A stretch of 64,000 nucleotides of DNA from Nitrosopumilus sp. (GTDB lineage Archaea; Thermoproteota; Nitrososphaeria; Nitrososphaerales; Nitrosopumilaceae): assembly GCA_963662625.1 (NCBI GenBank), contig OY759726.1, positions 1,056,001 through 1,120,000 of the forward strand, read 5' to 3'. Below, piece by piece: positions 1 to 64,000 of this stretch (position 1 is the first letter of the stretch; each line of letters starts with the position of its first letter). The translations under genes and the position numbers were made by a program. The notes beneath the pieces were generated by a model that saw nothing but the letters and a program-made list of their open reading frames with translations, searched no databases and had not been told where the DNA came from.

Positions 1-1
1 G

Positions 2-403
2 GTCGCCCTCGACGACCGGCTGATCGAGCTCGACATGGGCAAGTTCACCGGGATGCCCTACGACGAGATCTTCACCAGCCACGGCAACGTCTTCCTAAAG
101 TTCTACAACGGCGAGCTGGAGATAGCGCACAACGGGGTGGAGACCTTCTCGGAGGTGAAAAAGCGCGTCCTGAGCATGGTGGGCCACGTCCTCGAGCGCC
201 ACCCGGGCGAGAACGTCGTGCTGGTGACCCACATGGACCCGATCAAGGCGATGCTGTCCACCGTGGTGGACCTGAGCCCCGGGAACCTCTTCGAGCTGAT
301 CCTCGCAAACGCGTCCCTCAACATATTCCGGGAGTCAGGGGGGCGGTTCACGGTATCGGGGCTCAACGTGATGCACCCCTCGCGCTTTGCCGGCGACTGG
401 TGA
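2..403 (+). CDS. Histidine phosphatase / phosphoglycerate mutase family protein, 5' partial
   Basis: Frame open from the window edge; LIELDMGKFTG, GVETFSEV..RV and VVLVTHMDPI match the C-terminal half of the His-phosphatase fold. Confidence 0.8.
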   Translation, partial: VALDDRLIELDMGKFTGMPYDEIFTSHGNVFLKFYNGELEIAHNGVETFSEVKKRVLSMVGHVLERHPGENVVLVTHMDPIKAMLSTVVDLSPGNLFELILANASLNIFRESGGRFTVSGLNVMHPSRFAGDW

Positions 404-453
404 TCGCGATCCCCCCAGCGCCGGGCAAATTCGCCGCGGCGTCTTGAAAACCC

Positions 454-460
454 TTAAATA
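454..460 (+). promoter_or_regulatory. Probable archaeal TATA box for the oxidase operon
   Basis: TTAAATA preceded by purine-rich GAAAA, about 30 nt before ATG 491. Confidence 0.55.
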
Positions 461-490
461 GAAATCAGAGATCACGAAGGTCAATCACCT

Positions 491-754
491 ATGAAAGGCA
501 CGCTCGGACTCCTCTCGTTGTTGGCAGTTGCGGTTATAGTTCCCGCAGCGGAATATGCGCTTGCCGCGGGCGACGAGCCCGGGGAGTACGTCGATCGCAG
601 GGTGCTTATATGGAACCTGTTCTTCAGGATGATGACCGTCGCGTTCACCGTCGGCGCTGTCGTCTCGGGTACGATCATCTGGCTGGTCCTCCGGTTCAGG
701 GAGTCGAATCCCAAGGCAAAGCCGACTCCGTACGAGAAGGAAGGGGTGTGGTAG
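491..754 (+). CDS. Small membrane protein resembling the N-terminal transmembrane part of heme-copper oxidase subunit II
   Basis: Signal-like N-terminus, one TM helix ending WLVLRFRES; first gene of the cox operon; in frame with the next ORF. Confidence 0.75.
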   Translation: MKGTLGLLSLLAVAVIVPAAEYALAAGDEPGEYVDRRVLIWNLFFRMMTVAFTVGAVVSGTIIWLVLRFRESNPKAKPTPYEKEGVW

Positions 755-757
755 GCG

Positions 758-1189
758 ACGGGACACCATTCCAACTGGCCCGAGTGGATCTACATCGGCA
801 TCGTGATCGCGCTGATGACGTGGGTGGGCGCCGAGGCCTGGAACGTGGAACGCATAGTGGAGCACGTCCCGGCGGACGCCGAGGTCATCAAGGTCACGGG
901 CCAGCAGTGGTTCTGGATGTTCGAGCACGAGGACGGGACCAAGGAGATAGGCGAGCTGCACCTCGACGCCGGAAAGGCGTACAAGTTCGAGGTGATGTCG
1001 ACGGACGTGATACACTCGTTCAACATACACGACTACGTGGTGCTGATGGACGCGGTGCCGGGCAGGGTGAACACGGTGTGGTTTGCGCCGGACCAGCCCG
1101 GCGAGCACGACATCCAGTGCAGGGAGTACTGCGGGCTGATTCACTACAACATGCGCGGAAAACTGATAGTGGAGGACCCGCTGTCTTGA
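758..1189 (+). CDS. coxB: Heme-copper oxidase subunit II (CuA cupredoxin domain); start uncertain (ACG 758 vs GTG 803)
   Basis: VTGQQWFW, DVIHSF, DAVPGR and CREYCGLIHYNM CuA motifs; coding-like frame extends back to the TAG at 752-754. Confidence 0.9.
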   Translation, partial: TGHHSNWPEWIYIGIVIALMTWVGAEAWNVERIVEHVPADAEVIKVTGQQWFWMFEHEDGTKEIGELHLDAGKAYKFEVMSTDVIHSFNIHDYVVLMDAVPGRVNTVWFAPDQPGEHDIQCREYCGLIHYNMRGKLIVEDPLS

Positions 1190-1238
1190 CCGCGCCTTCG
1201 CCACGACGGCCTGGAATCATGCGGGGGGCGCTCGACTG

Positions 1239-2765
1239 ATGGTGCTGGAACTGCAGAAGCCGCGCCCCATATGGCAGATCATGTTCTCCACGCACCACAC
1301 CGACGTGGGCCTGCTGTACCTCATATCGTCGCTGGCGTTCCTCTTCCTGGGCGGCACCCTGGCGCTGGCTATCAGGGCAGAGCTGTTCCTGCCAGGCGCG
1401 CAGATCATCGCCGATTCCATGACGTTCAACAGGATGTTCACGGTCCACGGGACCACACTCATCTTCCTGTTCATCATACCCTTCGCCTCCGCGGTGGGCA
1501 ACTACTTTGTCCCGATAATGGTCAGGTACAAGGACATGGCGTACCCGAAGCTGAACGCCATAGCCTTCTGGATGATCCCGCCCTCCGGGGCGCTCATCTG
1601 GCTGGGGTTTGCGGACTTTACGTGGTACGCCACCCCGCCCTACTCCATAATCAGCGCGCCGGGGCCGGCCGCCGACATGTGGATATTCGGGCTGAAGATC
1701 CTGGGGATCTCGTCCGTGCTGGGCGCCATCAACTTCGTCGTGACCATCCTGAAGTGCAAGCACCCCGACATGTCGATAGGGCAGGTCCCCCTGCTGGCGT
1801 GGTCCTTCCTGTCCTCGTCGCTGATAATCCTGGTCGCCATACCGACGTTCGCCGCGGCGCTCCTGATGCTCCTCACCGACAGGCTCGGGGTCAGCGGGTT
1901 CTTCAACCCCGCCATGGGAGGCGACCCGATAGCGTACGCGCACCTGTTCTGGTTCACGTTCCACCCGGAGGTCTACGTGCTCGTAATCCCGGCGATCGGG
2001 ATGATGTACGAGATAATACCGAGGTTCTCGAGGAAGCCGATCTTCAGCTACGGCTCCGGCGTGTTCGCGTTCGTGATGCTGTCGATCGTGGGCTTTTCGT
2101 CGTGGGCGCACCACATGTACGCCACCGGCATGTCCTTCACCGAGAAGACCGTCTTCATGGTCGGGACGCTGGCCGCGGTGCCCGCCTCCGCCATGCACGT
2201 CTTCAACTTCCTCGCTACGATGTGGAACGGCAGGATAAGGTTCTCCACCCCGATGATGTGGGCAGTCGGCGGGATCGCGCTCTTCTTCTCGGCAGGCGCC
2301 GGCGGCGTAGTGAACAGCGCGATGCCGCTGGACTTTTCGACCCACGACACCTACTGGGTCGTGGGGCACTTCCACCTGTTCGTGATGGGCACGATCGCCT
2401 TCGGATCCATCGCCTACCTCTACTACATGTTCCCGTACGTGACCGGGCGCATGTACAACGAGACCATGGGCAAGATACACTTCATACTGTCGTTCGTGGG
2501 CACCGTCATGGTGTTCTTCACCCAGCACGTGCTGGGCCTGTACGGGATGCCGAGGAGGATCTTCGACTACCCGCCAATACCCGAGTGGATCGCCATGAAC
2601 CAGATAGCGTCCGTCGGGGCCATGATAATCGGGGTGAGCATGGCGCTGTTCCTTGCAAACATGATCCACAGCTCCGCGAAGGGCGAGCCCGCCAACACGG
2701 ACGACCCGTTCGGGCTGGGGGGAAGGTACTACTACCCGTTCGAGGCGAAGAACCCGCACCACTAG
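1239..2765 (+). CDS. coxA: Heme-copper oxidase subunit I
   Basis: Multi-TM protein with HLFWFTFHPEVY, WAHHMY, HFH and GMPRR motifs. Confidence 0.97.
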   Translation: MVLELQKPRPIWQIMFSTHHTDVGLLYLISSLAFLFLGGTLALAIRAELFLPGAQIIADSMTFNRMFTVHGTTLIFLFIIPFASAVGNYFVPIMVRYKDMAYPKLNAIAFWMIPPSGALIWLGFADFTWYATPPYSIISAPGPAADMWIFGLKILGISSVLGAINFVVTILKCKHPDMSIGQVPLLAWSFLSSSLIILVAIPTFAAALLMLLTDRLGVSGFFNPAMGGDPIAYAHLFWFTFHPEVYVLVIPAIGMMYEIIPRFSRKPIFSYGSGVFAFVMLSIVGFSSWAHHMYATGMSFTEKTVFMVGTLAAVPASAMHVFNFLATMWNGRIRFSTPMMWAVGGIALFFSAGAGGVVNSAMPLDFSTHDTYWVVGHFHLFVMGTIAFGSIAYLYYMFPYVTGRMYNETMGKIHFILSFVGTVMVFFTQHVLGLYGMPRRIFDYPPIPEWIAMNQIASVGAMIIGVSMALFLANMIHSSAKGEPANTDDPFGLGGRYYYPFEAKNPHH

Positions 2766-2777
2766 GAGGAGGATGAG

Positions 2778-3743
2778 TTGAGCCAGGAGACCGAAACTTA
2801 CTACAGGACGACCCCCGCCAGGACGGGGAAGATGATGGCGATCATGCTGGGCATCTGCATCGCCGGCGGCGCGATCTTCTTCGCGATGTGGGACTACTGG
2901 ATCTCCGAGCCCGCCCCGGTGGTCGCCATGATGGCGGCCGACACGGGAGCGGCCGAGGAGCAGGCAGAGGCGACGGGAAAGACGATCAACAGCGACCTGG
3001 TGTTCATCGAGTCGTCCGACTTCCTCATAATGTCGTTCAACGCGCTGCCCGGCGAGGAGGGCGCCAACCCCACCATCAACGCAAGCGTCGGTGACTCGAT
3101 AGTCTTCAACGTGGCCAACGGCGGCATATCGTTCCACGCGTTCGGCATCACGAGGGACTCCGAGGGCGACAAGGGCATAATCCCCGGGAGCGAGATCGGC
3201 AGCCCCAACCAGCCGCTGAAGGGCGGGGAATCCGGGACGGTCACGTTCGTGCCAGGGAGCGAGGGGACGTACTACTACATCTGCACCGTCCCGGGACACA
3301 GGATGCAGGGGATGGAGGGCCAGATAGTGGTGGGCCCCGCGGAAGGCGGGGGCGCGCCCGCCGAGGCGGCGCCGCCGACCGGCGTGTCCCTTGACCTCGT
3401 GCTCGACTTCGTCGAGTCCGACGACATCCTGACGCTCGGGTTCAACGCGCTGCCCGGAGAGGAGGGCAGCAACCCGGAGATCCGCGTGAACTCCGGCGAC
3501 GAGGTCACCGTCACCTCGACCAACACGGGCAAGTCGTTCCACGCGTTCGGCGTCGTGGCGGACCCGGAGGACTTTAACAACGTAATATGGGACTCGGCGA
3601 TCGCCGCCCCGACCAACCCGCTGAGGCCCGGCGAGAGCGGCACGGCGACGTTCCTGGCCGGCGCCCCCGGGACGTACTACTACATATGCACCGTCCCGGG
3701 CCACGCGCTGCAGGGCATGCAGGGAAGCTTCATCGTAGAGTAG
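2778..3743 (+). CDS. Membrane-anchored blue (type 1) copper protein with two cupredoxin domains
   Basis: N-terminal TM; two copies of FHAFG...YYYICTVPGH..QGM.G. Confidence 0.9.
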   Translation: MSQETETYYRTTPARTGKMMAIMLGICIAGGAIFFAMWDYWISEPAPVVAMMAADTGAAEEQAEATGKTINSDLVFIESSDFLIMSFNALPGEEGANPTINASVGDSIVFNVANGGISFHAFGITRDSEGDKGIIPGSEIGSPNQPLKGGESGTVTFVPGSEGTYYYICTVPGHRMQGMEGQIVVGPAEGGGAPAEAAPPTGVSLDLVLDFVESDDILTLGFNALPGEEGSNPEIRVNSGDEVTVTSTNTGKSFHAFGVVADPEDFNNVIWDSAIAAPTNPLRPGESGTATFLAGAPGTYYYICTVPGHALQGMQGSFIVE

Positions 3744-3745
3744 TT

Positions 3746-4189
3746 TTGGCGATCCAGTACCTAGCACTAGCGACCATGGTCGTGCTGTACTCCCTGATGT
3801 TCATCGGGGGGTACATATCCGCGGCCGGGCTCGGGCTGACGTGCCCGGAGTGGCCGCTGTGCCCCAACGGGCTGATGCCCTCAGAGGAATACCTGATAGA
3901 GTGGATCCACAGGCTGGTGGCTGCCACCACCGGGGCGCTCGTGATCGCCACGATGGTCGCAAGCCTGCTCAACAAGAACGCCGACGGGAAGATCAAGATC
4001 ACGAGCTCGCTGGCGACGGTGTTCGTGATCACGCAGATAACGCTCGGCGCGCTGGTGATCGACCTGAAGCTGCACGCAGTGCTGGTCGCGATACACCTGG
4101 GGATCGGGATACTGCTGTTTGCCATGGTGCTGCTGACGACGCTGTTCGCGTTCAGGGTGGCAAGGGTGGCGCCGCGCCCTAGGGCCTAG
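3746..4189 (+). CDS. ctaA: Heme A synthase (COX15/CtaA) family protein, short form
   Basis: GLGLTCPEWPLC, EWIHRL and AIHLG motifs; TTG start just after the preceding stop. Confidence 0.85.
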   Translation: MAIQYLALATMVVLYSLMFIGGYISAAGLGLTCPEWPLCPNGLMPSEEYLIEWIHRLVAATTGALVIATMVASLLNKNADGKIKITSSLATVFVITQITLGALVIDLKLHAVLVAIHLGIGILLFAMVLLTTLFAFRVARVAPRPRA

Positions 4190-4691
4190 GCCCCCTGAGC
4201 CTGGGAAGGTAGATGTACCCCATCACGCCGGCGAAGCACAGTGCCCCGACGGTGATCGCCACGATGAAGATGTAGCCGAACGGGCTCTGCGTGCCCATGT
4301 TGAACTTGTACTCCAGCGGCGCGAGGCTGCCGTCCATGTCGTACAGGATCACCTCCACTATGTGGTTACCCTGGTTCCTCCAGGTGTAGTCGAACTCCCA
4401 GTGGGCGCCCGAGTGCGACTTTGGGGGGACCGCGTCGACCTGCTGGCCGTTGTAGAAGAACCTGATCCCCATGGTGAACCTGTCCACCTCCTCAAAGTCC
4501 TCGTCCGTGACCCTCACCATGAACAGGGAGGGCTCCCCGATCTGGGGGAATTCGGGGGCCGTGGCCACCTGGACCCTGTACCCGCCGTGGAACTTCTCGG
4601 CTGAGTTGAACATGGAGTGGGCGTGGGCCTCGCAGGCCGCTGGCGACAGGGCCAGGAGCACCACCACCACCACGGACGATCGCGCCTTCAT
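4179..4691 (-). CDS. Hypothetical exported protein with C-terminal membrane anchor
   Basis: Signal peptide ending AHAHS, Ig-like beta-rich middle, C-terminal TM; GC3-rich codons. Confidence 0.7.
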   Translation of the reverse strand: MKARSSVVVVVLLALSPAACEAHAHSMFNSAEKFHGGYRVQVATAPEFPQIGEPSLFMVRVTDEDFEEVDRFTMGIRFFYNGQQVDAVPPKSHSGAHWEFDYTWRNQGNHIVEVILYDMDGSLAPLEYKFNMGTQSPFGYIFIVAITVGALCFAGVMGYIYLPRLRGPRP

Positions 4692-4809
4692 CTCTGGTTG
4701 TTGGGCAACCCCGACGAATATAGCGTTAACCTGCGGCGCGCCGATCCCTGCCCGATCGGGGCCCAAATCTTCAAAACCTTTAAATCATGATTGGCAAGAA
4801 ACTGATCCG

Positions 4810-5403
4810 TTGACAGTAGTCACGAAGTCCATAGACATCAAGACGCCCGTGGAGAACGTTTTCACATATTTTGCGAGGCCCGAGCACGTCTCCGACCAGA
4901 TCAAGAGCGACGCCGTGGGCATGGCAGTGGTACCGATGGACATCAAGGACGGGATGGGGGTAGGCACCACGTTCAGGGTGATCGGGGACTTTAACGGGAA
5001 GCGCCTGGAATGGGACTGCGAGACGACCGAGTTCGACAGGAACGAGAGGATCTCCGCGAGGCAGATAGACGGCCCGTTCAAGAGGTGGCAGATAACCAAC
5101 GAGTTCAAGCCGCTGGGCGAGAACCTGACCCGGGTCACGATGTCGGTGGACTACGAGATGCCGTTTGGCCCGCTAGGCGCCATCATGGACAAGGCCAAGT
5201 TCGCAAAGTCCGCGGAGCGCGGGATGGAGACCGCGCTGTACAACGTCAGGGGCCTGCTGGAAGGCAACGGCTCGATCCCCGTGTACATCACGCTGGACGC
5301 GTACAGGAAGCTGCTGGCCGAAAAGAAGAAGATGAACGTGCCGGTATCCACCGCGCTCACCGCCATACTGGAAAAATACAGCGAGATCGAGGCAAAGGCC
5401 TGA
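4810..5403 (+). CDS. SRPBCC/START (polyketide cyclase-like) family protein
   Basis: SIDIKTPVENVF..., GPFKRWQ, TRVTMSVDYEMPFGPLG; TTG start downstream of TTTAAA. Confidence 0.8.
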   Translation: MTVVTKSIDIKTPVENVFTYFARPEHVSDQIKSDAVGMAVVPMDIKDGMGVGTTFRVIGDFNGKRLEWDCETTEFDRNERISARQIDGPFKRWQITNEFKPLGENLTRVTMSVDYEMPFGPLGAIMDKAKFAKSAERGMETALYNVRGLLEGNGSIPVYITLDAYRKLLAEKKKMNVPVSTALTAILEKYSEIEAKA

Positions 5404-5456
5404 CCCCGCAGCGTGATCTTAAGGTTAATAACAACAGTCAGCCATGCTAAACTTGC

Positions 5457-5530
5457 GGGTCTATGGCGCAGCCAGGTAGCGCACAGGACTCTTAATCCTG
5501 CTGTCAAGGGTTCGAATCCCTTTAGACCCG
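5457..5530 (+). tRNA. tRNA-Lys (CTT)
   Basis: Acceptor stem GGGTCTA/TAGACCC; anticodon arm CAGGA-CT-CTT-AA-TCCTG; GGTTCGAATCC T-arm. Confidence 0.95.
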
Positions 5531-5699
5531 CTCCCACCAATGGCACCCACCCGCGGCGCGGCCACTACGTCCGGCACCGTCCTGCAAACGCGCTCTGCCA
5601 GGCGCCCAACAAGATTGTGGCCCCCACGCGCCGCCTGTAGTATATGTAAAGTCGGTCCGCTAACCATCTGTGTCCACCTCCATCCATCTCGGGCTGCTC

Positions 5700-5810
5700 T
5701 CACTGATCGTGCCCTGGCATTCTTGTCATGGAAGGCCTTCATCGGGGTCTGGCAGTTGCCGGTGTCCGGGGAGAAGCGCAACCTGTCCCAGTTGCAGTAC
5801 CCGACGCACT
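5700..5810 (-). pseudogene. Probable remnant of an IS481/IS3-type transposase C-terminus
   Basis: Minus strand reads CVGYCNWDRLRFSPDTGNCQTPMKAF, resembling the integrase-core end motif YYNxxRxHxSL...TP. Confidence 0.45.
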
Positions 5811-6325
5811 AGGACGTGCTCCCGTGGCGTAGTATCCGTGATTAAAATGGGATCAGGCACGGTGCACCAAGTTTCCTGCACGACTGCATTGGGTGGATGC
5901 AGGCATCGATCTTGGCCATGCTTGGCAACGGGGAGGCCAGGGCCATCAAGATGGTCCAATATTTAACACCGTCACTGCGCCATGTCCCGTGTGGGTTTCC
6001 ACGTATTGAATCTTTTGGTCGGGATTGTTGTCCAAGTTGTGATCCAACATCAATCGCGTATACTACGCACCCTGCCCGAATGCCTGAGGACGTCCCACGC
6101 AGGGCTTGACGTTATGAAGTACACCAGCAGGAAGCCCTTGGTGCTCAAGAACTTTTGAGCGTTGCTATAGGTTGTTGCCAACGGGGACGGTGCGCGGCCG
6201 TGATCCAAGGACTTTTCGGTTTGGCATGGCTGGGCCGGTGGTTCAACTGTTTGGACCCGGCAATTTCTGGCAGTTGTGCAACAGGCTACAAAGCTGGGTT
6301 TCCTTATATTGTGCCAGTGGCAGGC

Positions 6326-7402
6326 ATGAACATGGTAAAAAGCTGCATAGGGATAGACACTACAAACTATTTCAGGCAAGCCAGTAAGCCGTTTCAGGCA
6401 CCCATTGGGGTGGGGCTTGAGGTTGAAGACTATGACGTGTTTACGAGCAAATACGACTCAGTTGTCGAGGAGTTGAAGAAGACACATGACATCTCCACGA
6501 ATAGGAAATGTATCAAAAGCCATTATGTCTATGAAAAAAACCCGTCTTCTGCAAGGCAGTTCATAGCTGATTTTACAAAAAGACTCATGCCACACGTAAA
6601 AACAGTCTTTGTGTCACATACCATACTCAACTCCCAAAAAACACCCAGAATTCAATACTACAGGGGAAGGATGGCTGTAACCCCCAGCGAATTCGTTTTA
6701 CATCTACAGAGTTATTACCCGCATGTTCTGGCATGGAAGATACTTTCTACCCTTCCTGACAGGAGGAACTCCGTGTTTATGCTGGATCACTTTACTGGAC
6801 ATATCACAAAGGCGTGGGAGCAGATCGAGAATGAAAACATTTTGATCTACCCATCAGGAGAGTACTGCAACCCACTGATCTCATCTGCCGACTTTGTGTC
6901 CAAGTACATAAGCGATTTCATCCACCTTAACAAGACAAGGTTGGAATTCGGATCTATTTCCAAGGCGCTTGGGCAGTTTGGCGTGGAGGAGATCAGTAGG
7001 AACCGCGGTAGCCCCATGCAAGAGCAAAGCACCAAAACAGAACTCTTGCAGTATTTTATCTACGACCTGTCCATGATCACCCCCCATGAGAAAAGGGCCA
7101 TAGATGTCGGCAGGAAGATCAAGCATCCGATATATTTTCTGCTGACTGGAAAGAAATTCAATCGCGAGGCCGAGGCGTTAAAACATACCGTATACTTCGA
7201 CATTGTGGCCAACCGCGCTTGCGGCGATCGGGGTTCCATACGCGCCGTAAATGTGGATGAAATGCCAAACGAGCTAAAAGTCATGCGAGACGGCGACAAG
7301 ATCATTGCGTTTGGCGGCGACTCCCTTGACCTGGCAAATTATCTAGTCAACGACTTTAGCGGCCTGAAGGTCGAGGTGGTTCCCAGCAGGAACTTGAAAT
7401 GA
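6326..7402 (+). CDS. Low-GC hypothetical protein, possibly RNase H-like (DUF3800-like)
   Basis: Long intact AT-richer ORF; N-terminal CIGID strand and NPLISSADFVS resembling the DUF3800 xxQxADxxA motif; start at ATG 6326 or 6332. Confidence 0.55.
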   Translation: MNMVKSCIGIDTTNYFRQASKPFQAPIGVGLEVEDYDVFTSKYDSVVEELKKTHDISTNRKCIKSHYVYEKNPSSARQFIADFTKRLMPHVKTVFVSHTILNSQKTPRIQYYRGRMAVTPSEFVLHLQSYYPHVLAWKILSTLPDRRNSVFMLDHFTGHITKAWEQIENENILIYPSGEYCNPLISSADFVSKYISDFIHLNKTRLEFGSISKALGQFGVEEISRNRGSPMQEQSTKTELLQYFIYDLSMITPHEKRAIDVGRKIKHPIYFLLTGKKFNREAEALKHTVYFDIVANRACGDRGSIRAVNVDEMPNELKVMRDGDKIIAFGGDSLDLANYLVNDFSGLKVEVVPSRNLK

Positions 7403-7459
7403 ACTGCCTTTAGCGCGGCGGGATTCAAGCGCCCGGGGTGTAGTTTGTTGAACACATGA

Positions 7460-8847
7460 TAACCACCCAGGCGTAGTTGCCCCGATGGACCGGCCCCTGG
7501 TAGCGCGTGGGCCTAGCGCCCTTTCTGTTGAATGGGGCAACCCGGGCTGCCGTGTCACTGGGCTTCGCGCCCTGATGGGCGTGTGCGGCCTCCGATCCGT
7601 CAGACATCCGAAAGGAGGTGATAGGAAAGGATGAGAAAGACAAGCATAGGGACAGGCATGGGGAAGAGAAAGTGCGACGCGTGCGTGGCGGGCGGGAACG
7701 GGAAGGTTCCCGGGAGGGGGCAGTACCCCGACACCCGGGACGGCGCGGCGAAGTTCGCAGGGGCGATGGCGCGCAGGCATGCCTGGGCGGCGGCCCCTGC
7801 AGGGCCGCCCGCGAGACGACTGGCAACATGCGGGACAGGACGTCTGGCGCCTCCGGGGCGACCGGGACCGGCATCAAACTGGCCAACACGCACAGGATGG
7901 CCCTGATAGCCAGGACCGCCAAGAAGACCGACATGGTGGACGCCGAGAAGATAGCGCAGGTGCCGGGAACGGGCATGATACCGGAGCGCTGCGTCCCCCC
8001 GGGCCACACCAGGGGGATACGCGCGATGGCCGGGCATAGGGTGAGGCTGGCCCGGGACAGGACGCGCGTGACAAGCCGCGCCCGCAGCCTCCCGGGCCGC
8101 CACGACATCCAAATGGACGCCTCCACCATGCACTCCGAAAAGGCCCTGGGGCAGCCGGAGTCCGCGGGGCCGGGCTCCGTGTGCGACGGGGCGGTGCTGG
8201 TCCAGTGCGCCCGGCAGGCGGGGCACCTGACGGAGGAGATCTCCGTGACGGAGGGGCTCCCCGGGACGGGGGCCGCCCACAACGGTGACGCGAGGCTGCC
8301 GGCCGGCACGGCCGGCGTCGGCACGCTCGCCGCGGTGCTGATGGCCCCAGGGATGGGGGACGTCCCCGGGTTCAGGGGGCCAAGGCAGATGGCGTCGTGG
8401 GCCGGGCTGTGCCCGGCCGCATGCCAGTCGGGGAACCGGCTGCACGCGGGGAGGATCAAGAAGATCGACTCCAGCAGCCTGGCTAGCCGGGCCACGTGCG
8501 AGGCCGCGGACGTGGCAGTGCGGCACGACGCCAGGATGGAGGCCGTGTACGCGTCCGCGCGCCGGAGGCACGCGGACATGCACGGGCCGGCCATAATCGT
8601 GGTGGCCCACAAGATGGTCACCATAATGTGGCACATGCTGACCACCAAGACACCCTACGAGTCCCGCAACGAGAGGCTGTACCGGCGCAAGCTGGCCAGG
8701 ACGGGTAAGGCGCGCCGGGGTTGACCCCCCCGTTGCCCGCATCCCGGATCGTCTTGCCAGCGCTAGCCATGAATCCCATGCCATGCAACCCAGGCACGGA
8801 TCGGAAAAGCCGTGGGATGCATTGCGGCAACTACGCCTGGGTGGTTA
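7460..8847 (+). mobile_element. IS110-family element bounded by 22-bp inverted repeats
   Basis: TAACCACCCAGGCGTAGTTGCC at 7460-7481 and its exact reverse complement at 8826-8847, enclosing a transposase gene. Confidence 0.8.
7631..8724 (+). pseudogene. IS110-family (DEDD) transposase, frameshifted and degenerate
   Basis: SD-like AGGAGGTG then ATG 7631 (MRKTSIGTGMGK, eroded GID motif); frame changes near 7780-7800; KTDMVDA, GVG, SWAGLCP...QSG and VAHKMV motifs. Confidence 0.88.
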
Positions 8848-9090
8848 ACATAGGTGCGCAACCATGCCTGAACCCGTCTTTGTGGGGTTGTTTTTCGTGC
8901 CTGAAAACCGAGTTGCGCAACAAGCTACTTGGGGGGGAAACTATACCTGAAATGTGGGTTGTGCAAGAGCACAACGCACTATATTTGTAGTCTATGAGCA
9001 TGACTCCTAGTCGAAGCCGTGCCCTATACACCATATGTATTATTGGGTATATATACGGTCTGTTACATACTAGGTATGAGGTCACCACCC

Positions 9091-10040
9091 CTACACTATC
9101 TTGGATACCTCGCCTGACAGGGATTTCCCGTGCCTCTCCCACATGATCATGCACGTCATGAAGTGGGACCACCTGTCCCTCCAGGGCTTCCCTCCCTTGA
9201 TCTGGCCGCTTATCTTTCGGGACGCCACCACGTGCCGCAGGCCGCGCCCGGGGGCGCTGTCCGTGGGCCCCGCCCCCCTGTGCCCCGGGAACGTGAACAG
9301 GCGGGGCAGCGGCGCCTGCAGCCTGCCCGCCAGGGGGGCAGGCGCGGTGCCCCCGGCGTCCCCGTGCCCGAACGGCAGCCTGCGCATCCCAGACTCGAAG
9401 GCGCGGCGCAGGCGCGCCGAGTGCCTGCCCGAGGCGGCGGCCGCCGGCGCCCCCTTCCTCTCCGCGGCGCGCCGCAGCTCCCGCAGCCCGTGGGACCGGC
9501 ACGGCCGGTGGCGCCCGCCCGGGCCTGACCTCCCGTACGCGGAGGGCCTGCCGGACGTGACGATCCCGCGGTACCCGCCCGCGTGCCTGCCTGGCACCCG
9601 CGGCCCCCTGCTCCGGCCGTGCACGATCACGGCGTTCCTGCCGGACCGGGTGACCCGCGCCCGCCCGCCCTCTCCCGCCAGGTTGGCGCGCGTCTCGTCG
9701 GCCCCGGCATTCTTGGACCTCCTGGCGCGGCCCACGATGTCCCGGAACTGCCCGCGCATCGCGCCGCGGGTGTGCCCCGTCACGTTTATCGCGGTCGATT
9801 TCGCGATCCTCACCCCCGTGATCTCCCGCACGGCCCCCGCCATCTTCCCGAACGGGACGGCCGCGTGGCGCAGCGCGGCCACCGCGGCCACCGTGTTCTT
9901 GCCGTAGCTCCCGCGCGCAGGGAGGCCGCTTGGCGCCACGTGCTCCCTGCTGCACTTGGGGCACGCGGCGGTCTGGACGGCGTGGCGCGTCTCCGTCACC
10001 ACCACCTCAAAGTCCAGGATGTCCCGCGTGACGGGCCCAG
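9091..10040 (-). pseudogene. IS66-family transposase, degenerate and N-terminally truncated
   Basis: CPKC zinc-finger remnant, ADET, HRPCRSH (HQxCWAH), PTDSAPGRGLR (PTNNxxERxLR), RKISG. Confidence 0.82.
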
Positions 10041-10144
10041 TAGTTGAAAATGTACCCCGCGGGGCGCCGGCCAGCATGTTTTGACACGATCCGTGAACGT
10101 TTTGGACAGAAAAGCCAATTGATCAGGCGCCCCTGTCATCCCTT

Positions 10145-10494
10145 ATGCAACACCAAAAAGAACCACAGGGGCACCGGCTTGAGGTGGCGGGCAAGGCGTT
10201 TAAAACGTTGCCACGGCTGCTTGGGAAGGCGGGCATCAGGTTCTCGGGCCGGCACAACGCCGCGTGCGGCATGGCCGACTTCGTGCGCGTGCTGGTGTCC
10301 ATGTGCAGGGACCGCTCGTGCGCGTCGGGCGCCGCCGGGGCGCTCGCCGTGCGCCACGGGCCCCGCCGCGTACCGTCGTCGACGTGGTTCCTGTCCAGGA
10401 TAGGGGGACGTGCCGGGACCCCGGCGCCATGGAGGGCGGGTGCAGGGACGCCCTGCGCTCCACGGTGCGCGGGGCCCGTCGCGCCGGGATCATC
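10145..10494 (+). pseudogene. Possible ISH3/IS4-like transposase N-terminal fragment, interrupted by the IS110 copy
   Basis: DFVRVLVSMC...VPSSTWFLSRI helical segment reminiscent of archaeal DDE transposase N-termini; frameshifted, ends at the IS110 boundary. Confidence 0.4.
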
Positions 10495-11535
10495 GGGGGG
10501 TCAACCCCGGCGCGCCTTACCCGTCCTGGCCAGCTTGCGCCGGTACAGCCTCTCGTTGCGGGACTCGTAGGGTGTCTTGGTGGTCAGCATGTGCCACATT
10601 ATGGTGACCATCTTGTGGGCCACCACGATTATGGCCGGCCCGTGCATGTCCGCGTGCCTCCGGCGCGCGGACGCGTACACGGCCTCCATCCTGGCGTCGT
10701 GCCGCACTGCCACGTCCGCGGCCTCGCACGTGGCCCGGCTAGCCAGGCTGCTGGAGTCGATCTTCTTGATCCTCCCCGCGTGCAGCCGGTTCCCCGACTG
10801 GCATGCGGCCGGGCACAGCCCGGCCCACGACGCCATCTGCCTTGGCCCCCTGAACCCGGGGACGTCCCCCATCCCTGGGGCCATCAGCACCGCGGCGAGC
10901 GTGCCGACGCCGGCCGTGCCGGCCGGCAGCCTCGCGTCACCGTTGTGGGCGGCCCCCGTCCCGGGGAGCCCCTCCGTCACGGAGATCTCCTCCGTCAGGT
11001 GCCCCGCCTGCCGGGCGCACTGGCCCAGGACCAACCCGTCGCACACGGAGCCCGGCCCCGCGGATTCCAGCTGCCCCAGGGCCTTTTCGGAGTGCATGGT
11101 GGAGGCGTCCATTTGGATGTCGTGGCGGCCCGGGAGGCTGCGGGCGCGGCTTGTCACGCGCGTCCTGTCCCGGGCCAGCCTCACCCTATGCCCGGCCATC
11201 GCGCGTATCCCCCTGGTGTGGCCCGGGGGGACGCAGCGCTCCGGTATCATGCCCGTTCCCGGCACCTGCGCTATCTTCTCGGCGTCCACCATGTCGGTCT
11301 TCTTGGCGGTCCTGGCTATCAGGGCCATCCTGTGCGTGTTGGCCAGTTTGATGCCGGTCCCGGTCGCCCCGGAGGCGCCAGACGTCCTGTCCCGCATGTT
11401 GCCAGTCGTCTCGCGGGCGGCCCTGCAGGGGCCGCCGCCCAGGCATGCCTGCGCGCCATCGCCCCTGCGAACTTCGCCGCGCCGTCCCGGGTGTCGGGGT
11501 ACTGCCCCCTCCCGGGAACCTTCCCGTTCCCGTCC
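10495..11535 (-). mobile_element. Second, inverted and end-truncated copy of the degenerate IS110 transposase
   Basis: Near-identical reverse complement of about 7693-8730; lacks the flanking non-coding ends and the first codons. Confidence 0.88.
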
Positions 11536-11572
11536 ACCTGCATGGTGCCCATCCCCGCGGGCAACTGCACGC

Positions 11573-12127
11573 TCACGCCTTGCGCAGCAGCGTGAACCTC
11601 GCCCTGTCCGGCTCGATCTCCTCGTGCATGTCCACGTTGCTGATCACCCTCACCCCGTAGCCCCGCCACCTCCTGTACATGTTGCGGTACCTGGAATGCC
11701 CGTCGATCCGCCCCTCGTGCTCCCCGAACCTCTCGCAGTTCATTATGTACCTCCTGGCGACCCTGTGCATCTCGGCGACCCCCCTGTCCAGCGTGGCCCC
11801 GTCCAGGTAGTTCAGCAGCCCGTGCGTGAACACGAGGTCCACCGACGCGTCCCCGAACGGCAGGCACGAGATGTCGCCCCTGACAAATCCCCCGTGCGGG
11901 CACCCGCGCCTCGCCATGGCAAGCGCCCTGCAGTTCGGGTCGACCCCGTAGACCCCGGCGGTCTCGGGGAGGAGCCTCAGGTCGATCCCCGTGCCGCACC
12001 CCGCCTCGAGCACGCTTGAGCACCCCAGCGACGCGGCCAGGCCGCTGACGTACCTGGCGAACTCCGCGTTGTACCTGGCCTCGTTCCCGTCGGCGTACCT
12101 GTCCCAGAAGCCCTCGTCGTACCCCAT
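11573..12127 (-). CDS. Class I SAM-dependent methyltransferase
   Basis: VLEAGCGTG, GVDPN, LPFGDASVDLVFT motifs. Confidence 0.88.
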   Translation of the reverse strand: MGYDEGFWDRYADGNEARYNAEFARYVSGLAASLGCSSVLEAGCGTGIDLRLLPETAGVYGVDPNCRALAMARRGCPHGGFVRGDISCLPFGDASVDLVFTHGLLNYLDGATLDRGVAEMHRVARRYIMNCERFGEHEGRIDGHSRYRNMYRRWRGYGVRVISNVDMHEEIEPDRARFTLLRKA

Positions 12128-12161
12128 GGAACCCCCACGCGCAGCCGGTATTTGATGCTAG

Positions 12162-12326
12162 TCACCTGTGGGCGCACGCGCACGGGACCATCTCGGTGTC
12201 AAACGCGCAGTCGTGCGGCCCCTCTGACCTGCCGTCCGTGGGGATCTCCTTCATGCACTCGCCGTGGCGGCCCTTCCTGCAGAACCAGCACACCCTGTAC
12301 GTCTTCCCCGGCGCGCACGACCCCAT
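12162..12326 (-). CDS. Small Cys-rich protein, 54 aa (below the ORF-track cutoff)
   Basis: ATG...TGA: MGSCAPGKTYRVCWFCRKGRHGECMKEIPTDGRSEGPHDCAFDTEMVPCACAHR; GC3-rich, co-oriented between ilvE and the methyltransferase. Confidence 0.65.
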   Translation of the reverse strand: MGSCAPGKTYRVCWFCRKGRHGECMKEIPTDGRSEGPHDCAFDTEMVPCACAHR

Positions 12327-12366
12327 CGGAAACACTAGCGGGATTGCAGGTAAAAACCTTCGCGGG

Positions 12367-13281
12367 CTAGACGAACTCCAGCCACCTCAGGAACCTCTCG
12401 TCCCTGCCCGTGGCCGCGTCCGTGAACGACTTCTGCAGGGCCCTGGTGACGGCCCCCATCTTCCCGTTCCCGATGCTCACCCTGTCGATCTGCGTCACCG
12501 ACTTTACCTCCGCGGCGGTACCCGTCATGAACACCTCGTCTGCCAGGTACAGGTCGTCCCTGTCCAGGTCAGCCTCCTCCACGGAGCCGCCGTCCTCCTC
12601 GATGATCCGGATCACGCTGTCCCTAGTGATCCCCCCCAGACCCCCCGCGGAGAGCGGGGGCGTCCTGACGGCGCCGTCCTTGACCACGAAGATGTTCTCG
12701 GCGCTGCCCTCGGCAACCTTCCCGTGCATGTTGAGCATTATGGCCTCGTCATAGCCGTCTTCTAGCGCCTCGACCCTAGCGAGCGCGGCGTTGGAGTAGT
12801 TTGCGGCGGCCTTTGCCTGCGTGGGCTGCGACCGGGAGTCGATCTTCGCCCAGCTCGAGACCTTGCACCTGGCGCCCTCGAACTTTCCCGCGCTAGACTC
12901 GCCCATCTTCCACTCCCAGCACGCGATGGACACGTCCACCCTGTTCTGGGTGGGGGTGAGCCCCATCTTGCCGTACCCGTAGTACGCCAGGGGCCTGATG
13001 TAGCACTCCTTCAGGCCGCTTGCCCTCACGGTGTCCATTATGGCGCCGCTGATCTGCCTCTTCGAGTACCGCATCCTCATCGAGTACAGCTTTGCTGACC
13101 TGAAGAACCTGTCGACGTGGTCCGCCAGCCTGAACACTGCCCTGCCCCTCGCGGTGTCGTAGCACCTGATCCCCTCGAAGATGGACGTGGAGTAGTGCAG
13201 CGCGTGGGTGAGCACGTGCACCTTGGCGTCCCTGAACGGGACCAGGCTGCCGTTCATCCAGATCTTGCCCGCCTCCCTCAT
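12367..13281 (-). CDS. ilvE: Branched-chain amino acid aminotransferase
   Basis: HALHYSTSIFEGIR, AKAAANY, EGSAENIF, GITR, EVFMTGTAAEV. Confidence 0.95.
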   Translation of the reverse strand: MREAGKIWMNGSLVPFRDAKVHVLTHALHYSTSIFEGIRCYDTARGRAVFRLADHVDRFFRSAKLYSMRMRYSKRQISGAIMDTVRASGLKECYIRPLAYYGYGKMGLTPTQNRVDVSIACWEWKMGESSAGKFEGARCKVSSWAKIDSRSQPTQAKAAANYSNAALARVEALEDGYDEAIMLNMHGKVAEGSAENIFVVKDGAVRTPPLSAGGLGGITRDSVIRIIEEDGGSVEEADLDRDDLYLADEVFMTGTAAEVKSVTQIDRVSIGNGKMGAVTRALQKSFTDAATGRDERFLRWLEFV

Positions 13282-13456
13282 GGGTGATAACAAAAACCCT
13301 ACCAATTTAAAGAATTATCTCGAGCGCTCCCCGGCATGACCTGCCGCGCGGCCCATCCCGGACCGGCCCCCGCGGGGCTGCCTTCCGCGCCTGGAAGACC
13401 GCCCCGCGAGACTGCCAGGCAGGAAACTACATATTCGATCAGGCGTAACATAATGC

Positions 13457-13660
13457 ATGGAATGGTACCTGGGAATCTCCGCGATAGCGCTCCTCGTGGT
13501 GGGCCTCGTCGGCCAGGCCTTTGAGATGAGGAGGATCAGGGTGGCCGCCTACCAGGGCGGCATGGGATCGTCGAACATTTTCCTGGACCGGCGCAACTTC
13601 AAGTGGTACGGCCTGATCGGGCTGGGAATGGTCATGTGGTACGCCGCGGAGCGCATGTGA
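13457..13660 (+). CDS. Small two-TM hypothetical membrane protein
   Basis: 67 aa with two hydrophobic segments; AT-rich promoter-like sequence upstream. Confidence 0.7.
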   Translation: MEWYLGISAIALLVVGLVGQAFEMRRIRVAAYQGGMGSSNIFLDRRNFKWYGLIGLGMVMWYAAERM

Positions 13661-13844
13661 CGCGCCCGGGCCGTGCCTGGGGGCGCGCGGCGGATCATGT
13701 TCTATATAGATCAATGCTAAATACCCGAATGGCGTACCAACAGCATCGCGTGTTTTGGGTAACGCCGGACTAAATCTAGATAACGGTCCAAGAACAAACC
13801 CACGTTGGCAACCACCGGTGAAACTCCGGCGTTGCCACTGACAC

Positions 13845-15248
13845 TCATCTGATCAGGGCCGATGCCTGGTGCACGGCCCTGATGGCCTTCTTGATGTTGC
13901 CGCCAGAGTCCTCCACCACGATGATTATGCGCGACGTCTCCTCCTGCGCGTCCATGTTCAGTATGTTCAGGCCCGCCTCGCCTATCTTCGCGCTGGTCCT
14001 CGACGCGACGTGCTGCGCCCTCCACATCCCGTCGCCGATCAGGGTGATGACGCCCCTGTTGTAGGTGATCGCAGCCAGCGGGTCAAACGCCAGGAAGTAC
14101 TTCTCGTTCCGCCTCACATAGTCCCCGTCCAGGAACAGTATCCTGGAAAACTCTATCCCGTCCCTCGTAAACGGCGACAGTATCACGAACTCGCTGTACC
14201 GCTTGTCCCTTTCCAGCGACACCAGCAGCTTCTGCACCTCGCTTGTCTCTATCCTGAATATGGCGCAGTTCTCCCTCCCAGTGACGATCTTGATCGGCCG
14301 CCCGCCGTCGCGGTCGGGGATCCTCTTTATCGTCGTGGTCTTCGAGGGGTCCCCCATGTTGGTCACCGTGATCGGCACGTCCACGCCGTTTTCGACGATC
14401 TCCTTGATCGCGATCGGGTCCAGGATCTTCATCCCGAACATCCCGGCGAGCCTCGCCTCGTTGTACGACAGCTGGTCCACCTCGCTGAGCCCGGAGTCCA
14501 CGACCTTGGGATCCGCCGACACGACGGCGCTGTCCTTCTCAAAATCCACCCTCGTGTCGTAGTCCTTGTGGAACAGTATGCCGATGTCGGCCGCCGTCCT
14601 GTCGGAGCCCCCCCTCTCGTAGGTGGTCATGGCCCCCTCGGGGGTCCTCCCGATGAAGCCGCCGATCGTGACCACGTCGTTCTCCTCGACGAGCCTTGCC
14701 ATCTCCCCCATCCTGGCCCGCGACTCGGCCGCGAGGAAGTTGGTGGACTCGATGTTGTGGTCCGTGACGATCGGCCAGTCCTCGAACCCCACGGAGCGCG
14801 ATCTCACCCCGCTGCCCCTCAGGACGTGGTCCATCACCTGGGACATCAGGATCTCGCCGGAGAACGCCAGCGCCCTGGAGCGGACCTCGTCTGCGAACTC
14901 CCGCCTCTCGAGGGCCTCGTCGAGCGCCTCCTGGGCCATGCCGAGGCCAAGCCGGACGGCGTCCGCGCACTCGCCCGCGCCCCCGGCCCTCTCCAGGATC
15001 TTGCCGTAGCAGGCGCCGGCGGCGTCCAGCGACGCCCTCGTGCCGGACTCCGCGTTCCTCCCCTGCTCGAGCACCACGTCGGTGAGCGAGCGCCTCTCCC
15101 CGCCCGCCACGGTGAGGGGGGCCGAGAACACGGCTACCACCTTCGAGTCCCGCCCCAGGTCGCCGATCCTCCTGACGATCGCCGGTATCGACGTGCCGTC
15201 CGTGCCCAGGGCGCTGCCCCCGAACTTCGCTACTACCAGGTTTGCCAC
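13845..15248 (-). CDS. lysC: Aspartate kinase
   Basis: VVAKFGGS, RGGSDRTA, SADPKVV, LSYNEA, C-terminal ACT-like region. Confidence 0.93.
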   Translation of the reverse strand: MANLVVAKFGGSALGTDGTSIPAIVRRIGDLGRDSKVVAVFSAPLTVAGGERRSLTDVVLEQGRNAESGTRASLDAAGACYGKILERAGGAGECADAVRLGLGMAQEALDEALERREFADEVRSRALAFSGEILMSQVMDHVLRGSGVRSRSVGFEDWPIVTDHNIESTNFLAAESRARMGEMARLVEENDVVTIGGFIGRTPEGAMTTYERGGSDRTAADIGILFHKDYDTRVDFEKDSAVVSADPKVVDSGLSEVDQLSYNEARLAGMFGMKILDPIAIKEIVENGVDVPITVTNMGDPSKTTTIKRIPDRDGGRPIKIVTGRENCAIFRIETSEVQKLLVSLERDKRYSEFVILSPFTRDGIEFSRILFLDGDYVRRNEKYFLAFDPLAAITYNRGVITLIGDGMWRAQHVASRTSAKIGEAGLNILNMDAQEETSRIIIVVEDSGGNIKKAIRAVHQASALIR

Positions 15249-15294
15249 GGTACATTACGGCTCCCCGCGGTCATCTATTAAGGATTGGATCGCC

Positions 15295-16317
15295 TCAAAG
15301 CAGGCCCCCGATTATCCTCCCGGCCTCGGCCGCCCCCCCGCCCCGGGCGGGCCTCCTGCCCCGCCCGAGCCTCTCCGAGACCAGGTCCGCCAGCCTGTCG
15401 ACGTCCCCGAAGGAGAACCCCTCCCGGCGGGCGTTGTCCTCCTGCTCGAAATGGCCCCTTATCGGGATGAAAACCCCCGGGGTGCCGTACGCGTTTGCCT
15501 CGTCTATCGTGGACCTGCCGGCAAGCGAGACCAGGGCGTCGGCCGCAAAGACGTACTCGTGCAGGTTGTCGACGAACCCGATGTCCCTGGCCCCCCGCCA
15601 CGCACCGCCTGCCCTGCCCAGGGACGGCCCGGGGGCCAGCACCATCTCGGCGCCCCCCCTTATCCCGGGCGCCGCCTCCAGGGCCTTCTCGATCAGGAAG
15701 CCCCCGGCGTCCGTCCCCCCCACCGACACCAGGACCGTGTTCCTCCCAAACGAGAACCTCTCCCTCAGCTCCCCCCTGGAGAGCGACGCCTGCCTGACCA
15801 CCGGGCCGACCCTCGATACGTTGCCGCTGTCCTCCCCGCGCTCCGGCATGATCACCGCGTCGCACCTCCCGATGATCTCGCGCATCGCCCCGTTCATCGC
15901 CCTCTCGATGACCGACGCCGGCCATCCGGCAAAGCGCGTCTCGAGCACGTCCGTTACCAGGACCGTCGGGATCCCCATCTCCTGCGCCACGGCCAGCGAC
16001 GCAAAGTCCTCGTCGCTTGCCACCAGGCGGGGGCGCCGCGCCCCGATGACCCTCCTTGCCGCCGCCTTGCATTCCCTGTAGTACCGGTAGTAGCCCAGCA
16101 GCCACCTCCCCTGGCCGGCCAGGCGGCCGTCCCTCACCGCGAACCGCGGGGGGTCGTACAGGTCCTCGGCCGCGAAGCCGGCCCCCCTCAGGAGCCGCGC
16201 CGCGTGGCCCCCGGAGACGAACCCCGCCGGGACGCCCCCCATGGCCCCCGCTATGGCGATGTCCCTGGCGGCGTGGCCCAGCCCTATGGGGCTGGTAAAG
16301 AAGAGCAGGCCGGCCAT
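15295..16317 (-). CDS. GT28/MurG-like glycosyltransferase
   Basis: GLGHAARD, VSVGGT, AGRSTIDE, PIRGHFEQEDNA. Confidence 0.85.
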   Translation of the reverse strand: MAGLLFFTSPIGLGHAARDIAIAGAMGGVPAGFVSGGHAARLLRGAGFAAEDLYDPPRFAVRDGRLAGQGRWLLGYYRYYRECKAAARRVIGARRPRLVASDEDFASLAVAQEMGIPTVLVTDVLETRFAGWPASVIERAMNGAMREIIGRCDAVIMPERGEDSGNVSRVGPVVRQASLSRGELRERFSFGRNTVLVSVGGTDAGGFLIEKALEAAPGIRGGAEMVLAPGPSLGRAGGAWRGARDIGFVDNLHEYVFAADALVSLAGRSTIDEANAYGTPGVFIPIRGHFEQEDNARREGFSFGDVDRLADLVSERLGRGRRPARGGGAAEAGRIIGGLL

Positions 16318-16464
16318 GGCACCACGCCGCGCCCCCCACATTTCTGCATTCCCGGCGGCGGCGGATCCTGGGGAACGAGGCGGGCGCCGGGTCCGGTGGC
16401 GCGCGGGGGCAGCGGCGGGGCCGGCCGCTCAAAGTTTAAATGGTTTTCAGCGAGGTATGTCTCT

Positions 16465-16539
16465 GGGCCCATAGTCCAGTTCGGTTATGACGTCGCCCTT
16501 ACACGGCGAAGATCCGGGGTTCAAGTCCCCGTGGGCCCA
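16465..16539 (+). tRNA. tRNA-Val (TAC)
   Basis: GGGCCCA/TGGGCCC acceptor; TCGCC-CT-TAC-AC-GGCGA anticodon arm; TTTAAA box upstream. Confidence 0.95.
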
Positions 16540-16834
16540 TCCAGGCTTCGGACTCGGGCCAGCCTAGCGCGGCCTGCCGCCCGGGCCATGCGTCATTGCC
16601 ACACGCAGGACTCGAGGATGCCCGCGACGTCCGCGGGAATGGCGGCCACCCCGTACGTCCTGACCATGATCCTTTTCTTCCCCGCCGCCAAGAGCCCGCG
16701 CCGCCCAAGCCTTCCCGCCGTGGAGGCGGGCTTTTCGTCCCGCCGCCATTCCGCAGTCCACTGGCCGCATCCCTGGGGCACTTCTGGGAAGACCGCACGG
16801 CACCGGTTTGTTTTTATACCCTCTCCCAACAATC

Positions 16835-18109
16835 ATGGCATTGAACAAAGCCCTCATTGCCGTACCGATAATCGCGGTGGCCATAATCGTATCCATCGCG
16901 ATGAGCTATTCCGCGGATCCCGGATCCGACATGCAAGACCCGGTATCCCCGGCGCAAGACCCGGTATCCCCGGCGCAAGACCCGGGATCCCAGGCGCAAG
17001 AGGCGCCGGCCCTGTCAGGCGACGTGAACCTGGGCGTACTGCTCCCGCTGACCGGCGACCTGGCCAGCCACGGGGAGGAGGACAGGATGGCGGCCCTGCT
17101 CGCGGTGGACGACTTTAACGCGTACCTGAGGGACAACGGCAGGGACTGGCAATTTACCAGCACCGTGGAGGACACGCAGACAAACCCGGTGATTGCGCTG
17201 GAAAAGGTCACGGCGCTCAACGCGAAGGGAATAAACGTCGTGGTGGGGCCCGCCACCAGCGCGAACATAAGGAACATCATAGGGTACGCCACCGCGAACA
17301 ACGTTATACTGATCAGCTGCTGCAGCACCGCCCCGGCGCTGGCAATAGCCGGGGACAACGTCTTCAGGACAGTCCCCGACGACACCAAGCAGGGGCCGGC
17401 GATCGCGGACCTGATGAAGTCCCGCGGCGTCGAAGCCCTCATTCCAGTGTGGCGGGCAGACGCCTGGGGCGACGGCCTGAGGGACGCCACGGTTGAGGCG
17501 TTCTCCTCGTCTGGCGGCGTCGTGGACGACGGCATAAGGTACAACCCCGAGTCCCCGGAGTTCTCGGCGTCAACCTCGCTCCTGGCGAACCAGGTCCAGC
17601 AGTACGTGGACCAGTACGGCGCCGACAAGGTGGGGGTGCTTCTGATCTCATTTTCTGAGACCCTCCAGTTCATGCAGTCGGCCTCGGCGCACGACGTGCT
17701 GGACGACGTGAGGTGGTTCGGCTCGGACGCCAACACCAACGAGCAGAAGATCATAGAGGATCCCATAGGGCTCCAATTCTCCCAGGCGGTCGATTTCACC
17801 ACCGTGCAGTTCGCTGCGTTTGACAACCCCGTTAACAAGAGGGTGAAGGACCACATAGTGTCGGAGCTCGGCAGGGTCCCGAGCGTCTACGCCTACACCT
17901 CGTACGACGCCGTCTGGCTTGCGGGCCTCGCGATCGACGCGGCGCAGAGCACGGAGACGGCGCAGATCAGGGAGAACATCATCCCGGTCGCCGCCGACTT
18001 TACCGGCGCGGTCGGCTCGACCAAGCTCAACCCCGCGGGGGACCTGGACTCCTCGGACTATGCCGTGTGGACGATAAGTGACGACGTGTGGATAGTCATC
18101 GACCAATAG
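16835..18109 (+). CDS. Membrane-anchored ABC-type substrate-binding protein (branched-chain amino acid/LivJ-like fold)
   Basis: N-terminal TM; LGVLLPLTG, VVGPATS, STAPAL, FRTVPDD, YDAVW. Confidence 0.87.
   Translation: MALNKALIAVPIIAVAIIVSIAMSYSADPGSDMQDPVSPAQDPVSPAQDPGSQAQEAPALSGDVNLGVLLPLTGDLASHGEEDRMAALLAVDDFNAYLRDNGRDWQFTSTVEDTQTNPVIALEKVTALNAKGINVVVGPATSANIRNIIGYATANNVILISCCSTAPALAIAGDNVFRTVPDDTKQGPAIADLMKSRGVEALIPVWRADAWGDGLRDATVEAFSSSGGVVDDGIRYNPESPEFSASTSLLANQVQQYVDQYGADKVGVLLISFSETLQFMQSASAHDVLDDVRWFGSDANTNEQKIIEDPIGLQFSQAVDFTTVQFAAFDNPVNKRVKDHIVSELGRVPSVYAYTSYDAVWLAGLAIDAAQSTETAQIRENIIPVAADFTGAVGSTKLNPAGDLDSSDYAVWTISDDVWIVIDQ
16933..17000 (+). repeat. 21-bp in-frame tandem repeat (QDPVSPA, about 3 copies) in the linker
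   Basis: GCAAGACCCGGTATCCCCGGC twice plus a degenerate third copy. Confidence 0.85.
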
Positions 18110-18143
18110 CCAGCTGGTACGCGGCACTGGCATGAGCATGTGG

Positions 18144-18190
18144 TAGCCACCCGGGCGCAGTTGCCCCGATGGATCGGCGCCCGGCAGCGC
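18144..18190 (+). repeat. Solo degenerate copy of the IS110 left end
   Basis: TAGCCACCCGGGCGCAGTTGCCCCGATGGATCGGCGCCCGGCAGCGC aligns ungapped to 7460-7506. Confidence 0.75.
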
Positions 18191-18642
18191 TACGGCACGG
18201 TGATGCCCTTCGTGAAAGAGAGCGAGTTCTGCTCAAAGCCGAGGCGCCTGTAGAACTTGTGGGACTCTTTGCGCACGTTTGCCGACTCCAGCCTTATCCT
18301 GTGGCACCTCTTCTTCTTTGCGTGCGCTATGCACGCGTTGACCAGCCTCTTGCCAGTCCCGCGGTTCCGGTGCCCGCTGTGCACTATGAGCTCCGCGATG
18401 TACAGCTCCGGCGTCAGGCGGTTCAGCCTCGGCAGCAGCACCATGCTTGCCATCCCGACCACCTCCCCGTCCTCCCTGGCCACGATGATCCTCTTGTCGG
18501 GATCCGAGGTGTACCTCTTCACCATCCCCTCGAACGCCCTGGCGTCCGCGTCCTTTTGCGGCCTCGGGCGGCCCAGCGCATACGACAGCTCCAGTATCGC
18601 CGGGGCGTCCCGGTACGTTGCGCTCCTTATGGCGGCGGCCAT
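18190..18642 (-). CDS. GNAT-family N-acetyltransferase
   Basis: LYIAELIV..HRNRGTGKRL, HKFYRRLGF. Confidence 0.88.
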   Translation of the reverse strand: MAAAIRSATYRDAPAILELSYALGRPRPQKDADARAFEGMVKRYTSDPDKRIIVAREDGEVVGMASMVLLPRLNRLTPELYIAELIVHSGHRNRGTGKRLVNACIAHAKKKRCHRIRLESANVRKESHKFYRRLGFEQNSLSFTKGITVP

Positions 18643-18756
18643 GGTGACAGTATCACCGTAAAATAAAAAAACGTTGCACAAAACCGTCCCGGTGCGCGCT
18701 CCGCGGCAGGGGCCGCCCGGGGGGCCCGCCCCGGGCTCCGGCGGGGCCTCCGCCGG

Positions 18757-19914
18757 TCAGACCTGGTCCCGGTACATCCGGATCACCTTCTCGTACATCG
18801 CGTCCTGGCCGTACGTAGACTCTAGCACCCCGCGGCCGTTTCTTCCCATCTCGGCTGCCTTCTGGCAGTCGTCGACGCAGTCGATCATCCTGCCAGCCCA
18901 CGCGACGCCGTCCCGGGAGCCGATGACGTACCCCGTCCTGCCGTCCTCCACGATGTCCGACGCCGGCCTCACGTCGGACACCAGCACGGGCTTGTTCTGC
19001 AGGAACGCCTCGAGTATGACCAGGCCGAACCCCTCGCAAAGGCTCGGAAACACCATCGCGGCAGACTCCGCGATGATCCTCTCCTTCTCCCGGGCCCCCA
19101 CGTGCCCCGCGAACCTCACGTGCCGTCCGAGCCCCATGTCCCTGACCATCTCCTCCAGCGCCCCCCTGTGCGGGCCGTCGCCGACTATGACCAGCCTGAT
19201 CCCGGGCCTCTTCTGCCTCGCGATGCCGACCGCCTCGATCACCACCTCCAGGTTCTTGTAAAAGACCAGCCTTCCCACGAACACGAACTGCGACGGGTCC
19301 GTCTTGGAGCCGCGCACGGCCTCCCCGTCCACCGCGTTGTGGATCACGTAGACGGGTTTTTTTGCGCCGAACCTCACAAGGTCGTCCCTGCTCGCCTCGC
19401 TCACGGTGTGGATGCAGTCGAGGCGGAGCCTGGTCGCCAGCCTCTCGAAGAACGGCGCGAGCATGACGCTGATCCTCGACACGCCGTTCTGCGAGCCCCA
19501 CCTCCTCCAGTAGTCCCTCCCGCACAGCGAGAACACGTCGTGGATGGTCGTGACGTGCGGCCTGCCGGTGACCGACGAGAGGAGCGATCCGGCAAGCGCC
19601 GGCGCGAAGTTGTTGGAGTGGATGATCTCGATCCCGTGCTCCCTCACGAGCCGCCTGCCCTCCCTGGCGGCGTTTGCCACGTACCTCAGGTTGTCCAGGA
19701 ACCCGGCCGGCATGCCCCCACTGTACTCCAGGGTGGGCCTCACGAAGACCACGTTGGCCCCGGCGGCGTCCCCGTACTGCTCCCCCCTTATCCGGTTCGT
19801 GACGACCCACACGGAGTTGCCGTTCTCCGCCAGCTTCCTTGCGAGCATGTGGAACACGTACTCCCCGCCGCCGCGCGTGGTAGAGAAGAACTGGGACAGC
19901 AGGAGCACCTTCAT
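18757..19914 (-). CDS. GT4 glycosyltransferase
   Basis: FVGRLVFYKN, VGDGP, PSLCEGFGLVILEA. Confidence 0.93.
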   Translation of the reverse strand: MKVLLLSQFFSTTRGGGEYVFHMLARKLAENGNSVWVVTNRIRGEQYGDAAGANVVFVRPTLEYSGGMPAGFLDNLRYVANAAREGRRLVREHGIEIIHSNNFAPALAGSLLSSVTGRPHVTTIHDVFSLCGRDYWRRWGSQNGVSRISVMLAPFFERLATRLRLDCIHTVSEASRDDLVRFGAKKPVYVIHNAVDGEAVRGSKTDPSQFVFVGRLVFYKNLEVVIEAVGIARQKRPGIRLVIVGDGPHRGALEEMVRDMGLGRHVRFAGHVGAREKERIIAESAAMVFPSLCEGFGLVILEAFLQNKPVLVSDVRPASDIVEDGRTGYVIGSRDGVAWAGRMIDCVDDCQKAAEMGRNGRGVLESTYGQDAMYEKVIRMYRDQV

Positions 19915-19920
19915 GGCGTG

Positions 19921-20670
19921 CTAGTCACCCGGCTTCTTCCCGTCCAGGATCCCAAGGTAGTCGTTTATCACCCTGCCCGGCTCCCCCTCGCTTGCGATCC
20001 TCCCGTCCTCCAGCATTATGGCCCTGTCGCACAGGCTGTCCACCGAACTGAGGTCGTGCGAGACGAAGACTATGGTCTTCTTGGCCTCCTTGAACCTCAT
20101 GAACGCCTCGTAGCTCTTCTTCTGGAACGGCGGGTCCCCCACGGCCAGGACCTCGTCGACCAGTATGATGTCGGGGTTTATCCGGACCGCCGTCGCGAAC
20201 GCCAGGCGCATGGCCATCCCCGTCGAGAACTTTTTCAGCTTGACGTTCCTGAACCTTTCTAGCTCCGCAAAGCCGATTATCTCGTCCACCATCCCGGTGA
20301 TCTGGCCGTGGGAAAACCCCAGGATCTTCCCGTAAAACACCACGTTGTCCCTGGCCGACAGCTCCGGGTTGAACCCAGTCCCCAGCGACAGCAGCGGGAC
20401 CATGCTGCCACTGATCCTGATCTCCCCGGAGTCGGGCCTGTAGATCCCGGCAATGAGGCGGAGGAGGGTGGTCTTCCCTATGCCGTTCCGGCCCACGATC
20501 CCGAACATCTCGCCCTTCCTCACCTCGAAGGAGACGTTCCTGAGTATGCCTATCTCGGAGTCGTCCCCGGCCCTGCTGAACACCGAGTCCCTGCTCCTGG
20601 TCTTGAACCGCTTGCTTACAGAGTCCACCTCTATGGCGTTTCCCGGGATCCTGCTACAGCTCCTCAACAA
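19921..20670 (-). CDS. wzt: Polysaccharide ABC exporter ATPase (Wzt/TagH type), no C-terminal carbohydrate-binding domain
   Basis: GRNGIGKTT, FNPELSARDN, FSTGMAMRLAFA, LVDEVLAVGD; about 249 aa only. Confidence 0.92.
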   Translation of the reverse strand: MLRSCSRIPGNAIEVDSVSKRFKTRSRDSVFSRAGDDSEIGILRNVSFEVRKGEMFGIVGRNGIGKTTLLRLIAGIYRPDSGEIRISGSMVPLLSLGTGFNPELSARDNVVFYGKILGFSHGQITGMVDEIIGFAELERFRNVKLKKFSTGMAMRLAFATAVRINPDIILVDEVLAVGDPPFQKKSYEAFMRFKEAKKTIVFVSHDLSSVDSLCDRAIMLEDGRIASEGEPGRVINDYLGILDGKKPGD

Positions 20671-21427
20671 TCCTGAACTCGTAACGTTTGAATATAATGT
20701 ATCCTACTACGAGGATCCCGACCGAGAATGCCGCGGTGTACGCCATGGCAAAGGCAGACGGCAGCTGCCCGTACAGCGCGGCGCCGTGGGCCATGTCCAG
20801 GAACTGCGCCACCGGGTTGATCAGGAGTATCCTGCCCATCTCCTCCGGGAATATGCTGATGTCGTAGATCACCGGCGTCAGGAAGAACCCGGCGTACGTG
20901 GCGATCGTCCACACGTTCTGCACGTCCCTGAACCTGACGTACACCACCGAAAGGATGAACGAGATGCCCAGCGTCATGCAGAACAGCAGCGCCACGAGCA
21001 CCGGCAGCAAGAGTATCGTGGCCTCCGGGACGAACCGGAACCCCGCCACGAACCCGAAGAACACCACGAACTCGACCCCCAGCATGATGAACGCGGTGAC
21101 GCAGGAACTGATCGGGAGTATGCCCCTCGGGAAGTACGTCTGGTTGACGATCCCCGCCCTGGCCAGGATGCTCCCTAGCCCCGTGCTGGTGGAGCGCGCA
21201 AAGTAGTTCCACATTATGATTCCCAGCAGGAGGTAGAGCGGGTAGTTCTCGATGTCCGACTTGAACACGTGGGAGAAGATCAGGTACAGGATCCCGAGCA
21301 TCAGCATGGGCTCCAGGAACGACCACAGCGCCCCCAGCAGGGATCCCTTGTAGCGGATGATCAGGTCGTTCACGGCAAACGTCCTTATCAGCGAACGGTT
21401 CTCCCATATCTCGCTTGGCGGCATCAC
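20654..21427 (-). CDS. wzm: Polysaccharide ABC exporter permease (Wzm/TagG type)
   Basis: RYKGSLLGALWSFLEP, RFRDV, FFLTPVIY, INPVA; multiple TMs. Confidence 0.92.
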   Translation of the reverse strand: MMPPSEIWENRSLIRTFAVNDLIIRYKGSLLGALWSFLEPMLMLGILYLIFSHVFKSDIENYPLYLLLGIIMWNYFARSTSTGLGSILARAGIVNQTYFPRGILPISSCVTAFIMLGVEFVVFFGFVAGFRFVPEATILLLPVLVALLFCMTLGISFILSVVYVRFRDVQNVWTIATYAGFFLTPVIYDISIFPEEMGRILLINPVAQFLDMAHGAALYGQLPSAFAMAYTAAFSVGILVVGYIIFKRYEFRIVEEL

Positions 21428-21448
21428 CGGAATGTCGCACCTCTTGTT

Positions 21449-22582
21449 TTATATCTCGTTTGCCCGCCCCCCGCAGAACCTGCGGATCAGGCCGGCCATC
21501 TCGGCGGCCTTGCCCTCCCAGTCGTTCTGCCTCGCCACGTCCTGCCCGGCCGCCGCGTCGTGGCCCTGCCCGGCGGCCGACTCGACGTGCCCCAGGAACT
21601 CCTCGTGACTCTTTGCCACCCTGCATATGCCGCCGAACCTGCCCAGCTCGGGCAGCTCCGTGGTGACCGTGGGCTTGCCCGAGGCCATGTACTCGTAGAA
21701 CTTGTTCGGGTTCACGCTGCGGGTCAGCCTGTTGACTAGGAACGGGATTATGCACACGTCAAACGCCTTGACGTACCCGGGGAGCTCCCGGTAGTCCTTC
21801 CTGCCAAGGACGTGCAGGTTCCCGGACCTCATCTGCCTCAGGCGCCTCCTCTGCCTCGGGGGGGCCCACCCGATCAACACTACCGACGCGTCGGGGAACC
21901 TCCGCAGGATCTTCTCCAGCAGGTCAAAGTCAAACCACTCCCCCATGGCCCCCACGTACCCTATGACGGGCCGCGCGATGCCCCGCACCTCCGCCGCGAC
22001 CTCCGTCCCCTCCTGCGAGGCCTTCCCAAAATGCGCCGCGTCCACGCCGTTTCCCACTAGGAAGATCTCCTTCCTGCCCCTGAACCTCTCCAGGATGCTC
22101 TCCGACGGGGTGAACATCACGTCGGATCTTGCCTCCAGGACGCCTATGTACTCCTCGAGCCAGGGGCCGGTGGCGTCGAACTCCCTGACGTCGTCCGTGA
22201 TGTCGTAGCAGACCAGGGACTCGCCCAGGCTGCCTATCACGCACGAGTACCTCGGCTTGTAAAACAGCAGGACCGGCTCGCGGATTCCCCTGTCCCTCAG
22301 GATTTTTTTCATCCCCCTGGTTATGATCCGGTCGTTGCCCCTCCGGCCAAAGCCGATCCTGTCTGCCAGCGGGATCGTGGGGACCGACACCACCTCCACG
22401 TTCTCCCGCACCATGCGGCTCCTCCTGAACGGCGTCCTGGCGATGATGCTCCACGCGATCGACAGCCAGAACGACGGCTCGACGTACAGCACCTTCCAGT
22501 CGCTCGGGAACCGGGAGACCATCTGCTGCTGCCTCTGCCAGAGGAAGTTCCAGGTGATGTCCGAAAAGCAAACTATCTGCAA
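21449..22582 (-). CDS. GT-B glycosyltransferase (TuaH-like)
   Basis: LWQRQQQ, YDITDD, NGVD, IGYVGAMGEWFD, NPNKFYEYMASGKP; TTG start at 22582. Confidence 0.88.
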   Translation of the reverse strand: MQIVCFSDITWNFLWQRQQQMVSRFPSDWKVLYVEPSFWLSIAWSIIARTPFRRSRMVRENVEVVSVPTIPLADRIGFGRRGNDRIITRGMKKILRDRGIREPVLLFYKPRYSCVIGSLGESLVCYDITDDVREFDATGPWLEEYIGVLEARSDVMFTPSESILERFRGRKEIFLVGNGVDAAHFGKASQEGTEVAAEVRGIARPVIGYVGAMGEWFDFDLLEKILRRFPDASVVLIGWAPPRQRRRLRQMRSGNLHVLGRKDYRELPGYVKAFDVCIIPFLVNRLTRSVNPNKFYEYMASGKPTVTTELPELGRFGGICRVAKSHEEFLGHVESAAGQGHDAAAGQDVARQNDWEGKAAEMAGLIRRFCGGRANEI

Positions 22583-22721
22583 TACATGACTCAGGCCCGG
22601 TTTGGCGATTAAAGTTTTTGTAGGGGTATGGCCCGCCGGCTCCGGCGGGGCAGTTCCCGACAGGCTGCGCCGCGTCCCGCGCCTGAAAATACAGAAATAG
22701 ATCTTCCCAGCAAAACTTGGA

Positions 22722-23528
22722 ATGGCAAAAAACCTCGAAAAGGTGTTCAAGGCAAAAACTCGGCTCCTTGACGAGCTGCAGCACGTCCTGGAAGCCAAGA
22801 TCGAGGCAATCACGGAGCTGGAGCGGTCGCTCGAGGAGAAGACCGGCGCCGTCACGGAGCTGGAGCGGTCGCTCGAGGAGAAGACCGGCGCCGTCACGGA
22901 GCTGGAGCGGTCGCTCGAGGAGAAGACCGGCGCCGTCACGGAGCTGGAGCGGTCGCTCGAGGAGAAGACCGGCGCCGTCACGGAGCTGGAGCGGTCGCTC
23001 GAGGAGAAGACCGGCGCCGTCACGGAGCTGGAGCGGTCGCTCGAGGAGAAGACCGGCGCCGTCACGGAGCTGGAGCGGTCGCTCGAGGAGAAGACCGGCG
23101 CCGTCACGGAGCTGGAGCGGTCGCTCGAGGAGAAGACCGGCGCCGTCACGGAGCTGGAGCGGTCGCTCGAGGAGAAGACCGGCGCCGTCACGGAGCTGGA
23201 GCGGTCGCTCGAGGAGAAGACCGGCGCCGTCACGGAGCTGGAGCGGTCGCTCGAGGAGAAGACCGGCGCCGTCACGGAGCTGGAGCGGTCGCTCGAGGAG
23301 AAGACCGGCGCCGTCACGGAGCTGGAGCGGTCGCTCGAGGAGAAGACCGGCGCCATGGCGGGGCTGCAAGAGTCGCTCGACGGGAAGGCGGCCGACGCCA
23401 AGCTGCTGGAAGGGAAACTGAAGGCAAGCCAAAACGAGGCGGCGCAGCAGAAGGCGGAGATCGACTCGCTGAAGAGCTCGCTGTCCTACAGAATCGGAAA
23501 GAGGTTCGGCTCCAAGCCCGCGGGCTAG
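22722..23528 (+). CDS. Stand-alone coiled-coil protein with 13 x 14-aa repeats and a C-terminal amphipathic motif
   Basis: (TELERSLEEKTGAV) x13 followed by IDSLKSSLSYRIGKRF. Confidence 0.8.
   Translation: MAKNLEKVFKAKTRLLDELQHVLEAKIEAITELERSLEEKTGAVTELERSLEEKTGAVTELERSLEEKTGAVTELERSLEEKTGAVTELERSLEEKTGAVTELERSLEEKTGAVTELERSLEEKTGAVTELERSLEEKTGAVTELERSLEEKTGAVTELERSLEEKTGAVTELERSLEEKTGAVTELERSLEEKTGAVTELERSLEEKTGAMAGLQESLDGKAADAKLLEGKLKASQNEAAQQKAEIDSLKSSLSYRIGKRFGSKPAG
22811..23354 (+). repeat. Perfect 42-bp tandem repeat, 13 copies
   Basis: CACGGAGCTGGAGCGGTCGCTCGAGGAGAAGACCGGCGCCGT repeated head-to-tail without spacers. Confidence 0.97.
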
Positions 23529-23622
23529 CGCGGGCAGCGGCCCGCGGGGATCCGGCCCCGCGGCTTCGGGTGAGGTGCCAGGAAATAAACAGATAATTGG
23601 AGCGGGGCGCGATCGTTAACCG

Positions 23623-24426
23623 TTGCAAGACAAGGTGTCAAAGGCGGGGGGCGGTTCCCAGGCCGGCGGACCTGGCGCAGGATCCGTCCCGCGGGAGGAA
23701 TCGCGCGATCCCATCGAGGACGAACTCTCCGTGTACATGCGCTCGGATCTCTCGCCCGCGGAGAGGGCGAGGCTGATCGGGAGGCTGTGGCAGAGGCTGG
23801 CCTCGACCGAGTTTGCCCACGGCGAGTCCCTTTCCATGCAGCCCGCGCTGGCTGACATGTGCGTCGATTCCAAATCCAACATGCTGGACGAGTGGGAGCT
23901 CGCATGCCTCTGCTCCTGCATCGTAAACTTTGACTGGAAGCCCGACGACTACCTGATAGAGATCGGGACGAACATAGGCCAGACCGCCGTATTCATGGCC
24001 AAGGTGCTCCGGTCGATGGGCCTTGGCACGAAGATCATCAGCGTGGACCCGTTCTCCTTCGCGGCCGACAAGATGCTCAACCCGAAAGGAAACTACTCCT
24101 ACTATGTCACGCTCACCAGGCAGCAAAACGTCAACGACATGTGCATCCCGGTGACGGCGTTCTCCCAGGACATCCCGCACATCTTCAAGGAAAACGTGGG
24201 GGTGTTGCTCGTGGACGGCTCCCACCAGTACGAGGACGTGAAAAAAGACCTCGATTACTACTCCGGGCTGGTCAGGCCGAACGGATACGTCTTCGTGGAC
24301 GACTATAACGCCTCAAACTACCCCGGCGTGTACGGGGCGTTCGACGAGTGGCTTGCCGGCTATGACAACTTTGAGCTGTCCTACAAGGACAGCTACTTTG
24401 TAATAGCGAAAAAGATCCGTGACTAG
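23623..24426 (+). CDS. Class I SAM-dependent methyltransferase (Methyltransf_24-like)
   Basis: IEIGTNIGQT, SVDPF, LLVDGSHQYEDVKKD, GYVFVDDY. Confidence 0.88.
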   Translation: MQDKVSKAGGGSQAGGPGAGSVPREESRDPIEDELSVYMRSDLSPAERARLIGRLWQRLASTEFAHGESLSMQPALADMCVDSKSNMLDEWELACLCSCIVNFDWKPDDYLIEIGTNIGQTAVFMAKVLRSMGLGTKIISVDPFSFAADKMLNPKGNYSYYVTLTRQQNVNDMCIPVTAFSQDIPHIFKENVGVLLVDGSHQYEDVKKDLDYYSGLVRPNGYVFVDDYNASNYPGVYGAFDEWLAGYDNFELSYKDSYFVIAKKIRD

Positions 24427-24604
24427 CGCCGCTCCCGACCCGCGCTGGCATTGCGGCCCGGCCGGTGGGGCCCCCCCGCGCCCCCGTCCCAGGACGGCCC
24501 GGCGTCCCCGCCGCGGGCGGCCCCGGGGCCCGCCGCGCACGTGGCTGCAGCAAAGCCGCGGGTTGATAGCAAAACAAGTATAGGGACTTTTTTCTGGTAC
24601 TTAC

Positions 24605-27505
24605 ATGTTGAGCGAAGATCCTACGACGGAGGCAGACTCGCAAAAGCCCTCGCTCTGGGACGGGATAGCGGCGCAGTACCGCACCGCGCCGGACCGGGGG
24701 GAGGCCGAGATCGCGGGGGAGCTCGAGTCCATCCTGGAGGGCCTCGGGGTGCGCGCCGGCTCCGCCCTGCTGGAGGCGGGATCCGGCAGCGGGCACATAT
24801 CCTCGCTCCTTGCGTCAAAGGGGTACAGGACCACGCTCCTCGACTTTAGCAAGGCCGCGCTGAAAAAATCAAAGCGGCTCTACAAGAAGAACGGCCTGGA
24901 CGGGATCTTCGTCCACTCCGACCTGTTTGACATCTCCGCCGAGTCCGTGGGCACCCATGACGTCGTGTGGAACTCCGGGGTCTTGGAGCACTTTGACGGC
25001 TGGCAGATCATCGAGGCGATGCAGAAGATGGCGTCCGTCGCCAAGAAATTCGTGATAATACTGGTCCCGAACTCTAACAGCTCCGAGTACATGGAGTTTA
25101 GGAAGAAGGCGCTGGAGGACGGCGCGTGGCAGTGGGGGCTGGAGATACTGCGCGAGGACATGAGGGACATGGCCGCGATCTCCGGCCTGGAGGTGGTGGA
25201 GGAGCGGTTCGTGGGGACCACCCACCTGAAATACTTTAAAGACTACGCAAAGCCGGTCGAGGACGCCGACGATCCAGATGGCATTCCCGACGACGAGAAG
25301 TACCTCAGGGTAATAGTGGCAAGGCCAGCCCCCCCGGCGCCGCCCGACCGGGAACTGGAGGCCGCCGCGCTGTCCAGGATCCTCCGGAACGACTCGGAGG
25401 CCCTGCGCCGGACGTACTACAACGACATCACGATCCTTATGGATCGGCTCAAGTCGCTCGGGGCCAAGGCAGGCGAGGACAAGGCCTTCATCGCCCAGCT
25501 GAAAACCGATTTTGCCTCCTCGCGGCAGACGATAGCGACCCTGGAGGGGAACCTCTCCACGTCGCTCCAGACGGCGGCCGACCTGGAGGGGGATCTTGCC
25601 TCCTCGCGGCAGACGATAGCGACCCTGGAGGGGAACCTCTCCGGGTCGCTCCAGACCATAGCCAACCTCGAAGGCGACCTCTCCACGTCGCTCCAGACGG
25701 CGGCCGACCTGGAGGGGGATCTTGCCTCCTCGCGGCAGACGATAGCGACCCTGGAGGGGAACCTCTCCGGGTCGCTCCAGACCATAGCCAACCTCGAAGG
25801 CGACCTCTCCACGTCGCTCCAGACGGCAGCCGACCTGGAGGGGGGCCTTGCCGCCTCGCGGCAGACCATAGCCGACCTGGAGGGGGGCCTTGCCGCCTCG
25901 CGGCAGACCATAGCCGACCTGGAGGGGGGCCTTGCCGCCTCGCGGCAGACCATAGCCGACCTGGAGGGGGGCCTTGCCGCCTCGCGGCAGACCATAGCCG
26001 ACCTGGAGGGGGGCCTTGCCGCCTCGCGGCAGACCATAGCCGACCTGGAGGGTGACCTCCTGGCCCAGAAAAAGATCAACTCCGACCTTGCCGACGAGAA
26101 CCTCGCCCTGGGCCGGGCCTTGGAATTCGAACGGCAGAAGATCGACACGCTGCTGAACACAAAGACGTGGAAGCTCACGAGGCTGTACGAGAAGAAGTTC
26201 CAAGGAAACGTCCTGGGGAGGATGATAGAAAAGACTGTCGACCTGGCCCTGAAGGGCCAGAAGGACAGCGGCGCTGCGCCGCAGGCAGCCGCGGAGGCCC
26301 CGGACGCCGCGCCTGCCGCAGCGGAGGCCCCGGACGCCGCGCCACAAGAAGCGCAGAAGAAGAATGCCCACCTAGAGGCCCTCCGGGAGATAATACGGGA
26401 GAACGGGGGCGTCAAGGGGATCGTCGTCTACCCGCCCACGGTCGACTGGAACATCCCGCTCCTCCAGAGGCCGCAACACATGGCATCCCACCTGGCCCGG
26501 AACAACTGGCTGTATTTTTACTGCACCACGAACGCCTATGACAAGGTCAGCGGCTTTGAGAAGATATCTGACCGGCTCTACCTGACCGATCGATTCGACG
26601 AACTGGTGGGGGAACTGGACTCCTTCTTCGCCTTCGTGCACAGCGCGCACCCCACCCTGACGATCCCCGATCTCGAGGGCCTGGGGAAGAAGGCGATGCT
26701 GGTGTACGACTACCTCGACGAGATCCACCCCGACGTCAGCGGGCTCAACCCCCGGGACGTCCTGGACCGGCACACCCACATGATGAAGAACAGCACGGCG
26801 GTGGTCGCCACCGCCGGGAAGCTGTTCTCCGACGTGGCAGAACTGCGCCGGGACAACGTCTACCTGCTCCCGAACGCGGTGGACTATGACCACTTCCACA
26901 GGACCCGGGATCCGGGGGCGATCCCCAAGGAGATCAGGCCGATCAGGGAGTCCGGAGGGCCGATCCTGGGATACTTTGGCGCCATAGCAAAGTGGTTTGA
27001 CTACGAGCTGATCAAGGAGGTGGCCCGGGCCCGGCCGGACTGGAACATCGTCCTGATCGGCTGGGACTATGACAAGACGGTCGGCAAGAGCGGGATCGAC
27101 GAGTTCGAGAACATACACTACCTTGGCATAAAGGAGTACGGCATCCTGCCAGAATACGCCGTGTGGTTTGACGTGTGCATCCTGCCGTTCCTCGTAAACG
27201 ACATCACCAACTCCACGTCCCCGATAAAGCTCTTTGAGTACATGGCGCTAGGCAAACCCATAGTCGCGACCCCGATAAGGGAGGTGGGCAACTACAAGAG
27301 CCCGCTCGTGGCCGGCGGCCCGGGGGAGTTCGTCGAAAAGGTCGAGCAGGCGCTCAAGCTCGGGGGAGACCGGGATTACCTCGAGCTGGTGGACGGGGAG
27401 GCCAGGGGCAACACCTGGAAGAAGAGGTTTGACGACCTGGACGGGATACTGGAATCGCTGCTGGAGCGGGGAGGCCAGGGGCAACGCTTGGAAGAAGGGC
27501 CTTGA
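24605..27505 (+). CDS. Multidomain methyltransferase - repeat coiled coil - glycosyltransferase
   Basis: N-terminal LEAGSGSG/WNSGVLEHF; central 14-aa repeats; C-terminal QRPQH, YDYLDE, GYFGAIAKWFD, SPIKLFEYMALGKP. Confidence 0.92.
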   Translation: MLSEDPTTEADSQKPSLWDGIAAQYRTAPDRGEAEIAGELESILEGLGVRAGSALLEAGSGSGHISSLLASKGYRTTLLDFSKAALKKSKRLYKKNGLDGIFVHSDLFDISAESVGTHDVVWNSGVLEHFDGWQIIEAMQKMASVAKKFVIILVPNSNSSEYMEFRKKALEDGAWQWGLEILREDMRDMAAISGLEVVEERFVGTTHLKYFKDYAKPVEDADDPDGIPDDEKYLRVIVARPAPPAPPDRELEAAALSRILRNDSEALRRTYYNDITILMDRLKSLGAKAGEDKAFIAQLKTDFASSRQTIATLEGNLSTSLQTAADLEGDLASSRQTIATLEGNLSGSLQTIANLEGDLSTSLQTAADLEGDLASSRQTIATLEGNLSGSLQTIANLEGDLSTSLQTAADLEGGLAASRQTIADLEGGLAASRQTIADLEGGLAASRQTIADLEGGLAASRQTIADLEGGLAASRQTIADLEGDLLAQKKINSDLADENLALGRALEFERQKIDTLLNTKTWKLTRLYEKKFQGNVLGRMIEKTVDLALKGQKDSGAAPQAAAEAPDAAPAAAEAPDAAPQEAQKKNAHLEALREIIRENGGVKGIVVYPPTVDWNIPLLQRPQHMASHLARNNWLYFYCTTNAYDKVSGFEKISDRLYLTDRFDELVGELDSFFAFVHSAHPTLTIPDLEGLGKKAMLVYDYLDEIHPDVSGLNPRDVLDRHTHMMKNSTAVVATAGKLFSDVAELRRDNVYLLPNAVDYDHFHRTRDPGAIPKEIRPIRESGGPILGYFGAIAKWFDYELIKEVARARPDWNIVLIGWDYDKTVGKSGIDEFENIHYLGIKEYGILPEYAVWFDVCILPFLVNDITNSTSPIKLFEYMALGKPIVATPIREVGNYKSPLVAGGPGEFVEKVEQALKLGGDRDYLELVDGEARGNTWKKRFDDLDGILESLLERGGQGQRLEEGP
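25508..26053 (+). repeat. 13 x 42-bp in-frame repeat with higher-order structure
   Basis: Units DLASSRQTIATLEG / NLSGSLQTIANLEG / DLSTSLQTAADLEG (126-bp block twice), then GLAASRQTIADLEG x5. Confidence 0.93.
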
Positions 27506-27544
27506 CGACCTGGACGGGATGCTGGAATCGCTGCTGGAGCGGGG
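27399..27544 (+). repeat. 73-bp tandem duplication at the 3' end of the MTase-GT gene
   Basis: 27399-27471 vs 27472-27544, six mismatches. Confidence 0.9.
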
Positions 27545-27928
27545 CTAGCTGCACTCCGTGCTCCAAGTGGCCTTGTGATCCTTTCCGTCGTCGAGGAACT
27601 CGCTGCTCTTGGCGCACATCGTGGTGTTCTTTATCTCGGTGTTCTGGATCGCGTCGACCTTGACGTCCATGCGCCTGAACTTCTTGCCGTCCTCCTCCGC
27701 GGTGTAGGGGTCGCTTGTCACCACGTTGAACTCGTAGGTGTAGGTGGTGGTGTCGCCCTTCTTGGGGTTGTTGGCGTACGATCTAGCGGTGACCCCGAAC
27801 TCCTTGCTCTGACCGCCGTACTTTATGTCGCACCTCTCGGCGTCCACGGTATAGTACACCCTGATCCCGATGTTCTGGTTCAGGGCCTCGATGAAGAACA
27901 CCGTGTCCCAGCCCTTGATCTCAGACAA
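27545..27928 (-). CDS. Hypothetical 127-aa beta-rich protein
   Basis: TTG start, GC3-rich codons, AT-rich box upstream; no family recognised. Confidence 0.65.
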   Translation of the reverse strand: MSEIKGWDTVFFIEALNQNIGIRVYYTVDAERCDIKYGGQSKEFGVTARSYANNPKKGDTTTYTYEFNVVTSDPYTAEEDGKKFRRMDVKVDAIQNTEIKNTTMCAKSSEFLDDGKDHKATWSTECS

Positions 27929-27955
27929 CGTACGTGTGTGGGCGCCGCCCTTTTA

Positions 27956-29023
27956 TTAACTGTCGCGATTCAGCCTGCGGACGATCTTCCCCGCGGCGCT
28001 CCCGTTCCCGAACGGGCTCTTCCAGCCACGGTCCCTTTTTGCCATGGCCTGAGCGCACCTGAGGACGCGGCCCGGCTCGGTGCCCGCCACCATGTTCGCG
28101 CCCGCGGCCACCGTCTCGGGCCTCTCCGTGTTGTCCCGCAGCGTCACGCACGGGACCCCCAGTATGCACGCCTCCTCCTGGATCCCCCCCGAGTCTGTCA
28201 TCACGAGCATCGCGTCCTTCTGCATCCCCAGGAACGAGAAATAGTCGGCCGGCCGCACCACCATGGTCTTGCCAAAGCTGATCCCGAACTTCCTTGCCAT
28301 CTTCCTAGAGCGGGGGTGCATCGGGTACACCACCGGCACCCGGAACCTCCGGGCGACCAGGTCCAGTGACTCCGCTATTCTCCCGAACCTGGCCGGGTCG
28401 TCGACGTTCTCCTGCCTGTGGACCGAGGCCAGGATATAGCCGCGCAGCCCCTCGACGCGGCCCGGTTTTTTCGCGTATCTTATGTTCTGGAGCACCGCGT
28501 CTGCTATCGTGTTTCCAGTTACCGATATCCTCTTCCGCGGTATCCCCTCGCCAAGCAAGATCTCCCTCGTCTCCGGGGTGGGGGCAAAGAGGTAGTCCGA
28601 GCAGTGGTCCGTCAGCCTCCTGTTTACCTCCTCGGGCATGCCCATGTCGTAGCTCCTGAGGCCCGCCTCCACGTGCCCCACGGGGACGCCGGCCTTGCTT
28701 GCGGCGATTGCAGCCCCGAGCACCGTGTTCGTGTCCCCTTGGACCAGGATCGCGTCCGGCCTGTCCCCCGCGAGGATCCTCTCGGTTCCGGCGATTACCA
28801 GCGCGGTCTGCCTCCCGGGCCGGCCCGATCCCACGTCCAGCCTGTACTTGGGCCTGGGTAGCCCCAGCTGTTCGAAGAAGACCCCGTCAAGGCCGTAGGA
28901 GTAGTGCTGCCCCGAGTGGATGACGTAGTGGTCGATGCCCTCCGCCTCGAGCTTCCTTATCACCGGCGACATCTTGATTATCTCGGGGCGCGTGCCCACC
29001 GCGACTGCGATCTTTTCGGCCAA
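27956..29023 (-). CDS. wecB: UDP-N-acetylglucosamine 2-epimerase (non-hydrolysing)
   Basis: GTRPEIIKM, GQHY, VQGDTNT, HVEAGLRS, PEEVNR, TDSGGIQEEA, TERPE. Confidence 0.95.
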   Translation of the reverse strand: MAEKIAVAVGTRPEIIKMSPVIRKLEAEGIDHYVIHSGQHYSYGLDGVFFEQLGLPRPKYRLDVGSGRPGRQTALVIAGTERILAGDRPDAILVQGDTNTVLGAAIAASKAGVPVGHVEAGLRSYDMGMPEEVNRRLTDHCSDYLFAPTPETREILLGEGIPRKRISVTGNTIADAVLQNIRYAKKPGRVEGLRGYILASVHRQENVDDPARFGRIAESLDLVARRFRVPVVYPMHPRSRKMARKFGISFGKTMVVRPADYFSFLGMQKDAMLVMTDSGGIQEEACILGVPCVTLRDNTERPETVAAGANMVAGTEPGRVLRCAQAMAKRDRGWKSPFGNGSAAGKIVRRLNRDS

Positions 29024-29151
29024 CCCTGATCCGTCCAAGCCGGAGCCTGCAATATACTTTGATGGCGCGCCGGTGCGTGGCGCCATGGCTCCCCGGATCC
29101 GCGCGGCCCACGATCGATACGCCTTTGATCCGGCAGGCCCAAGCTAGGCGC

Positions 29152-29325
29152 ATGGAAGATCCGAAGGAGGCGCTGCTGAACGCGGAACTTGCCGCGGCCG
29201 CAGTGGCGATGGAGGCGGTGAAAAACGTGGTGGCGGCCCTGAAAAGGGAGAACACCGCCCTTGACAAGAAACTCGCCGCCCTGAAAAGGAAGAATACCGC
29301 CCATAAAGGGAGGAAGTCGGGCTGA
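29152..29325 (+). CDS. Small coiled-coil ORF or gene fragment
   Basis: MEDPKEALL...ALKRENTALDKKLAALKRKNTA with an internal 14-aa duplication. Confidence 0.35.
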   Translation: MEDPKEALLNAELAAAAVAMEAVKNVVAALKRENTALDKKLAALKRKNTAHKGRKSG

Positions 29326-29609
29326 GGGCCAGGATGTCGCTCCCCCGCTGCAAGTCGCCGCCCGTCCCGCCGTTCTGGGAAATGGGCAAGTCGAACTGAG
29401 GGCCGGGATGGCGTCCTGCCAGGATGCCCCCGGCATGTGGCGTGCCGCCGCCTTGCAGCTAGGCCAGCGGGGGCGCCTGTGGATCGGGTGTGCCGCGCCA
29501 GCGCCTGGCGTGCCCCCAGGACGCGCTGCGGAACCCGCCCGCGCTTGGCCGTCCGTAGGGCGGGACCGGATCGCTTATGAATATATAACTGGATGGCGTA
29601 CCTACCGCG

Positions 29610-30128
29610 TTGAAAGCCCTGATCATGCTGGTCCTGTCGTGCGCCATGCTGGTTCCCGCAGCTCATGCGCAGGACCTCCCCCCAGTGGAGTACGGCGAGA
29701 AAAAGTACCAGAACATGGACTCCAGGCTGGTTGCCCTCTACGAGTCAGCCGCAAGAGGACAGCCCACGCCTAGCACCACCGTCCCGCTCAGCGCGGACGT
29801 CCAGACGGTCCAGGTGGTGCTGGAGATGGTCATGCCCGGGGCGCCCGTCCCGGAGGGGCTGGGGATAGCGGTGGAGACATCGTACGAGGAACTGGTGCAG
29901 GCGACGGTCCCGGTTAGGAACCTGGCTGCCATAGCGGCCGACGAGAACGTCAGGCTCGTCACGCTTCCCGCCAGGCCTGTTCCCGCAGCTGTGGAGCCGG
30001 CAGCGTTGCAGCCGGCGGCGGATGCCAGGGATCAGGGCAGCTGGCTATACCTGCTGGCGCTCCCGGCGGCGGCCCTGCCCGCAGGCGTCATCGCGCTTGC
30101 GTGGAAGCGAAGAGCGTCAACAAAATGA
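29610..30128 (+). CDS. Exported, C-terminally anchored protein resembling a subtilase prodomain
   Basis: Signal peptide, MDSRLVAL, VQATVPVRNLAAIAADENVRLVTLP, C-terminal TM plus basic tail; stop overlaps the next ATG (ATGA). Confidence 0.7.
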   Translation: MKALIMLVLSCAMLVPAAHAQDLPPVEYGEKKYQNMDSRLVALYESAARGQPTPSTTVPLSADVQTVQVVLEMVMPGAPVPEGLGIAVETSYEELVQATVPVRNLAAIAADENVRLVTLPARPVPAAVEPAALQPAADARDQGSWLYLLALPAAALPAGVIALAWKRRASTK

Positions 30129-32986
30129 ACTTGAATGCCTGCATCGCGGCGCTGCTCGTGGCAGGCTGTGCCGTGACAGGCGGGGCGCACCTTGCGCAGG
30201 AAGCGCGCGTCATGCAGGACGGCCACGCGGATCCGCAGATCCTGCCAGGCGTCCACGCGGCGCGGGATCCTGGGGAGGTGGTCAGCGAGGGCGCAAGGGT
30301 GATGGGCTCCGACCATGCCAACGCCGCGGGACACACCGGCAAGGGGGTCAGGGTGGCGGTGATCGACACCGGCTTTGACGTAGCAAACCCCGAGATCGCC
30401 GGGAACGTCGCCGAATACAAGTCCTTTTACTCCGGCAGCGACATCGCCGGCGACAACTACCTCCACGGCACGGCCGTGGCAGAGATCATAGCGGACGTCG
30501 CCCCGGACGCGGAGCTGTACCTCTACAACTTCGGCACCAACGTGGAGTTCTTCAACCTGGTAGACCACATAATCGCCCGCGGGGACATCGACGTCGTGTC
30601 GATGTCCCTGGGGTGGTACCCGTTCCTGCCGGCCGACGGCACGAGCAGGATGGCGCAAAAGGTGAGCGAGGCCAGGGACGGCGGGATCCTGTGGGTCAAT
30701 TCCGCGGGAAATTCCGCGGACAAGCACTGGCAGGGGAGGTTCTCAGACGCCGACGGCGACAGGTGGAACGACTTCCTGGGGACGGACGAGACGATCAACA
30801 TCAGAGTGCGCGGGGGCGACACGCTGACGGTAATCCTCAACTGGGACGACTGGGACTCGCCATCGCAGGACTATGATCTCTGCCTGTTCGGATACTGGGA
30901 ACCCGACGGCCTTCGGCTGATAGGGTGCACGGACAACCCACAACCCGGGTCTGATCCAGTGGAGGGCGTAGGGTACCGGGCAGATCGCGACATGATCGTG
31001 CACGTGGCAATCCACAAGCACTCCGCGTCCGGGGACGCGAACTTCCAGCTGTTCTCGAGCCACCCCTTGGACGAGCACGCGGTGGCGGACTCCAGCCTGG
31101 TGATCCCTGCAGACTCCCCGGGCTCCATGAGCGTGGGCGCGAGCCACTGGGGCACTGGCGACCTCGAGTGGTACAGCTCCCGGGGCCCCACGGTCGACGG
31201 GAGGGTAAAGCCGGACATCTCCGGGCCCACCCGCGTCAGCACCACGGCCTACGGGGCAGTGGGGTTCGCCGGCACGTCGGCGGCCGCCCCGCACGTCGCC
31301 GGCGCAGCAGCGCTGGCAATGGAAAAGTACCCCGGCGCCACGGCAGACCAGGTCCAAGTCCTGCTAGAGTCCATGGTGGAGTCGCGCCACTCCAAGTCGA
31401 ACCGGGACGGGACGGGCAGGGTGGACGTGTCAGTGCTTGCCACGTCGGACGTGCTGGCGCTGGACAACGCCCGCGTGGAATGTGCGTCCAGCGGCATGTG
31501 CTACTTCCCGGCCACGCTGACCGTCCCGCGAGGAGCCACTGTGACCTGGACAAACGTAGGCACCACCCCGATCGGCTTTCAAAGCTACCCGTCGAGCGGC
31601 AAGATATTTTCCAGCGGCATACTTTTGCCGGGGGACAGCTATTCCATGGCATTTGATGCGGACGGCACGTTTGACTACCACGGCCATCCGTACCCGTGGA
31701 CGACGGGGCGGATAATAGTGGGCACCGGCGAGTACCTGTGGCCCGCGATATCCTCGGCCGCCGTCACCGGCCCCAACCAGGTCACCGTGACGTTCTCAAA
31801 GCCCGTCACCGCCGCGTTGGACGACTTTGCCGACATCACCATATCCGGGGAAACCTCGGCCAGAAAGTTCACGGGAATCGCCGGATCCGGCACCGGCGCC
31901 ATCACGCTTGAGTTTGCAGGCCCGCCGGCACCGCCGGACGCCGCCGGGGCGATGTACGTGGGCGCGGGAATCTTGGACGGCGACGGGAACGCCGTCGCAG
32001 GGCCGCTCACCGTCCAGGTGGCCGACGGCCAGGCCCCCTCCCTCGCCGCAGTCTCCGTGACATCGTCAGGGGCCATCCCGGGATATGCCACGGCAGGCGA
32101 CGCCGTCACCCTGGAGTTCACGGCGTCCGAGGGGATAGCGGGCGTGTCGGTGGCCATCAACGGGAGCCCCTCCGAGCCGGAGAGCGCGGGCGGCAACTCG
32201 TGGAGCGCCACGAAGACCGTCGACGGCGCGGATCCCTCGGGCCCAGTGGAGTTTGCCATAGGATTTGCCGACGCCGCGGGCAACTCCGGGCCGCGCGCAA
32301 CCGCCACCACCGACGGCTCCTCCGTGTCGGTGTCAAGGGCCGACGCGTCCATACGCGGGACGGTGTTCTCCGATCCCAACGGCAATGGCGTCCGGGATGC
32401 CGGGGACGCGGGCATCCCGGGGCATGTGATGCTTGCCATGTACCTGTCGACGGGGAGCGCAGCCACCGTCGCGACGGACGCCGATGGGACATACGCGTTC
32501 GAGGACGTCCTGCCGACGCCGCACGTCACGGTGGTCCAGACGGGGCTCCACCCGCCCGGTCACGTCCTGTCCACCGCAAGCCCCTACGCGTACCTGTCGC
32601 CCCGCGCGGACGGGACGGAGACGTTTGACGTGGGCTTCCGCCCCGTGCTGCCCGGCGAGTTCGTGTCCCTGCACGTAACGGCGTACCGCGACGACAACTC
32701 AAACGGCGTGAGGGACGCCGGCGAGGGGCCGTTCCCCGGCCTGCGGGTAGACGTCCACACGTACAGCACGAACGAACTGGAGACGATGACGACCGGCGCC
32801 GACGGCGCCGCAAGCAAGGCCGACCTCGTCCCCGCCGACTGGCTCGCGCAGGCGGCACTGCCCGCCGGCTACGCGGCGACGTCGCCGGTAGACGGCGCGA
32901 CCGGCGTTCCGGGGGCGCTCCTCACAGAAGACCCCCGGCCGGGATCCGTGCACTACATGGAAATAGGCATGGCACCGGCGCCGTGA
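30125..32986 (+). CDS. Secreted S8 subtilase with cupredoxin-like, Ig-like and SdrD-B-like domains
   Basis: VAVIDTG, HGTAVA, SAGN, GTSAAAPHVAG; PATLTV..TVTWTN..YHGHPYPW; two DxNxNGVRDAGE/D repeats. Confidence 0.9.
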   Translation: MNLNACIAALLVAGCAVTGGAHLAQEARVMQDGHADPQILPGVHAARDPGEVVSEGARVMGSDHANAAGHTGKGVRVAVIDTGFDVANPEIAGNVAEYKSFYSGSDIAGDNYLHGTAVAEIIADVAPDAELYLYNFGTNVEFFNLVDHIIARGDIDVVSMSLGWYPFLPADGTSRMAQKVSEARDGGILWVNSAGNSADKHWQGRFSDADGDRWNDFLGTDETINIRVRGGDTLTVILNWDDWDSPSQDYDLCLFGYWEPDGLRLIGCTDNPQPGSDPVEGVGYRADRDMIVHVAIHKHSASGDANFQLFSSHPLDEHAVADSSLVIPADSPGSMSVGASHWGTGDLEWYSSRGPTVDGRVKPDISGPTRVSTTAYGAVGFAGTSAAAPHVAGAAALAMEKYPGATADQVQVLLESMVESRHSKSNRDGTGRVDVSVLATSDVLALDNARVECASSGMCYFPATLTVPRGATVTWTNVGTTPIGFQSYPSSGKIFSSGILLPGDSYSMAFDADGTFDYHGHPYPWTTGRIIVGTGEYLWPAISSAAVTGPNQVTVTFSKPVTAALDDFADITISGETSARKFTGIAGSGTGAITLEFAGPPAPPDAAGAMYVGAGILDGDGNAVAGPLTVQVADGQAPSLAAVSVTSSGAIPGYATAGDAVTLEFTASEGIAGVSVAINGSPSEPESAGGNSWSATKTVDGADPSGPVEFAIGFADAAGNSGPRATATTDGSSVSVSRADASIRGTVFSDPNGNGVRDAGDAGIPGHVMLAMYLSTGSAATVATDADGTYAFEDVLPTPHVTVVQTGLHPPGHVLSTASPYAYLSPRADGTETFDVGFRPVLPGEFVSLHVTAYRDDNSNGVRDAGEGPFPGLRVDVHTYSTNELETMTTGADGAASKADLVPADWLAQAALPAGYAATSPVDGATGVPGALLTEDPRPGSVHYMEIGMAPAP

Positions 32987-33066
32987 CCGGGCCTTGCCGG
33001 GACGCGGCGCCCCGCGGGATCCGTTGATCATACTCTTTACATACCCGTCGAATCCCAAAAACCACA

Positions 33067-33942
33067 TTGAACATCGCGTGCATACCTGCGCACAACGAGG
33101 AGGGGACCATAGGGGAGATCGTGGCGCTTGCCAGCAGGCACGTCGACCTGGTGGCGGTATGCGACGACGGCTCCGACGACGAGACCGCGCAGCTTGCAAA
33201 GGACGCCGGAGCCGTGGTGATATCCCACGAGAGGAACAGGGGCTACGGGGCGGCAATCGCGTCGCTCTTCGACTATGCCCGCACGCAAGACGCGGACACG
33301 CTCACCACGCTTGACGGGGACGGGCAGCACGACCCCGGGCAGATACCGGCGCTCCTCGACGCCCTGTCCCGGCACAAGGTCGACGTCGCGCTGGGCTCCA
33401 GGTTTGCAGACGACAGCACCGACGCGCCCGGGTACAGGAAGCGCGGGATCAAGATAATCACGTCCGTGTCGAACTACGGGACGGACTTCAAGGTGTCCGA
33501 CTCGCAGTCGGGCTTTCGCAGCTACGCCAAGACGGCGATCGCCGCGATCCACCCCACCGAGGAGGACATGGCGGCCTCGACTGAGATCCTGCTGAAGATC
33601 TCAAACAAGGGCCTGTCGCTCGCCGAGGTGCCCATATCTGTCTCGTACGGCGGCGACACGTCGGAACAGAACGCGGTGTCGCACGGCGCCTCGGTCGTGG
33701 CAAACACGCTCAAGTACGTGTCCATAAAGCACCCCCTCCAGTTCTACGGGATCCCGGCGGTGGCACTGCTGGTGATCGGGGCGGTCTTTGGGGGGATATT
33801 CCTGGACCAGTACCTGAACCACCAGGTCGTGTTCTACGGATCCCTGCTCGCGTCGGCCCTCACGTTCCTGGTGGGCGCGATCCTCCTGGTCACGTCGATC
33901 ATCCTGTTCTCAATGGCCAACCTGATCCGGGACAGACGCTAG
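33067..33942 (+). CDS. GT2 glycosyltransferase (polyprenol-phosphate glycosyltransferase-like)
   Basis: IPAHNEE, DDGSDD, NRGYG, LDGDGQHDP, DSQSGFR; two C-terminal TMs. Confidence 0.92.
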   Translation: MNIACIPAHNEEGTIGEIVALASRHVDLVAVCDDGSDDETAQLAKDAGAVVISHERNRGYGAAIASLFDYARTQDADTLTTLDGDGQHDPGQIPALLDALSRHKVDVALGSRFADDSTDAPGYRKRGIKIITSVSNYGTDFKVSDSQSGFRSYAKTAIAAIHPTEEDMAASTEILLKISNKGLSLAEVPISVSYGGDTSEQNAVSHGASVVANTLKYVSIKHPLQFYGIPAVALLVIGAVFGGIFLDQYLNHQVVFYGSLLASALTFLVGAILLVTSIILFSMANLIRDRR

Positions 33943-34818
33943 CCTTAGCCCCTCCTCGAGCCCGGTGGCCGGCTCAAAGCCCAGCCCGCGCCTTGCAAGC
34001 GAGACGTCCGCGGCGCTGTGCATCACGTCGTGAGGGTCACGCTCCGCGTGGACCCGCGCCACCTCCCTTCCAACCGCGCGTTCCATCATGCCTGCAAGCT
34101 CGTTGATCGACACGGACCTGCCGCTTGCGACGTTGTACGTTGCCGGCCCCGTGGCCCCCAGCGCCAGCACGAAGGCGGCCGCCACGTCTCCGGCAAATAC
34201 AAAGTCCCTGGTCTGCGTCCCGTCCCCGTTGATCGTGACCGGCATGCCCCCCGCTATGCTCCGCGCAAACCTCGAGACCACCCCGGCGCGGCAGCCACTC
34301 CCGTACGCGTTGAAGACCCTCAGGGAGATCCCGCACATCCCGAACCTCTCCGAGAACTCCCGCACGAGCCGCTCGGCCTCCAGCTTGCTCCTGCCGTACG
34401 GCGACGACGGGCGCGCCTCGGAGTCCTCGCGCGCTGGCAGCCCCCCGCACGCGCCGTACACAGCGGCAGACGACGCAAAGACCACCCTCCTGATCCCGTT
34501 CCGCGCGCAGCACTCGAGCACGTTGGCCGTGCCGTCGACGTTGATCCTGTGCGTCTCCTCCGGGTGCAGCGCCGACCGCGCGACGTCCGTCCTCGCCGCC
34601 AGGTGGACCATGGCGTCGAAGCCCACGCACGCCTCCTCCAGGGCCCCACGGTCCGCGATGTCCCCCCTGACAAAGTCGGCGCCGCCCCTGACCGGGCCCC
34701 CTGGCGCGCTGCCCGGGGCCGAGAGGTCGTCGTAGATCCTGACTGCGTTGCCCCCTAGTAGCAGCCCCGCGATGCTGCGGCCCAGGAACCCCGCGCCCCC
34801 GGTAACAAACACCTTCAA
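33910..34818 (-). CDS. NAD-dependent epimerase/dehydratase (GalE-like)
   Basis: TGGAGFLG, ASSAAVYG, YGRSK, GDGTQTRDFV. Confidence 0.92.
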   Translation of the reverse strand: MKVFVTGGAGFLGRSIAGLLLGGNAVRIYDDLSAPGSAPGGPVRGGADFVRGDIADRGALEEACVGFDAMVHLAARTDVARSALHPEETHRINVDGTANVLECCARNGIRRVVFASSAAVYGACGGLPAREDSEARPSSPYGRSKLEAERLVREFSERFGMCGISLRVFNAYGSGCRAGVVSRFARSIAGGMPVTINGDGTQTRDFVFAGDVAAAFVLALGATGPATYNVASGRSVSINELAGMMERAVGREVARVHAERDPHDVMHSAADVSLARRGLGFEPATGLEEGLRLASVPDQVGH

Positions 34819-35045
34819 CGACCCTCTGAGCGGCGCCCGGCGTTATCTTGGTTTCTATGGGGAATACCGGCTAGAATAATTGCAAGCAAACCCGGACAAT
34901 CGTGCATTATTTGGCGGCACGGGGGGCAAAACGTGCCCAATCTTGCAATTTTTATAACGCGCGATCTAAAAATTACCCAAACGGCTGCCCGGCCGTCAAA
35001 TATGTGGACATAATCGGGAAATTATGGACAAATTGTCCATTAGCC

Positions 35046-35053
35046 TTATATAG
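35046..35053 (+). promoter_or_regulatory. Probable TATA box of the S-layer gene
   Basis: TTATATAG about 30 nt before ATG 35081 within an AT-rich intergenic region. Confidence 0.6.
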
Positions 35054-35080
35054 AAATTTTATTGAAGACACTGCAATAAC

Positions 35081-38000
35081 ATGAACAACGAAATAGGACG
35101 AAAACTAACTAGTCTTACACTAATGGCAATCATGGTTGTCGGCGGGATGACTATCGCAGCTCCCGGCTTTGCCCCGGCCGCACAGGCCCAGCAAAGCAAC
35201 GCCAACCTGTTTGTCTCCGCGGAAAATCCGACATTCGAGAACTACATAGGCGGACCACAAGTCATCGAGGTGGTAGTCATTGACTCAAACATCAGTGACA
35301 CCGACGAGGCAAAGGGCGAACCGGACGTTACCGTCAACGGCCAGGATCTAAGAATGGTCCAGGCAGTCGACGGAAGCTGGTATGGCTACTTTGCCGAGAT
35401 CGAGATGGCAACCATGGCCGATGCTACAACCACTACGGCCGGCGCAGGCCTGGACTTTGGCACTATCTACAGTGATGTGTCACGGGCCAGTGGCGTGCTC
35501 GGCGTCTCCATCAGCGAGGCCGACGGCTTTGCCGCAGGCAGCAACATCAACGTCGTAAGGGAGGCCAAGGACATCAACGACAATGTGCCCAAACTGGGCC
35601 AGATTGGCGTCAACGATAACATGTGGCCCTTCATACAACTATATGACTTCACCCCGACGGGCAGCGTCGTAGTGCAGTACAACAAGGGCGGTGGTGCCCA
35701 AACGGCAACATTCACCTTTGACACTGTAGACGGCTATGCCGGCGCAACACTGGACAGGCAAACGTACCCCCAGGGTGCGCAGCTCCACACCACAATCACG
35801 GACACGTGGCTCAACATAGACCCGACTGACGAGGACTCTTGGACGTTTGACACGGCCCGCAGTCTGATTTACTACCAGGTCTACGATGAGAACGGCAACT
35901 CTGCTGGCGGTGCTACAGCTAGCACTGACCTGACAGATGACATCAGCGGCCTGATGTGCGACGACTGTCTGCTCATCATCGCCCCTGACGCGCAAGCGAC
36001 GGGAACTGACGTGGTTACATTCCAGGGCACCAAGAACGGTGCACTGGTTGCGAACATAATGCAGCAGGTCACGGTCACAGAAATGGGACCCAACAGCGGC
36101 ATGTTCGGCTCGTATGACGAGGACGATGTTTCCAGCATTAAAATCTCAGACGATGCAATGCGAAGGACATCTGCAACCCTTGACTACAACGATTCCCCAC
36201 AGACGGTTCTAGTAGGATTTGACTTTGCGACCATTGACATCATGCCGGTGGACGACACGTGGAACTCCGGCGAAGCGATACCCATCGTGATTGTTGACGG
36301 CGACGCCAACAAGAACAGCAGGGCAGACGAGGACTATGCCGTGAGCAATCCGGACACGCCTCTGATCCCGACGCTGGTAACCGGTGACCCGTTCACGCTA
36401 GGTGACGGCGCTGTCAACGTGGCTCTCAACACGTCTTCGGGCGGCACAATGACGACCACTACGGAGGTGCAGCAATTCAGCGACAGGGCATTGATCATGC
36501 CAAGCAGTAACACCACTGCCATGGTCAATTCCGTCGTGATTGACTTTGGTACCAACATGGAAAGCCTGAAAAGTACGCTCCTTGACACAACCCAAGACAG
36601 AACCTATGGATACAACTTCTACAACCAGGACGTTCAAAGCCTAGGCTTTGGCACAACTACGGTGTCGTTGCTGTACTCCAGCGGCTCCATCGATGGCAAC
36701 AGTTCGTCAATACCGCTAGGCAGTGCTGATGCGCAAAGCGGCCTGGTGCGTGTTACCGACGATGCCATTTCCCAAATAATGGCAGTTGACGGCAACATGA
36801 ACGTCGGACTGCAAATCGCCAGCTCAAACGGTGTCAACGTAAGCGCAGGCAGCACAATGCCCATCGTCACTGACTTCTTCTCCTACGGCTTCATGAACAA
36901 CGGTGAATTTGGAAGCGAGAGAATCGCAAACCAGATCATCAGGATCGAAGTCGAGGAGAGCGGCGACAACACGAGCACCTTCGAGGGATCGCTGGAATAC
37001 GTCATGGTCAACCAGCTGAACATACTTGACGAGAACACGTACACAGGCTTGGACACGATCTCAGACGCGGTGACGTTCATCGCGATTGAGGACATGACCG
37101 ACGAGGACTCCATCAGGGTCAACTACCTTGACCTTGGTGCCGACGGCGTATCGACCCAAATAGCCGATCAGCAGGAGGCACCAACCAGCTCGGGCATCGT
37201 GTCACTTGACAACGACAACTACAAGGTTGCCGACACGGTAACCATCACGCTGGAGGACGCTGACATGAACGTGGACTCTGATCTCGTGGAGATCTACACA
37301 ATTCCTCCACAGTCAGATACAGTCGGTCAAATACTTCCAGTTGTCCTCCACACCGGTAACCTAGGCAGGGTACTGGATGTAACGTTTGATGATGCTCCGT
37401 GGAAGACGCCTGCCGACAACATGTGCGGCGGTATGTCATTCACAGGCGATACAGGCCTTGGAGCAACCGGATTCACTCTGGTTGAGACAGGTTCCGCAAC
37501 AGGCGTCTTCATGGGTGACTTCCAGATCCCGGCAACTTGGTGCCAGAAGGACAACGACAACGACCCCGGCACCGTCATGACAACGACTGGACTTGACATT
37601 GAGGTCAACTATGTTGACTTTAGGGACGCGTCAGGCGAAATCATCGAAGTCGGTGATGGAGCAGGCGTAAGGGCCAACACTGGCTCAGTAAGCCTTGACA
37701 AGACGGTATATCCTGTACCGTTCGGCGTTCCAGGAGACTCTGTCAAAACCAAACCCAACAATAGCAATACACCAGACGGTAGGTCGGTATTCCCGATCCA
37801 CCAGACTGGAATGGACGATAATGTAGGTTTGCACGTCGTCACTGTTGGCGACCAAACAGCAGAGGAGTTCCTCAACAACGGTGATCTGACCGTTCACGTC
37901 AGGGTCAACGATGCAGACTTTGACATATCTGCATCCGGCGAAGACAAGATCGCGCAAAACGTTCCGTGTGGGAAAGACAATCAGGGCAACGACGTGTGTC

Positions 38001-39925
38001 CAGGTGTTGGTCCAGTCAAGCTCTCAGTTATAAGGGGAGCTAGTACTGTCGTACTGGGCTATGCTGGAGGTGAATCAACCGTGAATGGATGGATCACCAA
38101 TGACCAGAATGTCAAGGATGGTATGGTAACCATCGACGACAAGGGCATACCAGTCAACCAGTTTGGCCCAATCACGGAGGTTGCACCAGACGCTGGAATC
38201 TTTGAGGCAGACATAACCGTCAAGTTCACCGACGGGCCAGCAGACAGCAAGTGCCCGACTCACGACTACAACAACAGGGTCGTTACGCCGCCAACTTCAG
38301 GAAACTACTGTATCCTACAGGGGGACATCCTCCAAGTGGAATACACTGATCCTACTGACGCCTCTGGCAGCCTGAACACCGTGACTGACTCTGCTACGTT
38401 TGACCTCAGAAACGGCGTACTGCAGTCTGACAAATCCGTCTACCTCATAGGCTCTGACATAATCCTGACCCTCATTGAGCCAGACTTGGATCTGGACAAT
38501 GACCAGGCCGAGACATACAGCTTGGACCTGATCGAGTGGGACTCTGATGCAGCCACGGTCACCATGGGTATCCTTGGTGCCACCGACGGCGCATTCGACC
38601 CGGAACCCTCCGACTTCAGGGAAACCGGTGACAGCACTGGAATCTTCCAGATCGTCATCGAGACTCCCTCGGCACTCAAGGGTGACAACCTCGAAAGGGG
38701 TGAGGAGATAGCGCTAGAGTACACCGACTGGGGCCCGTCCGGCTCCGATTATGTCGGTGACGAGGACCAGGATGTCAACCTGACGATCTACACTTCGAAC
38801 TTCGGAGCAACCGTGGAACTTGACCAAAAGGTCTACACTTGGACTGACAAGGTATACATCACCATAGTCGCGCCAGACCACAACTTCGACGGCGACCTAG
38901 TTGACGAAATCGGCAACACCGACTCGAACCCCATAAAGGTTTCGACCAGGGGAGCCGACCTTGACAACTACAAGCTGGTCGAGACTGGCACTGACACGGG
39001 CATCTTCACCGGCGAGGTAATCCTTACCGGTTTCGCACATGATGCCGACGGTGACACTACCACCGGCTCCACCGGCAACGACGTAATGGATCGTTCGCCG
39101 TCTGGCAGCGGTCCGACCGATGGCACACTGCCATCTGACGACGACGACGGCATCACCGTCTCCTTTGATGTCTCAGAGGACGACACGATAGTCGGCTCGG
39201 CGCTAATCAGGTGGAACATCGGCGAGGTCCAGTGGCTCGAGTCAAGCTACCCGGCAACGGGAACTGGTGTTGTAAGAGTAATTGATCCAGACATGAACCT
39301 AGATCCAGAAGCAGTCGACAACTTCAACGTCGATGTATGGTCCGACTCCGATTCCGGAGGCATTGACCTTACTGTGACCGAGACCAACGAGGCTACCGGA
39401 ATATTCGAGGGCACGGTGTTCTTCACCGTCAGCGACCCCTCATCCGGCCACAGACTCAGGGTCGCAGAGGCCGATACCATAACCGCGGAGTATGAGGACA
39501 ATACGTTGCCTGATCCATACACAACTGCAGATGAACTCGACGTCACTGCCACGTCGCTAATCGGCACTATAGTACCAGCTCTCGAGAGGGCACCAGCCTC
39601 AAACTTGAGAGTAGTTGATGCATTTAAGAACAGCCTAGACGCTGTCTCAGTTGATCAACAGGTACAGGTAGTCGCTGACGTGACGAACGGTCAGGACAAG
39701 GAGCAGCCATTTGCATACTTGGTACAGATTCAGGACAGCAACGGCGTCACAGTCTCACTGTCATGGATAGAGGGCTCACTGTCAGCTGGTCAATCACTCA
39801 GTCCGTCGCAGTCTTGGACTCCGAGCGCAGCCGGTAGCTACACGGCAACCGCGTTTGTCTGGGAGTCTATTGACAGCCCGACGGCACTGTCTCCATCAGT
39901 AACGACGACCATCAGTGTAAGTTAA
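35081..39925 (+). CDS. slaA: Major S-layer protein (SlaA-type of ammonia-oxidising archaea)
   Basis: MNNEIGRKLTSLTLM signal, NANLFVSAEN, repeated acidic Ig-like units with ETGxxTGxF; 1614 aa, very Asp-rich. Confidence 0.9.
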   Translation: MNNEIGRKLTSLTLMAIMVVGGMTIAAPGFAPAAQAQQSNANLFVSAENPTFENYIGGPQVIEVVVIDSNISDTDEAKGEPDVTVNGQDLRMVQAVDGSWYGYFAEIEMATMADATTTTAGAGLDFGTIYSDVSRASGVLGVSISEADGFAAGSNINVVREAKDINDNVPKLGQIGVNDNMWPFIQLYDFTPTGSVVVQYNKGGGAQTATFTFDTVDGYAGATLDRQTYPQGAQLHTTITDTWLNIDPTDEDSWTFDTARSLIYYQVYDENGNSAGGATASTDLTDDISGLMCDDCLLIIAPDAQATGTDVVTFQGTKNGALVANIMQQVTVTEMGPNSGMFGSYDEDDVSSIKISDDAMRRTSATLDYNDSPQTVLVGFDFATIDIMPVDDTWNSGEAIPIVIVDGDANKNSRADEDYAVSNPDTPLIPTLVTGDPFTLGDGAVNVALNTSSGGTMTTTTEVQQFSDRALIMPSSNTTAMVNSVVIDFGTNMESLKSTLLDTTQDRTYGYNFYNQDVQSLGFGTTTVSLLYSSGSIDGNSSSIPLGSADAQSGLVRVTDDAISQIMAVDGNMNVGLQIASSNGVNVSAGSTMPIVTDFFSYGFMNNGEFGSERIANQIIRIEVEESGDNTSTFEGSLEYVMVNQLNILDENTYTGLDTISDAVTFIAIEDMTDEDSIRVNYLDLGADGVSTQIADQQEAPTSSGIVSLDNDNYKVADTVTITLEDADMNVDSDLVEIYTIPPQSDTVGQILPVVLHTGNLGRVLDVTFDDAPWKTPADNMCGGMSFTGDTGLGATGFTLVETGSATGVFMGDFQIPATWCQKDNDNDPGTVMTTTGLDIEVNYVDFRDASGEIIEVGDGAGVRANTGSVSLDKTVYPVPFGVPGDSVKTKPNNSNTPDGRSVFPIHQTGMDDNVGLHVVTVGDQTAEEFLNNGDLTVHVRVNDADFDISASGEDKIAQNVPCGKDNQGNDVCPGVGPVKLSVIRGASTVVLGYAGGESTVNGWITNDQNVKDGMVTIDDKGIPVNQFGPITEVAPDAGIFEADITVKFTDGPADSKCPTHDYNNRVVTPPTSGNYCILQGDILQVEYTDPTDASGSLNTVTDSATFDLRNGVLQSDKSVYLIGSDIILTLIEPDLDLDNDQAETYSLDLIEWDSDAATVTMGILGATDGAFDPEPSDFRETGDSTGIFQIVIETPSALKGDNLERGEEIALEYTDWGPSGSDYVGDEDQDVNLTIYTSNFGATVELDQKVYTWTDKVYITIVAPDHNFDGDLVDEIGNTDSNPIKVSTRGADLDNYKLVETGTDTGIFTGEVILTGFAHDADGDTTTGSTGNDVMDRSPSGSGPTDGTLPSDDDDGITVSFDVSEDDTIVGSALIRWNIGEVQWLESSYPATGTGVVRVIDPDMNLDPEAVDNFNVDVWSDSDSGGIDLTVTETNEATGIFEGTVFFTVSDPSSGHRLRVAEADTITAEYEDNTLPDPYTTADELDVTATSLIGTIVPALERAPASNLRVVDAFKNSLDAVSVDQQVQVVADVTNGQDKEQPFAYLVQIQDSNGVTVSLSWIEGSLSAGQSLSPSQSWTPSAAGSYTATAFVWESIDSPTALSPSVTTTISVS

Positions 39926-39945
39926 AAAACTAGTTCGCATTTCCC

Positions 39946-39960
39946 TTTTTCTTTTTTTTT
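39946..39960 (+). terminator. Oligo-T archaeal terminator after the S-layer gene
   Basis: TTTTTCTTTTTTTTT about 20 nt after the stop codon. Confidence 0.75.
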
Positions 39961-40014
39961 GATTCCCACTTAACGATAGTTATGCACGATGATCCTGTCA
40001 ACGCCTGGCCCGCT

Positions 40015-40200
40015 CCAAGTTCCGGCTAGCGCCTGGCGCGTCGCCGGCCTGGCTAGCTTCCTCTTGGACATGACCTCTCTCCCGCGGCCCCCGCCCCGCC
40101 GGCGAATGGATGGGAGCCGTGCCCTGCCGTGGCGGGCACGGCCCGCCGTGGTCCCCGACGGCGCCCCCAGGCACCGCAACCACGTTTTCCGCCGTGGCGA
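40015..40200 (-). pseudogene. Probable IS481-type integrase-core fragment
   Basis: Minus frames read ATAENVVAVPGGAVGDHGGP and KRKLARPATRQALAG, resembling eroded TxENAxxxLxxAIxxHGxP and KLxxLGIRHILA. Confidence 0.4.
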
Positions 40201-40295
40201 GGATCACGCGCCAGCCCCCGGAATGCTCTGTACGCACCTCCATGGATCCGGGCAGGGGGCCGAAACCGCAGAAATAATAGTGACTAAAACGGCGT

Positions 40296-41279
40296 ATGTT
40301 TGAATTGAAGACGGCGGTCCTGTTCCCCCTGCTGGCGGCGGCCCTGGTGGCATGCGCCCAGCCGGCGCTTGCAGAACAGCTGACGCTGTCGACCAGCAGC
40401 AGCGTCTATTCCAAGGGGGAGATCCTGTTCGTCTACGGGACGGGGATGCCGGACGAGGCCCTGATCCTGCGCATGACCGCCCCCGACGAGACGATCATAA
40501 AGTTCGACCAGATAAAGGCCGACGGGGACGGGGTCTTCCACTACCCCCTGCTGGCGTGGCCAGAAGAGTCCACCGACTTCCCGCTTGGCACCTACGCGAT
40601 CGAGGTGATCAGCACGGGGCAGGGCATCTCGCGGACGGCCGACGTAAAGTTCTCGTCCACGTCCGACCTGGTCGAGGTCCCGATCGAGCGGAACCTGGAC
40701 ATACTGGTGTTTGCCCCCGAGTCCGCGGCCGTGAACAGCCCGCTGAGGGTGTTCGTGCAGCTCACAAGCGACGGCCTGCTGCTGGGAAACAGCCCCGACC
40801 AGCTGCTCCAGTCTACCCACGTCCACACCCCGGTCGGCGGGCTGGAGCCGCTGTCCGACTCGTTTTCCACGCTGCACCGCGGGCTGTACTTCGTCGACTA
40901 TACCCCCGCCCAGGAGGGGACGTACGTGTTCCACGTGGTGGCCTTTAGCCAGGGGACCGCCTCCCACGGCTCGGTCGCGACAAGCGTCATAGGCCAGGAC
41001 CTGGGGGGGATATCTGACCAGATAATCCGGCTGAACACAATCCTGGACGAGACCTCCGCGGAGCTTGCCACCCTGAAATCCGAGATAGGCGGGTTCGGCT
41101 CCACGCTGCACACGGCAAGCGACGACATCCGATCCGGCGTATCCTCCGTGTCACGATCCGTGGAAAACATGGAGGACGCCTCGTCCCAGCTGAACTCCCT
41201 GCTGCTCCCGATAGTCTCGTCGATCGGGATAATCGTCGCGCTGCAGATAGTGATACTTGCGAGAAGGCGCGTCATGTGA
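40296..41279 (+). CDS. Exported protein with beta domains, coiled-coil stalk and C-terminal TM (SlaB-like architecture)
   Basis: Signal peptide, beta-rich N-terminal region, heptad region, TM plus RRR tail. Confidence 0.7.
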   Translation: MFELKTAVLFPLLAAALVACAQPALAEQLTLSTSSSVYSKGEILFVYGTGMPDEALILRMTAPDETIIKFDQIKADGDGVFHYPLLAWPEESTDFPLGTYAIEVISTGQGISRTADVKFSSTSDLVEVPIERNLDILVFAPESAAVNSPLRVFVQLTSDGLLLGNSPDQLLQSTHVHTPVGGLEPLSDSFSTLHRGLYFVDYTPAQEGTYVFHVVAFSQGTASHGSVATSVIGQDLGGISDQIIRLNTILDETSAELATLKSEIGGFGSTLHTASDDIRSGVSSVSRSVENMEDASSQLNSLLLPIVSSIGIIVALQIVILARRRVM

Positions 41280-41365
41280 GGGGCCGCGGCAGGACAGGCC
41301 CGCGCAAAGAATGCCGCGCCGCGCGCAGAATCAAGGTATAATAATACAAGTGGCCCATCCAGTCC

Positions 41366-44300
41366 ATGCCCTGGGCGGCAATACTTTTCGGCATCGCGCT
41401 AATCTCCGCGATCCCAGCAACCTCGCACGCCCTCCCGATGGGCGACATGCCCCCGGGCCCCGCCGGGGGATCCGGCTTTGAGTTTGACACCGGCATATTC
41501 GGGGCCGATCCAGGTTTCTTCGAGCCTGCCGGAATCAAGAGGTACGTGGTGTTCGGCGCGGGCGCGCCCGACCCGGCCCACGCCGAGGGCTCCCTGTTCG
41601 GGGCCAGGTCGGACAACGGGTTCTTCTACGTGGCCGCCCTCCCGGAGTCCGCGGTCCCGGGCCTGCTCTCCCGGGGGTACCACGTGGTGGAGGACTTTGA
41701 GCTTGACTTCCACCAGGCGCAGGGGCTGCCCGACGCGTCCCGGATCGGCCAGATCACGGGATCCGCAGCCGCCGGCGAAAAGTACGGCGCGACGGGGGCC
41801 GGCATAACCGTGGGCATCGTGGACACCGGCGTCGACTTTTCGAACCCGGACATAAGGCAGTCCCTTGCCCGGGACGATCTCAACCACCCCCTGATGCTGG
41901 ATCCCGACGGCCAGGGGATCGTGATCACGAACTCGACATTCTTCGCGTTCGTCGACAAGGACGGGATCATACGCAACTACAGCAGGCCGCTGCCGGATGG
42001 GTTTGCCTCCTCCGTGTACCAGAACCGGGACGGGGTATTCCTCGACATATCCCGCGGCGGGAAGGGGACCGAGATCCCTATCTACAACTCGTTCTTCCCG
42101 TACGTGGGCACGGCGCCCACGTTCAACGGGACGCTTTCGAGCGACATGAAGATCGGCGACAGCAACCGCGAGTACATCAGGTCAAAGAGCGGGGAATACC
42201 ACCTGGGGGTCATGTACCAGGGGGCCATGCAGGGGCCGTACGCCCGGGTGCAGGTGGTCCCGGTACTCGTGGTCGATCCCAACGCCCCGGGCGTCTACGA
42301 CACGGTGATCCCGGACATGAGCACCTCCTGGGAGGACTATACCCGGTTCGACCTGGAAAAGGGCCAGAGGCCGGACTATGACTTTGACTTTACCGACGAG
42401 CGCCCCGTGGTGCTGGGCAGCGGAAACGAGTTCCTGCTGTACGACTCCGACGGCGACGGCAGGGCGGACTACAGCGCGGGGACCGTGGGGGCCCGGGTGC
42501 TGGACGTGCACGGCGTGATCTCCAACAAGACCTCAGACGTCGACGACGTGCTGCGGGCGGTAAACGGCACGTTGCTGGACCCGCTCGACGCAGGCGGGGA
42601 CTTTTTCGGCGTAATGACCGACTTCCTGGGCCACGGGACGTCGAGCGCGGCGTCGATAGTGTCACGCGGGGAGCAGTCGTACGACATCTACAACAACACG
42701 GAGAGGCACGTCATACGCGGCGTGGCGCCCGACGCGAGGATCCTACCGGTGAAGGCACTGTGGTTTGGCGACACCATCTACGCGTGGCTGTGGGCCGCGG
42801 GCTTTGACAGCCAGGGTACCTCGTGGAGCTTTACCGGAAAGCCCCGTGCCGACATAATCTCCAACAGCTGGGGGGTGTCGAACTTTCCCACCCTGGGATC
42901 CGCGCCGGGAATGGACGTCCTGTCGCTGCTGTCGGCCGCGCTGTCGGTCCCCTCCTCGCTGGACGACGACTTTCCCGGGATGACCGTCGTCACCAGCGCG
43001 GGCAACTCCGGCCACGGCTACGGGACCATGGGAATGCCAAACTCGTCGCCGTTCGGCATCACCGTCGGGGCCACCACCAACAACGCCTTTGTAGGGTACG
43101 GCCCGTTTGCCGGGCAGCCCAGGTTCGGGAACTCCACGGCCCACCACGGTCACGTGGTCGACTTCTCGAGCAGGGGCCCGAGCATAATAGGCGACCCCAA
43201 GCCGGACCTGGTGAGCATCGGCGCGTACGGCTTCACCCCGGCAAACGTGCTGAGGACCGAGAAGGACTCCAAGGACGAGCCGTTCACGCTGTTTGGCGGG
43301 ACGAGCATGTCGGCGCCGCTCGTATCCGGCAGCGCCGCGGTGCTGATGGAGGGGATGCGCTCCCAGCAAAAGGACTACGACCCGTTCGCCATCAAGAACA
43401 TCCTGATGTCCACCGCCACGGACCTGAGCAACGACCCGTTCACCCAGGGCTCCGGCCTCTCGAACGTGGAGGCCGCGATGGACTTTGCCCACGGGCGGGA
43501 GGGGGCGTTCATCGTCCACAACGACGCCTCGTACGCCAACATAAGGAAGGTGCTGGAGCCGGCCATCGCGTCAGCAAACTACACCCGGATCGGGCTGGGG
43601 GAGTTCGGCTTCCCGCCGAGGCAGCTCCCAATGACCGGCTGGTTCGCGGGACACCTCTCCCCGGGACAGTACAGCTCCGCCACGTTTACCGTGGAAAACC
43701 CCACGGACGACCCCATCGAGGTGGCGGTCATGCCGCAGAGCCTCTCACTGATAAAACAGGACAGGCTTCCGGGCTCCACCGAGCCGAGGCAGCGGGACCT
43801 GGACGTAGACGAGCCGGGGGCCTTCGTGCCAAACTACGTCAGGCTCTCCGACATCATGCTGCACGGCAGCCTGGGCGATTTTTTCGGCAGGGGCGACCCC
43901 ATACCGCCGGAGGCCTCGCTGATGATCCTGAACGTGAACTTTGCGTTCAACGACTTCATGAACAAGACCGACGACACGTACGCAAACGACCTAGGGATCT
44001 CCTCCCTGTACCTCTACGACTGGGTGGACGGGGACGGCGACGGCTATGTTGCGGCAGGCGAGCTGTCCATGGTCAGCAGGGCCGGCTCGTGGGGGACGGT
44101 GCAGGAGCTCCGGGTAAGCGACCCGGCGCAGAGATTCGAAGGGACGCCGCTGGTCGGGGTATACCCCGTCCCCACGAGGTACTCCTACTGGCTTGGCGAC
44201 ACGGGGCAGAACTCCACGTCGATGGACTATACGCTGTCCGCGAGCTACTACCAGAAGGACCGGTGGCCAGTCCTCTGGCCCGAGACCGGATCCCTGGAGG

Positions 44301-45199
44301 TGCCGCCAAACGGCGCCGCCACGGTCGACGTGGACCTGGTCGTCCCGTCAGACTTTCAGACGGGCAACTACCAGGGGTTCCTGACGTTCGAGGGCGGGGA
44401 TCACACGGTAAACGCGCCAGTGTCCTTCGTGGTGACGCACCCCGTGGCAGAAGTCGGCGGCGTGGTCACGGTGCCGGGCAGGGGCTCGGGGGACGTCGTG
44501 TTTGCAAACGGGCAGATAAAGGGCGCATTTGACATGGTGGGCCGTTACATGGCAGGCGACTGGCGGCAGTATTACTTCGACATCGGCGACAGCTCAGTCG
44601 ACTCGGGCTCCATCGAGCTCTCCTGGCAGGACGCCGACACCAGCATGTCCGCATTCGTGATGGATCCGGCAGGCAAGATAGTCCAGACAAACGTCCCGGC
44701 TGGGGTCTTCGGCCATTTCCTTGGCTGGCCGTCAGTCGACTGGCTGGGCAATTCGCCGTTCAGTCAGGGCGGGGGATTCTTTCCCGTAAAGAACAAGAAC
44801 GACACGTCCACCGTACTCCTGGTGCCGGTAAACCAGACGGGGACGTACTCCGTACTGGCCCACTCCACGCTGTTTGGCGGAAACTCCACCACCGAGCCGC
44901 TGTCCCTGACCGCGAGGTTCTCCGGCATCGCGGCCGCCCCCGTGCCGGGCGGGGCAGGCTCCGCCCCGGACGCCCCCGCGCGGGAGGATGCCCCGGAGCG
45001 GGCGGCCTCCCCGGAGGACGCAGCCGCGCCGGACGCAGCCGCGCCGGACGCAGCCGCGCCGGATCGCGGCGCCCCGGGGCCCGAAGGCGCGCCAGACGAG
45101 TCCCCCGTCTTCAACTACGGGTTGGCGCTGGGGGTCGGCATCGGGGTGGCAATCGGGCTGCTCTCGGTGTTCATAGTGAGGCAGAAGGCGGCGGGTTAG
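41366..45199 (+). CDS. Large membrane-anchored S8 subtilase
   Basis: GIVDTGVD, GHGTSSA, SAGNSG, GGTSMSAPLVSG; C-terminal TM. Confidence 0.93.
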   Translation: MPWAAILFGIALISAIPATSHALPMGDMPPGPAGGSGFEFDTGIFGADPGFFEPAGIKRYVVFGAGAPDPAHAEGSLFGARSDNGFFYVAALPESAVPGLLSRGYHVVEDFELDFHQAQGLPDASRIGQITGSAAAGEKYGATGAGITVGIVDTGVDFSNPDIRQSLARDDLNHPLMLDPDGQGIVITNSTFFAFVDKDGIIRNYSRPLPDGFASSVYQNRDGVFLDISRGGKGTEIPIYNSFFPYVGTAPTFNGTLSSDMKIGDSNREYIRSKSGEYHLGVMYQGAMQGPYARVQVVPVLVVDPNAPGVYDTVIPDMSTSWEDYTRFDLEKGQRPDYDFDFTDERPVVLGSGNEFLLYDSDGDGRADYSAGTVGARVLDVHGVISNKTSDVDDVLRAVNGTLLDPLDAGGDFFGVMTDFLGHGTSSAASIVSRGEQSYDIYNNTERHVIRGVAPDARILPVKALWFGDTIYAWLWAAGFDSQGTSWSFTGKPRADIISNSWGVSNFPTLGSAPGMDVLSLLSAALSVPSSLDDDFPGMTVVTSAGNSGHGYGTMGMPNSSPFGITVGATTNNAFVGYGPFAGQPRFGNSTAHHGHVVDFSSRGPSIIGDPKPDLVSIGAYGFTPANVLRTEKDSKDEPFTLFGGTSMSAPLVSGSAAVLMEGMRSQQKDYDPFAIKNILMSTATDLSNDPFTQGSGLSNVEAAMDFAHGREGAFIVHNDASYANIRKVLEPAIASANYTRIGLGEFGFPPRQLPMTGWFAGHLSPGQYSSATFTVENPTDDPIEVAVMPQSLSLIKQDRLPGSTEPRQRDLDVDEPGAFVPNYVRLSDIMLHGSLGDFFGRGDPIPPEASLMILNVNFAFNDFMNKTDDTYANDLGISSLYLYDWVDGDGDGYVAAGELSMVSRAGSWGTVQELRVSDPAQRFEGTPLVGVYPVPTRYSYWLGDTGQNSTSMDYTLSASYYQKDRWPVLWPETGSLEVPPNGAATVDVDLVVPSDFQTGNYQGFLTFEGGDHTVNAPVSFVVTHPVAEVGGVVTVPGRGSGDVVFANGQIKGAFDMVGRYMAGDWRQYYFDIGDSSVDSGSIELSWQDADTSMSAFVMDPAGKIVQTNVPAGVFGHFLGWPSVDWLGNSPFSQGGGFFPVKNKNDTSTVLLVPVNQTGTYSVLAHSTLFGGNSTTEPLSLTARFSGIAAAPVPGGAGSAPDAPAREDAPERAASPEDAAAPDAAAPDAAAPDRGAPGPEGAPDESPVFNYGLALGVGIGVAIGLLSVFIVRQKAAG
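45016..45064 (+). repeat. 15-bp in-frame tandem repeat (DAAAP x3)
   Basis: GGACGCAGCCGCGCC x3 in the pre-TM linker. Confidence 0.85.
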
Positions 45200-45420
45200 C
45201 GGACGCGCTCACGCGCGGCAGGCCGTGCGGGCCCGGCGCGCGCCAGGCGGGGGTTGCGCGGCACCGCAAGCCGCGACTGCGGCAGGAGATCCGCGAAGCC
45301 GCCCGGTGCCGGGCCGCGCCCCTTGGCCCTGCCGGCTCATGCCCCAATGCCGCACTGGTGGTATCTTGTCCAAAATCTTAAACAAGGTTTATAAGCAATT
45401 TGGCGAGTACGTGAGCTTGA

Positions 45421-46026
45421 ATGTCGGAGCAGGGGAAGCAAAAGCCTGGAGGCCTGTCGCGAAGGGACTTTCTGAAGCTGATGGGGGCCGCGGGCACGGG
45501 ACTCGCGTTTGCGCCCTTTGTTCCGTTTGGAAACTTTATGCCCAACCCGACCCAGGCGTCGCTGGAAAAGGTCCCGGTGATCCTGCCTAACGGGTTGCAG
45601 GCAAACGTAAACACGTTCCCAGTCAACCACTCCGAGGTAATCACCTACCCCAGCACCGGGGACGCGGCGCTTGACGCCGAGGCGTTCAGGAAGTGGCAGT
45701 TCATCCGGCTTCCGGCGGAGCTCGGGGGGGAGGCAAAAGACATATCCGCGTTCCGGGGATTCAGCATGATCTGCCTGCACCTTTGGTGCCTGTGGAAGTA
45801 CTGGCCCGAGGATGGGCGAAAGAGGGGCGAGTGCCCGTGCCACGGGAGCATGTACGACCCCCGGACGGGCACGGCTTTCCAGGGGCCGGCATCCGTCCAG
45901 GCCGCGCCCTCAAACACCCTGCCGAAACTCGACTTCGAGGCGGATCCAGACGGCAAGGTGTGGATAATGCCGCCCAGGTGGGGGGTAAACGACAACGGAG
46001 TAGTTGGATATGGCCGTTTCGCTTGA
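45421..46026 (+). CDS. petC: Rieske 2Fe-2S protein of complex III (Tat signal)
   Basis: SRRDFLK, CLHLWC, CPCHGSMY. Confidence 0.95.
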   Translation: MSEQGKQKPGGLSRRDFLKLMGAAGTGLAFAPFVPFGNFMPNPTQASLEKVPVILPNGLQANVNTFPVNHSEVITYPSTGDAALDAEAFRKWQFIRLPAELGGEAKDISAFRGFSMICLHLWCLWKYWPEDGRKRGECPCHGSMYDPRTGTAFQGPASVQAAPSNTLPKLDFEADPDGKVWIMPPRWGVNDNGVVGYGRFA

Positions 46027-47596
46027 GAGGAGGACCGGCGCGGTAGCGTTCTTCTACTGGCTGTGGAACGGGGTAGACCGGACGATCTTCACGGCAATCA
46101 AGTTCTCGTTCCCCGCAAGGTTCGTAAGCCCGTTCGGGTTCTTGGGGATGCTCACCTTCATCGTGTTCATCATACTGGGCGTGTCCGGCGCCCTGCTCAT
46201 GTTCTACTACCAGCCCATACTGGACCGGGCGTGGGACAGCGTCCAGTTCATCAACGACGAGGTCCCGTTCGGCTTCCACATAAGGAACATCCACTACCAC
46301 GGCTCGAACGCCATGGTGCTGCTCGCCGTGCTCCACATGTACTACCAGTACTTTAGCGGCAGGTACAAGATCAGAAACGAGGTCCTCTGGATGACCGGCG
46401 TCATACTGGGGGTGGTGACCATACTCGAGGCCTTTACGGGCTACGACGTGATATTCAGCGAGAGGGCGGAGCTTGCAATCAGCATCGCCGCGTCGCTGAC
46501 CACGTCGATACCCGTCGCCGGGCCGGTCATACGCGACGCCGCGCTTGGCAGCGGCTTTTCGGACTTTGTGCTGCGGTTCTATGCGCAGCACGTGTTCATC
46601 CTGCCCGTAGTGATGCTGGGGCTGATGGCCGTCCACTTCCCGAGGTTCCTCGTGTTCGACGTGCCGATGGTGATGGCCATAGGGGGGGCCATACTGATCA
46701 CCGGGGGGGTCTTCCCGATCGACCTGGGGTTCAAGTTCGAGCCCACGGTGCCGCCCGGAATCACGGTCCCGGAGTGGTACCTGACCGGGATCTACGCGTT
46801 CATGAGGACGCAGTACGACAAGTTTGTGACTGGGCTGCTGTGGCCGCTGATATTCATCATATCGTTCGTGCTGATACCGTTCATAGACAGGTACAAAAAG
46901 TTCTCTTGGAAGGACAGGCCGATAATCACCGCCTTCGGGATAACCAGCCTCGCCCAGATCATGGTTACCACCTACTGGGGGTTCTACATCTCGCCTGACG
47001 TGTCGATACCGCTCGTGGAGCGCCTGGTGATCGACCCGGTCTTCTTCTACTCGGTGATGATACTGCTGGTTCCGCTGGGATTTGGGTTCACCTACATGAT
47101 GATCAAGCTCGCGAAGGAGGCAGAGCGGAAGGCGAAGCTTGCCAAGGACAACGGCCCGAACAAGGTGGCCACGATCAACCTGTCCGAGAAGTGGATCAAC
47201 TGGGTGATAGTGGCCCTGCTCGCGTTCCAGGTCTTCCTGAACATAGCGGCATACAACGCGGCGCTGACCGGGATGAACAACATCTCGCTGTTCTTCGTGG
47301 GGCTGATACTGATAGTGTTCGGGGCGTTCTTCCACATATACCGGTACGGGCTCAACAAGGCAAACGAGGCACCGCCCCCGCCGCCCATGCAGGCCCTTGA
47401 GGAGAGGCCCAAGGAGCTCGCCGAGCCGGAGGCGTCCGAGGAGCCGGCCGCGCTGCCTGACGCAAGCGCGGCAAAGGAGGGCCAGAAGGAGGCGCCCCAG
47501 ATCCAGGCCACGTCGAAGGGCAGCCCAGGCAAGCCAAATGCCGGCCTCGGCAAGTCGGCCGACGCGGGCCCCGGCCCCGACGACCCCAAGCAGTAG
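46010..47596 (+). CDS. petB: Cytochrome b of the bc-type complex
   Basis: IRNIHYHGSN..LHM, RFYAQH..VH, PEWY motifs. Confidence 0.95.
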   Translation: MAVSLERRTGAVAFFYWLWNGVDRTIFTAIKFSFPARFVSPFGFLGMLTFIVFIILGVSGALLMFYYQPILDRAWDSVQFINDEVPFGFHIRNIHYHGSNAMVLLAVLHMYYQYFSGRYKIRNEVLWMTGVILGVVTILEAFTGYDVIFSERAELAISIAASLTTSIPVAGPVIRDAALGSGFSDFVLRFYAQHVFILPVVMLGLMAVHFPRFLVFDVPMVMAIGGAILITGGVFPIDLGFKFEPTVPPGITVPEWYLTGIYAFMRTQYDKFVTGLLWPLIFIISFVLIPFIDRYKKFSWKDRPIITAFGITSLAQIMVTTYWGFYISPDVSIPLVERLVIDPVFFYSVMILLVPLGFGFTYMMIKLAKEAERKAKLAKDNGPNKVATINLSEKWINWVIVALLAFQVFLNIAAYNAALTGMNNISLFFVGLILIVFGAFFHIYRYGLNKANEAPPPPPMQALEERPKELAEPEASEEPAALPDASAAKEGQKEAPQIQATSKGSPGKPNAGLGKSADAGPGPDDPKQ

Positions 47597-47787
47597 GCTG
47601 CACCGTCCCGCGCCGCGGGGGGGCTGGCAAAGCCGGAGGCCAGGGCCCCGTGGATGTGGCACGGTTGCACCTTTTGATTCCACCCCATCTTTCCGACGCA
47701 GCCGTCTCGTCGGCACCTGGACGGCGCCACGGCGGACGGGAAAATCCTAAACAAGCTTTATAAGAACACCAGGCTCCAAGCAAAACA

Positions 47788-48255
47788 TTGAGTGCCTCGA
47801 CGACCAGCCACGCATACGGGGTAGGCATAATCGCGATGTTGATCGGGGTGTCTGTGGCAGTCATCTTCTACCAAGTGTACTACCTTCCAGAGTCACTGGC
47901 AAAGCCGTCAGTCGACGAGCACGTGCTGCATCCCACCGAGACCACGCACATCGAGATGATCCTCGGCTCTGACCAGCCCGATCAGGAGGACAACTACGTG
48001 CCCAAGCTCGTAAACCTGCAGCTGGGGGTGGACAACCGCGTGGTGTGGGAGAACAAGGACAACACCCCGCACACCGTCACCCCCGACGCCCACCGCCACG
48101 AGGACTCTTACAGCGGCGTCTTTGGCACCAGCGGCGTGATAATGCAAGGGGAAACGTACGAGTTCCTGTTCACGGAGCCCCAAGAGGTCCCCTACCACTG
48201 CCAGCCGCACCCCTGGATGAAGGGGACGATCATAGTCACCAAGCAGAGGTTCTAG
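47788..48255 (+). CDS. Membrane-anchored plastocyanin-like blue copper protein
   Basis: N-terminal TM; WENKDNTPHTVT, YHCQPHPWMKG. Confidence 0.92.
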   Translation: MSASTTSHAYGVGIIAMLIGVSVAVIFYQVYYLPESLAKPSVDEHVLHPTETTHIEMILGSDQPDQEDNYVPKLVNLQLGVDNRVVWENKDNTPHTVTPDAHRHEDSYSGVFGTSGVIMQGETYEFLFTEPQEVPYHCQPHPWMKGTIIVTKQRF

Positions 48256-48602
48256 CCCGAGTACTCTGCGAATACCACCTGGCTGTCGATCTCCTTGTGC
48301 TGCTCGATGATCGACGCCCTGAACTTTACCTCGTGCGCCCGCTCCGGCTCGAACCCGATCGTGGCGGTAAACTCGGCCCTGTCCTCCGGCATGGCCTTCC
48401 TGTCTATGAACAGCCTGGCCACGTTCCTCGTGATGCCCTTCCCGTTGTATGACTTGTAGGTGACGTGCTCGTTAGAGTCCGCAATCTGGGTGCTGATCAC
48501 CACCCCGTCGTACCTTCCCGGGTAGGACACCCTGACGGTCCCCCTTATCTCCGAGCCGGGCAGGATCTTCTCAGGCTCCACGCTGAACTCTATGTCCTTC
48601 AC
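48252..48602 (-). CDS. Hypothetical protein
   Basis: GTG start (KDIEFSVEP...), GC3-rich, beta-sandwich-like pattern. Confidence 0.7.
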   Translation of the reverse strand: MKDIEFSVEPEKILPGSEIRGTVRVSYPGRYDGVVISTQIADSNEHVTYKSYNGKGITRNVARLFIDRKAMPEDRAEFTATIGFEPERAHEVKFRASIIEQHKEIDSQVVFAEYSG

Positions 48603-48801
48603 GACAACCCTCCGCCCCGCCGGATAAAAAATTTTGCCGGCGGGTATCCCAGCGGGTATCCCGGCGCACGGGGGCGTCCGGGGCAACGGTGCGCGTGGCA
48701 TAACCGCGGGCGGCAGCCGGGCCCCTGCCTGCAGGCGCAGGCGGCGCCCGGGGCCGCCGTGCCTGCCGGCCTGGCGCCGCCCCGGCCCTACTTAATGTTG
48801 G

Positions 48802-48873
48802 TGGACCGGGGGGGAATCGAACCCCCGACCCCCTCGTTGCGAACGAGGAATTATGCCACTAAACCACCGGCCC
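48802..48873 (-). tRNA. tRNA-Ala (CGC)
   Basis: GGGCCGG/CCGGTCC acceptor with G3:U70; CCTCG-TT-CGC-AA-CGAGG; followed by CCA. Confidence 0.93.
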
Positions 48874-49009
48874 ACGTACCCTCCCCGTGGGATCCACTTT
48901 TATTCATTTTCTCGGAGCCCCTGCGCCCCGGCGCACGGGCAGGAAGGGCCTCCACCCGACCCAGGGCCCGCCGCCCTCAACGCATAATAGATGCCGGGGG
49001 TGAAATTTT

Positions 49010-50422
49010 TTGATGACGTACGACGCCGTGGTCACGGGATCGCACATAGTCCTGCCCGAGGGCATCCTGGATAAAAACATCGTCATCGACGAGGGGAAGA
49101 TAGTCGGGTTCACCAGCGACGTCCCCCAGTGCGACCGCAGGATCTGCGGCGACGGCCTGGTGTCCGTCCCGGGTCCAATAGACACGCACGTCCACTACGG
49201 CGTGTACTCGCCGATCGACCAGGCCGCGAGGACGGAGTCGCACGCGGCCGCGATCGGCGGAATCACGACCATGATGCGGATGCTCCGGCTGGGCCCCCCC
49301 TTCACCGAGTCCCTCGACGAGCAGCTGGACGCGTCGTCGGGCTCCCACCACGTGGACTATACGGCGCACGCGTCGGTCTTCACCGGCCGGCAGGTCGAGG
49401 AGATGGGCTACTGCGTCGAGAGGGGGATCACGTCCTTCAAGATCTACATGAACCTCGGGGGAGATCTGGGGCACGTCTACATGGACATGCCCCCGCATTC
49501 CTCGGAACTGGCGGCCGCAAGCGTCGACGTCAACGACGCCCTCGTCGAGCAGACCGTGAGGAAGGCAGCATCCCTGGGGTGTCCCGTCCTAGTGCACGCC
49601 GAGGACCACGAGTCGTGCGCGTGTGGGATGAGGACCGCCAGGGAAAAAAACCAGGACGGGCTGCCCGCGTGGTCTGCCAGCCGCAGCCCCGAATACGAGG
49701 CCAAGGCCATCAGGACCGTGTGCAAGTTCGGCCGAGACTACGGCTGCGCGATATACCTGGTGCACATCGGGTCGCGGGCTGCACTCGAGCAGGCCGCGAC
49801 GGAGAGGCGGCTCGGCACGAGGGTCTTCGTCGAGACATGCCCCCACTACCTCTCCCTGTCACACGACACTCAGGACGGCCACCTGGCGAAAGTCATGCCG
49901 CCCATCAGGACCAGGCGGGACAACGAGGCGGTGTGGGACGCCCTCCGAAGGGACGTGGTCGACACGGTGGGTACGGATCACGTGGCGAACCGGCTCGAGA
50001 TGAAGCTCGGGGACGGCGACGTCTGGAGCGCCCTGGCCGGGTTTCCGGGGATAGGGACGGCGGTCCCGATCCTGCTGAGCGAGGGGGTCAACAGGGGCAG
50101 GATCTCGCTGGAGCAGTTTGTCCGGGTTTCCAGCCTCAACGCGGCGCGGATATTCGGGATGTATCCGAAAAAAGGGGCGCTCGCGAGGGGCTCCGACGCA
50201 GACATCGCGCTGCTCGACCTGAAACTCCGGCGGAAGGCGACCCCGGAGCTGTTCGGGGGCTTCTCCGATTACCTGGTCTACGGGGGCATGGACCTTACCG
50301 GCTGGCCCGTCAAGACGGTGGTCCGCGGCATGCTGGTGTCCGAGGACTTTGAGGTCGTCGGCAAGCCGGGCCACGGAATGCTGGTGGCGCGTCCCGCGCC
50401 TAGCGGCCAGCCGGCCGCCTGA
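49010..50422 (+). CDS. Dihydroorotase/allantoinase-like cyclic amidohydrolase
   Basis: PGPIDTHVH, SFKIYM, VHAED, ETCPHYL, PPIR, GTDH, GSDAD. Confidence 0.88.
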   Translation: MMTYDAVVTGSHIVLPEGILDKNIVIDEGKIVGFTSDVPQCDRRICGDGLVSVPGPIDTHVHYGVYSPIDQAARTESHAAAIGGITTMMRMLRLGPPFTESLDEQLDASSGSHHVDYTAHASVFTGRQVEEMGYCVERGITSFKIYMNLGGDLGHVYMDMPPHSSELAAASVDVNDALVEQTVRKAASLGCPVLVHAEDHESCACGMRTAREKNQDGLPAWSASRSPEYEAKAIRTVCKFGRDYGCAIYLVHIGSRAALEQAATERRLGTRVFVETCPHYLSLSHDTQDGHLAKVMPPIRTRRDNEAVWDALRRDVVDTVGTDHVANRLEMKLGDGDVWSALAGFPGIGTAVPILLSEGVNRGRISLEQFVRVSSLNAARIFGMYPKKGALARGSDADIALLDLKLRRKATPELFGGFSDYLVYGGMDLTGWPVKTVVRGMLVSEDFEVVGKPGHGMLVARPAPSGQPAA

Positions 50423-51092
50423 CGACGTCGAACTTCCCGCCGGCCCTTGCCTTGTACGCGATGTCGGGCCTCCTCAGGAATATCCCGGACTCCATGACGC
50501 CCGAGACCGCCATGATCCTCCGCGTGAGGGCCCCCGGGTCCCTTACCGTCCCAAAGTCGCAGTCCAGTATGACGTTGCCGTTCTCCGTGAAGAACGGGTA
50601 CCCCCTGTCAAGCAGGCGCAGCGAGGGCCTGCCCCCCATCCCCCCGACCGCGTCTGCTGCCAGGCGCCTCGCCTGCGGGTGGACCTCGACCGGGACGGCC
50701 TTCGTGAGGTTCCGCGCGAATTTCGTCTCGTCTGCCAGGACCACCACCTTTCTTGCCAGGCTGAACATGATGCTCTCCCGCAGGAGCGCCCCCCCGCCGC
50801 CCTTTATGACGTAGTTCCTAGAATCCACCTGGTCGGCGCCGTCGAACATCACGTCGATGTGCCCCACCTGGTCTGCCCCGACGGTGGCGATCCCGTGCCT
50901 CTCTGCGACCATCTTGATCTGCAGCGACGTGGGCACCCCGGTGACCTCGTAATTCTTCACGCTTGCAAGCCTCGCCAGCGACTCCACCAGGACGGCCGCC
51001 GCCCTTCCGCTCCCGAGCCCGACGACGTCCCTGTCCCTTACCATCTTCAGGGCATCAGAGGCGGACGCCCTCAGGGCACCGTCGTATGCCAC
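50400..51092 (-). CDS. rpiA: Ribose-5-phosphate isomerase A
   Basis: GLGSG, DGADQV, IKGGGGALLRE, VPVEV, TENGN. Confidence 0.95.
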   Translation of the reverse strand: MAYDGALRASASDALKMVRDRDVVGLGSGRAAAVLVESLARLASVKNYEVTGVPTSLQIKMVAERHGIATVGADQVGHIDVMFDGADQVDSRNYVIKGGGGALLRESIMFSLARKVVVLADETKFARNLTKAVPVEVHPQARRLAADAVGGMGGRPSLRLLDRGYPFFTENGNVILDCDFGTVRDPGALTRRIMAVSGVMESGIFLRRPDIAYKARAGGKFDVVRRPAGR

Positions 51093-52094
51093 TCACTCCA
51101 CTTCCGCCTGGTCGATCCTGGATAGTGCCTTTGCGATGTCGTCCTTGATCTTGGCGAGATCGTCCGAGCCGTCGTCAAAGTCGTCGTCAAGCGGCGGCTC
51201 TGTGGCCTGCGGTCCAGGCAGCGCCTTGTGCCTGTTGACCCTTGCGACCTCCCTGTCGATGTCCGGCCTCCCACCTGACACTCCGGGCCTCCCGGATCCC
51301 GCCGGCGCGGCCGGCGCCCCGCTGGCGGCGCGCTGCCCCGCCACGGCCTTGGCCTCCTGCCTTGCGGGGGCGGGCCGCGCGGCGGCCGGCCTGGCTGGCC
51401 TTTGGACGCTTGCTGGCCTTTCGGGCTTTGCGGCCTTTCCCGGAAGTTCCTCAAAGGTCGGGGGCCCGGCCTTTCCCGGCAGCCTGGTCAGGGTGGTCAG
51501 TTCCACCGACTGGGCCGCCTTTGCGGCTGGGGCACGTGCCCCCGCCTCCGATGCGGGCGCGGGCCTTCCCGGCGCCTTTTCTGCCCCCGGCTTCTTGGCA
51601 TCGACGGTTGCCTTGGGGGGTGCCTCCTTGCCGGTCCCCCCGGTGGCAGACGCCCCGCCCGCGCCGGTAGGCTTCCCGGTGGGAGCGGCCCCCGCGGCCG
51701 CAATCCTGGACGATATCTCGTACAGCCTGTCGTCCATCTTGGACAGCTTCTGGTCCATCAGCGTGATCAGCCCGTCCCCCACGGGCCCAAGGTCGGGATG
51801 CCTGCTTGCCTGCTCGAGCTTCTCCAGCTTGGCCAAGACGATCCCGAGCTGGTGCTGGTACCTTGCCAGCAGCTTTGCCCGGTGGATCCCGGGGTATTCG
51901 GCCTCCGACTGGTACAGCCTCGTGATGGTCTTCGCGAGTATGTCTTTTTCGACCTCCAGCGAGCTAACCTGGCTCTTGATGTGGGAGCTGGCGCCCATGC
52001 TGAGCAGCCGCGGCCCGTGCCTGGGAATCCTGCGCACGGCGGCGGCGGTGGCTATGCCCGCCAGCGAGCTGAGGACGAGGGCTATTTCCTGCAT
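51093..52094 (-). CDS. Hypothetical protein with coiled coil and low-complexity Ala/Pro linker
   Basis: Operon position between L37e and rpiA; globular ends, disordered middle. Confidence 0.7.
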   Translation of the reverse strand: MQEIALVLSSLAGIATAAAVRRIPRHGPRLLSMGASSHIKSQVSSLEVEKDILAKTITRLYQSEAEYPGIHRAKLLARYQHQLGIVLAKLEKLEQASRHPDLGPVGDGLITLMDQKLSKMDDRLYEISSRIAAAGAAPTGKPTGAGGASATGGTGKEAPPKATVDAKKPGAEKAPGRPAPASEAGARAPAAKAAQSVELTTLTRLPGKAGPPTFEELPGKAAKPERPASVQRPARPAAARPAPARQEAKAVAGQRAASGAPAAPAGSGRPGVSGGRPDIDREVARVNRHKALPGPQATEPPLDDDFDDGSDDLAKIKDDIAKALSRIDQAEVE

Positions 52095-52262
52095 CTACGT
52101 GTACCACTTGATCCAGGAGTACTTCCTGCGTTTGGCGTCGGGGAAACCGCAGCTTGCGCACCGGTGGTGCCTCTTGTGGAGGGAGTTCTTGCCGCACCTC
52201 CTGCACCTTATGTGGACCTTCTTCTTCGTAAAGCCACCCATGGAGGTAGTGCCCTTGGTCAT
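52095..52262 (-). CDS. rpl37e: 50S ribosomal protein L37e (below the ORF-track cutoff)
   Basis: MTKGTTSMG...[11 protein letters not shown]...CASCGFP...RKYSW. Confidence 0.96.
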
Positions 52263-52271
52263 CAGCACCAC

Positions 52272-52508
52272 CTAGTTTGCTGCCGGGGGCGGCGAGATCA
52301 TCACTACGTTGTCCCCCCGCACCACGATGGTCCCCAGATCCTTGGAATCGCCTTCAGTAGGGATCTCTTCTGAAGAGTCGAGTAGCAGGTTCATGTGCTG
52401 GTCAAACCCGAGCAGGTTGCCGCGGATCGTCTTGTTACCCTTGATCTTTATCAACACGACCTGGTTGATGCTCTCAGCCAGCACTTTTACTGCCATATCA
52501 ACGGACAT
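52272..52508 (-). CDS. Sm-like archaeal protein (Lsm/SmAP)
   Basis: [14 protein letters not shown] and VVRGDNV Sm motifs; adjacent to L37e. Confidence 0.95.
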
Positions 52509-52565
52509 TCACTTCACTTATTGGCTCTGATAACGAGGGATTATATTAAAATTTCATTGGTGAAA

Positions 52566-53288
52566 CTATGCGCCGCGCCCTGTAAGGCAAGTTTGACACC
52601 TTTTTTCCAGGTTTTCCACGATCTCGGCCAGCATGGCCAGCCCGTCGGCCCTCGTCGCCCCCGTGGGATCCCCCCAGACCCCGTTCTTCGTCGCCTCCGG
52701 GAACGACCTTGAAGCGAGGCGGCCCAGCCGGGCGACCTCCCCCTCGTCCAGCCCGTCGGTGACCAGCCCCCTCCGGGCCAGATCCATCCTGACGCCGCCC
52801 GAGACTGCCAGCATCAGCGACGTCTCGGCAAACCCCGCGTGGTCGAACTCCCTCTGCATGAAGTGCCAGTACGAGAACACGTGGACCCTGGGCCCGCCCC
52901 CCGGAGGCGCCCCGGCATCCTCGCCGACGCCCCTCACGGCCCCCATGTTCCCGTGGTGCCCGTTGATCACGAAGACCGTGCCGACGCCGTTCTCGTACAG
53001 CGAGCCACACAGGTCGGCCACCACCCGGCGCAGGGTGTCCTCCCCCACGCTAAGCTGGAAGAACGGGGCGTGCTCAAACGACACGCCGTAGCTGATGGTC
53101 GGGAGGAGCAGGAACCCCGCCCTCTCCGCCAGCCGTTCCGAGACGGCAGAGACGATGTCGGAGTCGGTGGATACTGGCAGGTGCGGCCCGTGCTGCTCCG
53201 TGGAGCCCACCGGGATGACCGCCGCCGGGCGCTCCTCCCTGATGAGGGCCCTCAGGCCGGGATCCAGTTGGGAGCTGACGTCGGTCAT
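52566..53288 (-). CDS. Creatininase/ArfB-family amidohydrolase
   Basis: PVGSTEQHGPHLP.TD, GVSFEH, NGHHGN, DHAGFAETS. Confidence 0.9.
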   Translation of the reverse strand: MTDVSSQLDPGLRALIREERPAAVIPVGSTEQHGPHLPVSTDSDIVSAVSERLAERAGFLLLPTISYGVSFEHAPFFQLSVGEDTLRRVVADLCGSLYENGVGTVFVINGHHGNMGAVRGVGEDAGAPPGGGPRVHVFSYWHFMQREFDHAGFAETSLMLAVSGGVRMDLARRGLVTDGLDEGEVARLGRLASRSFPEATKNGVWGDPTGATRADGLAMLAEIVENLEKRCQTCLTGRGA

Positions 53289-53293
53289 CTGCC

Positions 53294-54139
53294 TCACTTG
53301 GACTTGACGTGCACCTTTCTCCAGCGCACGTCGAGCTTGTTCTCCAGGTGCGCCCTCACCGCCTTTAGGAGCGTCCGCGCCTCCATCTTCTGGCCCTTGG
53401 ACTTTATCTTCTCCAGGGTGTCGCCGGGGTCTGCCTTGAACGAGTCCTGGAAGATTATCGGCCCCTGGTCCAGGTTTTCGGTCACGTAGTGGGCGGTGAC
53501 CCCGACGATCTTGGTCCCCCTCTCGTACGCCTGCGCGTACGCCAGCGCCCCCGGAAACGCTGGCAGCAGCGACGGGTGTATGTTGATGATCCTGTCCGGG
53601 TACCTCCACACGAAGTTGGGGCTGAGGATCCTCATGTACCTTGCAAGCACGATCAGGTCGACGTCGTACTTGGCGCACGCCCGGATGATCCTCTCCTCGG
53701 CCTCCTCCTGGTTCTTTTCCACGACCGTTATGAACGGAACCCCGGCCTTTTTTGCTACCGGTTCCAACGCCTTCTCCGTCCCGATCACCACCGCGATGTT
53801 GCCCCTTAGGGACTTCTTCTTGGACGCGGCAAGGATGGTCCGCAGGCAAAGCGGCTCCTTCGTCACGAACACCGCGATGTTCTTCCGGGAGTTCTTTTCG
53901 TGGTTGGTGCTCACGTCCATCCCGGTCCTCCTAGCGAGCTCCTGGACCTGCGAGTCGAACCTGCCCGCGTTGATCTTCCTTGTAAACGAGGCCTCCAGGT
54001 ACATCCCGAACAGGCCCTTGACGACGTTCTGGTTCACCTTCTCGATGTTCCCGTGCTTCTCGAATACGAAGTTTGTAAACGCGGCCACTATGCCCTCCCT
54101 GTCCCTGCCGACCACCGTGATTCCTATGACCGTCTTCAT
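53294..54139 (-). CDS. purU: Formyltetrahydrofolate deformylase
   Basis: N-terminal ACT domain, LARYMRIL, INIHPSLLPAFPGA, LDQGPII. Confidence 0.93.
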   Translation of the reverse strand: MKTVIGITVVGRDREGIVAAFTNFVFEKHGNIEKVNQNVVKGLFGMYLEASFTRKINAGRFDSQVQELARRTGMDVSTNHEKNSRKNIAVFVTKEPLCLRTILAASKKKSLRGNIAVVIGTEKALEPVAKKAGVPFITVVEKNQEEAEERIIRACAKYDVDLIVLARYMRILSPNFVWRYPDRIINIHPSLLPAFPGALAYAQAYERGTKIVGVTAHYVTENLDQGPIIFQDSFKADPGDTLEKIKSKGQKMEARTLLKAVRAHLENKLDVRWRKVHVKSK

Positions 54140-54240
54140 GGCTTTTTTAGGTCGGCGCCCTCTCATTATTAATCATTCACAGGGCCGGCACGAGCCCGCG
54201 CCAGGCAGGGGGGCATCGGCATCGCGCGCGGGGGCCGTGG

Positions 54241-54325
54241 TGCGGGAGATGGGATTCGAACCCATGAACTCCTGAGAGATAGGGTCCTAAGCCCTACGCC
54301 TTTGGCCGGGCTGGGCAACTCCCGC
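54241..54325 (-). tRNA. tRNA-Leu (TAG)
   Basis: GCGGGAG/CTCCCGC acceptor; TAGGG-CT-TAG-GA-CCCTA; long variable arm; followed by CCA. Confidence 0.95.
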
Positions 54326-54423
54326 AACGGGTCTGCCGGTTCCCGCAAAGTTAACTGTTGCGGGGGCCGGGCGCGCCATTTGCGCCGGACGGCAGCCGGC
54401 CTCGCCCGGGACTATCCCCCCGC

Positions 54424-54610
54424 GCGCCGTGGAGCTGGCGCCATCCGGTGCGCCGTGGAGCTGGCGCCATCCGGTGCGCCGTGGAGCTGGCGCCATCCGG
54501 TGCGCCGTGGAGCTGGCGCCATCCGGTGCGCCGTGGAGCTGGCGCCATCCGGTGCACCGTGGAGCTGGCGCCATCCGGTGCGCCGTGGAGCTGGCGCCAT
54601 CCGGTGCACC
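54424..54610. repeat. 26-bp non-coding tandem repeat, 7 copies
   Basis: GCGCCGTGGAGCTGGCGCCATCCGGT x7 (one GCACC variant) plus a partial copy. Confidence 0.95.
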
Positions 54611-54638
54611 ATGGGCCATCATCATGTGTGATGGTAGC

Positions 54639-54744
54639 CTGGCGTGGGCCTTGGGATCATTCAACTCTTGCACACAGCACGGGCCCGCCCTCCAGCATCC
54701 CCGACGTGGCCACTGGCGTGGGCCTTGGGATCATTCCACTCTTG
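54639..54744. repeat. Pair of 32-bp direct repeats separated by 42 bp
   Basis: CTGGCGTGGGCCTTGGGATCATTC(A/C)ACTCTTG at 54639-54670 and 54713-54744. Confidence 0.85.
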
Positions 54745-55008
54745 TACAGCCACAGGCATGGCATGCACATGTATGAGAGGAGAACCTGCCCCCAGGCTTG
54801 GCGGTTTCTTCATGGGGGCGATACAGGGATAGCTCGGCATCGGATCTTTTGACCAAAGATTGTAGTCCTTGCTGCGGGCCTAGTCTGATGTCACGTACTA
54901 CTGGCACGAAGCCGTTGATCGGCATTCTTCATCTAGGCGCGGATATGCATAGGATGGGTTTGTGCGGGTTTTCTCGCCGAATTCCAAGGATGCGCACATA
55001 CCCATGCA

Positions 55009-55530
55009 CTAAAAAACAAACTTGTGCCAGACGTACCTGAAAGAATCATTTTGTTTCTTTGCGACCTTTACATCGAATCGTTTCAATATCTCTTGCATGA
55101 AATCAATTCTAGAATCATGTTTGCCCAATCTGTTATGTTCAAACATTTCCTTTGATATCCCTTCTGTATTGGGATAAAACGGTATTCTTAATTTACGGGT
55201 GCTCGCACGATCCAGGCCGGCGAGATACCAGCTCTCGATTTCTTTTTTTGCTACCGCGATTTTCGCAAAACCAGCACCAGGTATTTTGTTTTTCAAAATC
55301 GTTTTGCTTTCTGTGATGCATTGGGACGTGTCAAAATCCGCAAATATGACGTATTCGGAATCTGCACGTTTTAAAGAATTCAACATGGACTCTATGGCTT
55401 TTTTGGGCCGTTCTGCATACAGATAGGTCACAATCTTGTCATATTTTTTTGCGAGTTCGGATTTTAGCACACGGTTGAAGAACCGCTCATCATCTGTGCC
55501 TTCTAATAGCACAAACAGGAATCTAGGCAA
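55009..55530 (-). CDS. TOPRIM-like protein (DUF4435/DUF4276-like), putative nuclease partner of the ATPase
   Basis: VLLEGTDD (EGxxD), FADFD (DxD), KEIESWYL; low GC; abuts the ATPase stop. Confidence 0.7.
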   Translation of the reverse strand: MPRFLFVLLEGTDDERFFNRVLKSELAKKYDKIVTYLYAERPKKAIESMLNSLKRADSEYVIFADFDTSQCITESKTILKNKIPGAGFAKIAVAKKEIESWYLAGLDRASTRKLRIPFYPNTEGISKEMFEHNRLGKHDSRIDFMQEILKRFDVKVAKKQNDSFRYVWHKFVF

Positions 55531-56823
55531 TTAACTCCCTAAAATATTCTGCACGTAAAGTTCTTCCACCTCCATTTCGTTCTCCAGGAACACCTTGATT
55601 TCTTCTTGATCCGAGGACTTTATTATCTCAGAATGGCCCTCGGAATCTCGCCGTACTGTAAAGAGGTTTTCCAGGCCGGCATACCTCACAATTTCGGGAT
55701 TGTGCGTTGTGATCATTATCTGTCTCAATGATGATGCATCGTTCATCATTTCCATGACTCTGGCAATCAAGGATGGGTGGATGTTCCGTTCCGGTTCTTC
55801 AACTATGGTTAACGCGTTGTCCTGAAAATAAAGGGCTACTACCAACGCGGTAATGTTGATTGTGCCATCAGAGATCAATGAGGATGGCAAGGCGCGTTTC
55901 TTAAAATAATTTTCCGTCAGGGTGAACAAAACGGATCTGTCTGCGATGTTTTCTGTGTTGACTGATTGTACAAACGGTAGCATGTCTGTTATGATGTTGG
56001 AAAATTTACGCCTGTCGGCATTGTTGGAGATCACATCCTTGACAATGATCGCAAGGTTGGATCCGTCTTCGTTTAACTCCACCTTGCCCGTTAATGGGGC
56101 TGCCCTCTTGGCTAATTTTGGATCAAAATCATAAACTGCCATGTCGGAAAAAAAGTCAGGGATTGCCGGAAAAAAGTAGTCTAGAGTAGACCCGTACTCC
56201 AAAAGCAATTTTTTGCCAGGTATGCGATCACTATACAGGTATTTGCTTAAATTCAAACTTGGTGGGGAGTTTTCATTTGACATATGTATGCTGTGTTGAA
56301 CTTTTCCATCCTTCGTTGTGAGTTCAAAACATCCCGTGTCTACCGGCCCGATGCTTTTGAATTCGCCGCGTGGGCTCCTTTTTAAATCCTCCCGTTTGTA
56401 TGCGGCTATGTCCACTTTCCATGTGTCCCGCATTATTTTGAACCCTGATTTTTTGCCTAATCGCAATTCAAATTCCCACGTGGCTCCCATGTACGCCATA
56501 ATCCGAAGTTTGGGCTCTGCCTTGAACGGCATTCTCATGAGTGCCGCCTGCGGAAGGGTTACTTTAAGCTCTATTACCAAATTCTGCCCGTGCTCTAATT
56601 TGAAGTTGCGAAGATATTCGATTCCGCCCTGCAATGAAATGGCGTTGTCCAACCCCTGTTCCCGCACGTCTTTTAGAAATTTAAAAATTTGAACAAAATT
56701 AGACTTTCCAGAGGCATTCGCGCCGATGATTACGTTGAACCGTTTTAGCTCGATGTTTATTTCCTGAAAGCTCTTAAAATTCTTGACTGTGAGGCGTTCT
56801 AAATAAGGAAAGTCTGCCATCAA
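55531..56823 (-). CDS. ABC/AAA_21-type ATPase (SMC/OLD-like)
   Basis: VKNFKSF, IIGANASGKSN, ISDGT signature, IVEEPERNIHP, QIMITTHNP; low GC. Confidence 0.88.
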   Translation of the reverse strand: MMADFPYLERLTVKNFKSFQEINIELKRFNVIIGANASGKSNFVQIFKFLKDVREQGLDNAISLQGGIEYLRNFKLEHGQNLVIELKVTLPQAALMRMPFKAEPKLRIMAYMGATWEFELRLGKKSGFKIMRDTWKVDIAAYKREDLKRSPRGEFKSIGPVDTGCFELTTKDGKVQHSIHMSNENSPPSLNLSKYLYSDRIPGKKLLLEYGSTLDYFFPAIPDFFSDMAVYDFDPKLAKRAAPLTGKVELNEDGSNLAIIVKDVISNNADRRKFSNIITDMLPFVQSVNTENIADRSVLFTLTENYFKKRALPSSLISDGTINITALVVALYFQDNALTIVEEPERNIHPSLIARVMEMMNDASSLRQIMITTHNPEIVRYAGLENLFTVRRDSEGHSEIIKSSDQEEIKVFLENEMEVEELYVQNILGS

Positions 56824-56942
56824 TTAGTCACCGCTCTATTGCTTAATATTTTGATCGGGGTTTTGGCGTAATGCGGGATCTGGATCGCGCTTCTATGCAC
56901 AGGCCGCCAAAGTCATAAATAATTCTGGATGGCACCCAAGCC

Positions 56943-57809
56943 ATGAAGAGCCTGCGGGGGATGCTGAGCGCCGACGGGCCGGTCGTCATCCCGGGGGTCT
57001 ACGACGCGATAGGGGCAAAGATAGCGGAAAAGACCGGCTTTGACGCCATGTTCCAGACGGGGTACGGGACGTCCGCCTCCATGTTCGGGATGCCGGACTA
57101 CGGGTTCGTCGGGGCGGCCGAGACGGTCGACAACGCGAGGCGGATCTGCCGCGCGGTGTCCGTGCCGGTCATAGTGGACTCTGACACCGGGTACGGGAAC
57201 GCGCTCAGCGTGTGGAACCTGGTCAGGGAGCTAGAGTCGGCCGGCGCCGCGGGAATCTTCCTGGAGGACCAGCGGTGGCCCAAGAGGTGCGGGCACATGC
57301 AGGGAAAGGAGGTCGTCCCGCAGGAGGAGTACACGGAAAAGCTGGGAGCCGCAATCGACGCCAGGGGCAGCAGGGACTTTGTCATCGTGGCACGGACAGA
57401 CGCCCGGGCCACCGAGGGGCTTGACGCGGCAATCGAGCGCGGGAGGCAGAACAGGAAGACCGGGGCCGACGCCGTGTTCGTGGAGGCGCCGGAGAGCCTC
57501 GAGGAGATGGAGAAGATCGGCAGGTCGATCGACGCGCCCCTGGTGGCAAACATGATAGAGGGGGGAGCCACGCCGATCAGCCCGGCCGGCGATCTCTACA
57601 GGATGGGGTTCAAGGTCATCCTTTACCCGCTGTCGGTGCTGTTTGCGAGCGCGTCTGCCGCCATGAGGATACTGGGGGACCTGAAAGACGCCGGCACCAC
57701 CGCGAAATCCGGGCAGGAGGTGGTGGGCTTTGACCGGTTCAACGACCTGGTGGATCTTTCCAAGTTCCGCAGGCTCGAGCGAAAGTACGGATCCGCGAAA
57801 AGGCGCTAG
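56943..57809 (+). CDS. Isocitrate lyase/PEP mutase family (methylisocitrate lyase-like)
   Basis: PGVYD, DSDTGYG, LEDQRWPKRCGH, ARTDA, ANMIEGG. Confidence 0.9.
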   Translation: MKSLRGMLSADGPVVIPGVYDAIGAKIAEKTGFDAMFQTGYGTSASMFGMPDYGFVGAAETVDNARRICRAVSVPVIVDSDTGYGNALSVWNLVRELESAGAAGIFLEDQRWPKRCGHMQGKEVVPQEEYTEKLGAAIDARGSRDFVIVARTDARATEGLDAAIERGRQNRKTGADAVFVEAPESLEEMEKIGRSIDAPLVANMIEGGATPISPAGDLYRMGFKVILYPLSVLFASASAAMRILGDLKDAGTTAKSGQEVVGFDRFNDLVDLSKFRRLERKYGSAKRR

Positions 57810-57836
57810 CAGAAAAAGCTCAAGCAGAGCACACGG

Positions 57837-58124
57837 TCATGCCGCGTTTCTCTTTACTTCGATCTCTATGGTCGAAACGTTCCTCGTCTTGCCGTCCTGC
57901 GACTCTAGCGCTTCCGAGCTGATGTTGATGCTTCCTATGGAAGTTCCCGAACTCTCCGTCTTCCTCTTCACCATCTCGGCGACGTCTACGGCGCGGCCGA
58001 TGTTCATGCCCCTGGCCTTGATGCTCACCGACGGGAAGTTGGCCAACTGGATTATGGTCGACGTGACGTACGCCATCAGTGGCTTCTTGCCGATGAATAT
58101 GGTGTCCCTGGCTTCAGCTGACAT
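57837..58124 (-). CDS. albA: Chromatin protein Alba
   Basis: IFIGKKPLMAYV, IKARGMNIGRAVDVAE, NVSTIEI. Confidence 0.95.
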   Translation of the reverse strand: MSAEARDTIFIGKKPLMAYVTSTIIQLANFPSVSIKARGMNIGRAVDVAEMVKRKTESSGTSIGSINISSEALESQDGKTRNVSTIEIEVKRNAA

Positions 58125-58311
58125 GCCAATGGTGAAATCCAAGGATAATTTAAACCTAGGAGCGGCCACCTGGCGGGGATCCGGGCCGTCAGTGCCCCGC
58201 AGGCCGGGAAACGCCCGCTCCGGCCCCGTGCCCGCCGCGCCCGGGGGCCCGGGACCGGGACCGCGGAAAAATTCAACCGTTATTTACCTGCAGCGCGGTA
58301 CCTGGCGTAGA

Positions 58312-58854
58312 TTGGAGGACGCGATGAGGGCACTGGAGTCTGGAGGCCGCGAGGCCAAGATCCGCGCGCTGGAGTCGCTGGAAAACACCGGCGATGCCGG
58401 GGCCATACGGGGGATAATCTCGAGGCTCGGCGACCCCGACATCCGGGTGCGGGGGGAGGCGTTCAGCTCGCTGGTCGCCAACGAGAACGGGATATCGGGC
58501 CCCCTGATCCGGGGCCTGGCCTCGGGCAGCAAGGCCGTCCGCGGGCACGCCGCGCTCGTGCTGGCAAACAGGCACGACCACGAGGCGGCCCCGGAGATCG
58601 CCAGGCTCGCCACGGACCCGCATCCGTCGGTAAGGGCGTGCGCCATGGGCGCGCTGGGCCACCTGGGGGCCCGGGGGGAGGTCGGGGCCATACGGCTGTG
58701 CCTGACCGACCGGGACATGGACGTGAAAAAATGCGCGATACAGGCGGCGATAGACATCGGGGAGCTGCTCTCCGAGGAGACCGCGCGCGAGGTCCTGCGG
58801 CGGGCGGATCCCGAGGTCGAGATGCTGGTGGAGCGGGCAAGGAACGGCGGCTGA
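58312..58854 (+). CDS. HEAT-repeat protein
   Basis: Repeated LxDPxxxVRxxA units; start at TTG 58312 or nearby. Confidence 0.8.
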   Translation: MEDAMRALESGGREAKIRALESLENTGDAGAIRGIISRLGDPDIRVRGEAFSSLVANENGISGPLIRGLASGSKAVRGHAALVLANRHDHEAAPEIARLATDPHPSVRACAMGALGHLGARGEVGAIRLCLTDRDMDVKKCAIQAAIDIGELLSEETAREVLRRADPEVEMLVERARNGG

Positions 58855-58919
58855 CCGGCGCGGGACGCGGCCCGAGCCCGCCCGGGGGTCCACGGGATCC
58901 TGCGCCGCGCGGCGGCCGC

Positions 58920-59870
58920 TCAGTCGGCCAGCGCGGCGATCTCTGCCAGCATGGCCGACAGCTGGATCTCCGGGTTCGCGCCGGACAAGATCCTGTAGTC
59001 GTACTTGGCCATCACCCGCAGGATGTCCGACAGCCTCGCGTGTTTTGCCCTGAACACGGCGGAGTTCATGTATTTTAGAAAGTCCGACTCTGACATGCCG
59101 TAGACCTTGATCAGCTCGATCATCTTCTCCCTGGCGCCGGCGACCTTGCCGGCCAGCGCCATTGACAGCACGACGTCGACGTCGCTGGCCTTGGTCAGGC
59201 CCGCGGCCGACTTTACCGACTGCTCGGAGATCGACCCCATGCTGGCGGCGGCCTGCATCAGGTTGATCGCGTGCCTGAGGTCGCCCCCGGAGTGGTCGTA
59301 GATCGCCTTCAGGCCCTTCTTGTCGGCCTTTGCCTTCTCCTTCTTCGCGATGGCCTCCAGGTGGCCGACCACGTCGTCCTCCGATATGGACGTGAACTTG
59401 AACGTGGCGCACCGGCTCTGGATCGGGTCGATGATCTTCGAGATGTTGTTTGCGATCATGATGAACCTGCAGTACCTCGCGGTGTCCTCGATGATCCTCC
59501 TCAGCGCGGTCTGGGCGTCGGAGGTCATCTCGTCGGCCTCGTCCAGGATTATTATCTTGAACGGGACCTCCGCCATTCCCGCAAACCTGGAAAACTTCTT
59601 CACCTTCTCCCTGACCATCCCTATGCCCCTCTCGTCCGACGCGTTGAGTTCCAGGGTATAGTCCCCGGAGTGGTCGCCCAGGATCTGCCTCGCGATGCAC
59701 AGGGCCGTGGTCGTCTTCCCGACCCCGGCGGAGCCTGAAAACAGCAGGTGCGGCATGTCCGTGGGGTCCTTTATGAGGGCGGTTATGCTCCCGACGGCCG
59801 CCTTCTGGTTCACCACGTCGGACAGCCTCTGGGGCCTGTACTTCTCCACCCACATGCCGCTTGCCAGCAT
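58920..59870 (-). CDS. rfcS: Replication factor C small subunit
   Basis: WVEKYRP, GSAGVGKTT, ELNASDERG, ILDEAD, AQTALRR, IQSRC. Confidence 0.96.
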   Translation of the reverse strand: MLASGMWVEKYRPQRLSDVVNQKAAVGSITALIKDPTDMPHLLFSGSAGVGKTTTALCIARQILGDHSGDYTLELNASDERGIGMVREKVKKFSRFAGMAEVPFKIIILDEADEMTSDAQTALRRIIEDTARYCRFIMIANNISKIIDPIQSRCATFKFTSISEDDVVGHLEAIAKKEKAKADKKGLKAIYDHSGGDLRHAINLMQAAASMGSISEQSVKSAAGLTKASDVDVVLSMALAGKVAGAREKMIELIKVYGMSESDFLKYMNSAVFRAKHARLSDILRVMAKYDYRILSGANPEIQLSAMLAEIAALAD

Positions 59871-60064
59871 GACTTGACTAGCCATGGAACCCATTAATAA
59901 ATCCGGGTTGGGTATAGCGCAATGCCCACGCCTTTAAACCCCGCCCGTGCCTACGCACCGCAGGGACCGGCCCGCGAGCCACTAGGATCAATTGTTCTAA
60001 CCAAATTGTTAACAGAAATGATCGATCCCATACATGAGATCAACGGCCCAATAGTGATCCTGCA

Positions 60065-60583
60065 ATGGACATGAACGCTAGCAAGAAGGTGCACGAGATA
60101 GGATACGGCCTGAAGGACGCCAAGATTACGGTCAGCCGCGATCTGAACTTCGACGTCGCGAACGTCAAGATCACCAGCAACCAGGGCGAGATGCTCAACC
60201 TGCCGCGCTGGGTGGGGCAGATCCTGGAGGACAACGGCCTGGGGGACCTGGACGGCCCCGACATGATCGCCGAGCTCAAGCAGGCCCTCGCAAAGGAGCA
60301 GATGGTGGGCGAGTACAACCTGCCAGCACTGGATCCGGACTTTTACATCAGGCTCAAGGCGGCCATGGCAAAGCTGGACAGGCACGACTTTGACAACGTC
60401 GAAGGCAGCATGATGGAGCTGTTCCGGAAGCGCCGCGGGAAGATCATCAAGCTGGCCGACTCGTCGAAGCTGACCGCCGAGTTCAACTCCAAGCTCACCT
60501 CCGAGGAGAAGATCTTCTTCGAGGCGATAAGGGAGAACAGCGTCGCGTTCGAGCGGCAGATGAGGGGCGGCCCCGGTGAGTGA
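60065..60583 (+). CDS. GINS complex subunit (Gins23-like)
   Basis: LPRWVG, LDPDFY, KRRGKIIKLA, LTSEEK; overlaps the mcm start. Confidence 0.85.
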   Translation: MDMNASKKVHEIGYGLKDAKITVSRDLNFDVANVKITSNQGEMLNLPRWVGQILEDNGLGDLDGPDMIAELKQALAKEQMVGEYNLPALDPDFYIRLKAAMAKLDRHDFDNVEGSMMELFRKRRGKIIKLADSSKLTAEFNSKLTSEEKIFFEAIRENSVAFERQMRGGPGE

Positions 60584-62663
60584 GGCGCAGGCGGGCGCGT
60601 TTACCGACTCTGCGCTGTCGGACCGCGTGAGGATGTTCCTGTCGCGGTTCAAGTCGCCCGACGGCAGCTACAAGTACGTCCAGTCAATCGACGAGATGAT
60701 GCCAAAGGGCTCAAAGTTCATCGTGGTCGACTACAACGACCTGGTCTCCGAGCCGGAACTCGAGTCGCTGTTCCGCAGCGACCCCGACAGGATACTCTCG
60801 GCGTTCTCCCGCGGCATGAAGGAGACGCTGCAGACCAGGTTCCCAGACTATGCCGAAAAGATAAAGGACGAGATCAGGGTGAGGCTGGCAAACTTCCCGC
60901 TGGAGCGCAGCCTCCGGCAGATCAACTCCGAGACCATAGGGAAGATCACCAGCGTCTCGGGCATGGTGGTCAGGTCCTCGGAGGTGAAGCCCCTTGCCAA
61001 GGAGATCACGTTCGTCTGCCCCGACGGGCACCCCACCAAGGTGATCCAGGTCAAGGGGATGAGCTTCAGCACCCCGATGGTGTGCGACCACGCCAACTGC
61101 AAGCAACGCGCCTTCGAGCTAAAGCCCGACGAAAGCCAGTTCATCGACTTCCAGATCCTCCGGCTCCAGGAGCTCCCCGAGGACCTCCCGCCGGGGCAGC
61201 TCCCGCACTACGTCGACGTCACGATAAAGCAGGACCTGGTGGACAACGCGAGGCCGGGGGACCGCATAATACTGACCGGGATCGTCCGGATAGAGCAGGA
61301 GTCGGTCGCCGGGGTCACCAAGGGACACAGCGGGCTGTACAGGCTCAGGATCGAGGGGAACAACATAGAGTACCTGGGCGGCAGGGGCACGAAGACGTCG
61401 AGGAAGACGGAACGGGAGGAGATCTCGCCCGAGGAGGAGAAGATAATCAGGGCGCTGTCGTCCAACCCCGACATCTACGACAGGCTGATCGACTCGTTCG
61501 CGCCGCACATACAGGGGCAGTCCCTGATCAAGGAGGCGATCCTGCTGCTGGTCGTGGGCTCCACGCAGAGGTCGCTGGGCGACGGCAGCAAGATCCGCGG
61601 CGACATCAACATATTCCTGGTGGGGGACCCGGGCACCGCGAAGAGCGAGATGCTGAAGTTCTGCGCGAGGATCGCGCCGAGGGGCCTTTACACGTCCGGG
61701 AGGGGCTCCACGGCGGCCGGCCTCACGGCCGCGGTGGTCAGGGACAAGACGGGGATCATGATGCTGGAGGCAGGCGCCGTCGTGCTGGGGGACCAGGGCC
61801 TGGTGTGCATAGACGAGTTCGACAAGATGAAGCCCGAGGACAGGAGCGCGCTCCACGAGGTCATGGAGCAGCAGTCGGCGAGCATCGCCAAGGGGGGGAT
61901 CGTGGCCACCCTCAACGCGCGCACGTCCATCCTCGCCGCGGCGAACCCCATGTACGGCAAGTACGACCCGTTCAAGAACATCACCGAGAACGTGAACCTG
62001 CCGATCCCGCTCCTCACCAGGTTCGACCTGATATTCGTCGTGAGGGACATACCCACCAAGGAGCGCGACGAGAAGATCGCGCGGCACATCATCGAGCTTC
62101 ACACCCCGCAGGGGACGGACAAGCGCTCCATAATAGACGTCGACATACTGACAAAGTACCTGGCCTACGCCAAGCGCATCTCCCCGGTCCTGACAAGGGA
62201 GGCCGAGGAGAAGATCCTCGCCTACTACCTGGACATGAGGAACGTGGAGTCCGAGGAGATGATCACGGTCACCCCGAGGCAGCTGGAGGGGATCATCCGG
62301 CTCTCTACGGCAAGGGCGAGGATGCTCATGAAGACCACCGTGGACGCCGAGGACGCGGAGAGGGCCATCTACCTGATCCAGAACATGCTCTCAAACGCCG
62401 GCGTGGACGTCAACACCGGCAAGGTGGACCTGGGCGTCCTGCAGGGCAGGCCCCAGAGCGAGGTCTCCAAGATGCAGCTGTTCATGGACGTCCTGAAGTC
62501 CCTCGAGGGCGACAACAAGTCCCCCGTGGAGGAGAAGGCCTTCGTCGACGAGCTCGTAAAGACCGAAAAGTTCGCCGAGGACGACGCGAGGAACTACATC
62601 CGGAGGATGCTCCGCGAGGCGTCCATATACGAGTCAAAGCCAGGCCACTACAACCGCGTGTGA
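60576..62663 (+). CDS. mcm: MCM replicative helicase
   Basis: GDPGTAKS, GLTAAV, CIDEFDKM, AAANP, TRFDL, TPRQLE; no intein. Confidence 0.97.
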   Translation: MSEAQAGAFTDSALSDRVRMFLSRFKSPDGSYKYVQSIDEMMPKGSKFIVVDYNDLVSEPELESLFRSDPDRILSAFSRGMKETLQTRFPDYAEKIKDEIRVRLANFPLERSLRQINSETIGKITSVSGMVVRSSEVKPLAKEITFVCPDGHPTKVIQVKGMSFSTPMVCDHANCKQRAFELKPDESQFIDFQILRLQELPEDLPPGQLPHYVDVTIKQDLVDNARPGDRIILTGIVRIEQESVAGVTKGHSGLYRLRIEGNNIEYLGGRGTKTSRKTEREEISPEEEKIIRALSSNPDIYDRLIDSFAPHIQGQSLIKEAILLLVVGSTQRSLGDGSKIRGDINIFLVGDPGTAKSEMLKFCARIAPRGLYTSGRGSTAAGLTAAVVRDKTGIMMLEAGAVVLGDQGLVCIDEFDKMKPEDRSALHEVMEQQSASIAKGGIVATLNARTSILAAANPMYGKYDPFKNITENVNLPIPLLTRFDLIFVVRDIPTKERDEKIARHIIELHTPQGTDKRSIIDVDILTKYLAYAKRISPVLTREAEEKILAYYLDMRNVESEEMITVTPRQLEGIIRLSTARARMLMKTTVDAEDAERAIYLIQNMLSNAGVDVNTGKVDLGVLQGRPQSEVSKMQLFMDVLKSLEGDNKSPVEEKAFVDELVKTEKFAEDDARNYIRRMLREASIYESKPGHYNRV

Positions 62664-62865
62664 GGCCAGGCGCGCGCGCAGCACCTGCCGTCTTCCCATC
62701 CGGCAGGTTCCGCGGCATCCCACTTCCCGCCACCCCTGCCCGCGGCTTGCGTGTGGGTGCCGCGGCCCGGCGCCGCCCCGGGTCCCGCGCCGGGGCGTCG
62801 GCGGCAGCCGCGCCCGCTGCGAAGCACCTATTTATGAACCAAAACACAGCAACCACTGACCGCGC

Positions 62866-64000
62866 GTGAAGTCCAAGAAGCCCCGCCTGCCGCCGGCCGC
62901 GGCCAAGTACATGGAGTCCGAAGGGTTCGGCGGCCTGTACCCGCCGCAGGCAGACTGCGTGAGGTCCGGGCTGCTCGACGGCGCCAGCCTGCTGGTATCG
63001 GCGCCCACCGCCAGCGGCAAGACCCTCATCGCCATACTCGCCATCATAAGCTACCTGTCGAAGAACGACGGCAAGGTGGTCTACCTGAGCCCCCTGCGCG
63101 CCCTGGCGGCCGAAAAGCTCGCGGAATTCAAAAAGCTGGAAAGGATGGCGCCTGGGAGGAGGATCAGGGTCTCGATGTCCACTGGAGACTCCGGGGACGC
63201 CGGGGGGAGCCTGGCCAGGAGCGACGTGCTGATACTCACCAACGAGAGGATGGACTCCGCGATACGCCACGGCGCCGACTGGGTCGACGACATAGGCCTC
63301 GTAATAGCCGACGAGGTCCACCTGATCGGGGACCACGGCAGGGGGCCGGCACTCGAGATGGTGCTGACCCAGATGAAGATGCTCGATCCCAGGCCGCAGA
63401 TAGTCGGCCTCAGCGCCACCGTCACCAACTCCGGGGAGATCGCCGACTGGCTAGGCTGCAGGCTGGTGGAGAGCGACTGGAGGCCCGTCCCGCTCTCCGA
63501 GGGGGTCAGCGGGCGGGGCCGGGTCTCCATGAACGACGGCACTACCTTCGAGTTTGAGCCCAGCGTGCGCGGGACGGCGGTGGACCTGGGCGTGCAGTCG
63601 GTGGCGGACGGCGGCCAGTCCCTCGTGTTTGCCGAGACCCGGGCCCGCTCGAGGTCACTGGCGGCCAAGGCCGCAGACGCGGTCTCGCGGCACCTCCAGA
63701 AAAGCGAGGCCGCGCGGCTCGGGAGGACCTCCCGGAAGATCCTCGCCGACAACGAGAACACCGACCTGGTCAGGACGCTGGCCGAACTGGTGAGGAAGGG
63801 CGTCGCGTTCCACCACGCGGGGCTGAACCAGAACTGCCGGCACGCGGTGGAGGCAGAGTTCCGGAGGGGTACCATAAAGCTGCTGTCCTCGACCCCCACG
63901 CTGGCGGCAGGCGTGAACCTCCCGGCAAGGCGCGTCGTGGTATCCAGCGTCACCAGGTACGACGCGAGGGCGGGGGCAAGCATGCCCATCAGCGTGCTGG
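62866..64000 (+). CDS. hel308: Hel308/Ski2-like DEAD/DEAH helicase, 3' partial (absent from the ORF track)
   Basis: GTG 62866; LYPPQ, APTASGKT, PLRALA, DEVH, GLSAT, WRPVPL, FHHAGL, TPTLAAGVNLPA. Confidence 0.93.
   Translation, partial: MKSKKPRLPPAAAKYMESEGFGGLYPPQADCVRSGLLDGASLLVSAPTASGKTLIAILAIISYLSKNDGKVVYLSPLRALAAEKLAEFKKLERMAPGRRIRVSMSTGDSGDAGGSLARSDVLILTNERMDSAIRHGADWVDDIGLVIADEVHLIGDHGRGPALEMVLTQMKMLDPRPQIVGLSATVTNSGEIADWLGCRLVESDWRPVPLSEGVSGRGRVSMNDGTTFEFEPSVRGTAVDLGVQSVADGGQSLVFAETRARSRSLAAKAADAVSRHLQKSEAARLGRTSRKILADNENTDLVRTLAELVRKGVAFHHAGLNQNCRHAVEAEFRRGTIKLLSSTPTLAAGVNLPARRVVVSSVTRYDARAGASMPISVL

Follow-up and report, generated by a model that had tools for sequence, protein, structure and literature searches.

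The locus examined here raises the question of what has worn down its insertion sequences (ISs), whose departures from the motifs of their families read again and again as A to G or T to C changes. It lies in the genome of a marine ammonia-oxidising archaeon of the Nitrosopumilaceae (1.86 Mb, 63% GC, 18% repeats), within a stretch of 64,000 nucleotides referred to below as the window, and is a section of an IS graveyard (Table 1). A sequence-only reading of this DNA had proposed that the dead elements are eroded mainly by A:T>G:C transitions, owing either to a lineage-wide GC-ward mutator or to a repeat-directed silencing by adenine deamination. Our data indicate that this erosion is real and stronger than had been claimed; it extends over nine IS families, with a polarity given by outgroups. 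In addition, the changes occur as concerted pairs, 5'-TNNA-3' to 5'-CNNG-3', with one base altered on each strand, 3 bp apart, a pattern that is new beyond that first reading.

Table 1. Features of the IS cluster (window positions)
Feature	Position	Strand	Basis
tRNA gene, left edge of IS cluster	5457..5530	+	Rfam tRNA, 69.7 bits
rve-type (IS481/IS3-like) remnant, family F4	5636..5825	-	83% identity to F4 reference nt 2-192
IS5-like family F1b, terminal fragment	6177..6289	.	91-95% identity to ends of ten F1b copies
IS110-like copy A (winA), full-length, dead, GC 0.69	7439..8872	+	partial Pfam domains
IS66-like transposase fragment, GC ~0.74, hypermutated	9068..10037	-	Pfam DDE_Tnp_IS66
IS4/IS5-like family F2, 5' fragment	10032..10500	+	83-94% identity to F2 copies
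IS110-like copy B, both ends truncated	10495..11538	-	inverted repeat I1 with copy A

All the mutant strings previously quoted from the window are present in it. HRPCRSH (9490-9510) and PTDSAPGR (9244-9267) lie on the minus strand of the IS66-like piece, YCNWDRLRFSP (5767-5799, minus strand) corresponds to YYNEDRLHFSP in the in-genome rve/IS481-like F4 reference, and the window IS110-like copy has GTGMGK where the intact in-genome IS110 copy has GIDIGK. The ancestral IS66 motifs given in that first reading were borne out by alignment with seven outside IS66 transposases. These carry GRHQxCWAHELR (n = 7) and PTNNAxERALR (n = 6; P0008 ends before the PTNN block), the window copy has GRHRPCRSHGLRELR and PTDSAPGRGLR at the same blocks, and the differences from the outside homologues in the conserved blocks are Q>R, L>P, W>R, E>G, N>D, N>S and D>G. 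The piece belongs to the IS66 family by its DDE_Tnp_IS66 match (39 bits, profile positions 2-173 of 284), and copies A and B belong to the IS110 family by DEDD_Tnp_IS110 and Transposase_20. Pfam scores are lower in dead copies than in intact ones; the two IS110 domains score 98 and 78 bits, at full length, in the intact copy and 21-22 and 46 bits, without the first 79 profile positions, in the window copies. Among the contigs of other genomes searched, no relative of the IS110 element exceeded 67% amino-acid identity.

Relative to the intact IS110 copy c1194k, copy A carries 135 changes (50 A>G, 50 T>C, 9 G>A/C>T and 26 transversions), and 22 of its T>C changes have an A>G at +3, where 1.9 are expected; copy B carries 74 AT>GC transitions, 5 reverse transitions and 17 transversions. 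The two copies are in opposite orientation, 99.2% identical and different at 8 sites, 4 of which make up two T..A pairs extra in A (7689/7692 and 8156/8160); copy A has acquired two pairs since its split from B. The proposed decay of IS motifs by A>G and T>C stands for IS110 and, against outside homologues, for IS66, but not cleanly for the IS481-like remnant, of which 191 nt differ from the F4 reference by 12 AT>GC transitions, 9 reverse transitions and 10 transversions. The spectrum of the IS66 piece against the in-genome IS66 reference is balanced (19 versus 19) because the genome retains no unmutated or intact IS66 copy.

Genome-wide alignment of the IS copies gave a spectrum dominated by A:T>G:C, neither balanced nor AT-biased. 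Summed over nine families, dead copies differ from their references by 3715 A>G/T>C, 909 G>A/C>T and 1621 transversions, counts that are not independent events since the copies are related by descent. The reference was the intact or lowest-GC copy of each family. Taking the lowest-GC copy skews the raw spectrum, a bias from which only the comparisons with identical intact copies and the outgroup test are exempt. The families span five transposase superfamilies (DEDD IS110, DDE_Tnp_1, rve, DDE_3 and IS66), the reference ORFs of F4, F1b and F2 matching Pfam rve (46 bits), DDE_Tnp_1 plus DDE_Tnp_1_5, and DDE_Tnp_1, respectively. The IS110 family alone contributes 1037 A>G/T>C, 58 reverse transitions and 135 transversions, and in its copies c720k and c728k 44 of 44 changes each are AT>GC. 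In family F5 there are four intact copies, 99.8-100% identical, from which the dead copy departs by 70 AT>GC transitions, 9 reverse transitions and 4 transversions. Of 62 copies, 54 have more AT>GC transitions than reverse ones, 2 have fewer and 6 have equal numbers, and up to 39% of the A/T sites of a copy have changed.

Polarity was taken from outgroups, as majority-rule singleton counts assign changes common to all dead copies to the intact copy. At amino-acid differences, outgroup transposases favour the intact copy by 31:0, 66:0, 67:2, 111:3, 123:2 and 139:1; for copy A, transposases of six other genomes match the intact copy 67 times and copy A twice, with 13 ties. The direction of change is thus A:T to G:C. 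The private changes of c1699k and winA are balanced, which we read as putative background decay or subfamily divergence.

The pairing of changes is nearly all-or-none. Reference TNNA sites were kept in 1298 cases and changed at both bases in 488, with 145 single changes (77 and 68), and the odds ratio for joint change is 121 at TNNA versus 4.3 at ANNT, 1.3 at TNNT and 1.2 at ANNA. In c720k, 11 of the 22 T>C changes have an A>G at +3 (0.4 expected, z 17.5). The signal is present in all IS families tested. Ten lightly mutated copies have 68 of their 91 AT>GC transitions within +3 pairs. Conversion depends on the inner dinucleotide, TCGA (28/35), TCCA (27/43) and TGGA (26/42) being the best motifs and TGCA (8/38) and TGAA/TTCA poor ones, and G most often precedes the changed A (0.45 versus 0.24). 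Individual copies contain between 1 and about 100 pairs, and the sites they share are nested.

The process is limited to IS bodies and is missing from the IS copies of related genomes. Mutation ends at the element boundaries, where unique flanks of 32-40% GC lie within 100 bp of copies of 72-77% GC (0.32-0.50 for the broader flank range, beside copies of 0.72-0.77). The observed/expected ratio of TCGA is 1.55 in unique DNA, 0.24 in mutated copies and 0.85-0.89 in relatives. In a 7.4-kb non-IS duplicate (97% identity), hypermutation is lacking: transitions number 48 versus 39, transversions 110, and there are 0-1 pairs. IS110-like copies within five related genomes (G024, G087, G008, G072 and G001) likewise have balanced changes and 0-1 pairs. 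Hypermutation can be read only where a reference copy exists, and a lesser effect on unique neutral DNA may therefore have gone unread.

We consider it probable that the dead IS copies, here and in no fewer than nine families genome-wide, were killed or further degraded by a directed A:T to G:C mutational process that is confined to ISs and enzyme-like. The two-fold symmetry and all-or-none coupling suggest that a dimeric or symmetric enzyme acts on duplex DNA, which would deliver concerted double hits at TNNA, one base per strand at a distance of 3 bp and with a 5' stagger. In the simplest chemistry both adenines would be deaminated to hypoxanthine, which takes C as its partner; the trace would look no different had two thymines been changed or bases exchanged. 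Targeting might come about through exposure of excised or copied transposition intermediates but not of the chromosome, or through recognition of resident IS copies in place, and the outcome would be mutational restriction of transposons. The pattern looks like a previously undescribed mutational defence against transposons. More tentatively, the host itself may encode a natural, two-fold symmetric duplex-DNA enzyme that edits A to a guanine-like base at TNNA and is aimed, as mutational restriction, at transposons or their free intermediates. The earlier idea of repeat-directed silencing by adenine deamination is upheld in its IS-confined, A:T>G:C and enzyme-like aspects; it is not supported as a repeat-directed process, as the non-IS duplicate and identical IS copies are spared, and deamination is a chemistry that we infer.

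Errors tied to transposition itself, arising in a low-fidelity step by which new copies are made or repaired, would fit the sharp element boundaries. Mutated copies were indeed copied to new sites, as seen from c720k and c728k, which have all 44 changes in common, and shared sites nest in a ladder-like manner. In the five superfamilies, which are mechanistically different, motif and spacing are nevertheless the same, and polymerase errors would hardly be expected to strike both strands in concert at a constant 3-bp stagger. Moreover, the four identical F5 and seven near-identical F2 copies moved while remaining untouched or receiving three pairs at most, near-identical young copies having 0-3. 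We regard this source as unlikely.

A lineage-wide GC-ward mutator, in which hypoxanthine or mismatch repair has been lost and dead ISs merely record A:T>G:C change throughout the genome, had also been put forward to explain the high GC. In mutators that lack MutS/L, NucS/EndoMS or EndoV, mutation is genome-wide, uncoupled and usually in both transition directions, A:T>G:C arising if hypoxanthine persists; the process seen here shares with them the raised transitions, whereas its hits are coupled and IS-confined. Several findings speak for a mutator. A search for the nucS and endoV genes found neither EndoV nor NucS in the genome, and the host stands at 63% GC versus about 40% in the same-genus genomes G001 and G002 at orthologous loci. 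Unique DNA and non-IS repeats do not show the same spectrum beyond a weak, inconsistent trace in orthologues, namely that joint T..A changes three positions apart are slightly too frequent in the comparison with G008 (odds ratio 6.2 versus 3.8-3.9, z about 2.6) but not in that with G072. The whole-genome T..A/A..T ratio at distance 3 is 1.37 in the host, 1.23 in G008 and 1.25 in G072; whole-genome gapped-dinucleotide odds ratios were rejected as a discriminator, since codon periodicity dominates them. Against the mutator stand the abundance of TCGA in unique DNA and its depletion in mutated copies, the AT-rich flanks that adjoin those copies and the balanced, transversion-rich spectrum of the non-IS duplicate, on which grounds we set the proposal aside. 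Furthermore, EndoV is missing in 10 of the 12 family relatives searched, including ones with normally decaying IS copies, other high-GC relatives (G008 and G072) lack such IS decay, and a repair defect does not account for concerted opposite-strand pairs. A mutator is thus quite improbable, and the high GC of the host is not explained by IS hypermutation either.

The extremely GC-rich spacers noted earlier do exist in some cases, but those that could be identified are collagen repeats or the tails or spacers of normal genes. Sixteen segments of unique DNA, each 500 bp or longer and with a GC of 0.76 or higher, add up to 9.5 kb. Pfam found no transposase among their 20 ORFs, 8 of which have a match, to ordinary genes, collagen repeats or weak domain matches; a ParM-like gene among them is intact, with all invariant residues kept. 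The data are neutral as to whether these segments represent single-copy hypermutated mobile DNA.

GC-biased gene conversion, by which G/C alleles would spread among IS copies, would find numerous and similar copies to act on; about one fifth of the shared-site patterns are not tree-like, and winA and c1699k have a 3-site transversion tract in common. Nevertheless, AT>GC transversions are uncommon, numbering 37 A>C/T>G versus 1037 A>G/T>C in IS110, such a bias could produce neither TNNA pairing nor the preference for certain inner dinucleotides, and lightly mutated copies bear their pairs on an otherwise identical background. We hold conversion to be very unlikely.

It is highly doubtful, too, that the pairs are an artefact in which bases modified on both strands at TNNA in ISs are misread as G and the consensus flips both. 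The geometry is that of palindromic adenine methylation, as at TCGA or CTGCAG, and the genome encodes, at 151.8-155.1 kb, an endonuclease of the PstI/BsuBI type together with an N6-adenine methylase. Yet exact-word contigs of two sequencing runs, which come from one study, may include the source sample and have no sequencing technology on record, show 0 differences from the mutated stretches of IS66 and IS110; their depth is single-copy for IS66 (equal to the unique flanks) and double for the two IS110 copies. The wide range of pair loads with nested sharing and the large fraction of changed A/T sites also argue against misreading, which would hit the motif genome-wide, whereas TCGA is abundant in unique DNA. 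Finally, although C>T change at methylated C is familiar and CCGG to TCGA would fit an outer-C methylase, the converse polarity, in which C>T decay at the methylated outer C of CNNG yields derived low-GC copies, is refuted by the outgroups (31:0 up to 139:1) and by the low-GC copies themselves, which have intact ORFs, full Pfam domains and the catalytic GIDIGK and are the identical, recently moved ones.

The directed, IS-confined process that we favour invites comparison with known systems. Fungal RIP, which depends on a cytosine-methylase-like protein (RID/DIM-2), makes C:G>T:A changes with a CpA preference in any duplicated DNA of a few hundred bp and lowers GC. As in RIP, transitions riddle and kill transposons within sharp boundaries, and base composition shifts while the copies can still be aligned; the GC of flanks and copies shows that mutation is confined to the repeated element. 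Unlike RIP, the process runs from A:T to G:C by outgroup polarity, does not strike any duplicated DNA, sparing the non-IS duplicate and identical IS copies, acts in coupled two-strand hits at TNNA, raises GC and makes no stop codons. In the part of the literature covered by our search, RIP was described for fungi only. APOBEC editing is similar in effect, that is, mutational restriction, and opposite in chemistry; the strand-coordinated runs of one change type that APOBEC/AID-like enzymes would leave are not seen, A>G and T>C alternating along c720k in 37 runs versus 23.5 +/- 3.3 expected. Adenine specificity is shared with ADAR, which edits double-stranded RNA and disfavours a 5' G, and with diversity-generating retroelements, which change A to any base by means of a reverse transcriptase and a template repeat; in contrast to ADAR, the changed A is here mostly preceded by G.

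In host cells, the small molecule colibactin alkylates AT-rich motifs, and its signature is other than A>G pairs. It cross-links two opposite-strand adenines a few bp apart and leaves a spacing-dependent mutational footprint (PMC12657977, PMC12758445). The contexts found here differ in being GC-rich and the hits in being restricted to ISs. DddA is an interbacterial toxin that deaminates cytosine in duplex DNA at 5'-TC (PMC10442228). The IS copies show what is expected of a duplex-DNA deaminase, namely transitions at a short motif on both strands in duplex geometry, and the process would resemble DddA in enzyme-type base deamination within duplex DNA and in a short sequence preference. It differs from DddA in that its pairs hit A or T on both strands, such coupled hits not being known for DddA. 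Our search, within the portion of the literature it reached, returned neither a natural duplex-DNA adenine deaminase nor any account of prokaryotic IS elements hypermutated from A:T to G:C.

The control of ISs in prokaryotes is attributed to selection, deletion and nucleases rather than to lethal editing, and the killing of transposons by coupled A:T>G:C hits would constitute a new arm of genome defence. If the more tentative reading, a host-encoded editing enzyme, is true, a RIP-like defence of the genome would for the first time be known from a prokaryote, together with a natural enzyme that edits adenine in double-stranded DNA; such an enzyme would be relevant to base editing. The process leaves a simple footprint, the odds ratio at TNNA versus ANNT among IS copies, for which any genome can be scanned. 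It also cautions that stop-free, GC-rich "ORFs" in such graveyards arise by decay and are not genes.

A search for deaminase genes, which had been suggested from the sequence and which covered the CDA fold and PF00962, gave a single CDA-fold gene in the genome (46216-46590), which resembles a dCMP deaminase, and no other convincing candidate; a PF00962 adenosine deaminase was not found. RNA-guided targeting was rejected, as none of the spacers in the 135-repeat CRISPR array matches an IS and the genome has no Piwi. The PstI-like restriction-modification/HerA locus and a DpdA/TGT-like island, with the second TGT-like gene at 1524547-1525443, are leads only.

The genome is a single contig of 1,858,698 bp with a GC content of 63.4%, and a genome self-comparison revealed 335 kb (18%) of repeated DNA. 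Between IS fragments of the window, in a low-GC stretch (0.47 at positions 6001-7000), lies a 415-aa ORF (6155-7402, plus strand) for which the Pfam search returned no match; low-GC islands are also found at 35001-40000 (0.53-0.54) and 55001-57000 (0.42-0.46), the remainder of the window having a GC of 0.60-0.70.

Elements of the region carrying the decayed IS copies
Element	Window position	Remark
tRNA gene	5457-5530	
rve-type remnant	5636-5825	
IS5-like end fragment	6177-6289	
IS110-like copy A	7439-8872	full-length
IS66-like fragment	9068-10037	
IS4/5-like fragment	10032-10500	
IS110-like copy B	10495-11538	truncated, inverted; 99.2% identity to copy A

The degraded motif strings quoted in the sequence-only reading, which had described mobile elements eroded mainly by A:T>G:C transitions, are all present in the window. 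Alignment with outside transposases bore out the decay of the IS66 motifs (GRHRPCRSHGLRELR and PTDSAPGRGLR vs GRHQxCWAHELR and PTNNAxERALR), the IS481-like element reads YCNWDRLRFSP where the in-genome rve reference has YYNEDRLHFSP, and the reported change of GID to GTG in IS110 appears as GTGMGK in the window vs GIDIGK in c1194k (IS copies are named here by genome position). The latter is an intact copy (genome 1194282-1195712, GC 0.63) with full-length Pfam domains scoring 98 and 78 bits, compared with 21 and 46 bits for the window copy. The eight full-length IS110 copies range in GC from 0.63 to 0.77. Relative to c1194k, A>G and T>C changes account for 100 of 135 substitutions in copy A, 205 of 224 in c18k and, in c720k, 45 of 46 (MAFFT alignment) or 44 of 44 (BLAST alignment). 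When IS copies were aligned genome-wide, A:T>G:C transitions predominated in nine families (by Pfam, IS110, three DDE_Tnp_1, one rve, three IS630-like (DDE_3/HTH) and IS66), with summed differences from the reference copies of 3715 A>G/T>C, 909 G>A/C>T and 1621 transversions, raw counts that are biased where the lowest-GC rather than an intact member served as reference. Many of the transversions derive from old subfamily splits within two families, F2 and F6. Across eight families (62 copies), transitions from AT to GC exceeded the reverse in 54 copies, fell below it in 2 and equalled it in 6.

A new feature, beyond those in the earlier reading, is the coupling of these changes. In c720k, A>G and T>C alternate well beyond chance (37 runs vs 23.5 +/- 3.3) because T>C is accompanied by A>G at +3 (5'-TNNA-3' to 5'-CNNG-3', a pair), as for 11 of its 22 T>C changes (expected 0.4; z 17.5). 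Copy A has 22 such T>C changes (expected 1.9), +3 pairing is present in all families, seven pairs make up 14 of the 16 changes in a copy of the IS5-like family F1b (31758-30486), and of the 91 AT>GC transitions counted across ten lightly mutated copies, 68 fall within +3 pairs. Over all copies, 1298 reference TNNA sites were unchanged, 488 changed at both ends, 77 at T only and 68 at A only. The joint-change odds ratio was 121 for TNNA vs 4.3 for ANNT, 1.3 for TNNT and 1.2 for ANNA, with a minor effect at spacings 2 and 4 (8.1 and 9.1). Change depended on the inner dinucleotide (TCGA 28/35 sites, TCCA 27/43, TGGA 26/42, TGCA 8/38), and A/T runs escaped. The bases struck in a pair belong to opposite strands, offset by a 5' stagger of 3 bp in a two-fold symmetric layout; either adenines or thymines may be attacked, both leaving the same trace.

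The best explanation, more likely than each rival, is that an enzyme-like process confined to IS elements edits A:T to G:C by coupled hits on the two strands, with deamination only a candidate chemistry; in the portion of the literature accessible to our search, no such process was found described. Editing would act on resident IS copies or on transposition intermediates. Copies c720k and c728k have all 44 changes in common at different loci, indicating that mutated dead copies had spread, and copy A acquired two extra pairs (7689/7692, 8156/8160) after its split from truncated copy B. Errors linked to transposition are an unlikely source of the changes. IS110-like copies abut F1b ends three times in differing orientations (genome 1194267-1196974, 718141-720871 and 728432-731143), which suggests that the element targets F1b termini.

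A lineage-wide GC-ward mutator, one of two causes proposed by the sequence-only reading, found no support. Observed/expected TCGA falls from 1.55 in unique DNA to 1.19 in IS reference copies and to 0.24 where copies are heavily mutated (0.85 and 0.89 in relatives of like GC), and unique flanks of GC 0.32-0.50 adjoin copies of GC 0.72-0.77 within 100 bp. The A:T>G:C bias seen in IS copies is not seen in a non-IS duplicate, a 97% identical 7.4-kb giant-ORF pair (48 vs 39 transitions, 110 transversions, 0-1 pairs). No footprint was found in IS110-like copies of five related genomes (G024, G087, G008, G072 and G001), which show balanced transitions plus transversions and 0-1 pairs. In conserved single-copy genes, joint change of T..A at distance 3 showed no excess against G072 and was mildly raised against G008 (odds ratio 6.2 vs 3.8-3.9). 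Together, these data argue that the process is not genome-wide, and a mutator of that scope is improbable. Orthologous loci (L001-L006) range from 33% to 67% GC across the family, with ~40% in same-genus genomes vs 63-67% here, which places the GC rise in this lineage; the IS footprint is missing from other high-GC family members and from unique DNA of this genome. The giant-ORF family comprises 34 repeat intervals with open frames up to 2731 aa (e.g. genome 652423-659842 and 681568-688994), and its divergence, unlike that of IS copies, is rich in transversions.

The other proposed cause, a RIP-like process in reverse, finds support in its broad lines, the A:T>G:C changes being IS-confined and enzyme-like; on present evidence, however, repeats as such are not its target, given the clean non-IS duplicate, four identical F5 copies with no pairs and six near-identical F2 copies with 0-2 +3 pairs each (one with an additional +2/+4 pair). 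Common transversions unite c18k with c1508k and copy A with c1699k, and about one fifth of shared-site patterns conflict with a single tree, a sign of hot spots or conversion; biased gene conversion as the origin of the excess is nonetheless very improbable. A modified-base artefact is slightly less credible still, since contigs from two public sequencing runs (one study, which may include the source sample) reproduce the mutated stretches of both IS66 and IS110 with zero differences, at a depth equal to unique flanks for IS66 and double, for two copies, for IS110.

That the low-GC copies are the derived ones can be dismissed by three tests independent of reference choice. A dead F5 copy differs from four intact copies (99.8-100% identical) by 70 AT>GC, 9 reverse changes and 4 transversions; Pfam scores are lower in GC-rich copies; and transposases from six other genomes favoured the intact over the dead copy at differing amino acids by 31:0 (c720k), 66:0, 67:2 (copy A), 111:3, 123:2 and 139:1 (c18k), with 8-22 ties per copy. 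Family alignments and outgroup polarity thus confirm the decay of IS copies by A:T>G:C changes.

Searches of the genome for PF00962, EndoV, NucS and Piwi found none, and its one CDA-fold gene is dCMP-deaminase-like. EndoV is also absent from 10 of 12 family relatives, so that its absence would be at most permissive. Several N6/N4 methylases and a second TGT-family gene are present. One locus (genome 151795-155085) encodes a BsuBI/PstI-type restriction endonuclease and a gamma-class N6-adenine methylase, with a HerA-like ATPase fragment adjacent. PstI-type methylation of CTGCAG has a T(N2)A geometry, as in TNNA pairs, and by this analogy the locus may be taken as a lead only. An N6_N4 methylase match with two TAG stops (635603-636544) adjoins a unique segment of GC 0.81 (634401-634900). 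Outside the window, a CRISPR array (genome ~1,683,970-1,693,740; positions 1971-11742 of locus L091) has 135 repeats (unit length 36 nt) and 134 spacers, each 29-35 nt long. No spacer matched the IS elements; two match unique chromosomal DNA perfectly (838004-838035 and 1799693-1799725), indicating self-targeting or matches to integrated elements.

Follow-up and report, generated by a model that had tools for sequence, protein, structure and literature searches.

The terminator-ruler-polymerase design of glycan assembly is known from bacteria, with WbdD, WbbB and Klebsiella O7 ORF6 as its described examples. Where the terminator is a methyltransferase, the methyl group is placed on the non-reducing end of the chain. 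In such enzymes, a coiled-coil ruler carries the terminator at its distal end and the glycosyltransferase (GT) modules at the opposite end, and some orthologues stop after the coiled coil (PMC11231755). For WbdD, the length of the stalk sets the modal length of the chains, while anchoring of the protein and recruitment of the polymerase fall to the post-stalk region (PMC5082667, PMC11231755). Insertions in the WbdD coiled coil raise the modal chain length and truncations lower it (PMC5082667).

Here, we describe what appears to be the same design in a Nitrosopumilaceae-type archaeon. The window (i.e. the whole stretch of DNA that was analysed) comprises 64,000 nucleotides from Nitrosopumilus sp. 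(GCA_963662625.1 OY759726.1:1056001-1120000).

The gene cluster and its two coiled-coil proteins

The host is a marine-type ammonia-oxidising archaeon, and the window contains a surface-glycan gene cluster of ~11 kb (18190-29086). By Pfam, the cluster encodes Wzm- and Wzt-like proteins, three GTs, two methyltransferases and one 2-epimerase (Table 1), and its exporter genes (ABC2_membrane and ABC_tran, 19921-21427) are flanked on both sides by GTs. The ATPases of the prototype O9a exporter (the WbdD system) and O12 exporter carry a C-terminal carbohydrate-binding module, which recognises the capped end of the chain. The 249-aa Wzt-like ATPase here has none: it consists of the nucleotide-binding domain only (ABC_tran, 43-174), with no space for such a module, and its orthologue in the relative G270 is 250 aa long. 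The divergent GT is 34% identical to residues 698-951 of the fusion protein described below. Its start was placed at a TTG codon (22582), as fits the N-termini of its orthologues in G001 and G270; a longer open reading frame (ORF) reaching up to 23401 was rejected, the extension being the antisense of array A.

Table 1. Features of the surface-glycan cluster, in positions of the window
Feature	Position	Strand	Basis
GNAT acetyltransferase, left edge of cluster	18190..18681	-	Pfam Acetyltransf_1, E 1.4e-21
GT4 glycosyltransferase	18757..19914	-	Pfam Glycos_transf_1, E 6.2e-35, and Glyco_transf_4
ABC exporter ATPase, Wzt-like, 249 aa	19921..20670	-	Pfam ABC_tran, residues 43-174
ABC-2 permease, Wzm-like	20654..21427	-	Pfam ABC2_membrane, E 8.7e-11
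Divergent GT-B glycosyltransferase	21449..22582	-	Pfam Glyco_trans_1_4; paralogue of the fusion's GT domain
Stand-alone coiled-coil protein, 268 aa	22722..23528	+	ORF
Array A, 13 units of 42 bp (14 aa, two heptads)	22809..23354	+	TRF; read depth ~12x flanks
Post-stalk motif of stand-alone protein, EIDSLKSSLSYRIGKRFG	23457..23519	+	Kept in 9/9 partner-family sequences
Methyltransf_24 / CmcI-like O-methyltransferase, separate gene	23623..24426	+	Pfam PF13578 E 5.9e-16, PF04989 E 2.4e-8
Fusion: methyltransferase, coiled coil, motif, linker, glycosyltransferase; 966 aa	24605..27505	+	ORF, Pfam
N-terminal class I SAM methyltransferase domain, putative chain terminator	24737..25204	+	Pfam Methyltransf_25/11/23, residues ~50-199
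Fusion stalk, I275 (directly after D274 of YYND) to W522	25427..26170	+	Heptad register unbroken, no Pro
Array B, 13.0 units of 42 bp	25512..26058	+	TRF; depth ratios
Post-stalk motif of fusion, IDTLLNTKTWKLTRLYEKKFQGNVLGRMIEKTVDLAL	26138..26245	+	Kept in 13/13 fusions inspected
GT-B glycosyltransferase domain, GT4-like, residues 591-955	26375..27469	+	AlphaFold2, Foldseek, Pfam PF13692
UDP-N-acetylglucosamine 2-epimerase, right edge of cluster	27956..29086	-	Pfam Epimerase_2, E 4.3e-103

Only two ORFs in this genome combine a coiled coil with the post-stalk motif, the stand-alone protein and the fusion. Both have ~250 residues of unbroken heptads and no proline, and their a positions are 94-100% hydrophobic (100% in the stand-alone protein). 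AlphaFold2, run on the single sequence, models the stand-alone protein as one helix from residue 2 to residue 262 (mean pLDDT 89.8; residue range 2-262). Its array A (residues 30-211) reads ITELERSLEEKTGA and then 12 x VTELERSLEEKTGA, and TRF reports a period of 42, 13.0 copies and 100% matches at 22810-23354. The preliminary description had counted 13 perfect units. The count stands, and 12 units are identical in DNA, but unit 1 is one base off; this lack of substitutions makes array A very young.

The stand-alone protein represents, in detached form, the N-terminal half of a family (its members are called partners below) in which coiled coil, motif, linker and Methyltransf_24 are joined; that is, it arose by fission. 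Eight fused relatives (P0121, P0125-P0129, P0131 and P0132, the last of which ends inside its methyltransferase part) run from an N-terminal peptide through a coiled coil, an S-Y-[KR] motif and a linker into Methyltransf_24. In an alignment of nine sequences, the peptide M-x-x-N/D-L-E-K/R-E-F..., followed directly by heptads, is present in the stand-alone protein, and it is also conserved in G001. All nine family sequences, the stand-alone protein included, have the stalk-end motif E-[IL]-[DE]-S-x-[KR]-x-x-x-S-Y-[KR]-[IM]-G-[KR]-x-[FY]-G. The Methyltransf_24 domain is absent from the stand-alone polypeptide, which is thus a split family member. Its ORF closes with a stop codon at 23526-23528, and the neighbouring methyltransferase (72% identical to P0121 in the latter's C-terminal half) lies in another frame with a stop just upstream of its start. 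A short-read contig covering 23325-25541 has 0 differences from the window and confirms the sequence here. In relatives, the rod runs on beyond its post-stalk motif, through a disordered linker, and leads into Methyltransf_24.

It had been suggested that the rod could serve this separate methyltransferase as a ruler. The eight fused relatives link the two strongly, but the idea of an arm holding the enzyme at a distance fails: their methyltransferase follows the motif, at the end where the fusion has its GT, and is not found at the far tip. The stand-alone rod is thus no WbdD-like arm keeping that methyltransferase distant. For the other suggested client, the divergent GT at 21449, we found no evidence of a link.

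The fusion has 167 homologues, many sharing its architecture. Its methyltransferase (residues ~50-199) and GT-B domain (591-955) lie on either side of 248 residues of unbroken heptads; that is, a coiled coil separates the chain-modifying module from the putative polymerase end. AlphaFold2 models the GT domain (mean pLDDT 87.4) as a two-Rossmann GT-B fold. Foldseek matches it to GT4-type retaining transferases (TM ~0.6-0.67), best to glycogen synthase 3fro and MshA 3c4q (E ~1e-13 to 1e-14), and PF13692 (Glyco_trans_1_4) reaches 37.7 bits, above its curated cut-off of 27. Homologues of this domain are labelled TuaH-like in some sources. A phmmer search of PDB sequences gave 22 matches (E up to 1); no description among them names WbdD or WbbB, and the top match is to a generic SAM methyltransferase (4nec, E 3e-4).

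Array B is described by TRF as period 42 with 13.0 copies (80% matches) or, alternatively, as period 126 x 4.3 (89%). In the protein, 12 full units run from residue 310, followed by IADLEGDLLAQKKI at 478 and preceded at residue 296 by a half-degenerate unit, IAQLKTDFASSRQT. The count therefore depends on the chosen ends, and the 13 units given earlier are better put as an honest range of 13 to 14. The older part of array B is a 126-bp super-repeat; the younger part consists of four identical units and one with a single-codon difference. Different seed units and a different internal build bear out the earlier view that the two arrays grew independently. Since array A is wholly young and array B layered, they did not grow in step either.

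The copy numbers of both arrays agree with read depth. Perfect arrays of 546 bp exceed the span of short reads, and both arrays interrupt the short-read contigs of run X1, which is where mis-assembly of perfect repeats could have produced the counts. In the same run, however, unitig depths are 438.1 against flanks of 35-36.4, 177.1 against 36.4-41.5 and 82.3 against 36.4; these ratios (~12.0-12.5, 4.3-4.9 and ~2.2) match the 31-mer multiplicities predicted from the window (12.0, 4.64 and 2.10), for short-read runs that may stem from the same sample as the assembly. Moreover, the genome is a single contig of 1,858,698 bases. An assembly artefact, a concern raised in the preliminary description, is thus exceedingly unlikely.

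Stalk lengths in this genome and its relatives

The two stalks end alike: the similar motifs IDSLKSSLSYRI and IDTLLNTKTWKL, noted earlier, are both present. The post-stalk motif is common to all three protein classes, with related versions in the stand-alone protein and the fusion. It is conserved, basic (net charge +4) and aromatic, and its helical hydrophobic moment is low (0.07-0.12); in WbdD, a membrane-binding amphipathic helix follows the stalk. The aromatic residue is, as had been observed, the 45th in both proteins (Y256 from M212 in the stand-alone protein, W522 from I478 in the fusion), but the 'last unit' from which it was counted is a degenerate 14th unit in the former and the 13th in the latter. 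Taken whole, the stalks measure 255 residues (M1 to Y) and 248 residues (D274 to W), a difference of one heptad.

The stalks mostly match in length among relatives too. Partner and fusion were taken to share a contig when their source contigs were of equal size, an assignment directly checked on one contig, L044. Partner/fusion stalks measure 73/73 residues (three contigs, one lineage), 101/101 (one contig) and 101/84 (two contigs, one lineage), alongside 255/248 here. The match thus holds within one heptad in three of the four pairable lineages and fails in the 101/84 lineage, which is off by 17 residues. When partner lengths are resampled from nine clusters, so close a fit has P = 0.007, and 2 of 24 permutations fit equally well; both values come from only four lineages, mutually related, and from a pattern spotted in hindsight. 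For the three relatives alone, with this genome left out, P = 0.10.

Within the family, near-identical proteins differ in stalk length in steps of entire repeat units (fusions of 753, 785, 799 and 831 aa; partners of 387 and 401 aa). Further fusion stalks measure 115 residues in P0002 and 207 in P0014. In the same-genus relative G001, the fusion stalk has ~80 residues (82, YY to W, in the 90% cluster representative P0006), and the partner is interrupted by contig ends. Co-variation of the two copy numbers had been proposed as a check; stalk lengths agree in the 73/73, 101/101 and 255/248 pairs, but in the G270 clade, a sister clade, the fusion stalk has 59, 91, 105 or 137 residues against a constant partner. 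This is independent variation of the kind that the preliminary description had named as refuting a paired ruler; the G270-clade partner that stays constant is of a different build (Methyltransf_23, coiled coil, motif).

Could the match be a coincidence? Coiled coils of 14-residue periodicity invite 42-bp slippage, so the arrays might have expanded independently and neutrally, the rod being a fission leftover with little or no function. This genome offers such a background, with 117 tandem arrays, of which 25 are young and in-frame and four have period 42. Among the 300 pairs drawn from those 25 arrays, 4.3% share a rounded copy number, 1.3% have lengths within 6 bp and 12% within 42 bp, i.e. 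one unit. The youth of array A and the loss of the partner's attached enzyme would fit this reading, but the N-terminal peptide is kept in G001 and the eight fused relatives, and the reading frame is intact across 13 slippage-prone units. Likewise, the independent variation in the G270 clade fits neutral expansion, while the exact matches at two different lengths in relatives (73/73 and 101/101), the resampling result and the complementary core layers of the two families (see below) do not. On balance, we regard coincidence as rather unlikely.

Core layers and a possible shared stalk

The core-layer pattern is complementary between the partner and fusion families. The partner has Lys at every second d position, where the fusion has Glu, Ser or Gln. 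With this genome left out, Lys and Arg occupy 32 of 97 partner d positions and Asp and Glu none, whereas fusion d positions hold Asp or Glu in 14 of 86 cases and Lys or Arg in one. In this genome, with the stalks aligned at the aromatic residue, 15 of the 16 partner d-Lys lie opposite a polar d residue of the fusion, and none of the 16 does so when one stalk is moved by +7 or -7. As the arrays each repeat a single unit, these in-phase layers are worth about one bit. Two relatives bring their Lys layers opposite the polar layers of the fusion only with a one-heptad stagger (+7) and not at shift 0, so the register relative to the motif is not conserved.

We tentatively favour, with a confidence a little short of probable, a parallel two-protein stalk (fusion and partner) in a glycan assembly machine, its length tuned by repeat slippage. 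The cluster would build a surface glycan by an ABC-transporter-dependent route, with the fusion acting like the bacterial single-polypeptide assembly enzymes. At its base, the GT (the putative polymerase) would extend the chain, and the methyltransferase (the putative terminator), held ~250 helical residues away by the stalk as ruler (~37 nm at 0.15 nm per residue), would cap chains that reach it. The 268-aa rod would be the stalk half of a second protein in the same machine, and the stalks would stay equal in length because they stand side by side in it. They would most likely form a parallel hetero-oligomeric coiled coil, in which the partner d-Lys would face Ser, Gln, Glu or Asp of the fusion in the same layers. 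Both stalks here may have grown from ~100 to ~250 residues, each by slippage of its own 42-bp unit; since this unit is two heptads, slippage preserves the heptad register. The expected outcome of such growth would be a longer glycan.

Somewhat more doubtful is a ruler in which the two proteins zip in parallel via alternating Leu and Lys-(Ser/Glu) layers and make up a coupled two-gene contingency system for glycan length. Zipped stalks would oblige both genes to keep an equal number of heptads. If true, a lineage would reset its glycan length in ~2 nm steps, and only when both arrays change together.

The stalks could also be two separate homo-oligomeric rods of equal height, standing on a common base (the membrane, the exporter or the polymerase) via the post-stalk motif. 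Their lengths would then match because the two rods have one point on one glycan to reach, and not through helix zipping. This would explain the length match equally well, with the shared motif as a common docking point, and the inconsistent register (shift 0 here, +7 in two relatives) would matter less. WbdD is itself a homotrimer (PMC5082667). The core layers argue otherwise, as a partner homo-oligomer would stack Lys on Lys in every second d layer (16 layers here). In addition, the partner's far tip in the fused relatives has only a 29-residue peptide and no enzyme, so that a separate rod would have no obvious thing to measure. We consider separate rods clearly improbable.

Comparison with described assembly enzymes

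Whether or not the favoured two-protein stalk forms, the fusion has recognisable bacterial counterparts. Like the fusion, ORF6 of the K. pneumoniae O7 cluster is one polypeptide that begins with a methyltransferase as terminator, continues into a coiled-coil ruler and closes with GT module(s), and its cluster, like this one, contains Wzm/Wzt genes and a further stand-alone GT (PMC11231755). Unlike the fusion, ORF6 adds a kinase, a CBM-like domain and two GT2 modules (PMC11231755), whereas the fusion has one GT-B (GT4-like) module, no kinase and an archaeal host. A second coiled-coil protein matched to ORF6 in length is not described in PMC11231755, where 'heteromeric' and 'hetero-oligomer' have 0 occurrences.

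WbdD (E. coli O9a / K. pneumoniae O3, with WbdA) resembles the fusion in that its head, which bears a methyltransferase, is mounted on an extended parallel coiled coil, but is a homotrimer with a kinase and no GT (PMC5082667, PMC11231755). WbbB (K. pneumoniae O12 / Raoultella terrigena) resembles the fusion in its order of N-terminal terminator, middle coiled coil and C-terminal polymerising GTs; it differs in that a Kdo transferase takes the place of the methyltransferase as terminator and in having two GT modules, and no partner stalk is described for it (PMC11231755). Set beside these systems, what is new at the archaeal locus is the detached coiled-coil half, the matched stalk lengths and the complementary cores.

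The cluster and its repeat arrays

The stand-alone coiled-coil protein and the methyltransferase-coiled coil-glycosyltransferase (GT) fusion belong to a gene cluster that runs from 18190 to 29086, is bordered by housekeeping genes and a subtilase, and had its gene contents assigned by Pfam. The small ORF behind the fusion gene is probably part of the cluster, since a counterpart (139 aa) occupies the same place in G001, a genome of the same genus. We rejected the minus-strand ORF 21449-23401 as a gene beyond 22582, the remainder being antisense of array A.

Genes of the cluster and the two repeat arrays (window positions)
Feature	Position	Strand	Remarks
GNAT acetyltransferase			Pfam
GT4 glycosyltransferase			Pfam
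ABC ATPase (Wzt), 249 aa, and ABC-2 permease (Wzm)			Pfam
Divergent GT-B glycosyltransferase			Pfam; paralogue of the fusion's GT domain, 34%
Stand-alone coiled-coil protein, 268 aa	22722-23528	plus
Array A	22810-23354		Tandem Repeats Finder: period 42, 13.0 copies, 100% matches
Methyltransf_24 / CmcI-like methyltransferase	23623-24426		Pfam
Fusion, 966 aa	24605-27505	plus
Array B	25512-26058		Tandem Repeats Finder: period 42, 13.0 copies, 80% matches; alternative 126-bp unit x 4.3 at 89%
Small conserved ORF, 127 aa	27545-27928	minus	No Pfam match; directly behind the fusion gene
UDP-GlcNAc 2-epimerase			Pfam

In the fusion, residues about 50-199 are a class I SAM methyltransferase, and the GT domain (modelled at a mean pLDDT of 87.4) matches GT4-type GT-B enzymes, e.g. 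glycogen synthase and MshA. The 248 residues between the two domains form a proline-free stalk in an unbroken heptad register, with position a 94% hydrophobic. Unbroken heptads also run through about 250 residues of the stand-alone protein (position a 100% hydrophobic, no proline), which AlphaFold2, with single-sequence input, models as a single helix over residues 2-262 (mean pLDDT 89.8).

Two irregularities were seen in the fusion gene. A 73-bp tandem duplication (27385-27544; 2.2 copies, 90% matches) lies across its 3' end; because 73 is no multiple of 3, the first copy enters the second in another frame, which appends the tail GQGQRLEEGP, while the ancestral end ...ESLLERG and its stop persist in the second copy. 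In addition, short-read contigs connect 25272 to 26323 (run X1, depth 15.8) and 25272 to 26293 (run X3, depth 8.4), with only 12 other letters between the end points and a main form at a depth of about 36. The two joins differ in their end points by a 30-bp AEAPDAAPAA mini-repeat. The X1 join is a net, in-frame loss of 1038 nt. It would mark a variant that lacks stalk and motif entirely, or it may have arisen by chance, from another organism's DNA, within a GC-rich region of low complexity.

Array A encodes ITELERSLEEKTGA followed by twelve copies of VTELERSLEEKTGA that are identical in their DNA. Array B is layered: three-unit blocks make up its older part, and the younger part consists of four identical IADLEGGLAASRQT units and one unit with a single-codon change. 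That the arrays grew independently, as the preliminary description proposed, is borne out by these patterns. Array A is free of substitutions, layers of different age make up array B, and the two therefore did not grow in lock-step; array A has either caught up recently or undergoes continual homogenisation.

One explanation of the equal copy numbers is that they arose in assembly. The source genome was assembled into one contig (1,858,698 bases). Three coded runs of a single study supplied short-read contigs, which end at both arrays, as expected. We give this explanation very little weight, because unitig depths in run X1 agree with the multiplicities predicted from the window. Specifically, the array A unit has a depth of 438.1 (flanks 35-36.4), the identical array B units 177.1 (flanks 36.4-41.5) and the array B super-repeat 82.3, and the 31-mer multiplicities predicted for the same stretches are 12.0, 4.64 and 2.10. 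The assembler has therefore neither inflated nor collapsed the arrays, with the caveat that the short reads may stem from the sample that was assembled. Run X3, with 0.35 of sampled words and low depth, was not used for inference.

Repeat expansion within coding sequence looks like a genome-wide habit. Tandem Repeats Finder gives scores of at least 100 to 117 non-overlapping arrays of the genome; 25 are young and in frame, and several reach 100% identity with 10-31 copies (e.g. C1:1045077-1045668, 615794-616354, 1198128-1198566 and 302612-302988). Three other 42-bp arrays have 3.3-4.4 copies, two of them at weak matches of the coiled-coil protein query. Elsewhere in the window, a 26-bp unit is repeated 7.3 times at 97% identity (54424-54614), a period that is no multiple of three. 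Outside it, G000:C1:1686219-1690976 in the same genome gave periods of 220 and 364 with a common unit beginning GCTTCAATGGGGCCGTAACTTCTACGTTACGGAAAT, and looks, from its sequence, like a CRISPR array of repeats with spacers.

The stand-alone rod and its relatives

With the 268-aa protein as query, a word-based search led to P0121, a database homologue of 468 aa. The two share their N-terminal peptide, behind which P0121 has three units of 14 residues (among them IEGLERSLEEKTSA), the motif EIDSMKNLLSYKIGKSFG, a linker that is acidic and of low complexity, and a Methyltransf_24 domain with 72% identity to the protein encoded at 23623; seven more proteins have this build. Judged by these alignments, the stand-alone protein is one half of a split gene. 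Its ORF ends six residues past the motif, and the methyltransferase ORF lies in a different frame. A stop in that frame just ahead of the methyltransferase start led us to reject a programmed frameshift joining the two, and a short-read contig over 23325-25541 shows no difference from the window. The earlier suggestion that the rod serves this methyltransferase is thus upheld insofar as the two are fused in relatives, but the enzyme sits behind the motif and not at the far tip; that is, at the end equivalent to the fusion's GT.

The linker is itself variable. In G001 the methyltransferase frame stays open as far as the edge of the contig. It runs through a linker that precedes the Methyltransf_24 domain and consists of a tandem repeat with a 12-bp unit, (QDVS)n (L046, a contig of this relative, G001:C106, 1-120). 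Relatives have low-complexity linkers of variable length, in proteins of 380 aa (P0125), 398 aa (P0126) and 468 aa (P0121), so the stalk is not the only repeat-variable part of the partner: its disordered linker is another. The G001 coiled-coil gene is cut at a contig end within its first unit, and a search for the missing middle gave a single weak match (E 0.05) that we judged unrelated.

The fusion is rare among ammonia-oxidising archaea. With its GT half as query, it was found in 3 of 401 family genomes (E <= 1e-60); a class-level search found it in 2 of 401 (E <= 1e-50), and an order-level search with the homologue P0014 in one of 401, the window's own genome. These family, class and order searches yielded no further locus with both genes, and metagenome and genome contigs anchored on the 23623 methyltransferase yielded distant relatives only (25-38% identity) and no usable loci. 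A large protein collection contains 167 relatives of the GT half at E <= 0.001, from archaea and bacteria, many of which share the methyltransferase-linker-GT build. Across 15 fusion relatives inspected, the stretch from the conserved YYxD to the conserved K-T-W-K-L is widely variable. It is often made of tandem repeats peculiar to a lineage, with units of 11, 14, 21 or about 32 residues. One 90% cluster holds near-identical fusions of 785, 799 or 831 aa, and close relatives from other clusters are 753 aa long; every one of these size differences is a whole number of units. The G001 fusion is without array; its 90% cluster representative, P0006, has a stalk of 80 residues.

Behind the stalk stands a motif that is clearly related among three protein classes: ...LLNTKTWKLTxLYEKKFxG... 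in fusions, ...NLLSYKIGKxFG... in Methyltransf_24 partners and ...SRSYRLAQIYGKKLAG... in the G270 clade's partner, a Methyltransf_23-coiled coil-motif protein of 387 aa encoded at the equivalent gene position. Each locus thus encodes two proteins with stalk and motif. In this genome, coiled coil and motif occur together in just two ORFs, both at this locus; a whole-library search with a 67-residue motif stretch gave four matches, one of them an unrelated 2020-aa T-Q ester-bond domain protein.

The similar end motif and the equal spacing noted earlier both stand: Y256 is the 45th residue from M212, and W522 the 45th from I478. The 'last units' from which this was counted are not equivalent, however, being the 14th and degenerate in array A and the 13th in array B. 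The arrays therefore share a 14-residue phase with an offset of zero or one unit, depending on whether a half-degenerate unit at residue 296 is counted.

Possible pairing and length of the two stalks

Core layers offer the strongest structural hint for pairing. With the heptad register set from the aromatic residue of the motif, position d in the partner family alternates between Leu and Lys along the whole stalk (K+R 32/97, D+E 0/97 in eight relatives), and in the fusion family between Leu and Glu, Gln, Ser, Asp or Asn (D+E 14/86, K+R 1/86 in seven relatives). When the two proteins of this genome are aligned at their aromatic residues, 15 of 16 partner d-Lys lie opposite a polar fusion residue (Ser in 13 cases, Gln and Asp in one each), and the Leu layers all lie opposite Leu; a shift of +7 or -7 residues leaves no d-Lys opposite a polar residue. 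In a partner homo-oligomer, Lys would meet Lys at intervals of 14 residues, whereas in a mixed parallel bundle it would not. We rejected an antiparallel stalk: d would face a, which is 94-100% hydrophobic, and the shared motif favours a common end. The register is not the same across lineages. Two relatives match best at a one-heptad stagger (4/5 and 3/3), and a lineage with hendecad repeats has no Lys/polar layer match.

The same layers bear on the rather improbable alternative of two separate rods of equal height, in which the lengths would agree without contact: they hint at contact. A complex prediction for fusion residues 255-560 with the whole stand-alone protein, run without controls, scored 0.00 (mark 0.34), which is neutral between contact and no contact.

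Stalk lengths were compared from M1 to the motif Tyr in the partner and from the Asp of YYxD to the motif Trp in the fusion. Pairs were assigned by identical size of the source contigs in the protein collection tables, a method that was correct on the one contig readable directly (L044, 8,687 bases). As expected of stalks that co-vary among relatives, lengths agree in the pairs 73 and 73 (partner and fusion; three contigs, one lineage), 101 and 101 (one contig) and, to within one heptad, 255 and 248 in this genome. They do not agree at 101 and 84 (two contigs of a single lineage, whose repeats have 11 residues), nor do they co-vary in the G270 clade. In that clade the fusion stalk has 59 (G270 itself), 91, 105 or 137 residues beside a constant Methyltransf_23 partner on the same contigs, which counts against co-variation; a +14-residue partner variant occurs there on contigs without a visible fusion. 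Length steps are mostly multiples of seven. Two other fusion stalks have 115 residues (P0002, contig of 37,075 bases) and 207 residues (P0014, contig of 2,492,297 bases).

Could the match be coincidence? Among the genome's 25 young in-frame arrays, 4.3% of random pairs share a copy number. Partner and fusion stalks differ by a summed 24 residues over four lineages, a fit equalled in 2 of 24 permutations, which for four related lineages is the floor of the test. Partner lengths drawn at random from the nine clusters seen give P = 0.007, in a test picked post hoc on the same related lineages, and the three relatives without this genome give P = 0.10. An additional cluster look-up returned no further pairs. 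We regard coincidence as unlikely, though a shade less so than separate rods, and lean, at a little under an even chance, towards stalks that are paired and matched in length.

A candidate ruler and its known counterparts

In the likeliest mechanism, the fusion would polymerise at its GT end, and its methyltransferase head would cap the chain once it spans the stalk. The partner stalk would lie along the fusion stalk and place the Methyltransf_24 enzyme at the GT end, or would have done so in the past. When a unit of two heptads slips, in one gene or the other, the stalk would change by about 2 nm and keep the register. In this lineage, both genes have gained about 150 residues relative to the P0003/P0121 pair of homologues (partner 101 to 255, fusion 101 to 248).

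Were a second, separately encoded stalk to follow the first in length, nature would offer a way to test the ruler idea by co-variation. Such a stalk would also point to a hetero-specific coiled coil whose core has alternating charged layers, and would show ammonia-oxidising archaea to be able to alter surface-glycan length by repeat slippage, which could matter for virus attachment and grazing. Were the match due to chance, the locus would still be a clear archaeal repeat-built ruler with gene fission at a disordered linker.

In ABC-transporter-dependent pathways, coiled-coil rulers are the accepted way of setting polysaccharide length, and the prototypes include an exporter ATPase with a carbohydrate-binding module. 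Rulers are described as single-protein homo-oligomers, and from bacteria only, in the full-text literature searched, outside which lie most subscription journals. In the WbdD coiled coil, insertions raise and truncations lower the modal chain length, according to excerpts of PMC5082667. Passages of PMC11231755 put the terminator distally and the GT modules that polymerise the chain at the opposite end; they describe Klebsiella O7 ORF6 as a methyltransferase(-kinase)-coiled coil-GT fusion, some orthologues of which stop after the coiled coil. By its function-like anatomy, the fusion putatively belongs to this bacterial O-antigen ruler design. By sequence it is no homologue of WbdD or WbbB, neither of which is among its 22 matches to PDB sequences at E up to 1, and its cluster differs from the prototypes in that the ATPase is too short for a carbohydrate-binding module.
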